Below, piece by piece: positions 1-64,000 of a stretch of DNA of 64,000 nucleotides. Positions within the stretch are counted from its first letter, which is position 1; every line of letters starts with the position of its first letter. The position numbers and the translations under genes were made by a program. The stretch is from Takakia lepidozioides (lineage: Eukaryota; Plantae; Bryophyta), in NCBI GenBank assembly GCA_030704615.1, contig CM060733.1:49166001-49230000 (forward strand), given 5' to 3'. The notes beneath the pieces are model-generated. The model saw only the letters and a list, made by a program, of their open reading frames with translations, was not told where the DNA came from and did no database searches.

Positions 1-2607
1 ACAAAGCCGATGCTCTTGAAAAGGGCAGAGATCTTAGGTGATCAGTCAACTACTAACAGCCTGCACGCCAAGCATCCCAGGCAAGATGTAGGGCATCGAC
101 TTTGGATGATGCTTGACATGTGACAACTGGGCACCGATACATAGCAGCATCAGAGTTAGGGTTGCCACACTCAACGACCCTTCCAGACTCTTCCGAGAAA
201 TGACCCCGCTGTCGCTTGTAAGTGATCAGGAAAGTCTCAAGATTCATCGGCTTGAAGTAGAAAAGTTCATCCACATTCCGAAGGCTGGTGATGTCTATCT
301 TCACAGTTGGTCTTGTCAGCCACCTAGCAAGGATTGAGGGGTACTCCAGAACAATTTCAAGGGAATAGTCAAGCCCATCATCTAAGGAGTCTGCATTGTC
401 TTGGAGCAGCGTCCAATTGGCACCTACTGGTCGACAGCCCTTTATGTATATTTTCCTATCCTTGGGATTATACAGACTTCTGAGGATACACAAGCAAATT
501 TTCAACAGAAAACCCAGCTGGTGTAATCTTCAAGTGCGCTCCCACTTTGCAATACCCTGGTTGCTTGCTTGGGCGGCGTGCACTTGAGCGAGGATTTGCT
601 TTGAACGCCACTAGCCATTGTCCCTCTGGAACCATGGTAAATTTACTCTCCTCCCTCCAGTTTATGACATGTGGTCCTCAAGTCCCATCACAAGGCTCAC
701 GATAATCCAACCTAGACTGCTGCTTCTGCTGTGGAAGCTGATTCAACTGAAAGATCTGTGTTTAAGATGCTGTAATCATCCAGTCCACGGAGAGCAGGGT
801 AATGAAACACACTGGCCCGGATTCTCGATCGAACGAGGTTAGGTTCATAGTTCATACCTTTCCATCACTGGGGGAGAAGAACATACCAACAGCCATCAAT
901 GTAGCAGGATTTGACCCCAGAATCATCTGGATGGCACATATTCTATAAACTAGTGGAGGCACATCTGCCACATTTGGGTATTTTCTGGGGTAGGTACATC
1001 AGGATCTTCGTTCTTTTCATTATCGATGCGTGGTCTCCTCTTGAGGGAGGAGCCAATATCTGGCTGTTCCCATAGACTGATCTCACAGGCAATCCATGAA
1101 TGCAACGAGGAATGGATGAATTTCATCTCACATATAGACAATTAGGTCGTGGTTGACCATGCATATTTTAATATACAGTTTTATTCTCTACATAATTAAA
1201 TATTGCACCGCGCACAGCTGTGCTAGTGGATGCAAACTGAAGCAGCGCCGTGTGGCTACGACCCCACCACACCCCTCTTTGTGCACACGCTCACGCCTGG
1301 ACCCCTGGGTCCCAACGGTTCCACCAATCAGCGTGCGCCCAAGTGGCGCAAGCCTCCACAGTCCACACCCCAGGATTCGATTCCCGCTCCCACCACAGTG
1401 GGCCAGATGCAGTGTATGCGTGTTTAGTAACTACCAGCTACAAGTGGTAAGGATCTCTGCTACTAGAGTAGGTGCTGGCTTAACATAGCTACGTCTCGTG
1501 GCTACTCACAGGGTGCTTCCAACATTGCTTTTCATTTTAACTCTAGGTCATTATAATCTTGGTCTAACTAGGGTTAAATTTTGCCCACACGCAAACACAA
1601 AGGTTCCCCCGCGATTGTATTGCTGCCTTATTATGGACCTTCATTTTTTTAATTTTTTTCTTTTAATTCGATTAGCTGTCCCTTTCGATTTTCAAGAAAA
1701 AATAAAAAAGTAAAAAACCTAGATAGGATACATCCCCTAGGTTTAAAAATGGGGACTAGATAATGTACAAGTGGGATTTGACTCGATGCCTCAGTGAAGC
1801 AAAGATTGACACTATATCTTTACCCCTTTCTTAATTCTCCCCTTCATTAATAATGAATATTATAATAAATAAATATTCAAGCCTTTTGCTTCTTAAAATG
1901 AGATAATTTTATCCAGGGCCTATGTCCCCCTGTTCACAAAATAAAAATAAAAATAAAAGTTATTCTTAAAGTCAGGCCCATTTTGGTCCCCACTTTGGAC
2001 CTCTAACTCGTGTTTCATCGAGTGCAAACATAAAGCCAACAAGGTTGGGCACGAGTTTGCCAAATTGGGCATGAGTCCTACTCGTTGACATGATCTCGCA
2101 GCTTCTTGCACCCTTGCTCGCCGTCACGGGCCGTGTAGCTCGGCCAAACCCAACCTGGGTATTTGACCCCAGCTCTGGTGAGAAAACTAGTTTCATCCCG
2201 TGTTTTTTTTCTTTGTATGAGTTTGTTCCCAGTTTGTTAACTCATCTTCACTTTTGGCCAACTCGGGTACTTGTCCCCGTTTTTGGCACTTTACGGATAA
2301 TTTTATTGAGTTACATATATGTACATATATATCTACCAGGGAACAATTTAAACCATATCCATCATCATTTAAGACAATAGGAATAATATAAGAACTTAAT
2401 GGATGTGTGTGATCTGGCAATACTTTCACCGGATTCCCGCAACCTGGGCTCCTCCCCTGTCAAATCCTCCCTAGCCCCTCTTACCTGGTTTCACTATTAA
2501 ATATAGGAATCGCAGTGGGTAGCAAGCTGTGGTGGGTAAGGTGATGGTAAGGTGATAGCATTGCAGGCGGCGAGGTTCGAGGCTTGATTCTTGATGGGAG
2601 TCTTGAA

Positions 2608-2860
2608 GTGTAACCCCAATCGATGTAACCCTCCAATTGGTGTAACCCTCTGTAACCGATTTCTCATAACTTTGCTTAGACCATTTTATACTTAGCCACA
2701 TTTGGACTTAGTCAAATTTCGAGACCAAGTGTGGGTTACACCAACTGGAGTTACACTCCATCCTGTGTAACCTCGAGTGGAGTTACACACCTCGTCGTGT
2801 AACCCGATGTAATCCCAAGTGGAGTTACACGCCTCGTCGTGTAACCTGGAGTTGACACTC
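2608..2860. repeat. Cluster of direct and inverted GTTACAC/GTGTAAC motifs (TE-subterminal-like)
   Basis: TGTAACC and GAGTTACAC recur many times. The unit GTGGAGTTACAC(A/G)CCTCGTCGTGTAACC occurs at ~2777 and ~2819. Confidence 0.55.
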
Positions 2861-4742
2861 CTTCAGTTCCATGTCACTCTCAAGAGGGGGTGGAGAAGAT
2901 TTGACATGCCGAAACCGGCATACCATCCTGTCAGAGGTTGCACGTGTGCATTAAGTTCTTACATTATTCCTATTATCTTCCCATCGAAATGATGGAATTA
3001 ACTAATTATTCTTCGCTTAAAGTGGTCGGGAGTAGGTTGATTTTATCCATGTCGACGTTCATCCATAGTTAAGGATAGGGAGCGCCGCCGGATCGCAGCC
3101 GGCATCAACCGCCGTGGCCCGCACGACGGGCCCGCCACCGTACGAAATTTTCATGCGGAAGATTCCGGGGCCCGCTATTTGGGAAGGGGGGTGGGCAGGT
3201 TAGGGTTGGGTTACGGGTGTGGTCGGCACATTTCCTGGAATATTCGACTCGGGTAGCGTGTGGCGCGACTTTGCGGGACCGGAAGGCGCGGATGGGTGAG
3301 GTGGCAGGGAGGGGAGTCAAAGCTGCCGGGTTTCGCTCGCCGACGAAGGGCGCATCACGGCCACGTGCTCACTTATTCGTCGTTGCATTTTCCGGCGGTT
3401 TGAAACCCGGCGATGAGGCGGGTCAATGTGAAAAGCGTGGGGGAACCTCTCTCTACGACCACCCACTTCCCCTTCTTTTTCTTCTTGTCACCAGAGGTGG
3501 TACAGCTGTCCGGGTGAAACGATGGCGGGAGATGAAGGTAGTGGCGCAGTTTTACTGCGGGATAATTTTGTGGAAAGATATGTGCACAGGCTTTGTGGTG
3601 CAGGAGCAATCGGACTCTCAAAACAAGACTCTAAGATCTGCCTCGCGGTCTCTCTCGATTGAGAAGGAGGTGCAGCGGAATTGTGGAGAGGAGTTGTTGT
3701 CGACGAGAAAGAGATTGGAGGAGAAGCATGTCGGGAGTGGCAAGTTGCGGAAGTGTAGCTGCGGGCAGAGAAGAGATGGGAGGGGAGATTGCCTCCCGAA
3801 CAGGGAGAGACGCGGTCCTGGCAGATGAGAAAGATTGGGGTGTTTTCCTCTGACACTTAGTTAGTGCCCGCTGTGCTCGGAGTTCCCATCACACGCTGGT
3901 AACCTTCCTTCACTAGAATGAGATGGAGGAGTGGTGCCTTTGACGCCGTTGATAGTGTCCAGTCATGGAATTGAACCTCGTCTGGGTTCGCGTGCCAACA
4001 TTGCTTTGCTCATCCATTGGTCTGTCATTTTGGTCATGCTTTTCTTTGGATTCTTAGCGCCATCTTTTGTTTTGGTTTGGTTTGGAGTGTACTCTTTTTG
4101 CATGGCACATTTCAGAGGAATCTGTTAGGCTTTGTTTGCAGCTTGCGAGAGTTTGCAAATGAAGCTCATTGACAGTGATTGAATTGTCCATCGAGGATAA
4201 AGACTCCATTGAAAAATTAGCTTGAGGATTATCATTTAGCGTGTAGTTAGTCTTTAGAAAATATCTCCTACTTTCAGCGGACAATGACAATTAGTCTCCC
4301 TGAAATTATGACTGTAGTCATGTGAACTGGGCCTGGCTGTAGTGAGCCTTCCGCTACTTCGTTTCACGACACGTCCAATCCAGGAGTGTGTTTTGTTTTT
4401 GGTACAATGGACGTTAAATGCTGTGATTCATGTTAGCGGAGAACTTTCGAAGTCTGGTACAGCCAGCAGGTTTGGGAGAGATATGTGTTGCTTATTCCCT
4501 ACCCCCAGGTGTTAGCAGAATGAGGCCTTATTGTTTAGCCTAGGAATCTTCTTTGTCTCCTTAAAGCAGCACCGAATTGGGGCCCGTGCACTTACACTAC
4601 ATGTGCCATATCAGTGCTATATCAGTCACCCATAACCTGTATAGTAAGAAACCATCACCTGCAATGTTGTTCACAGTCATCATTTCATGTCCATTCTAAA
4701 CTTCTCTGCGTATGTGCCATTGCAGGCTACTGGAGTCACCAA

Positions 4743-5339
4743 ATGAACAAACCAATGAAGTTTAGCTTACGGCATCTCTCCAAAATTTTCTCTTGGCACA
4801 AACAGCCAAGAGCATCCCTTGGGATAATGGGCGGGTGGCAGGAACTGCACTCACCAACGAAGGAGTTGGCAGCTGCTACAGAGCTCACTGGGTTCGAGGG
4901 AGAGAGTAACCTCTCTTACATTAGCCTGCGGGACCTTATGCCCTCAGGCAGACCCTCGAAGCGGAAAAGGGAAAGCCTGACAGGCGAGAGAGCACAGGAG
5001 GAGGAAGATGACCTGAACTGGTCAGGTGGCAGGCGGCCTCCAATTAAGAACCGCCTTGTGGAGCAAGCTGCTCGTGCCTATCTGCTTCCTTCAGGGGGTC
5101 AAAGACCTGCCCCTAATCAGTTCTTTGCCCGTTATTGGTCGCAGCTTACTGTTGGCCGCAAACCTTGCGCAGGTCTGATCTGTGATGACCTGCATGCACC
5201 CCCCAGGGGATGCATAAGAGGGTGTGTTAATGGTTGCTTGAGCTGCCTTCCCAGTTTGCTATGGTTGGATTTGACCCATGCCTTTTGGTGCCTGTTCAGC
5301 CACCTACGGCCCCAGTCCATGAGCCTTTTACGAGCTTAG
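4743..5339 (+). CDS. Small plant-specific uncharacterised protein (SY(I/T)SL(R/K)DL...IKNxLVxQAAxAYL family)
   Basis: Within ORF 4614..5339, with an in-frame ATG at 4743 just after a TGCAG acceptor (4721-4725). Motifs LSYISLRDLMP and PIKNRLVEQAARAYLLP recall a conserved land-plant expressed-protein family. Confidence 0.65.
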   Translation: MNKPMKFSLRHLSKIFSWHKQPRASLGIMGGWQELHSPTKELAAATELTGFEGESNLSYISLRDLMPSGRPSKRKRESLTGERAQEEEDDLNWSGGRRPPIKNRLVEQAARAYLLPSGGQRPAPNQFFARYWSQLTVGRKPCAGLICDDLHAPPRGCIRGCVNGCLSCLPSLLWLDLTHAFWCLFSHLRPQSMSLLRA

Positions 5340-6462
5340 GGTACTGAATTGGGTCTCAGTGGGCACCTTATGGTCAAGAGGTGAGCTGAGGTTGTCTGGG
5401 GTATCCCATGCAGTCTGACACTTTGGTGACATTAAGTTACTACTTGTGGGGTCTTTTGGCTACCTCGCCTTAACAGTGTATACTGAGCTTATGGAGGAAG
5501 GGTCGGTGGAGGGAGTTCGTGACTGCTGGAGATTGGGTGTCTCCTTCACGGTTTGGAATGGTACTTCAGAATGTGACATATGGGACAGCACAGGAATGGG
5601 TTTGTACTATCATTTGTTCTATTAAGGCCATGAGTGGCACTACATGAGAGTACGAAGAGAGAGTGGCTTACTTAACCTTGTGATATATGGAACTAAGCCT
5701 CTAGTGTCATGGCATAAAAGAGCTGTGAGATTCTTGGGTTCAAGTTCTCGAGAGGGTGACATGGTTTGAGTCTGAGACTGATCCTATCATCGTAGAAGAG
5801 AGTTTGTGCATGGTGTGAAGAGAAGGAGGGACGCAAGGAATATGTGCACAACACAGACTTTTCTGCGAGCTAGAGAGAATTATTTTGCAGCTTAATAATA
5901 TAGCTGTTCTGCGCGGATGACGATCAAATCCAATAATGGTTGATACCCAAAGGGTCCTTCACTTTCAATACTGTTCCCAGTACCCTCATGTTTTATGAAG
6001 CAATGAATTGAGTTCTGTTCAGTTAGAGCACACAGTGAGCTACTATTCCTTGTCTGTGCTACCTGTAGTTTGCAATCCCCCTTGGCTGGTGGTTGATTCC
6101 TTCCTCTCTTATTGTCATTCGCCATTCACAATCATGCATGCACTGGGGCTTTGTCTTGCCCATGGACCAAAGTGGAGCACCTACCTCTCGTATGTAGATG
6201 TTGCTAAACACTGAACTGTCTATCTTCCTCCTAGCCCTTGGTTTGATGCCTAGGTTGATACGCTCATGGTGTTTAGTCTATGGCCTTCTCTCTACCCCAA
6301 GAGTGGGGAAAGAGAGAAGGAGAAGGTTGCCTTCGTCAAGCTCCACTGAAGAAGACTTCGGCTCACACCAGGTTAAACTGCATAGCTGAAAAGCTACTTA
6401 AACACAATGCTCTTCGAGTGAACGGCCTACATTGTGACTGCTCCTCTGATTTCTTGTGAGCG

Positions 6463-7146
6463 TTACTGGTCGGTGCTAATCTCTGAACCTGAAAAATCAA
6501 TCTCCATTGTTTCTGGTCTTGGATTGCCACTGGGTGGAAACTGGATCCAACGTGAAAGTTTAGATTCTCTCTGTAGGCACTCTTTGGCGATGGTTCTACG
6601 AACAAAAATCTCAAGAGGGACACCGTGCAGCAGCGTTGCCGCCAGCGGGCGGTCTGGGCAATTCATCAGTGTGAGTGAACGACTGCTAAGCTTTCCTGAT
6701 TTGAGTCGAGTTGCACACTGTTCTCTCAAAAGTTCCACGAGTAATTGCTCCTCGCTGGCCGAGTGAACCACTCCTTTCAGTATATGAGCGAGTGTACAAC
6801 CGTGAAAAAGACGAGGAACCCACTTATCAAGGCTGAAAGGGTATTCGTCTCCAGTGCAGAGTTGGCCATTCTGGTTCAGTGTTTTGTTTGCAATGGCATA
6901 GCATCTTGCAAGGTATGTGCCGAAAGTCTCCAGATGCTGCTTTGGGTTCGCAAACCCAGATAACCAAATCAGCAGCCTTCTGCGGCGGTAAGCCCATATG
7001 TCTGCCTTGTCGGCCATCATCAGTTGAGGGTGTCCCTCCCAGTCTGGCTCGGAAGCACAGACTGATTTATGATCAGATTTGTCCACGATTGCCGCGATAT
7101 GACATCTTGGGATATCTTGGGATGCTTTGCTACCTTTGTTTGGCAT
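6463..7146 (-). other. Orphan 227-aa ORF of unknown origin (possibly TE-derived or degenerate)
   Basis: ATG-initiated ORF with globular-looking composition. No family recognised. Confidence 0.25.
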
Positions 7147-8494
7147 TCAGTCAGGAGAATCATATGTCGAGTCTAATCATCGTATGTATCCAGTGAGCCC
7201 TTCCTTCTCTTGAAGATTATCAAAATGTTTTCATTTCAAGATCCGTGTGCCTCTCCCTCTCTCTCATGGATTTCGTTTCCTGAGTGCATGCATGATTCCA
7301 TATCCCAAAAGCAGTCAGCGTGTCACGAAAACGAAGAGGTATATATGAACTTTGCAGAGATGAAGAGGTATAACAAACATGAAGAGGTATAACGTTTGAA
7401 GAGGCGGAAAGGTTCTTTGCAGGCGACATGCCTATTGAATGGACGAGGACAAACTGATTGAATGCAGACAATATCATTCTTCGTGCTCTTGAATGCTTCT
7501 GGATGTGTCTCGCAAACATTGACATTCCATGACAAATAGCTCGTTCAAACTCGAGTATAGCAAGCAGATATGGTACATTGTGCATTCCAACATGGGAACT
7601 ACAGGAGACCCACGATTCATATTGCGTTCGTCTTATTGGCTCATCCGCGTTTACTAAATGCATGTGACCCTTTTTCTCCGGCTCAGATTCTTCAGAGTTT
7701 TTGGGTTTTAAAAATTGGGTCTGTCAATGTGCTCAGGCAAACGGTGAGAAGTCTTGAAATGTTAGCTGGGTACCATGATGAATGGAAAAATGTTTCCTAA
7801 ATTTACATGATTGTTTTTTAAAAAGAATGCCCAAGGGAGGCCGAGTGGGATTAGCTTGGGATGAAGACACACCATAATCCATGCTTGCTTCTGTTTGAAG
7901 GACCCATTGTAATAGAAAGAAAATCTACTTAGAACATTTTATGGAACCAAGGTTTACCCATTTGACTCCAGCATGACCCCAATAGGTATTACCCCAGTAA
8001 GTAGTCCCAGAAGACTCGCAAGTTTGTTTCATCACTGTGTTTTGCCTCTGTTTTTGCTTATAGAAGGGGCACATCCAGGACTCACACTCGGAGCCCCTTA
8101 ATTACAGGGAGAGATGAAAACCTCTGCCATGAGCAAGAGACTGGGCACTGCACAGGGAAGGGGTCAGGGAATATAATACCACACGCGGCAAGGTAGCAGG
8201 ATTTTGGGTGGCACATAGTACACTATCCAACTGAGCTACCATCCTTGGCCAGCTCTGTTGTCTACAAATGTACCATAGGGTAGGTGCCCCCCAAGATCAC
8301 GGGCAGGGCAAAATCACACTGAGCAATATTTCCTGTGTCCAACTGTCTCATTCGCCAGGGATACTTCTCACCTGATCAAACCACCCTGGTATTTTCCAGT
8401 GGGCCTTTGCCATTATCTCACTCATAGAACCAGCAAGGGATCATTATACGTTAAAGTGAAAGTCATCAAGAGACATGCCTTACAAGGTCAACAT

Positions 8495-10805
8495 TCACCA
8501 GTACTCCCCACAGGAGCAAACCCCATCTTCAAAGTTGTGAAAGCGATTGCCATCCCGCACAACGATTGCTCGCCCAACAATCTTCGAGATGAGCTTGGTG
8601 GCCATGTGGCAGTCACCACACACCCGAAGGTTCTTGATAACACAGAGAGGCGTCCCAGGGGCCGTGCTGATCAGCCCAAAAGCGATGGCCAGCTTCTCAC
8701 TGTGATGGCAAAGAGAAATTTCCTTTTGCTCCTCCACGTCATGCAATACAAAGCGTGTGTCAGGCACATACCCTGCCTCCTTCATCAGCCCAGACAATCT
8801 TCTCAGCTCAGCATGAATTTCCTCTATTTGTGGATGCGAACAAAGGTGTGCACCCCATCGCCGACCTCAATGTAGCAGTGACCTGGCTCTTTGGTGACAC
8901 CTCTGACCTTCATCATTTTTCTCACCTTTGCAGTATCATCCCACCTGCCAGCTGCAGCATAGATGTTCGACAGCGACACATAAGTTCCCGCATCCTGTGG
9001 ATCCCACTTGAGAATACATTTTGCTGCACGTTCTGCCACCTCCACATTGCCATGAATTTTGCAGGCACCAAGCAAGGCCTTCCACACTACAGCATCTGGT
9101 TTGCTTGGCATTTTGCTGGTAAAATCCTCTGCCTCATCCAGTCGCCCCACACGGCCAAGAAGGTCCACCATGCAGCCAAAGTGCTCTGCTGCAGGAGTAA
9201 GGTTATGATCTTTACTAAGGGATTCAAAGTAGTGTCTGCCTTCATCCACTAGGCCAACATGGCTGCATGCAGAGAGAACACATACAAAGGTGATATTGTC
9301 CGGCTTCAAGCCTTCCATTTGCATTCCTTCAAATAGTTGCAGGGCTTCCCTAGAACATCCATGCTGGGCATATCCTGCCATCATAGCACTCCATGACACC
9401 ACATCTCGTTCAGCCATATTGTCAAACACTTCCTTGGCATCCTTGATGCTCCCGCATTTGGCATACATGTCCATGAGGGTGTTGTCAAGAATGGTATTTG
9501 GTTGAATTCCAGCTTTCATGATGTCTGCATGTACCTTTTTGCCCTTTTCCAGGGCTGCCAGACTCGCACACGCATTGCAAACACAAACATATGTAATCGG
9601 GTTCGGCTTCACCCCTTCCCGCATCATTTGCTCATAGGTCTGCAAAGCCTCCAGCCCACTCCCATGCTGGGTATATCCTGCAATCATCGCACTCCATGAA
9701 ACCACATCTCGTTCAGCCATATTGTCAAACACTCCTCTTGCATCCTTGATGCTCCCGCATTTTGCATACATGTCCACAAGGGCAGTATCCAGAATGATAT
9801 TTGGTACAATCCCAGCTTTCATGATATCACAGTGGACCTCTTTCCCCTTCTGCAGTGCTCTCAGGCTTGCACATGCATTGCAAATGCAAACGAACGTGAC
9901 CAGGTCTGGCTTCACCCCATCCCCCATCATTAGTTCATAGGTCTCCATAGCCTCCATCCCACGCCCATCCTTGGTATACCCTGCAATCATCGCACTCCAC
10001 GAGACCACATTTCGTTCAGCCATATTGTTGAACACTGCCTGTGCATCTTTGATGCTGCCGCATTTGCAATACATGTCCATGAGGGTAGTGTCCAGAATGG
10101 CATCTGGAACAATTCCAGCTTTCATCATGTCAGCATGGACCTCTTTGCCCTTTTCCAGCGCTGTCAGGCAGGAACATGCCTTCAGAATGCAAGTGAATGA
10201 AACCTGGTTGGGCTTCACCCCTTCCTGTATCATTTGCTGATAGGTCTCTATAGCTTTTCTACTATACCCCTGCTTGAAATATCCTGCCATCATTATATTC
10301 CATGAATAAATATTTTGTTCAGTCATTTTGTCAAACACTCGGTGTGCATCCATGATGCTCCCACACTTGACATACATGTGTTGTGTAGAAACACATTTGC
10401 CTTGAATCGACTTTGGATAATGTGGGCATGCACCTGCTTTCCTGCTGCTAGGCCATTCATCTTCATGCACTTATCCAACAGACAGACATAGGTAGTTAAG
10501 TCTGCCAAAATGCCTCCATGCTCCAAAATATGCAGAGCCTCGTTCAGTTGTCCTGCCTCACATAGTGTCCTCACATGTCCACAACCACCAGAAGCGATCT
10601 TATACACTCCCTTTCTTGGTCCTCTTTCGGAAACGGTGGTCATGGAGGAGGTATGTGACTTTATCAAGTGTACTGCTGCTTCTGCTTCCAGTTCACCATC
10701 TACACATGCAGCCTTGTGGCTATCAATCCATAGTTGCTCTTTGGTACTCGTGGGCTTGAGATCTGGCCCTCTTGGATGGATCTGGACCCACGACCTAAAA
10801 TGCAT
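8495..10805 (-). pseudogene. PLS-class PPR-E-DYW RNA-editing factor with two frameshifts
   Basis: PLS triplets with 303-bp period (MYxKCGSIxDA..VFDNMAERDVVSWSAMIAGY), E domain, PG box [10 protein letters not shown], and DYW deaminase HHSEKLA...CGDCH...CSCGEYW. It is split over three frames (10805-~10378, ~10377-~8840, ~8840-8495). Confidence 0.9.
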
Positions 10806-11852
10806 CTAGCAAACACCCCAACCCTACTTACCACACACTACTTACTGATAAGGCTGAAATGCTGAGAAGTGCTTAAAAATGTGTTAGAGGAAAGACGGAG
10901 GAAGACAATTTGCAAGTAAGTTTTTCAATCCAGCTAAACACATTCTCCTAAGACAAAGCTGGTTACCTTCACTGGGGTTGCAGGTAAATATCCAAGAACT
11001 GAAAGTAAGGAGAAGCTTTGGAATGAATATTGTTATACCCCAATCAATGGTGGGACAATCGAGGCAGGCAGGCAGGTGAATGTCCTTCTGGGCCAACTTA
11101 GGAAGAACAACCACTTATACCACCAGAGGAGTCACTTTTGTACAACAGACAACATCCTCCACATCATACATGAAGAAAGCCGCACCTTGCCAATGCGGTT
11201 GTCCTGCCATTGTGAAGGATATTCAAAGAACTCTTGCCACCGCTCGTCCATGCTCCATGGTTGACCTTCATGCCAGAAACTCCAAAGGCATCAAGGAATG
11301 CTAGTTTAGCTTCTGACAATATCCATGTGAGTCAATCTCAGCTCTATGTGAAGTATTATAACAGACAAGCTCCTAACAAGGCTCATTGCACGTCATAGTC
11401 ACCTTCATCTTCAAGCTTCGAAGGAGCTACACCATCCACACCAGCATTACAACCGCACTTTGATATGCTTGCACCATCACCCGACTGTTCTCGGCATTGC
11501 GTCATAGCAATTAGCTTTTCTTTCACCCAAGAAGGATTCAACCAACCCTCAATCCACAGGACCTCCCGTGTGAACTGCTTATGTCTGTAGTCTGGAGATT
11601 TTGGATTGGTCTGTGAAAACAACAAGGGTGCATCAGAGCAGCATAAGCTTTAACCACAGCTTCCTAAGACTACAGAACCATCAACCCTCCCAAGCAACTT
11701 GCAAACTCCGGGGGAAAACCATTGCACAGCCCTGTTTAGGAAGAACAACCTAAAGAGACTCTCTTGCATAACAAATCTAAATTCTGCTGGCGGAGTCCTC
11801 CATGCACGGTTAGGCTTGTGGAGAGATGGCGACTCTCCCCCAAACAGTAAAA

Positions 11853-11857
<5 letters not shown>

Positions 11858-11889
<32 letters not shown>
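11858..11889. repeat. Poly(T) run, 32 nt
   Basis: Read directly from the sequence. Confidence 0.9.
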
Positions 11890-11890
<1 letters not shown>

Positions 11891-12744
11891 TTGGTTTTGC
11901 TTCCTTGCTTGCTTTGGCATTCTCTGCGCTTAGATTGAAGTGTATTTGACCTCGATAGCAAGTGTGGAAGTCTGCTACTCACCTCGAGCATCCTCACTAA
12001 CTCACAATGCATTGTGGTTGTTTTTGGGACGGGGGAGAGGTGAGGGCTTCCACTTAATATTCTAATGTCTAGGTGCTGCTGGATGCCAAGTGGGATTGCA
12101 GAGCAGGGGAAGGAATCGCTTGCCTGTACCGTCTCGGTAGGCAGGGAGACCATGAAGGGAAGTGTACTCCGTACTCTGTGCTAGGGATTCATCTTAAAAT
12201 GTTGAAAAACTAAACTACTCTATGGTTTTTCTCAATCCTACCTCTTTCCTTACTTGATTTTTGAAGAACAAGTGTAATGCTTTCTACGATAGGCTAGTTC
12301 GGCCCAGCCAGTGGAAAACCTCTGTTATATGGTGACAACCTAATTTATGATGGCGTGTGTGAGAGACACGCATCTGTTTTCCAAGCCCTAGTTTGCTTTG
12401 CTTACCTTATGGTAGTTGGAAACAAAGTGAGAGGCTACAAGGAAATGGTTGCTGCAGCTACTCGGCTACCTCTGTTGGTAAAAGGCCCTTGTTATGTTCC
12501 AACCCAGATGGCTTTGTTAGCTAGATGCTTAGGCCAGGGTATGATGAAGTTTCTATCTATGGCTATTCGTCTGACACTGAAATATGGCAGTAATATAAAT
12601 GGTAACTGGTTTTTGAGGCAGCCAGGGTGGTCAAGTGGAAATACCCCCTGGACATGGTGTAATGACATGGTCAAATGTGGAATGATGTGAAGGGTATACT
12701 AACAATATCATATAACTGTCACATAATGTGTATGCAGTCCTTTA

Positions 12745-12792
12745 TATTTACCTTGTTGTGTCATGAGCTATTTACCTTGTTGTGTCATGAGC
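12745..12792. repeat. 24-bp tandem duplication
   Basis: TATTTACCTTGTTGTGTCATGAGC x2. Confidence 0.85.
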
Positions 12793-15561
12793 TTTGATTT
12801 TCAGCTGTAGCAAGAAATAAAGGTATAGGGATGTTCTGGAAAACTTACCAGACATATCCACATCCCTTGTGGGGGCAAGCTGCACTGCACACCAGTCTAA
12901 ACAAATACTGGCAAGGCAAGGTATTTAAATCTATGATATCCAAGTGTTCATTTCTTTTCAAGAAAACCCTCCATGACACCCATGGGGTTTTAGTAAGTAT
13001 GCTTGGATTACAGCTTGCAGACAGTAAATCTGTATGACTATATGACCTGCAACACATCAAGGCCAAAATATGGCCAAGTACCCGCCATCCCACCCAGACC
13101 TATGTAAGTGTATCATGATCTTGACTGATGGGCTATCAGCATCAGTGGCATACTCTCTGGATTATGAATAATACTGACATGAACACACTACTGTGCATGG
13201 ATGTAATTCTTGATTTTATAAGCTTGATGATTGATGGATAATGCCAGTGTTAAGTGGCTGATATGTCTATTTATTCTTTCATGACAACGACCCTAGGGGT
13301 CCTGTCTTTGTCTTGACATGACAAAAAGTATCTTCCCTCTCTTACTGTCCAGTATGCTTAGTGGTTTCTGCATACACTATCCTTTGGTTACCAGACTAAA
13401 TTTCCAGTTCATGTGCAGAGGTCCACCAAACATACTCCGGAATGGACTGCTGAGCTGCAGGCCATGGGATATCAGCCATCGCTGCCCCCTCCAATCCCTG
13501 CTATTCAGGCTGTGTTGGCACAAACAAAGCCAATGGACTTCCATGCTAAAGTGTAAGCATTGGACTCAGCAGCTATTGATTCAGGTGATGACAATCCAAT
13601 CCTGTTGCTTGAGACTTTGGCCCTAGAGGACTGGGTTAAGCTGTCCCTATCTGCAAATAAAAATGGCAAGTACATGATCAGACTGATTGACTATCATGAA
13701 CGTATGCCTACTATCCTTGAAGAGGATACCAAAGAACTCTCGGAATGTGGTCTTAAAGGAGAAAAGATTGAGGCTGCACTACGTCTGGCTAACCCTGAAG
13801 ACGAACAGGCCCCTTCTACCCAGAAATCGTCCTCCAATGCTGAGCAGGATTTTACCCCCTCTGTCACCAATCACCCGCTTCTAAGTCACATGTGTCTTCC
13901 CAAACATGAAATTGATGCGGTGAAGGATTTTTGTGAGCATGTGGAAATGTCACAGGTGGAACAAGACAGGGCATCAGGCGCTACCCCGGGGAATCCCAGA
14001 ATGTACCCAGTGCAGGTATTCAGAGCCACTGATATCCAGAATTCTGAAGTCACTGAAGGACAGCTTGCTCAGATCATCAGATGTAAGCTGCTAAAGCACC
14101 TGCACTGCGAAGGGCCCCTGCAAGCAACGACCGTCCATCATGCACGTGTCACCATACAGCCTTACCCCCATCCTGGAAGGGCTTTAAATGCTTTGCAGGT
14201 GCGCCAAATCCATGTCCCTACAGCCAGCAGGTAGAGATGCTCATCCGTCACTAGCAGTTTTCTTCATACGAGTATACTTCGGGGTGGACTTCCATCGCAA
14301 GCAAAACTAGCATGTACCAAACCAAACCCTAAGTCTCCAATTGATTGAGAGGACTTCATACATAAGAACTACTTTCAGGACACACTCTGAAGCCTCAACA
14401 ACCAGGAAAACCATTCTCCTTTGTCTCTGTACATTCCAGCTGAAACCAAACCCAGCAGATGCGCAATAAGAACTACCAAGTTCTCCCTGCGGCTTGAGCT
14501 CTTCTACTAGCTAGACTTGCCAAAGTCACATCAGATCTCGAAGCAAGAGGTGTGGTTTGTCGGCCTAATACAGATAAGGCGAAACTTGGACGAGTGGTTT
14601 CTTCATCCGGCATTTCAACTATACTGCCGCACCTGTTGCCTTGATTTCGCCTGAGTGAATCCCATATCAATTTGTTTACCCACCATCTCTTTTTCGGATT
14701 CAGCAGCAAATTCTTGTTGGTGTCCGTTTCCTGAAAGTCTTTCGTCATTGCACCCCCCTTGTCTCGCAGGAACTTTGCACGGCATTGTCCGCCCTTTCTC
14801 TCTTGACACTACCTGCAGCCTCGACTTCTACTCTCCTTGCGGTCTTCACCTTCACTTTTGCTCCCCCTAACAATATCGAATGATAGGGACACCTCCTTTG
14901 GTCTCCGATTCCGCAGCTTTCTCCTCTCCTCCAGCTTTAGCTTCGCAGCCTGTCTCGCGGTTGTTTTCTCTTGATCCGCCAATGTCTTTCTCTAACTTGC
15001 TTCGGTCGGAAATAGCATCGTCCTCATTAGGTGAATCTTCCGACGGTCTGTCAGCCTTGCACTCGACAAGTCTTGCACGCATGGCATTTTCAATTCCTGC
15101 AATGAAGCCGCCATCTGCTGTCGCATCCGTTTCGCAGTCATCACAGTCCACTTTACCTTCACCGTTGGAGCCTCTTTCATCACCTCTACCTCAAACAAGT
15201 ACAGTTGCAAGTGCAACAAAAGCAGGTGCAAATCCTTGTTTGTCGGTATCTGTGGGACTCACATCCTCACCATCTCCTTCGTGCTTAGACGATTCGAATC
15301 TGAACGAAAGAGTTACCTCACCACAACCAACTTCCCATCTCTATCGCCTCCTGGCGCTTTGGCTTCTTGTCTGCAGTGTCTCCAGCACCAAGCAGATTTG
15401 ACGGGTCCCGTTCTTTCTCTCCGAAATTTGTTTCAGATCCGCAGAAGATCCACTGTCCCTCAAAACCAGAGAGCACCTCCATGCCTAACCCCGATGTAGA
15501 TACTGCATTGTGCACTGAAGACAACATAGGATTAAAAGGCAATGAAACCAATGAAAACATT

Positions 15562-15607
15562 ATCCCATATCGATTGCCCAGTTTTTCAGTTGGGCGTAGT
15601 ATATAAA
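15562..15607 (+). promoter_or_regulatory. Plant snRNA promoter: USE + TATA box
   Basis: ATCCCATATCG at 15562-15572 (USE consensus RTCCCACATCG, one mismatch) and TATATAAA at 15600-15607 (-31 to -24 from the U2 start). Confidence 0.85.
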
Positions 15608-15630
15608 CCCCAAGGATCAGATGTTGTAGC

Positions 15631-15825
15631 ATACCTTTCTCGGCCTTTTGGCTAAGATCAAGTGTAGTATCTGTTCTTATCAGTTTAATATCTGATACGA
15701 GACTCATCGGGTCTCATGATATTAATCTAATTTTTCTCGGGTGCGTGTCCACCCGGCAGCTTGCTGCCCGGGCCCGCGTGCGTCGCCTTGGTATCGCACT
15801 ACTTCCTTGGCTGGCGCTACCCTCC
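15631..15825 (+). ncRNA. U2: U2 spliceosomal snRNA
   Basis: Starts ATACCTTTCTCGGCCTTTTGGCTAAGATCAAGTGTAGTATCTGTTCTTATCAGTTTAATATCTGATA, the plant U2 5' end including branch-pairing GTAGTA. Sm site AATTTTTC and GC-rich 3' stem-loops follow. The 3' end is approximate. Confidence 0.97.
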
Positions 15826-16787
15826 CCTCACGGGGACCCATATTAAACAAACTCGGAGTAGTTAGGGATTGTCCCTTTACAGATTGTGTCCATTAGCACC
15901 CTCCTCTATGTGCATGTGATCAAATTTGGCTAAATTTAATAGCCAAAAACAAACCAATTCAATTCGTATCTTTCTGTACACACTTGTCTCTACATACCCT
16001 TCCGATTTTTGAAGGTGTTCTGCCGGTCTTTGTCCTGCAACCGAATCGTTCAATCACATATCTCCCTGGGGGATTCATTACAGGCCATATACTGATCAAG
16101 TTGCAGGAGAAAACTACTTGCATGTCCGTGGTTAATTGCGGCAAACAAGATAAGGCAGAGGCCGAGATGCTGGTCGGTGTAGCAAGGCCATTCGATTGTA
16201 GATGTCAATATGCATGAGCTGGGCATGACAGTGTGCATTACTGATGTGGCAACGTCCAGATACTGGTGCTAGCTTTGACTGATCCTGGGTATCCCTGGTA
16301 CTAAGTGAGGCTTCATTACCCTTCAGGTTGAGTCTTGTATCAATCTGTTGCATTTATATCCCAGACTAGAAAGCTAAATTGCTGGCCATGAAGGTCACGA
16401 AGAAGAGTACTTTTATCATGATGATCTGCCAGATAGATCTATCTTCCAGTAGTAGTGATGTAGTACAACCAAGCACATCCTTCTCATAGCCATATGGCAA
16501 AAAAAATAACCTCAAATATCGGGGGAGTCAAAGAGGAGAGATCCTCCAAGTCGAACACTCTCCACTTTCCTTCCTACAGTGCTATTGTTACTGCTCAGAA
16601 CTGCAGTTTACTATATACAAACTTTGAAGAGACACCAACTTATGTACTATCAAAGAAAATAACACACAGAGCATACCTGGCTTTTGGCCACTCCAAGGCA
16701 ACTATGAACGACTCCAATGTCCCCAGCATGGAGAAGGATAGTGGACAAAGCTACGTTACTAGGGACATAAGATAACAACGGACAAGC

Positions 16788-19700
16788 TCATCTGTACCAG
16801 ATCATATCTTCTCCTTCTAACCGGTTGGCGTGTCCCATGGCTCGCAGCCCTAACCCACTTGGATAATCACTCACTGATTCAAAAGAACAGAATCGAGACG
16901 TGGTGTCCCCATCAAAACTCAGGTCGGAAGAAAGCTCCCCTGGATAGTGTGAATCTGGTGCATGTGTCGTTGATGGAGACCGTGGAAGACCCAGGCTTTC
17001 TGTGTCCCAAAGTAGCTCTGAAAGGCCAGAGAGCTCCAAAGTGATTCCCGGAGTTACAGCTGCTGATCTTGGGCCACCTTGAAGTATGTGGGTAGGCACT
17101 GAGAAGAATGCATCCTCATCCTGCAAAGCCAGCCTGGGAATTCCATAGCCAAGAGACGGGTTTGCTTGGTTTCCAAAAAGGTGCTCAAAGGGATCATGGA
17201 GAGAGACAGAAGGTGGTGGGACTGAAGATTGAGCATTGCCTGTTGAGATTTGTGAGGACAGTGACAAGAACAAATCATTGTTGCTGGGCAGAGAAGGCCT
17301 GACTGCTTCGTCCACAAACAGGTCTTTAAAAGGGTCACTGGCAGAGCCAAGTACTGAAGGTGGTGAAGAGGTAGCCGATGTTGTTACACCCGGTGAAACT
17401 TGAGAAGTGACTGATGGAAAGGGATCCAAGTCAGGCTCAGGCTTTACAGGAAAAGCTTCAAAAGGGTCTGGCTGAGGACGAGAATTGATGTGCGTAACAA
17501 TCTCAAGGCCATCTTCGCTGGACCATGCCTGTAAGGGCTCTCTTGGTCCCCCTGAATCTGCACAAGCTGTGGATGCAGCAGCTCCAACGAAATTCCCAAA
17601 AAACTCCTCAAAATCATCACTCGAAGGCTTGGCGACACGTGATTCACGGTCCTCCATAACTGTTTCCATGGGAGGATGTTGATGGGTCTCCTCACAGCTG
17701 CTCGTCCCAGGAGCTCCACTAGAGGCCCGAGTCCTTCTCTGAAGACTGACCTCATTAGACAATGGAGGCTTCGCTGCCTCCTTTCTCTGACTAGACAACA
17801 ACGTCGACCAAGTTACTTCTGGACCCAGAGGGTGGTCACCTTTGGCCAACGGAGGATTGCTGGAGAAACTGCCGAAGAGATCATCAAATGCATGGCTGTA
17901 TGGCGGGTCATCCCACTTTTCTGGAACTTCGGAAGGCATCTCCTCTTGGGCAATGCATCTCTCAGGTGCTTGTGTGGACACCCCATTGTGCTTGACCACA
18001 GGAGAAGATACATCCGGAAAATGCAGCATTCCAGACCCGTTGATTTTGGATGGGGTGAGCCCCCTCCAGAACGCACCCCCAAGTTCTTTATAGAGAGAAT
18101 CCAAGTCCAAGGCATCTTGAGGTTTGGTTTCCAGTGGATGGCACTCACTTGTGCTACACACATTGCCAGGCAGAATAGAACATTCCATTGCAAAAGAGTT
18201 CTGCACCTTCTGCCCAAGTGAGTGGGAATCTCTCATGGCCGGTCCACGTAGTCGACCACCAGGCGAGGTTAGGCTGTCATGGCTTTCATAGCTCAAAGGA
18301 ACTTCTCGCGGACGCAGCAAGATTTCTTCTTCCTGACCTGGCACATTGTCCTCTGATTGAGTTAGCCCCACTTCTTGCTGCGAAAGTGTAAACTCCTCTT
18401 TCTGAATCTGCAACTCTTTATGCTGCCCTGATGCAACCTCTTCTGCTCTAGTTGCCAATAACCCATGAGAAATTCCATCGTCCTGGAGGTGATTTCCATG
18501 CTCTTGGAGGGAGCTTGCATTGACACTGAAAGGAGGGTCTCCATTTTGATCCTTGGACTTTGAATCCAGTCCACACAAAGGCTCCTCTGTAGCATCATTA
18601 CTTCCTTCAGAAGTCTCTTTCTGGGCCATAGAAACATTTCCAGACAGATCACCAATAGTAACCACTGAGACAGGTGATGAAACCATATCACTTGAGACGG
18701 GGCCTGAAAAGGCCTTGAAGGCAGATGCCCAAGCCTCGTCTACAGTCACCGAAGGCAAGGAGGATGGCACTGCTGGGGCCTCCAACTGAGCATATGACAT
18801 TTGGTCCCGATTTTGAATGCTCTCACTTTGATCTCCTACTCCTTCTGGACACTGCTGAAGAGCAGCATCATCGCTCACAGGCAGTTCCAATTGGTCGACC
18901 CATACCTTGTCTGTGAAGGTGCTTGCGGAAGACTCCGAAGAAACAGTATGATTGGGCAGTGCCAAAGATACTGGCCATGGTGGCAGGGCAGATGACATTG
19001 TAGATGGCAATGCAGATGATGGCGACAGTAGAATTGCACCATCTGATGAAGAGGATGATGATGATGAAGGAACCACTGGGTCCGATGACAGGAGTGGGGA
19101 TGGATCTGCAGATTGGAAAAGTGGCAGTGATACAGATAAGAGTGGTTTTGGTGGTGCTGATGCGGCGGCACTCGATTGCAATGGCACTGTTGACACAGGT
19201 CCAGATGGAGATGGAGATGGTCTCAACACTGGCAACCCCAGAGGGGTCATCAATGATGTGGCAGTAGATGGAGGCAATACAGTTGAAGACAATGACGATG
19301 GTGACGATGAGGATGGAGATGATGGCAGTGGTGATGACATTGGTGGGGAACGGGGAGATGATGATGATGATGATGGTGCTTGGGATAAGGATGGGTATGG
19401 TACAGACATTGACAATGGTGTGGAGGTTGAAGAGAAGACAGAAGAGAAAGAAACAGGCGAAATAGTGTCAGCATTGGGCTGTGTAGCCTTTCTGTAAGGA
19501 GGTAAAGAGGGAAGACTTGATATGAGACCAGACTTAGAATACTCATAGGCAGGAGAAAAAGTGCCGGGCACAGAAGGGAGGGATGGAGAGAAAGCAGAAA
19601 ATACTGCATACGGATTCAATGCTGGACTGGAAGGATCACCTGAATCATGAGCTTTTGAGGAAACACCTTGATATAAAGCCTGAGCAAGCCGAACTTCCTC

Positions 19701-22700
19701 ATCATTCCGTCTTTCTAGAAGCTGAAGCCTTCTATCAAAAGACTCCAAAGCACGGGAAAGAGAAGTCTCTATGCGCAAGCAGACAGATTCCAGCCTGTCG
19801 AGCCGCTGACAAACATCAGCAGTTGAAGCATCCTGTTTTACTTCCCTTCCTGAAGATATTCCTGGACCCATCCTCGACATCAGTGCTGGCATGAGTGGCT
19901 GAGAGTTAGGTCCAAGTCCACCTTGCATGCCAGCAGGCCTGACAGGTACCCCTCCATCCCAAGCAACTGGCTCTGAAGAGTCAATCCTCTTCTTTGAGTC
20001 TGGGAGGCTCCTTGCCATCTGTAGCATACCTGGAAGAAGCATACTTAGCAAGGCAGACCCAGCCCCACCATTTTGTGTGGGCTGCTGCTGCATCGACCCT
20101 GGGAAAGGGCACGACGTGAAAGGAGGGCCTGGAGAGAAAGTAACGACAATTTGTTCAATTTCCACACATCCCTTTTCTCTTAAAGAGAGTAGCCTCAGCT
20201 TCACAGCTTTGCACGCATCCGGGTTCTCAAACTCCACTTCCGCCTCATAGAGCAGCTTGTCCAGACTAGAAACATGTCCAAGAGAATCACCACACACCTT
20301 TGAGGTATGTGCCAAATCCCCAGGTTTGGTGCTAACCAGGCTGTTCCTCACATCTGCTTTCTTGACATTCTCACACACAGCTGCATAATCAGAATTTGCA
20401 TTCTTGTGCAGGCTTGGCAGACCATTACTGAGTCTACTTTCAACCTCCCCTCCTTCCTCTGGGTGCTCTTGCCCAGGCATACTCCTTCCTTTGGGCACAA
20501 ACACTAGGTGCTCAACCTCCAGCTCTTCGCTCCTGTCATCCCTGTCAGGCTCCCCAACTTCTGCACTGTCGTGAACTGGGTTGTGAATTTCATCAGAGCC
20601 TTTCCGTAGTTCAACACTTGGGGAGGCCACCGAGGACGAGATTGTCTCGTGCCTTTCCAGCAAAGCAGAGTCTTTTGAGGCTCCAGCCACGCACCTGCAA
20701 TTGTCTCCACAACCTTCATCCATCCCTGGTAAATAAGATTCTGAGAGCTCCTTCCGGCGCCGTGCTCCCTCCTCTGAATCTACAAGATAGAACTCGGATC
20801 TGTTCAGCTCCACTTTTCCTTCATCCTCCTCAACACCAGGGCTGACACACTTGCGGGGGAAGGATTCAACCCAATCTGTTGAATCCTCTGAGCAGCATCC
20901 GCTCTTCTCTTCCTCATCCCTCTCACAAGACAGCTCAGATCTCTCATGCTGAAAGTCCCCTGCTCGACTTTTTACCTGTGGGCTTCTATCTGTTTGACTG
21001 CCCAAGGGTGTGTCTGCTCCAAGTGACTCACGGGCAACGAAACCACCCCTGCTCCCTGTTACTCCGCTACCTGTTCTCCTCAGTTTAACTTCCAGCCTTG
21101 CATCTGCTTTCTCATCACAGCTTGGCAGATCAGCACGTCCCAGAAGAGAACATTTCCCTTCAATTTCTCCCTCACTTCGAATACTCAAGTTACTGTCTCT
21201 CTCCAAAGAAGGCTGCAACTCATCATCTTCCGGATGGCCTTCACCCCCCTCAAAGTTGACCTTACCCCTCAACACAACCTTAGAATCCTCTTTTCCCCCA
21301 GGATTCCAATATGTACCTGAGCTTATCCCAGTACCTGAAAGGACCTCTGCATCTGAAGAATTCTCAATCAGACAATTGGCCACACCTTTGTGATTAGGGG
21401 TTGGAATTTTGACCCCGGCACGAATAGTACAGAGGTACTCTGCGTCAGTAACCCCTTCTCTATGGTTGTATACCTCACAGGTCTGGGCAGAGCTCAGCAC
21501 ATGAATACTGTGCACATGGCACAATTGCTGTTGAAATTGGACTGCACACAACCACATACAACACATAAGGTTACTTTCTTTGACATTTCCGTCACTGCAA
21601 CATAGGAATCTACTGCAATTATACTGCAGGAAACAAGCAAAATGCAGACCTCAGGATTGACTATACTAGTGCATGAGTAATCACAAATGAGTGATACAGA
21701 AGTGTGAGAGAGCAGGAGAGCAACTAGGGTCCGCTCAGAAGCACATTGCGGATCCTGTCCCCTTGTACCTGCAAACAGATCCCTAAAGGTGGGACTGTGT
21801 TAATTGTGGGTTTTGGCACCTCTGGCACAAATGCAGGCTGTCACTACATCTGCCCACAATGTATCTCCTCTGGCAGTTTTTTATGTATGCCACCTTATGG
21901 TATGTCCTCTGATGCATCACCAAACCAGAATGTCAAGAGAATTGTGGAGGGCACCTCTGCAGTCAATTCCTCTTGGTAACATTTCCTCCAGATGGTACTG
22001 TCATCTTTTAACTCCAAGTTTGAATTCACCTCGGAAGAGAAAGAACAGAACAACCTCCAAAGGAAAAAAAACTAGCCTCTGACAATTCATGGTCCGAAAG
22101 GAATTCGTCAAAGACCATCGAAAGACTAATATATGACAGTCTTTGAGGCATAATCCTCGCTATTATCACTGAGGATGGCTTGCTGATTAAGGGCTGGCAT
22201 TGACATCAAAGTTGGAAAGATAATGATCTGGTACTGCCAATGTATACCCCTTCTCAAAGGTATCTAAGTGGGCGGTACCCAATTGACTCTCCACCAGATA
22301 CAAATCCATTTAATCATCCTCCCTTTAGGTAAACTCCACCATGTCAAAATGGATTTCCACCAAAACTTGCTTGACCATGTTTTCTCCCTAGAACATTACA
22401 ACGAAAAGCGCAAACTCCCAGCCACCAAGGTTTTATTCCTATGCCGCTGCAGAGAAACCAAATTTCCACCGAAAAACTGCAACAGATACTAGAGAGATGC
22501 AAGAGAAGTCTGTACATGTGGGTGAGTACGTATGTGTGAGAGAGGCAGAGACAGAGATTTAGGAAACAAGAGAAAGTGGCCCAGGTGGACAGTTCTGAGT
22601 TCTGACCTGTAAGCTCACAAGGGCCAGACTCTGGTCCAGGGAGAAGAAGGACGCGGGGACGATCACCGGGTGTAAGTGAGGAATTGGTCTGCGGATCTGC

Positions 22701-22799
22701 AGAACCAGCGCTGTGCACATGATTCAAGGTCACATGCTCCTGCAGCAGGCCACAAGCGGGCCCCCAACTGCTTTGAACGCTCCACTCCATGCCTTCCAT
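16788..22799 (-). CDS. Large (~1648 aa) plant protein with a split PAAT/C10orf88-like domain, coiled coil and long disordered regions; exons 22799-22607 and 21541-16788
   Basis: A phase-1 GT-AG intron joins MEGMEWSVQSSWGPACG...GPCELT to VQFQQQLCHVHSIHVLSSAQTCEVY...EYLCTIRAG. Later come ACKAVKLRLLSLREKGCVEIEQIVV and the coiled coil LDRLESVCLRIETSLSRALESFDRRLQLLE. The second exon is a 4.75-kb open frame. Confidence 0.8.
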
Positions 22800-24318
22800 C
22801 GCCCCGTTTCGAGAACTGTTCAGCAGAAATCCTTGCTCTAGCGTTCGCCAGCAGGACTCTCTGCAACAACTGCCCTCTCAATTGCCCTTCTCTCTCTCCC
22901 TGTTACCTTGGGTCCTCCTCCCTCCCTGTCTGTCTGTCTCTGCTCCACAGCGAAGACTCTGGGCAGTTGTGTGCAGCCTCTCAAAGATAGGTTGCTTTTA
23001 CTGGTACCGGGCAGCCATGGATGAATGCTTCCTCCCCTCCACCCACCCTTATTCGTCCCTCTCCTCTGTCAAGATCCATGAATGCACTACTCTGTACGCA
23101 GAAAATCATCCCAAAACTGTCGTCACCTTGGCTTTAGATGATGATGATCGTCATCTTCCTCAGAGGACCTTCAAAGCTGCCTCTGTTCTCTGTGTCCTCT
23201 GTGTCTGTAAACTACACTTTGCTTTGAGCTCAACACTTCCAAGTAAATGTCTCCCTTCAGACTAGTGAAGCTTTTCAGCCTGGGAGTCCAGGAGGTAGAC
23301 TTGCTTAGAAATTTAGGAGGACGACTCGGGACTCAAATAAGATGCTAGAGAGTGCCAGGAAATTAAGCTCAGGACTTGGAGAGCCTGGTGGGTGTCTAGG
23401 GACTCTTCAAGGATGACAAGCTTTCAACAGAGGCCATTACACAGTGTGGGTTTGAGTGGCGTGTACATAGGCTGCTCATAATCTCCATTCTGGGGGTGGG
23501 TGGGCCCAAGAAAGAAACACAGAGACTATGTTACTCAATGTAACATAGCATGTGGAGTGGCTTCAGCTTGCAGTACTGTGTGGTATGTCCTTACCATGAG
23601 TGACAAGTGATGTCTATAAAGTCTCTCTGCTCCTCTAGGAACTGGGCCCATCAATGGCTGGAGAGTTGGGCGGGATAAAAGAGGACACAATGGCAACACC
23701 TTCAAGAAGGCAGCCAGAAACCAAATCTAGTATCGAAGGAGATCAAGGACATAGACAAAAGTATAACATAGGTGGAAACAGGGAAGCTCTAATTATCTAC
23801 TGAATCAGCGACTCTTTGGGATTCCTCACTCCTGGTGCACACCAAGCTTGGCCAACATGCTGTGAAGAAAATGCAACAAGACAAAGAGGTAGCAAAGAAC
23901 AGAGTGCTGCGTGGGAAAGGAAAGGTGTTCCTTGGACCAAGAAGTCCACATTATAGACAAATTACATCCATTTGTGGCGATGGTCTCTTCTCGCACACTT
24001 TCAGCAATTAAGGTTGGAGGACAGGGTTGTGGAAGTTCTCCTGGCATGGGTCTGGGTGTGGTAACCAGATCATTTTAGTTCTGGACCTACCAGCTCCGAA
24101 TGATAGGGTGGAACTTCCGTGTGCAGATTCATTTTTGTTGGAGACTATATAGTGACCCAAGCCATTATCTTATGCAATAACATATCGGTTGACCTAATGG
24201 ACTGCAACAATAGAAAGTGAGCAGCCATCTACTTTTCCATCTCTTCAATAGAGACATTTTGAAAGGCATCGGAACCATATGTACAGAGAACCCCCGAACA
24301 GAAGCTCCCCCCATGGCC

Positions 24319-27300
24319 CTAGCCATATTGTGCCGGTCGCTCAGCAGATCCTCGCTTTGAGCCATCCCTGCTAACATTGGGTGATCGTTCTAGTGTTTGC
24401 ACAAACTTGCGAAGATGTCTAATGTATTCGGGGTATAGCTCCAGGTTGCAGTGCCCGCCACCCTTCAGCCACAACGGCTCATACTTCTCCTTGGACAAGT
24501 CGTACAACTGCTTGCCATGCGACCAATCAACCACTTCATCTGAGGTTCCCTGAACAAAAACAATATCCAAAATTAAACAAAAGAGAGGCTTTTACACAGG
24601 GTTGGATAGGATAATTGCAGCAGAATACACATGGGCAGAAGCAACCATTAGCCTCTGAATGGGCAAGACATGACACTTTAACCATGACAGCTAAAATGAT
24701 GCAGCGCCCAGCTTAGCCAATTCAGTCCAACATCTCAGATGTACCTATGGTTGAATAAACAACATCAACAGAGATCCCCATGACATCCTGTAACCAAAAG
24801 CCCAACTTCTAGTGGCTAAGGTCATCATCCACCTCCGGCCTTGGGGCCTCCCTTTTCCTTCAACCCTTCAAGAAGGAAAATCCATTCAACTGCTCAAATA
24901 CAAAGTTATGAAACAGGACATTTAAGTGCATGGGACAGAACCACTCTGATACTTTCACACTCGTCAAGATTATGTCGTGCATCAACCACATACCAGGACT
25001 ACTCCACAATTGAAGGCCTCCATGAAAACAATGGGACTGAAGGAATCCATGTAATTTACGGTATGCTGGGCTGGTTCTGATCACCCACCATCACCAGATG
25101 CATTACAAGTAGACACTAAATCTTTGGCTAATGGAGCCCAGCTATGCGAAGTACATGTTGTTCAGCAGTTCCATGCACCATACATGAATTACAACAGCTG
25201 TTGACTATGAAACTGACCAAGAGCGGTTTGAAAAGGCACGAGAGCCAGGCACTCACATGCATGACAAGGACAGGGCAGCTCACTAATCCAATCTTGTCAA
25301 TATTCTGCACATCCTCAGGAGCACACTTTGCTGTTAGATTGCCACAGATATATCCCAACTTTAATTAGAAAAACGAAATACTCAGCAGCACCTTCCAGTT
25401 AAATTTGCAGCACCAATGTGGTGGGTGGGTAGACAGAGATACTTAGAAAAGCAAAAGTCCTTCAAAACGAATGCAGGACACTGGACTTGATATTCACAGA
25501 CAGCTTCATCCAATTCCTGATCCCCAGCAATGAGTAGTACTGATCAAACAGACCTTATAGATGTCAAACCAGTATGTCCGCTTCACCGGATACATCACTC
25601 GTAAGCCTGAGAGGATAGGGCTGTGAAGCACCACACCACGCAGGTGCCGTAGCCGAGCTGCCAAATCCAAGGTGGGACCACTGCCCACCGATTGCCCATA
25701 AAGCACTATATCGTGCTGCTGCGCTCCATAGTCACGCTCTAAACACTCGTAAGCCGCTTCTATATCTGCATATGTGTTGGGTTCACTTGGCTGCTAACAC
25801 ATGCACACAACCATTCGCACAGCTTAAAAAACGTTCCACGGAGCTGTCACAAGTATCTCTGTCAGGTTGTAAGTAGCAACACGAAATCCAAGCAGTAGTC
25901 AAACACAATTCTACTCTACCGATACGTACAATTCCCAGGATGTTATTGCCAGATTGACATGGCAACAATGTCTCTTTCATGTCAATATCAAACAATTCAT
26001 GAAGGCTCGCAAGGCAAGCAAGTACAGATGGAGGTTTTCACTGAACAACAGAGGTTGTCCAGTCGAGTTCCAACAGCAACTGATGAAGCACACAGTTTCA
26101 CAACAATGCAACCTAATTGAGCTCAAAGCTTCACCAAGAACATCCAGTAAGGCTAACACCTGACGATGAAGGCAGTAAGAGGTTTTACAAGAGTAAAAGG
26201 AAAGTGAAGGAAGTCTGACATCCAGTGAATTTATAGAGCCTATACGCACAACCCAAAAGGGGCCGGTGGACGGTTGTAGACCTAAGCCCAGGGTCACTGA
26301 GGAGCGGAAAGATACAAAGTACTCAGCATGGCTCAGCATGTAATCTTAATGCCAAGGTTTCTCACTAGTAGAACGACTTTCAAAGACTTTGGTGATATAC
26401 AGGGGAGTACTAAATGTCATAACCATACACCACCTTGTTGCACACAAAGCAGTTCTATATTCCACGCAATGTAAAATTCATCACAAGGTCCAATGACTGG
26501 TTTCACTGGAACAGCATCCCAGCAAACACAACTGGAAAAGTACTGATTGCTGTATATGGAAAGGGAGACCAACCTTTCCAGTTGATGCTCCGTAGCCTGA
26601 GTAGTCGTACCTACAAAATCCAAAACCACCATTTGACATAAAGAAAGCTCCCATTTCCTTACTATGCTCTTTTTCCATGTGTGTACCCCTTCTGAGGTCA
26701 AACTGGTACCCATGAGAGAGCCCATCCCCAAGAAGTATTGTGAGTCAAAGCACATGCGCTTTGTCTTAAGCCTGTATACAAACCAGCCTTTACAACACTG
26801 CTATCCAACTGACAGCCCGCAGCCATGCCTGAGCATTCTGCGCCAGCTACAGCCCCTAGGTCAAAAATGCAATTGCCCCTTGAAGAATTTCCTTCCACTG
26901 CCCTTATTGCACCTACTGAAATCGCCTGACATGGCTAGGGACCCTTACTCTGTCGATCCCTACTCAGTCCAATAATTCACCGTTGCAGGAGATGGCTTCA
27001 TGCACGATTTATTCATGTTGGTATATTTAGAGGTCTTCCAAGTCTATCAAACAAGAACCATCCGTTGTATTTCTGCTGCTTACCTCATCTATACCCCTCC
27101 CCACTCTTGAATTTCTCCTCAGCTGCAAGAACGCCAAGCACTAATGGGTTTTCCTCAGAATGGCGTGCCAGGTTCACAGCCTGATTCCATTTTTTCTGGT
27201 CGCTTTTACCCTCAAGGCATGGAGCCGGGAAACAATTTTTCAAAAGGCATCACAAGCCCTTTACCCTCCCTCCCTCCTCTTTCCTTCTCACAGGAAAACC

Positions 27301-27667
27301 AGGAATCAAGATTGCTAGTAAGATACACAAAAGAAAATTATGTAAGCAGAGAAACAAATACAGACCCGAGCACATTGACGCGCAGATGGACGCTGAGCTC
27401 CACAAACAGTTCATGCATTTGACCGAGGTCGGCAGCGTTGCCATGTGAGTAGAGGAGAGTTAGATTCGCGGAGGGATGGCGCACATAGAGCGCCACTATA
27501 TCTTGTCCTCGTTTAGTGTGCAGCTTCATAACATCCACATGGTCGTGGGCTATCACATCTGACATTCGGAGCTTTCCCGTCACCTCGTCGACGATCACTC
27601 GATACGATGGCGGCGTGGGGGGGAAGAAGGCAAACCTTGCTGCTACTGATGATGTCACTGCTCCCAT
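24319..27667 (-). CDS. ABHD17-like alpha/beta hydrolase (putative protein S-deacylase), 284 aa; exons 27667-27366, 26610-26574, 25790-25554, 25304-25257, 24549-24319
   Basis: [38 protein letters not shown], nucleophile [14 protein letters not shown] and GGHCNLE. All introns are GT-AG and the phases are consistent. Confidence 0.93.
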
Positions 27668-28712
27668 CTCCCCTGCCCGTTGTGTCCCTTCCCCTTCGGC
27701 AAGGGAATCCACAAAAGAACTTTCCCAATTCCCTTCCTCAAACCATCACATCAACCCTAATCTCCTGTTGTGTTTCGCAATTTCGCACCATTCTCTCCAC
27801 CTTTCCCTCTCTCTCTCTCTCTCTTTCCCCCTCTCGCACATACAATTGCACCTTGCACGTCACAAAAACCCTAAAAGAAATTGATCAAAGCGTGGAGTTA
27901 GCAACTCTTCCTTCTCTCATACTCTCCCAGATGCATAGCTTTACTAGCTCACAAACCCATCTTCTTCTTTCCCTCCCGATCTTCTCTCTCTCTCATAACG
28001 CCCTCCCCCTCTTCACCGTCCAAACGTGATCCCTCTCTTCACGCAACGGATTCAAAAAATCCTGTACACCAATGCGAAGAGGGGGCAGGTGCGCGACACC
28101 CGCTTTCCTCATACATGTGCTTCTTCGTACATGCATCCATACATGCCCACATCCATGCCTCATCGTTCATCCCCTCCCTATCTCACTCTGCCGAGATCTC
28201 TCTGCAGTGAGAAATCTCACATGCAACATTTGCTTCTGTAGACAAGATTTGTCTGAAGTGGGGTGCCTTTGGAACCGACACATTCTGAAACGTATTGTTT
28301 CTGGGACCCACCTCCTCAATTGGTGTGTACACTACTGTATGTCTGTGATTGCTTCTCTATTCTCGGCTGCACTTCCTGTCTCAATTGTGGGTTTGCTCTC
28401 ATTTTGGGTTCTTCTCTGTGCATATGCGAAGGGAGTGATGGAAGATCTCCTTAGTTGAAAGGGAGTGATTGCAATCCCTTTTACCATTCACAAATGCTCT
28501 GGACTTCAGGTCAGTGTTCTTCTGAACTTCGCAGGTGGTGCGATGGGAAGTGTGGATGTGGAAGGATGCCGATAGAGTGCGCTGCTTGGCGATTGGGGCG
28601 TTGGCTCTTTCTGTGAGAAATATACGCCCGAATTCGTCATGGGGTTTAGGCTTGAAAGACAGGAATCTATGATACAGACATTGCAGATGAGGTGACATGG
28701 ATTTAGACAAGG

Positions 28713-30977
28713 ATGATGTTTATAAGCCTGGAGTTTCCAGCAAGATATCTGACCCACCAGCAGCTGCACAGACGGGGTGAATTGCTCGGGGTGACGTTTT
28801 CGTGCACCTACCATAAGTGCAGAAACGAGTGCCTTTGGATCGAGGGTGGGTTCAACCCTTCTTGGGTGAAAGCAGAGCTAGCCGCCATGGTACAAAGTCG
28901 AACACAATGCGGTGATGTGAGAACGCTACATATGGCAGGACGACGGAAAGAGGCCTTTCACATGTTGGACCAACAAGGCAGTTCTGCAGACTCGGATACT
29001 TATGTTTCTCTCTTGCAGGAGTGCATCAACATGCAAAACCTAGCAAAGGGAAAACATGTGCACGCCCACATCATCCGGAGTGGATTCAAACCGGACATCT
29101 TTCTATTCAACACCCTTGTCAACATGTATGCCAAATGCAGGAGCGTAGTGGATGCACGCCAAGTTTTTGACCGAATGCCTGAACGAGATATGTATACATG
29201 GAATACAATGATAGCAGGATATGCCAATCATGGCTGTGGTAGGGAGGCCTTAGACATTTATAAGCAAATGATGAGTGAAGGGGTGATGCCCAACAAGGTT
29301 ACTTTCATTTGCGTTCTCAAGTCATGTGCCAGTCTGGCAGCCTTGCAGAAGGGCAGAGTGGTCCATGCTGACATAATCAAAGCTGGAATTGCTGCAGATG
29401 TAGTTCTCGAGACCGCCCTTGCTGATATGTATGCCAAGTGTGGGCGCATGAAGGATGCACGGCAAGTGTTTGACAGTATGGCACAACGAAATGTGGTCTC
29501 ATGGAATGCAATGATTGCGGGTTATTCTCAGCATGGGCGTTGTAGGGAGGCTTTGGAGATGTATGAGCAGATGATACAGGAAGGTGTGACACCTGATGGG
29601 GTCACCTTTGTCTGCGTGCTCAAGGCATGTGCCAGTTTGGCAGCCCTGGGAAAAGGCATAGAGGTGCACTCTGCCATCACCAGAGCTGGAATTGCGAAAA
29701 ATATCATTTTGGAGACAGCCCTTGTCAACATGTATGCCAAATGTGGGAACATGAGAGCTGCACGCCAAGTGTTCAGCAATATGGCTCACCGGAATGTTGT
29801 GTCATGGAGTGCAATGATCACAGGGTATGGTCAGGACGGGCGTGGTAGGGAGGCGTTCGAGATGTATGAGCAAATGAAAAAGGAAGAAGTGACAGCTGAC
29901 AGGGTCACATACATTTGCATTCTCAATGCCTGTGCCAGCGTGGAAGCCTTGGAACAGGGCAGAGTGGTCCATGCTGACATAGTCAAAGCTGGAATTGTTC
30001 CAGATATCGCACTGGAGAATACTCTTGTCCACATGTACGCCAAATGTGGTAGTATAAATGAGGCGCGTCAAGTGTTTGAGAATATGGCTGATCGAGATGT
30101 GGTATCATGGAATGTGATTATAGCAGGATATAGTGAGCATGGGTGCGGTAGGGAGGCACTACAACTACTTGAACAAATGCAAGAGGAAGGCTTGAAGCCT
30201 GATGTGGTCTCATGGAGCGCAATGATCACAGGATTCACCCAACATGGGTGTTGTAGGGAGGCTTTGGACATATATGAGTGTATGATACAGGAAAGGGTGG
30301 CACCTGACAAGGTCGCTTTTACGTGTGTTCTAAATGCATGTGCCAGCCTAGCAGCCCTGGACAAGGGGAAAGATGTCCATGCTGACATTATCAAAGCTGG
30401 AGTTGCGCATGATATTGTTCTAGAGACTGCCCTTGTCAACCTGTATTGCAAATGCGGGGACATGAAGGATGCACAACAAGTTTTCGACAGCATGCCTCAA
30501 CGAGATGTTTTCTCATGGAGTACGATGATCGCTGGGTACAGTCACCAAGGGTGTGGCAGGGAGGCGCTCGAACTTTTTGAACAAATGAAACAGGAAGGCT
30601 TGAAGCCAGATGGTGTCACCTTGATGTGTGTCCTCTCTGCATGCAGCCATATGGGCCTGGTGGATGAAGGCGCTCACTACTTCGGTTCCATGAGTGGAGA
30701 TCATGGCGTCACTCCGACGGTGGAACATTTTGGATGCATGGTGGACCTTCTTGGACGCTCCGGCCAATTGGATAAGGCAGAGGACTTAATTAACAAAATG
30801 CCAATTGAACCAGATGCTGGTGTTTGGGGGGCATTGCTTGGTTCCTGCAGAACTCATGGTAATGTAGAGATTGCAGAACGCACGGCAAAATGCCTATTAA
30901 AGTCGGACATTGGTCATGGCAGCCACCCAGTTCTTCCACTCTGTGGTAAAGATGAAAGGCCTACGCAATCATTGTAA
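28713..30977 (+). CDS. PLS-class PPR protein with truncated E region and no DYW
   Basis: 754-aa single ORF of PLS triplets ending in L2-S2-E1 (GVWGALLGSCRTHGNVEIAE) and then a divergent tail. An alternative start lies in GCCGCCATGG at 28887. Confidence 0.9.
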   Translation: MMFISLEFPARYLTHQQLHRRGELLGVTFSCTYHKCRNECLWIEGGFNPSWVKAELAAMVQSRTQCGDVRTLHMAGRRKEAFHMLDQQGSSADSDTYVSLLQECINMQNLAKGKHVHAHIIRSGFKPDIFLFNTLVNMYAKCRSVVDARQVFDRMPERDMYTWNTMIAGYANHGCGREALDIYKQMMSEGVMPNKVTFICVLKSCASLAALQKGRVVHADIIKAGIAADVVLETALADMYAKCGRMKDARQVFDSMAQRNVVSWNAMIAGYSQHGRCREALEMYEQMIQEGVTPDGVTFVCVLKACASLAALGKGIEVHSAITRAGIAKNIILETALVNMYAKCGNMRAARQVFSNMAHRNVVSWSAMITGYGQDGRGREAFEMYEQMKKEEVTADRVTYICILNACASVEALEQGRVVHADIVKAGIVPDIALENTLVHMYAKCGSINEARQVFENMADRDVVSWNVIIAGYSEHGCGREALQLLEQMQEEGLKPDVVSWSAMITGFTQHGCCREALDIYECMIQERVAPDKVAFTCVLNACASLAALDKGKDVHADIIKAGVAHDIVLETALVNLYCKCGDMKDAQQVFDSMPQRDVFSWSTMIAGYSHQGCGREALELFEQMKQEGLKPDGVTLMCVLSACSHMGLVDEGAHYFGSMSGDHGVTPTVEHFGCMVDLLGRSGQLDKAEDLINKMPIEPDAGVWGALLGSCRTHGNVEIAERTAKCLLKSDIGHGSHPVLPLCGKDERPTQSL

Positions 30978-31544
30978 AGTGTTATGTACAGTCTTACCAG
31001 TCGACCTGATACCAATACTTATGGTGCTACCCAAGTCTGAGATATTGCAAGGCAGCCTAATCACTTTTGGAAGATATATTGTTGGGTGTATGGCCGCACC
31101 TCATCTCTATCTGCCATCTGTGCTAAAACATCTATGGAGCAGGGAAACCGTACACTTACTACATATGAACGGTGAGCTGGCTTGAAAGATCCACCATACT
31201 CCCTTGAACAGTCATTTACACTGGCTGTGTGAAAGTACGCCGGGGGTGTCTGGGACGACCCCAGCAAATGACTTCATCTGAATCAAGTGGGTGGGCTTCA
31301 CATTCGGTTTTGGATAACTGCTGGCCAACACAGCTGATGTGGTACAAGCCACCGCAAGTTGATAATATATCCACTTACTGGTAAGAAAGGAGGTTGCCGT
31401 GTCAACCGGAGGACTTCTTGAAGTTGTGGCTTGCCTGCCTAAGTACATGCTGGGCAATGGTAGGATCTCAACTTCATGGGCCCTTAGGTGATTGCTCAAG
31501 TCACATACCTCATAGACTTGTCAGTCTCATCTGAATTTGCTCAA

Positions 31545-32458
31545 GTCCTGGAATATAACTGTGAACCAATGACAACTAAGAATACCTAATTGTGAAGGTA
31601 TGATGGAAGACATTAATTTTATCCATCTCTCGCACATTCAGTTCATTGAAGACCTGTACATGAGAAACAATTCAGCCAAGGTTAGGACTAGGTACCTACT
31701 CCAGATAAAGTGGTAATTATGAAGGGTGCATAGCAGACAGCTCCTTTATCCTCCTTTTGTGCATTACCTTGTTGCCAGGAAGCTCAGTGAAACACATCCC
31801 AATTTTATCCTGCTAGACAGTCTAAGACTTTTCTTTTTTAGCTAAATGCTTCAGCAACTAACGGCAAGACAGGGAGCCTACTTTCAGTATTACCATGCCA
31901 AGCACCGCGCAACACCTCCCTATTGGAAGAGTCTCATCTCATGTGGATACTTCGTAAATTTTAGCTAAGCAAGTGCTATCAGGTCATACTCTGAGCACCT
32001 ACCCTCCACAGTCCTATAGTAGGAAACCCACCCAGTCCAACATCCTTACCCGAAAGGCCATGGCTTGCACTTAAGCAAAGAAAACTTTCCAAGGCTTTCC
32101 TTCCACTGCTACTAACCCCCTCTCTATTTGTACAAACTGGCAGAACAGTTAGAGTAGCCCACCTGGCAGAACACGAAGGCATTGAAGATCATAGTATTCA
32201 ACACCTCATCTGCATTTGAACCAATTAGATGCAAAACTTGCTTTCCCAAGTACTGCAAAATGCTAAGAACTGCCAACTGATTGACTTGACCAATAATATT
32301 TCGCCACATCACATCGCTAAATTTGAAGTTACCATTGTGCCCCACAGGTGGTCTATTCATCAGATGATAGGGAGGCTCGGTCGCCAATGCCAGCGCACCG
32401 AGTGTGTTTATTGTCGGATTCACCCAAAGCAGCTGGACAGCAGTGAGTGGTGCCTCCC
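31545..32458 (-). pseudogene. P2B Ca2+-ATPase (ACA-type) C-terminal relic, two degenerate exons (32458-32163; 31653-~31545)
   Basis: GEAPLTAVQLLWVN..NTLGALALATEPP...MWRNIIGQ...LNTMIFNAFVFCQ, then VFNELNVREMDKINVF followed by a frameshift and stop. No upstream exons were found. Confidence 0.85.
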
Positions 32459-35165
32459 CTGAATTGCAAGCAACATAAGATACTTAGCTCCAGGCATAAT
32501 GAAAGTACTTATTACATGTAACTTGAGCTCCCAACCAATGCCCAATCCAACCTGTTAACACGGACATCCCTCCAAGCCTCAAGGTATTACAAACAGCAGA
32601 AAGACACTTGTGGGGCAAACGATGGTAATGTCAGAAAATCTCCATATCCCACTGCCTCCCAAGATCATTCCCCTAGTCCAAGGACAATCCAGAACTTCCA
32701 TTTTGATTCAAACTTTATGCTATGCTAACTGGCAGTCAAACTCCACCACTCTTCACACTCTTTTAAGAGAAAAATAAATTCTGAGGTATTGAAGAAGGAG
32801 GGTACATTGATAACATTCAGAAGCAAGTGACAATTATATGTCATGCATGATCTAGAGAAAGACAAACTAATAGAACTCAATCTTTTGGTGATGATACATA
32901 TTGTCTTGTAAGGGTTGCCTATCGCAGCCAGGAAAGCTCACTCTGCATCCAGATTGACTCTAGTAAGATCGAGCTCTGAATGTCGAGAATTAATTCTGAC
33001 ACTGGGATGATTGTCTTCCTTGCTGTCGCTTGATTCAAGCGCGTAAACCTACTCACGAGACAGTGCCTTGAGCATCCACGAGACTCTCGTTTGGTTCGAA
33101 AATAGAAGAGAAATGAAATGGTGCTTTATAACGTCCGCGGAAAGCTCCTAGAGAGAAAGATTCAGAGTATCCGTATGTCGTAACGTCATAACCATGCAGA
33201 ACTACGGTCTCCCTGACGTAATTAAGACACCAACACACTAAAACCTAACCTAGCAGGGCCTTACAAATTTGTAAGATACCTGCCACCCTACCTGCCACCC
33301 TAGCAGGGCCTTATTTGCAAGGTACCTCCAAAAACAGGAGGAAAGTTTTGCTCGGGAACGTACCTCCAAATACAAAGGAAAAATTATTAGGTCAGGTTTT
33401 TACGACGGAGGAGAAGATGCTAGATGCCATGTGATATATACATACATGTCTACATAGGTGAGTCTACATAGGTTTGTGGAAGTACATAGGATCCTTGACA
33501 GGATCATAAAGCACTGCGCACTGCCAGATTCTTTTTTTGCAAGTGCTAATTTATGATCGAGGAATGCCCTCCACTCGGGGCCTTCCCCTATACATTACAC
33601 TGTATGGTCGGTCTTGTTCGATCAACGCATTGCTCCAACAGACGAGTGTCTCTCATTGTTCTCTCAGTAAAGTTGTGTGTGGTAGACTTGATAGAAGTTA
33701 TATACCAAAGTCTGCAAGGAGAGTCATCAGTTGGTGGGAGGACCATGGCTGCTATGATCAGTTGCAGTGGTACTGGGTTGAAGTTAGGGGACTCTGCAAC
33801 TAGGGTTCTATTGCCCCGGGACGACCATAGCCTTCAGAAACAACAACACACCAGATTGGGACCGGTTTACTTCGCGAAGCGCACTTGCCGATCTCACGTA
33901 AGAAACTAACACCATACAAATTGATCATACAAATTTGTATATAATTGATTTCGAGTGATATATCGGTACCGTGCTAGGTCGAAGGTCAGTAGTGAGTAAC
34001 CATTATATCTGATGGATCCTATCGTAGGAAATGCTTGTTGACGTTACAAAGACAAGTACTGCAAATGTACTGCAAATTTTGTTTATCAATACTGAAACTC
34101 GTAATGCTGTTTGCCCGCGAAACAGCTACTTGCAAATTCATCTGTTTGTAAGAGAGGCCTTGGTGCAGTACCAGGAGACCCTTACTCACTTGACCACAAC
34201 CAACCCAAGAGGCATATCGTTTGCCACCTTAATGTTCTTCTGGTCATGTTCTGCGTTAAACAGGTCAATAAAGATATCTGCTACACAAGATTAACTAGAA
34301 GATTTTCCTTAGGTCTAACATTTGAACTGGATTCTCAGTTCCCTTATAATCTAGGTAACATGCGGTGTCTTTTGACCATCGAATTGGGATCGTTAAGTAC
34401 GCAGCTGTGAATTTATTGGCCAATTCCACTAATGAATTTGTGATATATTTTAAGCTTCTCAGTACAGTCTCTGATCTCTAGAACACGTGACACAGATGTT
34501 GAGAGCGATGTCCAGAGTCTGCCATTGACTATCTTGTTGTTCGGATTTCGCCCGTCCTTTCATTGCAAACGAGATCACTTCCTTCTTTATAATTAGTCTA
34601 CTTGGGGACACATACGACACAGCCTAATATGACATAGCCACAACGGACTGGGGTGGCTTATAAATCTAGCAGTTCTTCACTCAATAATGAACTGTGGACT
34701 CCTCTCAAACGATATTGCTACTGGAGCAGCCATAATACAAAATGAACTGAGAGGAATAGTATATCAGGCCGAGATCAAGACAAGACGGCTGTCATTTGAA
34801 GTCGAGGACTGCAATACATGCTCTCACCAAGTCACTGGAAATCCCAAAAATATGTAACATAATTATGTATCATGTGTTTTCACTCTCATTGCTCCATGGT
34901 ATATGGCAAAAATCTCAAGCGTGTCTCAAGACTTCAGGACTCTGATCACCCGCTTAACATACCGCTTGATCACCTCCTCGGGTTGACCTTGCGTCAGCCG
35001 GTTTTAGTCGCTTACAACACTTCCTTACACGTGCATTACTTTACTATGAATTCAGGATTGGAAAACTTTCTTCTTTCCCCCCAAACATGGGACAGCTCTA
35101 AGGGATTCAGAGCAAGTGGGATTGACGGAATGCTTGTGTGTGTATTGTAGAAACGGACTTGTCAA

Positions 35166-38100
35166 ATGACGATCCGAGCAGGTCTGATCAATGACGATTC
35201 TGTTGAGATGCGCTCTATGAATCCTATACTGCTGCCTGGCGAGGGAGGTGATCCCTTACCATCTGCACGGAAGAAATTACTCAGGGAGGTAAGCACAGGA
35301 GGCGCCGTCGGGCCGATAGTGGACGAGGACCACCCCATAGCAGCTATGGCCAAGCTTGTACAAAAGGAGATGAAGATAATCTACTTGGCATCATGCAATG
35401 ACATACCTTCTACGATTATTCCCTTTTGGTTTGTTGGCATCAACATGCTAGCAATGCAACCCCACATGCAGGGGTAAGTCCACAATCTCAAGGGCAAGAC
35501 TTTTGGTCCTCGATTAGGTTTTGAAAGCACATTGCGTCTGTTTACTTAAGAGACTTAGTGAACGTGATCTACAATTACAAAGGTGTCCTTAGTGTAACTA
35601 CGGGATACGTCTTAGTTTGTATCTTAATGTATACGTACCTTGGAGGTAATATCTGCAGCTGGAGCTCATCGCGCCTTGCAGATGTCACGGAAGCTGGTGC
35701 CTACAATATAGAAGTATAAGGGAACTGTACAAGCATACTGGGAAGTACTGCACCATAATTCGGACATAAATCCTGTGTTACTTGGTGATCATATTTATGA
35801 AGTGGGGTACGTACTCCGGAAACTTCATAGCGTATAGTGATAGTCCTGACAGCTGCAAGTGCATCTAGTGATGATGATCTCGACCACGGAAGGGCCCATA
35901 TTTCTCCATCCGGCACTAAAAGGTAGTGAGACTAATCCTAGGCTTTTGATTGCACCCTTGGTAACATCATCCTCTCACATAATGCTTTCTTTGTATGCAG
36001 ATTAGATCAACAATTTTGGATTCATGCTGCAGAAACGTTTGGTAAGGAAGTTCTGTATTCGTGGCTGTACCTCTACACCTTCAATCTCGCCAATCAATAC
36101 GTTGGTGGACCGGATGACCTGATCGACAAGCCATGGCGTCCCGTCGCTTCGGGTTTAGTTTCTCGGGAAGGGTGTCTCAGTCGCTACATCTTGATCAACT
36201 TACTCTTCAGCTTTGTAGGCTGGCGTGTATGATATAAGAATTCTGTTCAAATAGATATTATTTGGAGAGAAGGTTTCTATGCGAATCTCCTTACTAGCAT
36301 ATAGGGAGATCCTGAAGTCGTCTCAAGTAATCGGAAAAGCTCGCTGATATCTCTAGTGAAGCCAGATCAGTTTTAAATAGTTTAAGCCTTCACACTAACT
36401 AGATTATAAAGGCAATTTATTGTTTCCTCAACTGAGTAAGTGTCTAGGCAGTATAGTAGCATCTTTTAATTTTAGGAGTGCCTACATGATCTAGATTTTT
36501 TTCCAATGAATGAAGACTCTAACCGCTAAAGATATACTGAGTCTGCAAGGTGTGTCAAAGTGTCCTGAGATATCATCTGGTAATGGATTTTCTACTATGT
36601 ACTGAATGTTCAAACTTCAGCTGTTTCAGCGGTCGTGACAGTAACAACCCGGGTTGCGGTCTCGTGCTTGCGGCAGATGGGAGTGCTGCACTGGACATTG
36701 ATGTGGCAAGGAATGGTCCTTTGGGGCCTTCTAGGCAGAGGAGGGGAATTCCTCAGGTGTGGGGAAAAGTCTTCTGATGTGGGTCGGCACTACCACAATT
36801 ACCGCTGTGTCAGGAAGTATTGCAAATCCTCTGACAGGTACACTATCGTACTACCAAGAGGCCCTGCCAAGATTTCCCAACTGTTATGTTTGGCATTATG
36901 CTTAGAGGCAATGGGTACATGGATTAGTTACACCTAGTACCTGGTGTAATGAATGTATGAAAAGCTCGCGAACACCTTGTACAGTCTAAACTTTCGCGGA
37001 CTAGCTTCGCCTTGCAGCAAAATTGGGAGGGCCATGTCCTAGAGCGGTCCCTGCAAGATCTAGTCGTGTACGTATCCTGTTCCAAACAATTCTAAATGTA
37101 CAAAAGTTCAAACCAATCAGCTCCTAATATCATTTGTACAGACTCTATATCTTCTTACAGTTGATAAATGTGGGAATAGACAAGTTGGTGTGGTGGGCAC
37201 TGACAAGAGCAGCCCAAACTGCAAACCACCATTGGAGTCAGGTCAGTGTCTGAGTAATCATGATCACTTACAGCATGGACAAGGAGAATGACTATTTTTT
37301 TTTTCTGAATGGATGTAGGACTTCAGAGACGTGGCTGGTGATACCAAAATTGGAAGAAGAACGTTTCCAATGATATTTGGAGATGATCTAGCTCGGAAAA
37401 TAATGGCATTCATCTTTCTCATGGATCCGCTGTTCACGCACTATGTTGTCATGAAGGACTCTTCATACTCTACTCCACAACTCATCTGTGAAGCTATCGG
37501 TGCCATCCTGTCCGGATGTCTGGCTTACCGGTACGTCAGGCATCACCATATTCTCTGTGTGAATTATAGGATGAACCCTTGCAGAGCGGATTAAGTTCTT
37601 TTCTAATCCATATGGCCACTAGACTCCCCTGTAGCGCTAGGGTTTCCATTATGTATCACCGCCCGTGTTGGACTATTCACAGAAACGAGAGTTTATCTTC
37701 TCACTGATCTCTTTTGCGAGCTTGATAATTTAGGATTGAAAGGCGGTGCAATTTCGAGACTAGGTATTATCTCTAGAGAGTTGAAGCTCAGTTGAAGCAA
37801 GGTGGGTCTCAGTAGACATTCACATTAGTCCTATCCTCAAATATGTTAAAGCTGATATAATCTATTGTTGCACCAGGGTCTTAGAGAAAGTGAGGTGGTA
37901 CGAAGTCTGACATAAGCAGAATGTAAGATGGTAATAAGTTCTCTTTCGGCCAAGTTTAACTGGTGCAACAGCTATCACTAAATGAGTTTGCGATTAACAT
38001 AACACCGTTCGGCATAAATACCTACGTTGACACTCACATGCAAGTATTGACATACAGTGACATGATGTATTGTCCGACATGTTGCAGAACCCTGAGCTAC

Positions 38101-38183
38101 AGGACCACATCACATACCATATTTGGCTTTCCCTATTTTGGCACAACTTCAACTTTTTGACCATGCCTGGGTTTCTTCTCTAG
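35166..38183 (+). CDS. UbiA-superfamily intramembrane prenyltransferase/terpene-cyclase-like gene, microbial type, possibly degenerating; exons ~35166-35473, 36001-36226, 36677-(36756 or 36816), (37142 or 37161)-37241, 37319-37530, 37877-37889, 38088-38183
   Basis: YLYTFNLANQYVGGPDDLIDKPWRPVASGLVS (motif I), Q|DFRDVAGDTKIGRRTFPMIFG (motif II), and C-terminal LAYRVLEKNPELQDHITYHIW, with hydrophobic helices and GT-AG introns. The middle exons are ambiguous and show apparent frameshifts. Confidence 0.75.
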
Positions 38184-40603
38184 CTTCAGTAGCTCTTCAG
38201 TAGCAGACAACCGGAGCTCTCACGGATGCAACTCAAGGATGCAAGTCCACAATTTTGTGATATAACAGTGAGACAATACTGTCCAGTCTCAAGGACAATC
38301 AGAGGGTATCTTGTATCGTCAGCTACTCATGGCCGAGGTCGCACCAACCCGCGCATGAACAGAAACAGTGCTCGTGATCTGCCAACTTGCACCGGCATCG
38401 TCGATGCTGATCGGATCAGCAGCTGTTTGGGCTTATGATGTTGTTATGATAACACTGTAAGACCCCATTGAATATGTATACGATATAAATCCTCTCATGC
38501 CCCTAAATTTTTTTCCAAGGAATATATAGAAGCTCTAGTCTATGTTATTAGTAGCCTGTGCAGTTGGCCCAAGTGTCCAGTGTCATCTAAAGTCCAAGTG
38601 CAAATCCCCTATGTAGAGGCCCATGCTTGAAGAATTGAAAACAAAACCAAACAAACAAATGCATGCAATTAATAAATACTGTGTGATCTTCCAGATTCTT
38701 ACTATCTATTCATAATTACTTGAGGGCCGGGGTTGGGTGAGAAAGGGGGACAAGCCCAATAAGCATTGTTTTTGCTTTTTTTTTTTTTTAAACATTTAGA
38801 AAAGGAACAGGGGACAAGGCCTATTTTTCATCTCCAATGTCTATCACAGGCCAACAAAGATAGGACAGCCCTGACTGAATTCTGCAACATCGCACAGAAC
38901 CATGGAGTAGACTACTACCACACTAAAGAAGCATCCATTGCATGATATTTGTGTGATCACTCTTGACTTCACAGCGCAAGATGATACAGTCTTGAATGTC
39001 ACTCTCAGAGGCCTGCAGCCAAGTCAGTGGACAGCACTTCATAGAACAAGTGACATATCGCTCACTGCGAAAAATGTATGTAAGATTAACAAGATGTTCA
39101 TTGTAATCGTAGTTAGAAATTCAACCTAAATTATCCCCACTAATAATCTTCCCAGTTTAAGACATGAGAGTACGAGGATGGCCATCTTTGACCCCTGGCA
39201 TTTCCTGCAGTGTAGAAAGTGTTGCAGGCATATTGTTCTATCTCTGTTGCTAGAAATACCCCAGATTAGTCATATGTGTATGGAAAAGGGTGTTTATGCA
39301 GGAATCTAGGCATGTGAATGTGCATGTATATACACACATACACATGAAGTCTTGGCAGGCCTGACTGCCCCGCACACCATTTAGTGCCCCATGGAATGGA
39401 TGCCTGTCAATAGAGAAGCACTTCCACATCAAAGGCTGATATGTCATGTTAATAGCTCAGGACACCTATACAGTAGTAGTCATTGGACTGACATGTTTCA
39501 TAGCAGTGCATCAGACCCACACAAATGAAGTACATATGCATGTGTGTATTCTTATATACATTTCAACACCAGTTCCCCTGCTCTCCCACCAGTCCAACTG
39601 ATGCAATCGGAACAACCGATGCACAGATCTATTGGCCACAATGCTAGCACAAAGTACATGAGGTATTGAGAAACATGTGTTAGTGTGTGGATGTTAGTTC
39701 AACAAACCAGGGCAGCCTCCAGGCAGAGAACTGCCTAAAAGGCAGAGACTTTGACAAGCATCCACATCAAGAGAGAGCTGTAGGCCTCCACCTCTCCCAG
39801 CCCCCTCTCGACTAAGTTTACCTCATCCTCTTGCATAGCCTCCAACCCTTCCCTAAGGATTCCCAAAGAACCAACATCGAAATTCAAAGGTGAGTCGTAT
39901 TACCCGCCTTCCACCTTCATGTGCTATATCATAACCTTTCGGTCATAATTTTCTAAGGAATTTGAGAAAAGCCCAAGCTTGCAGTTTGCTACCACACCAC
40001 CAGGAAAATAATCCACACTGCTATCCTTGTGTCAATGCCCCACAAAACAGAAAAGGCCTAAAGGGTACAGATTGAAAGACAACTATGACCTTCATACAGA
40101 CAGAATGCAGGGAGTGCACGAGAAAGAATCAGGGAGCGAAAATAATACTTCGTATTGCGGAACTTCTAAACCCCATAAGACGTGCCTACCATTTTGTGTC
40201 CTAGGCACAGAGATCTACAGTGACAAATCAAGCCTCTTCACTGAGAGCTCTGTGGATTATCACAAATTGTCGTCGAACAGAAGAGGTCAGTCTGAGCTCC
40301 TAAAGATCCTAGTTCCATAACGGTGCATACTTTCTTCCCTGTTACAGCCTGTGATGTCTTGCAAAATGAACACTTTTGATGGAAGGAAGATACACACAGT
40401 ACCACCGATCATTCACAGGAACTAATCAATCTCATTTAACAGGATTTGCAGTTTGCTACAACTTTCTAAGACTAGCCGTGGACTCTTCTATCAAAATACC
40501 AGATCACTGTGCTACAAATCAAGATGACAGAAACTTCAGTTTCACAGTTGGTGGCCCCTGATTTCCATAGACTGAGAAATTTCAATAAAAATTCCTATGA
40601 CCC

Positions 40604-43323
40604 TCACCAGCCACGTGTAGTTCGCTGGCGGTTTCGGGTATTGTATGCCGGTGGAGGAAGATCTTGATCTTGTTCAGGTGGAACAGGACGATCTGCATTA
40701 TTATCCACAACATCATAGTCTGGCTCCTCTTCCTCCTCTAGCATTGCTGAGCGGGAACTTAGACGTGAGACGCCTGAAACTGGAGGATATAGCCCTGCAC
40801 CAGGATGAGGACTGGGTCCCGCATAGGCCCCTGGGCCTGGGTAAGGAGGTGGCGCTGCTGGGTACCCAGCACCAGCAACTGGCCCAGTAAAACCTGGGGG
40901 AGGTGGTGGTGGCTGGAACATCTGAGATCCACCCTACATAAGACAAGAAAACACACATTTAGCAGGAGGGAAAGAGAGAGGAAGAAAAGAGATGAAATGA
41001 TAATCTGCAATCATTTTGCATAACAAGAAGAGCTTTGCAGCCATACACTCTACCACTTCCGACTGACTGGACAATCTCTCATTGCATGACTTGACAGAGA
41101 CAATGCTGGTATATGTACACAGATATCTTTCACATTCTTCCCTCATATGAACTCTTTGAAGGAAATACCTGACAAGGCCTCACAACCTCAGCTCCCATCA
41201 CACCTTCAGAGCATAAGAGGTCAGACAGAGAGAAAGAGAGAATGTACTTAATGACTTCCCCTGTGGCTGTTGGCTATGAAATACCCAAGACAAGACCTGA
41301 GAGAGAGAGCTGAGCCGGACCCCGAGGGGGGTACCTGAGAGGGAACCCGAATAGGACCCTGTTGGGGAACAGGCCCAGATTGAGGCCTGTTGGACTGAGC
41401 AGCAACATACTGCAGAAGCTCAAAGAAGCGAGCCTGCACATACACAGAAATACGTTGCCACCAGAAGAAGGCCACATCACCGGCCCTAGTCCTCAACTCG
41501 TTCAGATTGCGATCTATCTCCGGCTCGTGCTTTGCAACAAATGGTCTCAAGAATGTTGAATACACATACGTAGTTCCCTGCACAACACACTCCACATAAG
41601 ACCCAATATGCACGTCCACCTAGAGCTATATCCAGAAGAAAGGAAGTACAGATATATAGAAACCAAAAATCTACGCACACACCTTGGTCTTCGGATACCA
41701 GAGATAAATGATGAAGGCAAGCTTCGCCTCGCTATACATGGGTACCCTGATACAAACCATGAAGATAAATGAGGGAAAAGGAAACACCTTCATATCCTTT
41801 CCCATTGCCAAACCTTCACCCATAAGTTAAATCTAAGGAACATCTTTGTAACACCTTGTATCGGTAAGCTTCATTCATCATGCAATTTATTTACCCCTAA
41901 CTTCTTAGAAGCAAAACAAACTTGACCCGCTAGAAGGAGCATAGTCTATAATGATGGTCAGTGCTACTCTTCTGAGAAAAAGGAGATACCATGAGATAAG
42001 TGCATCTCCCACCCGCTCCAGCACAGTCACCACTGCAATGATCATCCTGTAATACATAAACCCTTTCCCTCCATCATTCGCTCCCTGACATAACTGCCAT
42101 GAATATCCTTAAAATGCAAATCCAACTTACAGTGACCTACTCCTACGTACAGAAATAGCAAGACAGCCATTCAGATTAGAGAGCACAAGAAGTGGAGACG
42201 ACACCCCGTTAGAGAGGGGGAGTTTGAAAAAGAACGAAACAATGCAGTTCAAAACAATTAAAGACTAGCAACTGAATTCTATCAAATGACAGATGCAAAA
42301 GTATGTGCACACTTGAGAGCCCCGTATGGTTCAGCTGAGGCATGGGACTGTGGTGATGCACAGGGTTCTTGGGGATGACTTCCTCAAGAGGTGATGAGGT
42401 GGATTGTGAAGGACTCGAAGTATGTAATCTCTACAGAAATAAATAAACACCACAAAACGCCCGCAGCCAACTGATGCTTTCTAACTAGGAGACAAGAAAA
42501 GTTGTCATGGTAAGAGGCCTGCATGCATTGCTTATTACTTGCCTAATTATCTTCATGCACCTGATATCAACCCAGTTGCACAAATGAATCTCCTCGACTT
42601 ATTCTACTTTTGGAATTGCTTCTCCACACATTTCTCACCAGCGCAACTCGACCTTAAAGCATGTTCAACAAGACGAATAACCTGCAGGCAAAAGGGTTGC
42701 CAGGCAGGGTTTGCCAAGAGGCAATCACTAAGCCCTCCATTTTCTCTAACCCTAATTCGAGGTCAGTCACAGATGAGGCCTGAATCTGCAGCTAAAGTAT
42801 GTGCAGATCAAAGAAGTGGAAAGTGAGTGAAATTTGACGGACTTACTCCCCACTCACAATGCTCTCCTGGTACACTTTCCAGATTGGGGAAAACAGGAGC
42901 GAAGTGGCATACCAATATTCACACCAAAAGCGTAAGTGCTCCAAATCTGGTTTCCTCCTCTCCACAATCTTGAAACACTCATATGCTGGGTAGACATAGC
43001 CCAACACCATGCTGCAGAAAACATCAAAACCCATAAGCACCCCCAAAATGAATTGTTACCTGCTTTATGGATACAACACGCCACAATAATATAGAAATAA
43101 ATGAGAAGACAAGACCCCGTCTTTATTTATCTTCGGCTCCAAAGATCACTCTGACCATTCAAACAGGGATATAAGAAACAGGAAATTTCCACCACCTGCT
43201 CCAAATTTCACACTTCTAGCGTAATGCATGGAGAGACGATGGAATGGGAATAGGACCAGAGGTAGGGGGGGGAGAGAGGGCAGTTCCTCACATGATGCCT
43301 CTTGTAATGAATGACCCCATCAT
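40604..43323 (-). CDS. HVA22-like (REEP/TB2-DP1) protein with Pro-rich tail, ~274 aa; exons 43323-43292, 43011-42913, 42046-41990, 41746-41683, 41577-41335, 40933-40604
   Basis: MMGSFITRGII-MVLGYVYPAYECFK...LRFWCEYW-MIIAVVTVLERVGDALISW-VPMYSEAKLAFIIYLWYPKTK-GTTYVYSTFLRPFVAKHEPEID. The GT-AG phases are consistent. Confidence 0.93.
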
Positions 43324-45294
43324 GTTGGCTCTCCGAAACTGCAGATGTCACTCGTTTCCAGAGTCGTGAAGTTTCGGATATAGTGAAGAACAGGACCCGC
43401 TCACAGTTTGAAACGGATCCTGTTTCTGCGATGGCTGAAGATGGAGTGAATTTACTCCTCACAAGCCCCTAGAGTTCCCTCACGGTCATCTGTGTTTACC
43501 ACAAAAGACCTGATAAGGCCCTCCTTCCGCAAGCGTCTTTCGACGAAACAAAAGGAAATATTCTTCAATAATTCAAAGACATGGCAGTTTCAGTAACTGC
43601 GACCCTATCGGGGCAACTTCCAACTCTCAAAATTACCTCCCTTAAATGTTGCTAAAATATGCTCCTACACATACATAAAAATGCCTCAAATGCCTCGGCA
43701 TTCTTCAGGCAGAGAGTGCTCCTCCTCCGCTCCCCCTCCTAAAACCCTCTCCGGTTTCATTCCAAACCTAACACCGGGATGTCCCCTGCAAACACGGACT
43801 TGTCAACAAACCCCCGTGTGTTGCAGGTTGCATTCAGTGTTGGACTCCGCTACAATCGCCAGGTCTTTGCCTCCTTTCTATCCAACATCCATAAACACCA
43901 CCAAGTTGACGTCTCCTTGACTTCCTAGCAATCTCTCCCTCTCTCAGGTCTCACTAGCAACGATTTGTCGCTGTCTGGAAAGCTCTAGCATCTCCGCAGG
44001 CCTTGCGAGAGGCCCACAGGCAAGGATTTTCTTGCCCGCTGTCGACAATTCACTGATTCCCGGGAAGACAACAAACTCGGGTTTTTCAAACCACACCCGT
44101 GGCTTATCGTATGCAGTGCCCGTTAACCTGCCCACCACCGCCTACCGCCAGTTGCCTACTCAGGTCATAAACACCATAAGCATTGATTATCCTCTTCTTT
44201 CACAGAAATCCTCCATCCTTCCGTAATACCCGCTGAATACCGTTGGATGGAGAATCCAATGGTCGGGAGATACCAGGTAAAAGATCCGGCCCACTTCGAA
44301 TCCCCCGCCAAGCGGCGTATGCACTGGCATTTGTCGGTCATGCCCCTAGTACCTACTGGAGCAACGATTACGTCTAGATGCATGACCGGGTAGGGCCGGT
44401 GGGAGCGGTCGCCGGTGAACCGTTGTCTACACGGCACAGTTTTAGGCGGGAGTGGACACACACCACCAGAGTATTGTGGCGGTGTGGCGATTGACTGGCG
44501 AAATGGCTAAACCCTAGCGTGTGTTTAGGGCTACGTCACCTACCATTCGCTTGGTCCTCGGTCTGCAACCGTTATTTCCCAACGGCCCACTGCAGCCTCA
44601 TCAAGAGCTCTCCAGGCGTGGAGGAATCGGAACGAAGATGAGTTTGCATTTGTCGATTGATCATGTGATTGTCAGTTGATCTGAGGTGAACTGTTCTGGT
44701 CCAGATTATTGATAGGCTGATGTGTCCGTGCTGTGTCGAAAGCTGCTTCAGCGATGTGAGAGAGAGTTTGCCTCGGATTGGAAGACCGTTGCGATAATGT
44801 TGTGTTGGTCACGGGGGGTTGAAGTATTGGCCTTCTGTGGTCGGCATTCTGTCGCTCGCATGCAAAGATGTGCGAAAAGTTTAACCACGAGAATTTGCCG
44901 GAAGCAGTCGGTGACACAGTGATGGGACTGTCAGTTTCAACCGACCATAAGGAAAGGTAAGATATAGAGACAGATAAGAGCCAGATTATGAACCAACGCA
45001 GCACGATCCGTTGCTGGAATTGGTTGGTTGTTCTTGAAGAATAGGTAAGTTAATCTTCATCATAACCACTGGAAAGCATTCTATAAGCAAACAAATGTAA
45101 GCCCGAATTCCACTCCGCGCGTATTTCAACTTGAAAACCTTAATTACGGGCATTGTGTGAGGATCTCCTACCTGCGTTTCATCCATGCAAATGAGTATAA
45201 CAAGAGCCAGCAATGAATATGTAGTTGAACTTAAACATTATACGGCAATTGTTCGGTTATCTAATGTTACCAAGGTCCTCGTTTCCTTGTACAA

Positions 45295-48200
45295 ATGAGT
45301 ATGGCGCTGTACCACCTTTGTAGACGTTTTGATCATCATTTGCTATTCTGTGTCCTCTTGTTGATTAGATCATTGTCCGTATGGACACGGGTTGGTACAC
45401 GTTCTATATGTGCATTATCAATTCCATCAGTAAATCTAAATCCTGGAGCTGCCATTAGGTTGCAATTGCTGAACCGCAAGCTCATGAAACTGTCTCCAAG
45501 ACCTTTGGCAAGTGATACGCATGTGAGGGCAATCGCCTTGGCAGGCATTCACGAAACAGACAACGACACCAAGATACCCGTCCGTGATGACTGCTCTAGT
45601 GAAGATACGTATTGCTCACAACCATGTTGTGGTCTTGAATACCATGAGAACAACTCTGGCAGCGTTCAGATCCCACAGGAGATGCCAAGTGAAGGCAGAT
45701 ACGTCAAGATACAGGGTGGCATGCCAAGGAGCCATCCAGAAGGAGGGTTGGTTGTCGAAACCACTGAAGTATATTGCTCAGATCCAGAAGACTTGTTGGT
45801 AACAGAGAGGTTGCAAACTCCCAAAACCATCGATACAAGATTGAAGAGCTCCGAGATAGATGCCTGGATTGAGAAACAGTTTGGACTGGATGACAAAGGC
45901 GACTGTATAGCTCTCTGCAATAATGAACGTGAGCTAATTGGAAAGAGCTGTCTTAATCTCAATTTTGAGATGGAGATCGCAAGGTCATTACATGATGAGG
46001 CAGAAGATAGAGAGAAGGAAGGAGCAGCTGGGTCGACGGAGACGAGGGAGGATGGGGTGCACAGAGACTTTCTGGTCTCAAACATGTCTGTCGAAACAGG
46101 TCTCGCTTCTATGGCCTCAGGTGACATGATATATCCGTCAAAGCACGTGGAACAGGGAGATCATGGTCCCGAGAATACAACAGTTTCAACAGAAAATCGT
46201 AGGCCTGATCGAGACTTCATACCCGGCGACGACGATCATCCGGTCGATTTTCTGGTCTCAAACATGTCAATTGAAATAGATCTTGCTTCTTCAGTCTTAC
46301 GGGACACGACATATTCAACAAAGGATATGGAACAGGAGCATCATGGTCTAGAGGACATGACATTTTCAACAGAAGTTCATAGGCGTGATCGCGACTTCAC
46401 ATACGGTGACTGTGATCCTCCACTCGCCTCCTGCAGTCTTCCCGAGAGGACGGACAGCACAGATAAAGTAAAAGAGGACCAATTTGAACTGGATTATACC
46501 ATGTATGATGAGGATGAGATACTCGGAGATTATGATAATCTGTCTGAGAGCTCTGAAGACGGTGAGGATGAGTTGACTCTGAAAGAACTACGTGCTTTGA
46601 ACAAAAATAGGGAGTTGATGAGTATTAGCACATCTAATCCTGTATTTGTAGAGACTGGGAACAAAGACAATTTACACGACGTGCCTCTTCAAATATTTGT
46701 CCAGTTGGATTCCGACGATCAAAATGACACCTTTATGATTGAGGAACCATCTCTAAATAGTGGCGATGGGAGTGCTTCGGGGCCGGCATCTCCTTCCAGT
46801 CAGACATCCCCGGCATCACCTTTCTTTTCCTCGATAGACGTGTCGGTATTATTTCAGCAACGCAGTGACTCTGCCCAACACAAGTCGAGCCCAAACTCGT
46901 GCACGGGCTCGGAGGAACAGAGCTATACCCTGAGCCAAAGCTCCGGTCCAACGTCGGAGCTTGACAGTATTCACGATTGGGACCCCCCTACACATGAAGA
47001 AACACACTACGACCACATGGTACGAGGTGGGAAGACCATAGGGGTGGGTGAAGACACAGAGATGGCTGGGTCACTTCAGGTTTCTGGAGAGACCCAGACC
47101 TTCCTGGATGATATGAAGAACAACAGTTCTAGGATGGTTGAGCCAACCTTCCAGCTTCCTCAAGAAACGCAAGCGTTTCTGGATGAAATAAAGAGAAAGA
47201 GTTGCGCTCGCCTTGCAGCTCTCCAACAGGTGATGCACAGGCGTTGCAACTGGTCTAATACTTCTTCTGAGCTTACTGTTTTACCACTCAAGATGATGCA
47301 GCATTGGCCCTCCCCCATCTCTCTGGTCAAAATGTTACCTGTTCAAAGATGGCGCAACTTGCAAGACTCGAAAAAGTAATCTTGCTATAATAATATATTT
47401 GGGTTTTTGTGCGCAGAATTCCTTGGCTTCGGAGGGGATGTCACCTGCGGATTTAAAGATGGAGTAAGCAAGCAAATCTCCTCAATTTCTTGGCACCCCT
47501 TGGAGTTGTCAAATCTCTTCTACAGGCCAGTCAGAGCTGGAAGCAGCACTGGCCGCATGAGATAATTTCTTGAGTATTATATGCCCACCTGATTTTGAGT
47601 TTTCCGTATCCATGTATTTAGCCTCAAAACAACCATCTTTGGCTCTTTGTTTTAGAAGTCGCTCTTTTGCTCTCTTCCCCCAGCCATTTACTCCCCGGCT
47701 GTTACAATTTCTTCCACCATTTCCTCACCAGTCTTCATGGTTTTATGCTTCTTTGCCCCTGGCCTCGACCTCTTTTTTCAATTTCACATCCACAGCACCT
47801 GACTCGCACAAATTCATTTAGCTAGTTGCTAGGTGGTGACAAGCGGATCAATATGGGTTAGGCTGGCAACCATTGAGAAGCTGGACACTGAATTACAAGA
47901 GAAAGAAAAGCAAGCGTGTGCACAGAATGCATCCCCAGTTGGCAGCCAAAGCATTGGAGAGAAGACTCATGCCTCGAAACTCTTACGGTGACCTTACTAT
48001 CTCTGACCAAGAGACTTCTGATGCTACCTCTTCACGTATGGAATGGATTTTGTGCTGTTGTCTTCTGGCATCTATATGGCAACGTCAGTAAGAGAGTGTG
48101 TGGTTCATGTGAGTGGGTTTGTTGTTGTGGGTTGCATCTACAGAGATGAAAGAAAACGACTGAGGCGGCAATTAACAAATAGGGTAACACTCAAAAGTCT

Positions 48201-50341
48201 GGACCAGAATCAACCCCATAGCTCGAGTGGCCACATTTTGCGCAACATTCGACTAGGCCCTCATGCCCGCTATTTCACCCTCACGGTACACACAACGCAT
48301 GGTTTGCTCTCCTCTGGTCTCTGCATCCAAGTTGTAGCCTTTCATTTGCCATATGTTGCGGTGTATCCATGAAAAAGAGAGTCAGTTCGTGGGCAAGTGA
48401 AAAACCAGATTCAATGGGCTGCTCACATTAGTGTGCTTATTTCCGTTTCTGAGATTGGTCTGGTCTGATGTTCAATACCCTCGCCAAAGGGTCACCTCCT
48501 TAAATTGGACCAAATTCCATTCCGAGACTAATGGGTATCACAAGTCAATGGGATTCTGTAACTTGCAGCCAGAGGAGGAGGTCCTTCTGGAGCAGATAAT
48601 GTCACAACCCGATTTTGACAACGACACTAATGACAGCTCCAGCAGTTCCTCTCACATTTCAATGGTGAGAATTCTAATATGTCGGGCAATTTACAGAGCA
48701 TACAGCTCTGCACTCAGCCCACAGGGCCATTGGATGGTTGTGTCTTCACTCTAATGCAGTCATCAAGTTCTGCAATGATTCTTGTTAAAGTTCCCCCTCC
48801 CCACAAAGAGCATCCTGCAAGTTGGCCTGTCCATTTCTCCACTAGCTCTTCAATCTGTAACCATGGATTCATATAGACATGGAAGTAATTTGGATGCTCA
48901 TGTCTCTAAAGGGCTTTGACTTCGAGGGAGAGGAAGCTACGAGGGTCACAGAGATTGAAGCACAACTGGAGCAGTTTCGACATCGAAGCAGCAGTGCCTG
49001 CAGCCTATATGACAAGGAGAATTCTGAAACATCAGTTTATGTCCCATGTGGATTGATTTCACAAGGTAGTTATCTGCTGGAAAATCCTCTTTCCTTTTCA
49101 AGCACTGCTAATTAACAAGCAGCCATCCTGTGGCTGAAGAAAGCTACTTACCTCCTCTACCAAACCTCCTTCAGCACCCATCATTAATTCTTTTAATGCT
49201 TAATTAAGTCACTTACTAAGCATGCACAGTGAGAGATTTTAGACAAAAGGAAGAGAGGAAGTACAAAAGAAGATTTATTAAGTGTTTGGGAGGACTGAAG
49301 GCAAGGGCAAAAAAAAAGAGAGACTCAGGACGCGTCTCTGGAATCTCAAGATGCATTGCAGCATGTGAAATGCAGCGAAAACACCTGGTGGAGCAATATC
49401 ACAGTACAGCTTTTGTCAAGCAAGCAAAGTAAGCAGTGAGACTGAAAAAAACACGAATAGCAGCAGGAAGCAACAGCATGATCAGGCATCTCTTGTGAGC
49501 ACCACAGTCGATGATTACTTGGCAGAGCAAAAGGATCGCCGAACCAACCAGCAAAGGACAGAGGCATGATCACTTGCCTGCATTTTTGTGTTGCACCTGA
49601 TTTCTCGCCATTTATTCAGACAGCCGAGCTACATGTCCACTCCCCTTTAGCTGATTTTAGTTTTCAAACGACTTGGGGTACAACTTTTAGATTCAAGAAG
49701 ATGCCTGCCAGAGCCCCCCACCTGAGCTGTCAGAACCACAACCAACTGTCGCTGTGTGGTGCTTTATCAACCTTATGCTTTGTGGTATGACATCAATGCC
49801 AGCTTGACATACATATATTTGCATATTCAACACCACAAAACCAGACTTCACATCATTAGCAGGGTGTGACTTTTAACATAGTGGACTGAAACCCTTGGAC
49901 CAGCCCCAATAGGTTATATCCCCTGGGGACTATACCTTCAAAGGTAAGTCATAAGCCCACATTCAGAGGGCACTGTTAATCAGTGCATTCTCTCTCTCTC
50001 TCCTCTCAAAAAGCTGCAATAAGTCATGCTTTGTGAATGATTTCAGGAGATAACCAGCTTACTGTGCTCTCACATAGATACATATGATTTCAGGAGATTA
50101 ACAAGAGGCTGAGAGAACTCCAAACAGCACCACTCTGCGCAAGGCTCTCTGAGGAAGAATTGGCCACCCTGGTACGAAAGTGCCGATGTACCCTCCCCTT
50201 AATTTGTAAGCATGCACCTGATTTGATGTTCTGGCAAATTAATGACAAGTTGTAAAGCAAAGCAATTGTGAAATTTTGACATCGGAATTGTGTTTTGGCT
50301 CTCAGATGCTTCAATGCAGATATGAACAGGGGCTTCTGTGA
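45295..50341 (+). CDS. Multi-exon acidic/coiled-coil protein, C-terminus possibly FSIP1-like; start and some exons uncertain
   Basis: A 694-aa open frame with a donor at ~47230, then small GT-AG exons (~47418-47464, ~48144-48183, ~48569-48664, ~48912-49065, ~49230-, ~50094-50171, 50306-50341). These encode PEEEVLLEQIM, GFDFEGEEATRVTEIEAQLEQF and EINKRLRELQ..RLSEEELATL-MLQC. Confidence 0.55.
46066..46422 (+). repeat. In-frame 180-bp (60-aa) tandem duplication
   Basis: DFLVSNMS.E..LAS....D..Y..K..EQ..HG.E..T.STE..R.DRDF..GD.D.P occurs twice, starting at 46066 and 46246. Confidence 0.85.
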
Positions 50342-50849
50342 TGTCTACTCAAAGTGCAATCTCCTCACCACAATATAAGTAAGCTCTCTGTAGGAAGTGC
50401 TTATGTGTGAGGTGTTCACTGTTTTTTTCCTTTGTATTTTCAGGGCGCTCTACACATTCTGACCAGATTGCATTTGAGATGATAAGACTGCTCAATGTTC
50501 CACCGGAGTTGACGCCACGCCAGTAAGTGACTGAATAGAGATTGACTACCGTAACCCAGTTGGTGGTGTGAGATTGGATACATTCCCCATATTTCATTGT
50601 CATCAATCTGTCTGCAGTCCTTCAATACCCGGTGCTTCAGGAAGTGACTTTCGATCGACGTTATAACTTATAACCAAGGTAAGGGCAAAGGCAGCTTACT
50701 CGCAAGCTTCAGTCACTATTTTCTTGGTGTCCAATTGTAGAGGCCCAGCAGGCCCACGTGCTCAAAATATCCGCAGCCCCCGCCTCCCCGCCCCGCAAAA
50801 AAGCACCCCAAATCATGCGGAAGATACAATCAGCCAGATGGGGTATGAC

Positions 50850-51217
50850 GGCTCAGAATTTTGTGTGGCCTCGTCGTTATGAAGCTGGTCAGACGACCGT
50901 CAGGCCGTCTCATTAATATAGGAGCAAACTACCTTCATGCGTCAAGGACTTAGAATTTTTTTGGCATATGAATTTTACAACTACCTCCATGAATAGTTGC
51001 ATACCACCCATGGAGGTAGTTACAGTAAGCACCAACATTGCCATCGACCTACCACCAGACCACAACCTCCGCCATGACAACAGTTGGACGTTTTTTTCGA
51101 TATATAAGAGAAACAGGGGAATAGGGATCCTTTTAATGTAGCGGGGCCGCTGTCAAGTCCCTGTCCCCTCTGCACCGTGCGGCCTCATTACGACGAGGCC
51201 ACACAAAATTCTGAGGC
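50850..51217. mobile_element. Mutator-type MITE (368 bp)
   Basis: ~33-bp TIRs (GGCTCAGAATTTTGTGTGGCCTCGTCGTTATGA / TCATTACGACGAGGCCACACAAAATTCTGAGGC) flanked by a perfect 9-bp TSD GGGTATGAC (50841-50849, 51218-51226). Confidence 0.9.
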
Positions 51218-51857
51218 GGGTATGACTCGCTAGCTATGGCAACCACAACGGTTGCTGAGAATAGGCTGACAGGAAAACAGTGACCCCCAGGTCGCTCTTA
51301 AGTATCTATAAAGCGACACCGCCATAGCATCAGCTTGGGAGTAGCTTCGGAAGACTTAGTTGCAGTGGCCTAATCGTTGTTTAGTGACACCCTGGGTGTA
51401 GCTCGGGCGTATGGCCGACATGCACTATTTCCGGTGCAGTTTTTGGCGAGTGCTTGTAGAGAAATTTCAGTGTTTTTTAATCTGGCAAAAAATCGCCAGA
51501 TTTCGACCTGGAAAATGGGTGAGCTACTGTAATATAGCCACTTTTCTAGCTAGGTCACCTCCTTAGTCTCGCCATATGGGCACCGGGTAGAATCTACATG
51601 TCGCCCTGCCTACGATTTTGGAAAAGTGAAAAAAAAACAAAAAAAACAAAACTAGGGATTGGAACTATATATAGGTTGAAGACGACAACCAAGTTGTAGT
51701 CTTGTGGTAAAGGGCACGTAAAGCACCGCTCGATTTTTTCCTTTATTATTTGACGACCCTCCCCACACGTAACGCCCTTTGGTGTTTCACCCTTTGGTAT
51801 TTTGACGACACCTCCCGTCAAGGAATGCCATGCCAGGATATGGCCTTCCACCACGTG

Positions 51858-53295
51858 CATGACAGACAGTGGTGCTTATGCATACAAAGTCATGTTTTTT
51901 GGACTATGTAATGCACCAGCAACTTTCCAAAGAATGATAAGTAAATCTTTCAATGAGTATTTGGATGATTTCATGCACGTGTTCTTAGATGACTTCAGTG
52001 TGTCCAGCTCTAAGAATGAGCACTTGCAGAAGTTGGAGTTATGTTGGCCAGATGGAAGATGAGAGGTCTTGGTCTGAATCCAGAAAAGTGTATTTTCTGT
52101 GTGAGCTCAGGGGTATTTCTGGGATACATTGTGTGTAAGAAAGGACTGTTTGTGGCTCCTAGAAAGACTGAGGCCATTAAAGCATCCCCACCACCAGTAA
52201 ATGTTAAGGCTCTAAGGAGATTCCTTGGACAAACCAGCTACTACAGAAGGTTTGTCAGGCACTATGCATAGATGGCAGCACCATTGAGCAAGCTTTTGAA
52301 GAAGGATGCAGTGTTTGCATGGACGGCTGAATGCCAACAGGCATTTGAGGCACTTACAATGTCAGTAATAACAACACCTGTGTTGATTAACCCTCACTGG
52401 CATGTGGTATTTCATGTACACTGTGATGCCTCAGGAGAAGCATTGGGGGCTGTGTTAGCCCAAAATGTCACATGAAACATAGATTCACCTGTGTATTATG
52501 CTAGTAGATTGTTGAACAGTGCTGAGATGAACTATAGCACTACTGAAAGAGAAGCTTTGACAATGATTTATGCAGTCAAGAAATTAAGGCATTATCTACT
52601 GGGAATAAAGTTTATGTTTTATATGAATCATCAGGCTTTGATTTATCTAGTGAACAAGCCTTTGCTAAGTGGCAGGATAGCAAGATGGTTGATTATCTTG
52701 CACGAGTTTGAATTCGAAGTTGTTTATCAGCCGGGATGATTGCATCTTGTGGCAGATCACTTGTCACACCTTTCAACAGGAGAGCCCGCCACAGGAGTAG
52801 ACGATCAACTGCCTGGTGCGAGTTTATTCGCAGTGGAGGTGCAGGGAGCGGATGATTGGTTGGATTGGCAGTGGCCAATCAAATACTACCTTACTCATGG
52901 TCAGTGCACACCCAGTTATAAGAAGGAGTAGAGGAAAAGAATAGCTATCAAGGCATTACCATACACTATGATAGGTGGAAGATTGTATAAGCTAGGACCT
53001 GATGGAGTTCTTAAACGATGCTTGTACCACCATGAGGTTAATAAAGTTCTGGAAGAAGTTCATAAAGGAGTGGCTGGAGGTCATTTTAGAGAAGAGACTA
53101 CCAATAGGAAAATACTACTTGTAGGTTACTGGTGGCCTACTTTATTCAAGGATGTACACAAGTTTTGCAAGAGTTGTGATGAGTGTTAGAGGCTAGGACG
53201 TTTGCAAAGATCTGGGAAGATGGCTTTGATGCCTACTGAACCATTCCAGAAATGGGGATTAGACTTTGTTGGACCAATTAATCCACCAGCCAGGA
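51858..53295 (+). mobile_element. Ty3/gypsy pol fragment (RT C-half, RNase H, integrase N-terminus), degenerate
   Basis: VMFFGLCNAPATFQR, VFLDDFSV, HCDASGEALGAVL, NYSTTEREAL, integrase HHCC region (VHKGVAGGHF...CKSCDEC) and PFQKWGLDFVGP. There are several in-frame stops and one frameshift, and both ends are truncated. Confidence 0.92.
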
Positions 53296-54306
53296 ATGAC
53301 GAGTAGGAACTTGTCAAACAGTTGGGTCATGTTCGACCATATCAAGCGAATTACAAATCACCAGTGGGTGACAATGGGTGCACATGTCTACGACACCCAC
53401 TGCAGGATGCTAATGACAATTGTTATTTGTGAGATGAAAGGAGAGGACACACAATCGGAGATGCTTCTTTGGCAAGGAATAAACGAACAGATGGCCAAGG
53501 CGGGATTGCCCCCTCCGAATTTCCGTGGTTTCATGGCGGACAACGCACAAGCAAATTGGGCTGCCATCCGAAGGGTGTACGGGCAAGACCCCAATGTTCC
53601 CATGGAAGGCAAGGAGAGATCTTGTGGGTTCCATTTTCTGCAGAGCCTTTCGCAGTACACAACCAGGCTCGTGGCGCCAGATTTCAGAGAGGAGCACCGT
53701 TCCATGTGCCTTGCGTGGAAGCGCGCTCCTACCTTGGATGATGCAGAGACACAGTTTGCATGCATACGGGCTTGGTGGACATCGTCAGGTGCTGTAAGGA
53801 AATCAGACGAGGGAGCAATGGTCAGTTGGCTAGCATGGTGGCATTATCGTTTCCTCCAGTTCGGCGACTATATGCGGGAGGTGAGTTGCACGTCCGAACA
53901 TGCTAAGTCCGAACATGCACTGGAAAAATGGCGCCGAATTACCTGTCATGAGGGGACCTATAGCCGCGGAATTCGGCACCATTTTTCGCCAGAGAGACCT
54001 ATTACCGTGAAATACGTCGTCGTTTTCCAGGTTACGGACCCTATTACCGCGAAATTCGGCGCCATATTTGCACATGTCGCTGGGAATTGGCATGAGCGGA
54101 AGACGAAATATCATGAGCACAACTGTCAAAACTGCAATTTTTCCTTCAAGGGGCCGAATAATATATTTGTTTTTCCTGACACATTGCATTAAATTATTGT
54201 ATTTTATTGTTTTTTATTTTCGAAATTTGGACTTCTGCTCATGAAAACCGATTGTCTTACTACTCCGCTCATGCCGCTCATGCTCATGAAATAGCAAACC
54301 TCCTCA
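53296..54306 (+). mobile_element. Inverted, internally deleted copy of the MULE-like transposon at 58158-64000
   Basis: 53296-53892 is the reverse complement of ~60429-61025 with about 6 mismatches. ~53903-54306 matches ~58158-58586, ending ...ATAGCAAACCTCCTCA. Confidence 0.92.
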
Positions 54307-54314
54307 TCCAGTCA

Positions 54315-57095
54315 TCATCTCCAGTCATACTCTCTAACTCCTCGAGGTCTTCTCGTAGCAGGTAATCTACTAGATTTCTTTGTGGTAATTTGTATCTCGT
54401 GTATCCCATTATGCACGGTTAGTAACTGAGAATTCCAGTCATGGAATACCCTGGCTTGTTTTAGCCACGGACGTCCCAATAATAAGGAGTAAGCCTCCAT
54501 GACTTCATCCATCTTCAACACAGTTACTGTGATCATAAAGATCATCTTCTGTATCTGTATCTTAACTCCTCTTATTAATCCCAATGGCTGTACACTTCTT
54601 TGATCTGCCATTGTTACTGTAAATGGGGCTGGTTTCATGTTACTAAGACCAAGCTTCTTTCTTAATTGGTCTGTCATGATATTTACTCCAAAACCTCCAT
54701 CTATCAGTACATCAGTTAGTTTTGTGCTTCCAATTCTCAATTGGATTACTAGCATAGAATCATCAAAGTCCATGACTATTTCTCGCCCTTCCGGCTTCAC
54801 ATTATAACTGGTCACATTGTTGTTCAGGTCTGTGTTTCCTGTCTCCTGGGCAATTCGATTGATTGCTTGATACAGCCTGTGCCTACAATAAGGTGCCACA
54901 GCCAATAGCTGTCCAATGGTAATTTCTGCTTTGGTCTGGCATATTACTTCAGCCAAAGTCTCTTCATTACTTTGCATGTCTGCATCTTCTTTCTTTCTTT
55001 CATCCTCCCTCCCTTCTTCTTCTCCATCAGAATCAGAGGAATCTGCCACAGGAATATCAGTACTCTTCTGCATTTCCCTTATGGTATCTGCCACTTCCTT
55101 GTGCAGTTCCTTCTCATCTCTCCAAGCCTCATCATCTTCAGGTATATCACTGTCACCTTCATTATCATCATCTTCCTCTACTACTGGAGGTATTAGTTTG
55201 TCTTTGCTTCTTGTTACTATCATTGTACTTACTTCTGGTACAACACATGGCCTAACCATGTGAGCTGCCACCACTGGGCCCTCATTCACATGAGCTCTCA
55301 TCTCATTCTGGTGTCTAATCCAAAATAAACATGCTGCCTTGCGATGTCCTGGCTGATTACAATAGTAACATAGTTCTTCACCATTTGGTCCTCGCCCTTG
55401 GTCTGCTCTTGGATTATTTCTGTAATCCTGATTCCCGGGTTGGTAATTCCCCCTTGGATTACCCTGATAGTTGCCTCTGGAATTTCCTTGGTAATTTCCT
55501 CTTCAATTACATCTCCCTTCCATACCATTGTTATAACCACCAGACCTACCATAGTGGTCCTGCTCATTGTTTCTTCTTGGCTGGGGCTGCACCTGATGCA
55601 CCCTTACTTGCCTAGGTTCTCTTGCAACTGTCCTTCTGTTGTAGTAACAATTCTCAGTAGAATGGTTATCCATTTTACAGATAGTACAGTGTTTCTCCTT
55701 CATGTGGCATTCTGTGGTGGTATGGCCTTCATTCTGGCACTTTGCACACCATACACCCTTCCTCCAATGTGTTGCAGCCTCTGTGGCATACTTCTTCAAG
55801 ATTTCTTCCAATCTTTTCTCATAGTTATTCCTCTTCAACTTCTCCTTTCTCTTACTCTTCCTTTTTAGTTCTTGCTCTTCTTCTTCATCTGACTCATCCT
55901 CAGAGTCCTCATCATCCCTTTTCTCTCTCCTGAGCATTCCCAATTGCTCAATTCTGTTTGCAGTTTCAAATGCCTCCTCCACTGTATTATGGGGTAACAT
56001 ATCCACTTTCTTTTGCAACTCTGGTCTTAGTCCACTCACAAACCAAGTCTTCTGTAAACCTGGTGCTGGTACTGCAGCCAGCTTTTTCATCATCAATTCC
56101 ATCTTTTCCATATACTCCTCAACAGTTTCATGCTTCTTTTGCTTTAACTGTTGTAAACTTCCATACACTTCATCCTCAATTTTACTTGTCCTGAACCTAT
56201 TTCGGAATGCTGTATTCAAGCCATTCCAGGTTAGGAAATGATTATCAGGGAATCTTGCATACCATTCACTTGCTTTCTTTATAAGTGAACAAGGAAACAA
56301 TCTCATCTTGGCATCATCGTCATTCTCATTGTTCACTATACACATGTGCTCAAATTGGCTAATGTGTACATCGGGATCCCCTTTTCCTGAATATATTGGA
56401 AAAGGTGGTTTTGCCCGTGTTGGTTGTAACGCCATCTGTGGCCCTACTTTCTGCCCACTGACAGGTGCTGGCACCCTTGCTGGTGCTGGTCCTTCAGGAC
56501 CTTTTGTTGTTGTGGTGGATCTTTCACCAAGTGGTGGCCCTTGAGCACTCCCTGCTTCTGGCCCCACGATATTCACAGTATTCCCAGCTTCAGTTGCACT
56601 ACTTCCCACACTCCATGTCCCCCCAGAGCCAGATCCAGGCAGCCCGCCTGATCCCCCTGAGCCGACACCTTCGTTGGCCTGTGATCCAAGTGCTCCACTT
56701 GATCCAGGTCCAACGGGTTGGGATGTCCTGGTTGTAGTCTCAACCTCAGCTGTTGGGTCTACTTCTTCATACTCTTCCTCTTCCAATTTCTTCTCTCTGT
56801 TTTTATCCTCCAAGTTCTGCCATTGGGTTTCTTCTTCATTCATGTAACTCAACTGCAATGGTATTGGAGAGTCTGAACTCTCCGTTGGCTCTGCCACATC
56901 CTCTCCTCCTTCTTCACCTTCCGCTTCAGAAACTGGAGTTCCTGCTTTTGGTGTTCCATGCCAACTCTTATCAAAGATTTCTGTCAAATCTTTTATCCAG
57001 GGATGTACCTCAGATCTTTCACCTCGTGATTGATCTTCTTCCCGTACCAATTCCCTTAATCTTTCTTGCAAAGAAACAGAAGGAGTGGCATCCAA
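54315..57095 (-). mobile_element. Ty3/gypsy gag-protease (one frame, in-frame stop at 55503-55505, truncated after the protease)
   Basis: Retrotransposon gag core (YSGKGDPDVHISQFE...AKMRLFPCSL...EWY...LKQKKHETVEEY), CCHC knuckles CAKCQNEGHTTTEC, CTICKMDNHSTENC and CYYCNQPGHRKAAC, and aspartic protease VLIDGGFGVNIM...LLGRPWL. Confidence 0.9.
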
Positions 57096-57856
57096 CTCTA
57101 GTTCTTCCGGTATGGGTTATGTACTCTTTGATCTTAATGGTGTGAGAGGTCCAGATGATTCCCCTATGTCTATTCCTCTCTCCCAAAGATATGGATAATT
57201 AGCTTTCAGATAGCTTTCTCTTTTTGCTGAATATCTCTGGCGTCTAGCTTCTCTTTCATCACTCATGTCCCATGTCTTTCATTTCTTTTTAATGTGGCAA
57301 TAACCAAAACTCTCTTCTGTGATATCTCTCGTATATGCCTGGGTTTCTTTCAAGCTTCAATGCACCCTTGGCTATACTTGAAGTCTCCGTTACCATATAA
57401 CCATATGGCAAACAAGTCTGGAAAGTTGTTCTTGGTGTGAGTTTGATCCACAAAATATCCTTTGGAATCCAATTCTTTACCAGTACAAGCTCTTCATGCA
57501 TATGAGTATAAACATTCACCTTTCTTTCCTCCCAGCCTTCAAACTCTACTCGCTTAATGGATAGCAATGCTATCACATAAACCAATGTTGGTAACCAACG
57601 TGCTCTTCCTCTACAGGCCACCTGATAAATCTTTATCACTCCTTTCTCCAGACCCCACTCAGGGTCAGCATCATGCACTCTCTTAAGAATGTTTTCTTTA
57701 CAACCGTCTGGCAATTCCAAAAACCTCTGGAAGAATCGTTTGGACAATCTTTCCTTCTCAGTTTCACAAGGAATTTGATTCACATCAAATTCTTTAATTC
57801 TCCATCCACCATGATCCCACCAGATGCCTGTCACATCTGGTTGTTCATGACCCAGT

Positions 57857-58157
57857 TCCCCAGTATGGTCGCCAAATGTCGCGCGGCTTTTACTCACCCA
57901 TCCCTTCGCTATCCGAGGCAGAAACTCCAAGATAGAAGAGTTGGAAATCTCTAAGCACTCAACCCGCTTAGAACAATCAGTCATGACCTACAGCTAGTGT
58001 ATCATGGGGGTGTTTCCTATTTGCTTTCCTTCCCGCATTCATGTTAGCTAGTTACCTTACTGTTGGTAATTAAGTATTAGTTTGCTTCAGTAATCTATCG
58101 GATTCCATCAACTCATCCATTCATTCCACAGCTTCACTCAGATCTCTCTACACAGTG
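57857..58157 (-). mobile_element. tRNA-Arg-type primer binding site (57874-57857) and truncated 5' LTR (ending in CA at 57877)
   Basis: The minus strand reads ...CGCGACA TT TGGCGACCATACTGGGGA, resembling the tRNA-Arg PBS TGGCGACTCCACTGGGGA of Tat/Ogre-type elements. The upstream LTR is cut at the DNA transposon end. Confidence 0.6.
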
Positions 58158-58419
58158 TGAGGAGGTTTGCTATTTCATGAGCATGAGCGGCATGAGCGGC
58201 ATGAGCAGAGTAGTAACACAATCGGTTTTCATGAGCAGAAGTACAAATTTCGAAAAAAAAAAAAAACAATAAAAAAAACAATAAAAAAACAATAATTTAA
58301 TGCAATGTGTCAGGAAAAACAAATATATTATTCGGCCCCTTGAAGGGAAAATTGCACTTTTGACAGTTGTGCTCATGATATTTCGTCTTCCGCTCATGCC
58401 AATTCCCAGCGACATGTGC

Positions 58420-58781
58420 AAATATGGCGCCGAATTTCGCGGTAATAGGGTCCGTAACCTGAAAAAACGGCGACGTATTTCGCGGCAATAGGTCTCTCTG
58501 GCAAAAAATGGTGCCGAATTCCGCGGCTATAGGTCCCCTCATGACAGGTAATTCGGCGCCATTTTTCCAGTGCATGTTCGGACTTAGCCAGTTTTCGGCG
58601 CAAAATAGGGAAATTCGGCGCCATTTTTCCAGACACTGTACCAGTGCATGTTGGGACTTAGCCAGTTTTCGGCCCAAAAAGAGAAATTCGGCGCCATTTT
58701 TCCAGACACGGTACCAGTGCATGTTGGGACTTAGCCAGTTTTCGGCCCCAAAAAGAGAAATTCGGCGCCATTTTTCCAGAA
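58420..58781. repeat. Subterminal repeats (AATTCGGCGCCATTTTTCCAG, ~60-75-bp spacing)
   Basis: The motif occurs at ~58550, ~58612, ~58685 and ~58759, with inverted or degenerate copies nearer the terminus. Confidence 0.85.
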
Positions 58782-58935
58782 ATGGCCCCACAACTGCTTC
58801 TGTTGGATCTCAGTTTGAATGGAATATTGCCTCATTCCAGGAGTTTTGGGGTGCATTTCATTACACTGCAAAAAAAAAGTCTGATACAGCAAAATGCATT
58901 TGAAAATATCCATATGGAGGATTCCGTTTGCCCCA

Positions 58936-61900
58936 TCAATGATTTCTGGAATCCCTAAGGAGGAGTTTGTGCAGCTCGTTCACGCTCAACGCCGGTGCAT
59001 GAATAAAGTCATCAATAGTCACGTTCATCCTCAACCTCTTCAGGTAAATGTAATACAGATGCTTGCACGGATAATACTTCGAACCCTTCTTTGCTTCCAT
59101 CAACGAGAAGTCCGTACAGTTGCAAGTCGGCTCCACTCCAATCGTAATTGTGTATACATCGTCGCGTACAGCCGAGCCGGCCGTTGCCATCCGATACACA
59201 CGCCCAAGGCCGGGTGGGGGTACGTCCACGGAGCTCTGAATAGTGCAAGCCATCCCAAGAGCATTGGCAATCCGAGTCTCATTCAACTTGTTGGGAGGGT
59301 GTCGTCTCTTCACTCTTCCGAATCGCATTGTGGGATGTGCAGAATTGTCCAATCCGTCTCTACTGGACCGAGCAGTCTGCAATGGCTGGGTCTGAGGAAC
59401 CGGAAATGCGTGGGCCGGGATGTCTGTGCGTTGCACCATTCGAAATCCTGCTGCAGATAGAGCATCCGCCTCATTCTGAGAGAGGCTGCAACCCGGTGCA
59501 ACAGGCCAGACGCCCGGAGGCTCCGGCATTCCCTGAATCCCGTACTTGGGCTTGCCAAATACACAGGTCATTATGTCGTGCCTACAGAACCAAAATGTCT
59601 GCGTTGTGGCGTGAGCAAATGTGGGAGTCAAAAATCTGCCGCTGAAACAAGGTGCAGGTACAGCACCGTGTGGGTTCCTCCGAATCATCTCACCACAGCG
59701 TGCTCTCGTATCCACCCGGATGGCGCAACACTTCCCTCGAAATGCCGGCAATGTCCTCGCAATTCTCCACTGTGACTCCGACACTCTTGTCTCCACAATG
59801 GGAATGTTGTATTGCTTTACTACAGATGGCTCGTTATGTTGCCGGGGCACGCGCCCTGTGCTCAAAGGAGATGGCGATCTTGAACGTGCAGGACTTGCGG
59901 TGCTCGACGAGACCTCCTCGGGCAACATCACCGGACCACGAGGGAGCGTGCGAATATTCTTGTCAGCTCGCCATGAATCCTCTTCTCCGCCAGGTGCCTC
60001 GTCAAGTCTTCGTCTCACTGGACGGGTATGAACATCTCCTTCCAAATGTTGGCCTCTTCGCAGCAATGGCGTGTCCCGAAGGCCCTCTCGCAAGGCCGCC
60101 GCCCACTTCCGAGGATTCTTCGATCTGGAGGCAGTCCGCATCAGCATTTCCTGCCTGTCCGGCCCCAAGCCCCACTGTTTCCCTTTCAAGAACTCGTTGT
60201 ACCTGCATTGCTGCATAATTGACCTCACAATGTCCTCCGTTGTGGCAGTGAGGATGTCCACCAGATGCGCCGCAGAGGAGGCACGCCAGGAAGAGTGCAC
60301 TGATTCGGCCATGTTTGTCGTGGGCATGTCGGTGTCGGAGTCGAGACACATTTCCTGCACAAGCACATGTTGAGGTTACAAGCAAGTTACAAATATGGCC
60401 AAGAATAATATCCAACGGGACGCGAATTCGTGCAACTCACCTCCCGCATATAGTCGCCGAACTGGAGGAAACGATAATGCCACCATGCTAGCCAACTGAC
60501 CATTGCTCCTTCGTCTGATTTCCTTACAGCACCTGACGATGTCCACCAAGCCCGTATGCATGCAAACTGTGTCTCTGCATCATCCAAGGTGGGAGCGCGC
60601 TTCCACGCAAGGCACATGGAACGGTGCTCCTCTCTGAAATCTGGCGCCACGAGCCTGGTTGTGTACTGCGAAAGGCTCTGCAGAAAATGGAACCCACAAG
60701 ATCTCTCCTTGCCTTCCATGGGAACATTGGGGTCTTGCCCGTACACCCTTCGGATGGCAGCCCAATTTGCTTGTGCGTTGTCCGCCATGAAACCACGGAA
60801 ATTGGGAGGGGGCAATCCCGCCTTGGCCATCTGTTCGTTTATTCCCTGCCAAAGAAGCATCTCCGATTGTGTGTCCTCTCCTTTCATCTCACAAATAGCA
60901 ATTGTCATTAGCATCCTGCAGTGGGTGTCGTAGACATGTGCACCCATTGTCACCCACTGGTGATTTGTAATTCGCTTGATATGGTCGAACATGACCCAAC
61001 TGTTTGACAAGTTCCCACTCGTCATCCTGTCGACCAGTTCGACGCCACTGCCAGGTCCACACGTGGACATTTTGAATACGAAACAACGATCTGCCTCAGT
61101 CCCTTGTCCTGGAAACCTACTTCCATGAATGTAGTCATATCCACATCGTCGCTTCACCTCCAGAATGGAGTGCATATCCGAGCCACGCCCAATTTTCTGT
61201 TTGCATGAGACAATGTGGTTTCGGACATTCGGTGAACATACGTGGGACACCGACTCCAGCAATGCCTCCATTTCCTTCTCGTCGAGAGGAACTCTATCGG
61301 AGCCGTCTTCCGACATAATTCTGGCCAATGCCATCTTATGGGCGGCTTGGAGCTGTATCTGTTTGGGTTTGGCACCCGGTCTCAACTTAACCTCCTCCTG
61401 AACGAGCTGCTCTGCTTCGTGGGCAGCCTCCCGCGAGTTCCCCCTCGCCAATTTGTGACAATGGGAACCAACGTGTATGCAAGCTCGGGTGAGGTCAGGG
61501 AAACGGTGCAACACATAGAACTGCTTGGCATTACAAACAGACATGCAGTGTGGTGGTTCTTTGCAATGCGCACACTTAAATGTGGAGTTCGGAACCTTCT
61601 CCTGAGCTCGAAATGGTTGGTGAGCTGTGCCTGTCCAATCGGTCTCGTTCCTGTGACCTCTGGATTTAAAGTGGAAGCAAGTTGGGGAGAAACACCGCAA
61701 CGCGCCCGCACAAACAACGTAGCGCACCCGCACACCATCAAGCATCTTCATGCTGGTGGTTTTGGTAACGCACCAAGGATGACCGTCATGTTTTCTATCC
61801 ATATCTGTCAACATTCCGGACGCCCTCGAGTAGTCCGCCCGAGGAGGGAACTCAAAGAAGATATTACCGTCGACGTCGGCGGGAAGGCATGTAACCGATT

Positions 61901-62528
61901 TAATTGCGAACTTGCTGTAGTCCAGCCCGGCCAGCTCCGACCGGTGTCCCTCCAGGTGAAGCCCTCGCAGAATTTCAAGAATAGATCGAACTGCGGTGCT
62001 CGTGCTGGGAATATGACTCCCTCCTCCACTGACGTCCATTGAGGACTTGCCTGATCTCCAGGACGACCTCGGAACTTCCATGACCTCGTCTGAGTCGGAC
62101 AGGTTGTGAACAACCCGGTTCTCGGTCGTCTTCATGGATGGGTTCGGCTCTGGATTTACTTCGTTGCGGACTTCTCTCTTTGAGGTACCCACTCTCTGAT
62201 TCGCGGATTGTTTCGTGGAAGGCGCCAGGATAGACGGTGCATTTGGCGGGCAAATGAAGTCCCCAACAGCCCTGTATATGACGCTGTCCGATGGTGGAAC
62301 TCGCCATTCCCTGCCATCGCCGAAATCATCGTGGAGCACAACAATACTCTCGACAACAAGGCCGTTTGAGTCCTTCCTTTCCTCCTCCAAAAAAACCGAC
62401 CCCGGTTTCAGGTGGTATCGAACGCACAGATATTTCTCCATCACCCGGCAGGTGTCCCCTCTGCACGGAAATGAAGCTCTATGCTCGTGAGGAGGGCAGT
62501 ACACTGTAGCGCTCGGGTTTTCCGCCAT
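58936..62528 (-). CDS. Transposase, ~1168 aa: GCM/WRKY-like Zn DNA-binding domain + MULE DDE + C-terminal SWIM finger; exons 62528-60441 and 60354-58936
   Basis: DGHPWC..CAGALRC...C...CAHC...C...HVGSHCH, then FDHIKR (D1), FMADNAQAN (D2), SCGFHF (CxxH), TTNMAESVHS (E) and SWIM CNCTDF...PCKHLYY. An 86-nt phase-0 GTGAGT...TGCAG intron joins the two ORFs with no stops. Confidence 0.88.
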
Positions 62529-62769
62529 GGGAGATGTGCACACAAGACTGCCAGGATGGCGTGCGGGGAAGCTCCCTGGTAGAAGGGGGTGCAGCGATGG
62601 GAATGAATGCGATGCCGATTTGTCCGAGCGACGAAGCCTGATCCAAATCCAGGGAGCCAACTATCTCAAAAATCCACAGTCAGAGTGTTAATGAACCTTG
62701 TCTCCGGAATGCGGCCCCTCGTCTTTGCGCAATAACTGCCAACGGTATGCAGTCAGAAAGTGGGGGGCC

Positions 62770-63440
62770 GTCCGGATGATGACGGCTGAAGGGGAGAAGC
62801 CGGCACCGTGCCGTCACATTACTACCCCCGAATGGAAATTCGGCACCCAATATCCAACAGAGGAAGCCCGGATGAAGTCGCCTCGGGCGCAGAGGCCGGC
62901 GCGTGTGCGACAGAGAACATCCCCTGGATGGAGATTCGGCGCCGAATTTCCATCCGGGCCCCCCAAAGGGAGTCGTGTCGGGGGGTCAGGCCGAAAACTG
63001 GACGGCATAAAAACATCCCCAGATGGAAAAACGGCGCCGAATTTCCATCCGGGGCGGTTCGGATGCAGTCGGGGAGGGGGGAGTGGCCTGCACTTGGCCG
63101 TCACATTTCAACCCCCGGACGGAAATTCGGCACCGAATATCGAACAGGGGACGCCCGGATGAAGTCGCCTCGGGCGCAGAGGCCGGCGAGTGTGCGACAG
63201 AGAACATCCCCTGGATGGAGATTCGGCGCCGAATTTCCATCCGGGCCCCCCCAAAGGAAGTCTTGTCGGGGGGTCAGACCGAAAACTGGCCGACATAAAA
63301 ACCTCCCCAGATGGGAAAACGGCGCCGAATTTCAATTCGGGGCCGTTCCAATGCAGTCGGGGAGAAGGGAGAGGTCGGCACCTGGCCGTCATATTTCAAC
63401 CCCCGGGACGGAAATTCGGCACCGAATATCCAACAGAGCG
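62770..63440. repeat. ~288-bp tandem repeat (~2.4 copies) carrying degenerate palindromes
   Basis: GATGAAGTCGCCTCGGGCGCAGAGGCCGGCG at 62871 and 63158. GGAAATTCGGCACC at ~62834, 63121 and ~63410. Confidence 0.85.
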
Positions 63441-63477
63441 GGGAGAGGCGGCACCTCTCCGACAGAGACCATCCCCC

Positions 63478-64000
63478 GGATGGAAATTCGGCGCCGAATT
63501 TCCATCCAGCAGGTAAGTGGAATCCCGGATGGATGGAGATTCGGCGCCGAATTTCCATCCAGCAGGTAAGTGGAATCCCGGATGGATGGAGATTCGGCGC
63601 CGAATTTCCATCATGCAGGTAATTCGAATACCGGATGGATGGAAATTCGGCGCCGAATTTCCATCCTACAGGTAATTCGAATACCGGATGGGTGGAAATT
63701 CGGCGCCGAATTTCCATCCTACAGGTAATTCGAATCCCGGATGGGTGGAGATTCGGCGCCGAATTTCCATCCTGCAGGTAATTCGAATCCCGGATGCATG
63801 GACATTCGGCGCCGAATTTCCATCTTGCAGGTAATTCGAATCCCGGATGAATGGAAATTCGGCGCCGAATTTCCATCCTGCAGGTAATTCGAATCCCTCC
63901 TGGATGGAAATTCGGCGCCGAATTTCCATCCTGCAGGTAATTCGAATCCCTCCTGGATGGAAATTCGGCGCCGAATTTCCATCCAGCAGGTAAGTCGGGT
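63478..64000. repeat. 53-bp tandem array (10 units, last partial) with a 30-bp perfect palindrome
   Basis: Consensus GGATGGAAATTCGGCGCCGAATTTCCATCC + TGCAGGTAATTCGAATCCCGGAT, with units starting at 63478, 63531, 63584 ... 63955. Confidence 0.95.

Follow-up and report, generated by a model that had tools for sequence, protein, structure and literature searches.

A probable pseudogene of a UbiA-type terpene synthase-like family in the nuclear genome of the bryophyte Takakia lepidozioides

The window analyzed here, a 64,000-nt stretch of DNA from Takakia lepidozioides, contains on its forward strand (positions 35166–38183) six coding pieces of a UbiA-fold gene separated by five introns. This copy is a probable pseudogene of a land-plant family of UbiA-type terpene synthases, a family whose activity is predicted from sequence. 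The reading that we prefer, and hold with somewhat more confidence than doubt, is that of a recently disabled copy (a pseudogene or null allele) belonging to a small bryophyte family of UbiA-type intramembrane terpene synthases. The homology and motif evidence supports placing the gene in a terpene-cyclase-like group, apart from the sampled primary-metabolic clades of the UbiA superfamily.

The five motifs named in the original prediction (NQYVGGPDD, QDFRDVAGD, KPWRPVASG, GRRTFP, and DHITY) are all found on the forward strand (Table 1). Relatives align to all six exons in order by tblastn, and the introns (527, 450, 342, 77, and 527 nt) are richer in AT than the exons, with GT–AG boundaries in all five. 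The pairing of NQxx[GA]xxxD with DxxDxxGD within 3 kb was recovered a single time in the window and in none of 100 shuffles, and is therefore not a product of chance. Exon 1 encodes the end of an N-terminal extension and the first membrane helix, and it closes with a phase-2 donor, GTAAGT. An in-frame, acceptor-like AG ending at 35150 suggests that a further exon is present upstream. The candidate given in Table 1 and one other, at 31680, are the only phase-compatible exon ends within 4 kb upstream of exon 1. This candidate fits in phase and make-up, but not in homology: comparison with the N-termini of the homologs recovered no sequence similarity (z = −0.35), and its homology to them was rejected on that basis. 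Three acceptor-like AGs, at 37141, 37160, and 37179, lie exactly 19 nt apart ahead of exon 4; only that at 37179 fits the homologous frame, and only that at 37141, which would move the start of the exon to 37142, fits the shifted frame. Other donor and acceptor pairs for exons 3 and 4 were rejected for their poorer fit to the spacing of the homologs.

Table 1. Features of the UbiA-type gene and its lesions, in positions of the window
Feature	Position	Strand	Remarks
Candidate upstream first exon	33745–33897	+	51 codons; Met-Ala start; transit-peptide-like make-up; phase-0 donor; speculative
Exon 1	35151–35473	+	first ATG 35166; tblastn with liverwort-type homologs E 8e-11, 33–38% identity
Exon 2	36001–36226	+	motif I and KPWRP; Pfam UbiA E 2e-4; 60–64% identity to liverwort-type homologs
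Motif I, NQYVGGPDD	36092–36118	+	
KPWRPVASG	36128–36154	+	
Exon 3	36677–36837	+	two tblastn pieces in different frames; homology changes frame inside the exon; DNA alignment
Lesion 1, frameshift in exon 3	36735–36740	+	DNA alignment
Exon 4	37180–37241	+	homology-defined; weak acceptor; 56–58% identity to homologs; ends with the Gln of motif II
Motif II, Q + DFRDVAGD	37239–37241 + 37319–37342	+	split by intron 4
Exon 5	37319–37530	+	motif II and GRRTFP; Pfam UbiA E 3e-4; 57–64% identity to homologs
GRRTFP	37352–37369	+	
Exon 6	38058–38183	+	DHITY and stop codon; about 50% identity to homolog C-termini; alternative start 38088
Probable lesion 2, exon 6	38065–38081	+	excess of 17 bases, flanked by a direct repeat of 6 nt
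DHITY	38103–38117	+	

UbiA-type terpene synthases have been defined by a motif I of the form NxxxG/AxxxD and a motif II of the form QDxxDxxxD (PMC9835599), and NQYVGGPDD conforms to the first of these. A stricter motif I, NQxxG/AxxED (PMC13483135), is not matched, with Asp standing here in place of the Glu. This column holds Glu in all 170 non-plant rows of the group (a set partly selected on motif I itself), and six plant homologs have Gly or Ala there; the residue that follows it also departs from the microbial form in the plant clade, Asn76 becoming Asp. The window does have Asp residues matching those essential in Tps1A (PMC9835599). More broadly, the microbial set shares NQ..G..ED, QD..D..GD, K77, R198, T200, R211, R256, D266, and Y270 (numbered as in the Calypogeia protein P0002), and these shared residues are carried by the window exons and mostly missing from the primary-enzyme outgroup. 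Among those present in the window, Q66, G69, K77, R198, T200, and R211 mark the cyclase-like group rather than the primary enzymes.

Profile and fold comparisons are consistent with this placement. Exons 2 and 5 fall below the cut-off of Pfam PF01040 as fragments, and the full homologs carry the domain. A structural model of a Calypogeia homolog has the UbiA fold (pLDDT 88) and matches 6M31 and 4TQ3 with a TM score of about 0.6. Against profiles of plant primary UbiA enzymes, the homologs reach only 20–45 bits versus NCBIfam cut-offs of 102–494: 19.9 bits versus 226 for HPT, 45 versus 313 for ChlG, and 19–20 versus 102 for MenA, and they fall far below the cut-off for DGGGPS as well. With scores so far under the curated cut-offs, and with a motif I that is not acidic, membership in the HPT, ChlG, MenA, or COQ2-like equivalogs was rejected. 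HPT/VTE2, HST, ChlG, COQ2, MenA, and COX10 do share the superfamily, the fold, and the DxxxD of motif II with this gene, and some share a plastid-type extension; however, they have Asp where this gene has Gly69. The proposal that the locus encodes a terpene-cyclase-like protein rather than a member of the primary UbiA clades sampled here is thus supported by motif columns, trees, and profile scores alike.

The condition of this particular copy is another matter. In exon 3, the spacing from the conserved WQ to GVGKS is 46 nt, versus 48 or 51 nt in homologs, and the conserved K141, M145, and G148 (same numbering), which lie downstream of the first lesion, fall in the other frame. In exon 6, a segment of 28 nt in relatives occupies 45 nt here; the spacer from Arg to Asp-His, which is 9 residues in every measurable homolog, is 17 nt longer, and this shifts the frame if splicing uses acceptor 38057 and the strong donor 37531. 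Read along the homology, the frame meets a stop at 37339, ahead of motif II, whose QDxxDxxxD is present across intron 4 yet beyond that stop. The original prediction had described one spliced product with all of the motifs; the exons, GT–AG introns, and motifs stand, but the homologous frame is interrupted, and the prediction made no mention of the damage in exons 3 and 6. Because of that frameshift and those 17 nt, the assembly contains no single open frame that keeps homology along its whole length. Every splice dinucleotide is nevertheless intact, and no exon contains an in-frame stop, so any decay would be recent.

An uninterrupted frame with canonical GT–AG sites is available: 368 codons are open across 35166–38183, but only if splicing uses donor 37535 and the acceptors 37142 and 38088. 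It is conceivable, if unlikely, that the family and its chemistry are as we propose and that this copy functions, either because splicing at these sites yields a working protein or because the lesions are errors of assembly. Both Asp-rich motifs are intact, and the acceptors at 37141 and 38087 appear stronger than those at 37179 and 38057; however, donor 37535 is weaker than 37531 (5/9 vs. 7/9), and the alternative splicing puts about 33 codons of exon 3 in the wrong frame. What is a hydrophobic helix (maximum hydropathy 1.24) in the homologous frame becomes a charged stretch (−1.11) with 12 charged residues; one membrane helix is lost, and with it the conserved Lys, Met, and Gly that it holds. 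We expect a protein of this kind to misfold, and the loss of the helix should invert the topology of motif II. Assembly error also sits poorly with the second lesion, a 17-nt insertion with a flanking repeat, which is to our knowledge atypical of sequencing error. The uninterrupted state of other ORFs of 2–5 kb in the window indicates that indel errors are not frequent in this region. Since these nearby long ORFs are intact, and since Calypogeia holds frameshifted and decayed copies of its own, we judge real decay to be appreciably likelier than assembly error, even with alternative splicing counted alongside the latter, and the lesions probably exist in the plant itself. A recently disabled copy, our preferred reading, offers evidence of turnover in the family and of an intron difference between lineages, and would be a poor choice for an enzyme assay.

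A search of 1.84 billion proteins with exon 2 returned 135 clusters, of which 134 are of the NQ..G/S..ED / QD..D..GD type and the remaining one is a repeat protein; no match to this exon was found in a word search, in bacterial genomes, or among PDB sequences. The two top matches (E values of 1e-23 and 1e-21), one of them from Calypogeia fissa, are well separated from the next (4e-12). The nearest relatives are genes of the leafy liverwort Calypogeia fissa and two transcripts of unlabelled source, with 57–65% identity over exons 2 and 5. C. fissa has at least six annotated copies or fragments of the UbiA-type family, and the genes examined there are intronless, versus five introns in the Takakia gene, a difference that would follow from gain in the one lineage or loss in the other. 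Full-length plant members carry an N-terminal extension of 145–155 residues, and in the first 60 of these Arg, Ser, and Thr abound while acidic residues are scarce. The sequence comparisons support a small gene family formed by these plant members. Turnover is visible within C. fissa: the annotated protein CAM6099353.1 (298 aa; CBCUJL010000014.1, L002:9580–10897) represents only the downstream portion of a gene that is frameshifted and whose N-terminal extension lies in another frame, and an unannotated, decayed, inverted copy with a stop, deletions, and a frameshift (CBCUJL010000033.1, L092:6710–7218, reverse strand) lies 2.8 kb upstream of an intact one. A P450 gene (L003:6713–8232, reverse strand) is also found head to head with the intact C. 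fissa UbiA gene CAM6092244.1, 1.8 kb away, and the two form a possible two-gene terpenoid unit.

All remaining relatives, drawn from Chloroflexota, Nostoc, myxobacteria, actinobacteria, Bacteroidota, fungi, and Symbiodinium, have at most about 37% identity over the full domain, and the best non-plant matches are proteins of Chloroflexaceae, Nostoc, myxobacteria, Streptomyces, and Saprospira. The family thus has bacterial, fungal, and dinoflagellate members and is common in fungi; the exon 2 search, with taxa looked up for about 30 of its 135 matches, yielded no named member from green algae, mosses, ferns, or seed plants. A P450 or polyprenyl synthase lies within 4 kb of 40 of 80 bacterial relatives, and one relative, in Cyathus striatus, sits between a glycosyltransferase and a polyprenyl synthase, an arrangement that appears to resemble a cyathane-type cluster.

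In a mixture-model tree, whose anchors were chosen by motif and gene context and in which characterised enzymes are absent by name and plant HPT, HST, and COQ2 are absent altogether, the plant clade is recovered with full support (100/100) inside the cyclase-like group (97/97), which stands apart from UbiA, MenA, CyoE, BchG, and DGGGPS. When exons 2 and 5 are entered in a tree as rows of their own, they group with the Calypogeia clade (SH-aLRT 99), in a position outside its intronless members or on a level with them. The best-supported sister to the plant clade is a group of Symbiodinium and aquatic-metagenome sequences (97/88), with long stems on both sides. AU tests, which used fast searches so that p-values near 0.03 are soft, reject as sister BchG (p 0.027), UbiA/CyoE, cyanobacteria (p-AU 0.026), Streptomyces, and Chloroflexota. 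They leave unrejected Dikarya, the Cyathus clade, Mucoromycota/Glomeromycota (p 0.05), MenA, and a basal position (p-AU 0.35); a sister position for the Endogonales and arbuscular mycorrhizal members is without support (p-AU 0.05). The nesting among fungal or actinobacterial cyclases that the original prediction had named as possible support is not seen in these trees, and an actinobacterial sister is among the rejected positions. The top tblastn scores hint at a cyanobacterial or Chloroflexota donor, a suggestion that was rejected, as the trees give it no support.

Because the range of the family is so patchy, horizontal transfer from a non-plant source is the simplest reading of these sequence comparisons, and on that point the original prediction of a horizontally acquired gene may stand; the plant clade is not seen nested within a named donor group but sits on a long stem beside the dinoflagellate and metagenome sister. 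The same distribution could instead reflect an ancient lineage, eukaryotic or derived from the plastid, that liverworts retained and most other plants lost, with no horizontal acquisition by bryophytes. Such a history would accommodate the dinoflagellate proteins of the sister clade, the occurrence of UbiA-type synthases in red algae and sponges, and the unrejected earliest-branching position; however, it must contend with the lack of named green-algal, moss, fern, or seed-plant members among the matches looked up and with the rejection of a cyanobacterial sister, and the sister pairing itself unites two long branches. We consider it improbable. Far less credible again is that the contig is fungal or other contamination and not plant DNA: the family is frequent in fungi, but the adjoining genes are plant-type PPR genes with the E motif, the closest relatives lie on C. 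fissa contigs of 5–24 Mb, and two of the introns exceed 500 nt. The plant homologs and PPR neighbors led us to reject fungal contamination, and with them the description of a plant gene family in a nuclear setting holds. Transfer into the plant lineage from outside, followed by duplication and decay, would account for the family as we prefer to read it.

In intact members, the N-terminal extension would serve as an organellar targeting signal, most probably for the plastid. Within the membrane, the Asp residues of motifs I and II would hold Mg2+, which would strip the diphosphate from a prenyl diphosphate; the resulting carbocation would cyclise in the membrane cavity with no aromatic acceptor, to be quenched by proton loss or by water. 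The plastid-type extension makes GGPP the likeliest substrate, with FPP or GPP to be expected if the protein is not plastidial. This scheme draws on PMC9835599 and general UbiA chemistry, and for the plant family its targeting, chemistry, substrate, and transfer are all put forward as predictions from sequence. The absence of the motif I Glu means that the chemistry of the plant clade may differ. It is even possible, though rather unlikely, that the family consists of specialised UbiA enzymes that do not cyclise: aromatic prenyltransferases (acting, for example, in the formation of liverwort prenyl-bibenzyls) or prenyl-diphosphate hydrolases releasing acyclic alcohols. The clade is long-stemmed, its motif I is altered (Glu to Gly, Ala, or Asp; Asn76 to Asp), this copy has no P450 or prenyl synthase nearby, and red-algal UbiA synthases that keep NxxxDxxxD indicate that motif and activity are not strictly tied (bioRxiv 10.64898/2026.10.28.762581). 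Against this, the motif definitions of PMC9835599 are satisfied, and one Calypogeia copy does have a P450 neighbor. The plant aromatic prenyltransferases known so far trace back to HPT/HST or COQ2, and the score of the homolog against HPT, given above, is far under the cut-off. A UbiA-type terpene synthase family remains our preferred reading.

Bacterial UbiA-type diterpene cyclases are reported to have been described by Yang in 2017 and by Alsup in 2025 (cited in PMC13483135). The bacterial group provides the best non-plant matches, and a P450 or polyprenyl synthase is found next to half of these, but none is a supported sister, and the plant copy is spliced and unclustered. The fungal enzymes Fma-TC, EriG, and Tps1A/Tps2A (PMC9835599) share NxxxGxxxD, QDxxDxxxD, the UbiA fold, and a broad clade with the plant family; identity is about 30%, however, and the plant clade differs in its long extension, in lacking the Glu that precedes the final Asp of motif I, and in not being nested in a fungal clade. 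Red-algal UTSs, for which an outside origin has been proposed and which keep NxxxDxxxD (bioRxiv 10.64898/2026.10.28.762581), and sponge AcUbiA1, with the motif NQxxG/AxxED (PMC13483135), are likewise eukaryotic UbiA enzymes that make terpene scaffolds, and their published motifs set them apart from the plant clade. The MTPSL genes of non-seed plants (Jia 2016, reviewed in PMC13364417) present a like evolutionary theme, being microbial-type terpene synthases in bryophytes, but encode soluble class I alpha-fold proteins rather than the membrane UbiA fold found here.

UbiA-type synthases are therefore known from fungi, bacteria, red algae, and sponges (PMC9835599, bioRxiv 10.64898/2026.10.28.762581, PMC13483135). 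A literature search, the coverage of which excluded most subscription journals, recovered no report of such synthases in land plants and no liverwort enzyme for verrucosane-type diterpenes. The terpene skeletons of land plants are attributed to typical TPS and to MTPSL enzymes, and the available part of a 2026 bryophyte review (PMC13364417) names no further route. What is new in the plant clade is the host group, the altered motif I, the targeting-like extension, and, in one lineage, the introns. Liverworts, Saprospira, sponges, and Hericium all contain verrucosane-type diterpenes, whose skeleton is partly shared with the cyathanes (PMC10489798). The relatives recovered here include proteins of Saprospira and Chloroflexaceae, and the groups with these diterpenes also hold UbiA-type cyclases or relatives. 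The plant family is thus a direct candidate for the synthesis of verrucosane-type diterpenes, a link that we offer as a hypothesis and that could explain unusual liverwort diterpenes. In its full form the idea is tentative, and we hold it with more doubt than confidence: that liverworts carry plastid-targeted, horizontally acquired UbiA-type terpene synthases with a motif I of their own, making cyathane- or verrucosane-type diterpene skeletons shared with bacteria, mushrooms, and sponges. If true, it would add a third, membrane-embedded terpene route in land plants.

Several other members of the family may merit attention in their own right. Symbiodinium and Effrenium carry cyclase-like UbiA members with intact motifs (P0042, P0186, and P0015) that are annotated as DGGGP synthases and are possible terpene synthases of coral symbionts. 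Members are also present in Jimgerdemannia and Dentiscutata (P0035 and P0094), representing the Endogonales and the arbuscular mycorrhizal fungi, groups that lived in symbiosis with early land plants. In Nostoc and Calothrix (L016 and L020:4870–6280), a P450 lies immediately downstream of the UbiA gene, and these pairs are candidate two-gene terpenoid operons.

The window as a whole is plant nuclear DNA, in which PPR genes bearing the E motif occur together with a Ty3 gag and further long ORFs of plant type. A terpenoid gene cluster at the UbiA locus was rejected, as no P450 or polyprenyl synthase match occurs within the 64-kb window. On the reverse strand, a PLS-type PPR gene with an E motif (8824–10805) changes frame near 10.4 kb and represents another broken gene or an assembly indel. 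A PPR ORF of 754 aa on the forward strand (28713–30977) ends at the expected start of the E domain and is possibly truncated. The region from 53266 to 63997 consists of nested mobile DNA, with the Ty3 gag at 55.5–57.1 kb, duplicated transposase-like ORFs at 53.3 and 60.4 kb, and tandem arrays with units of 53, 74, and 96 nt.
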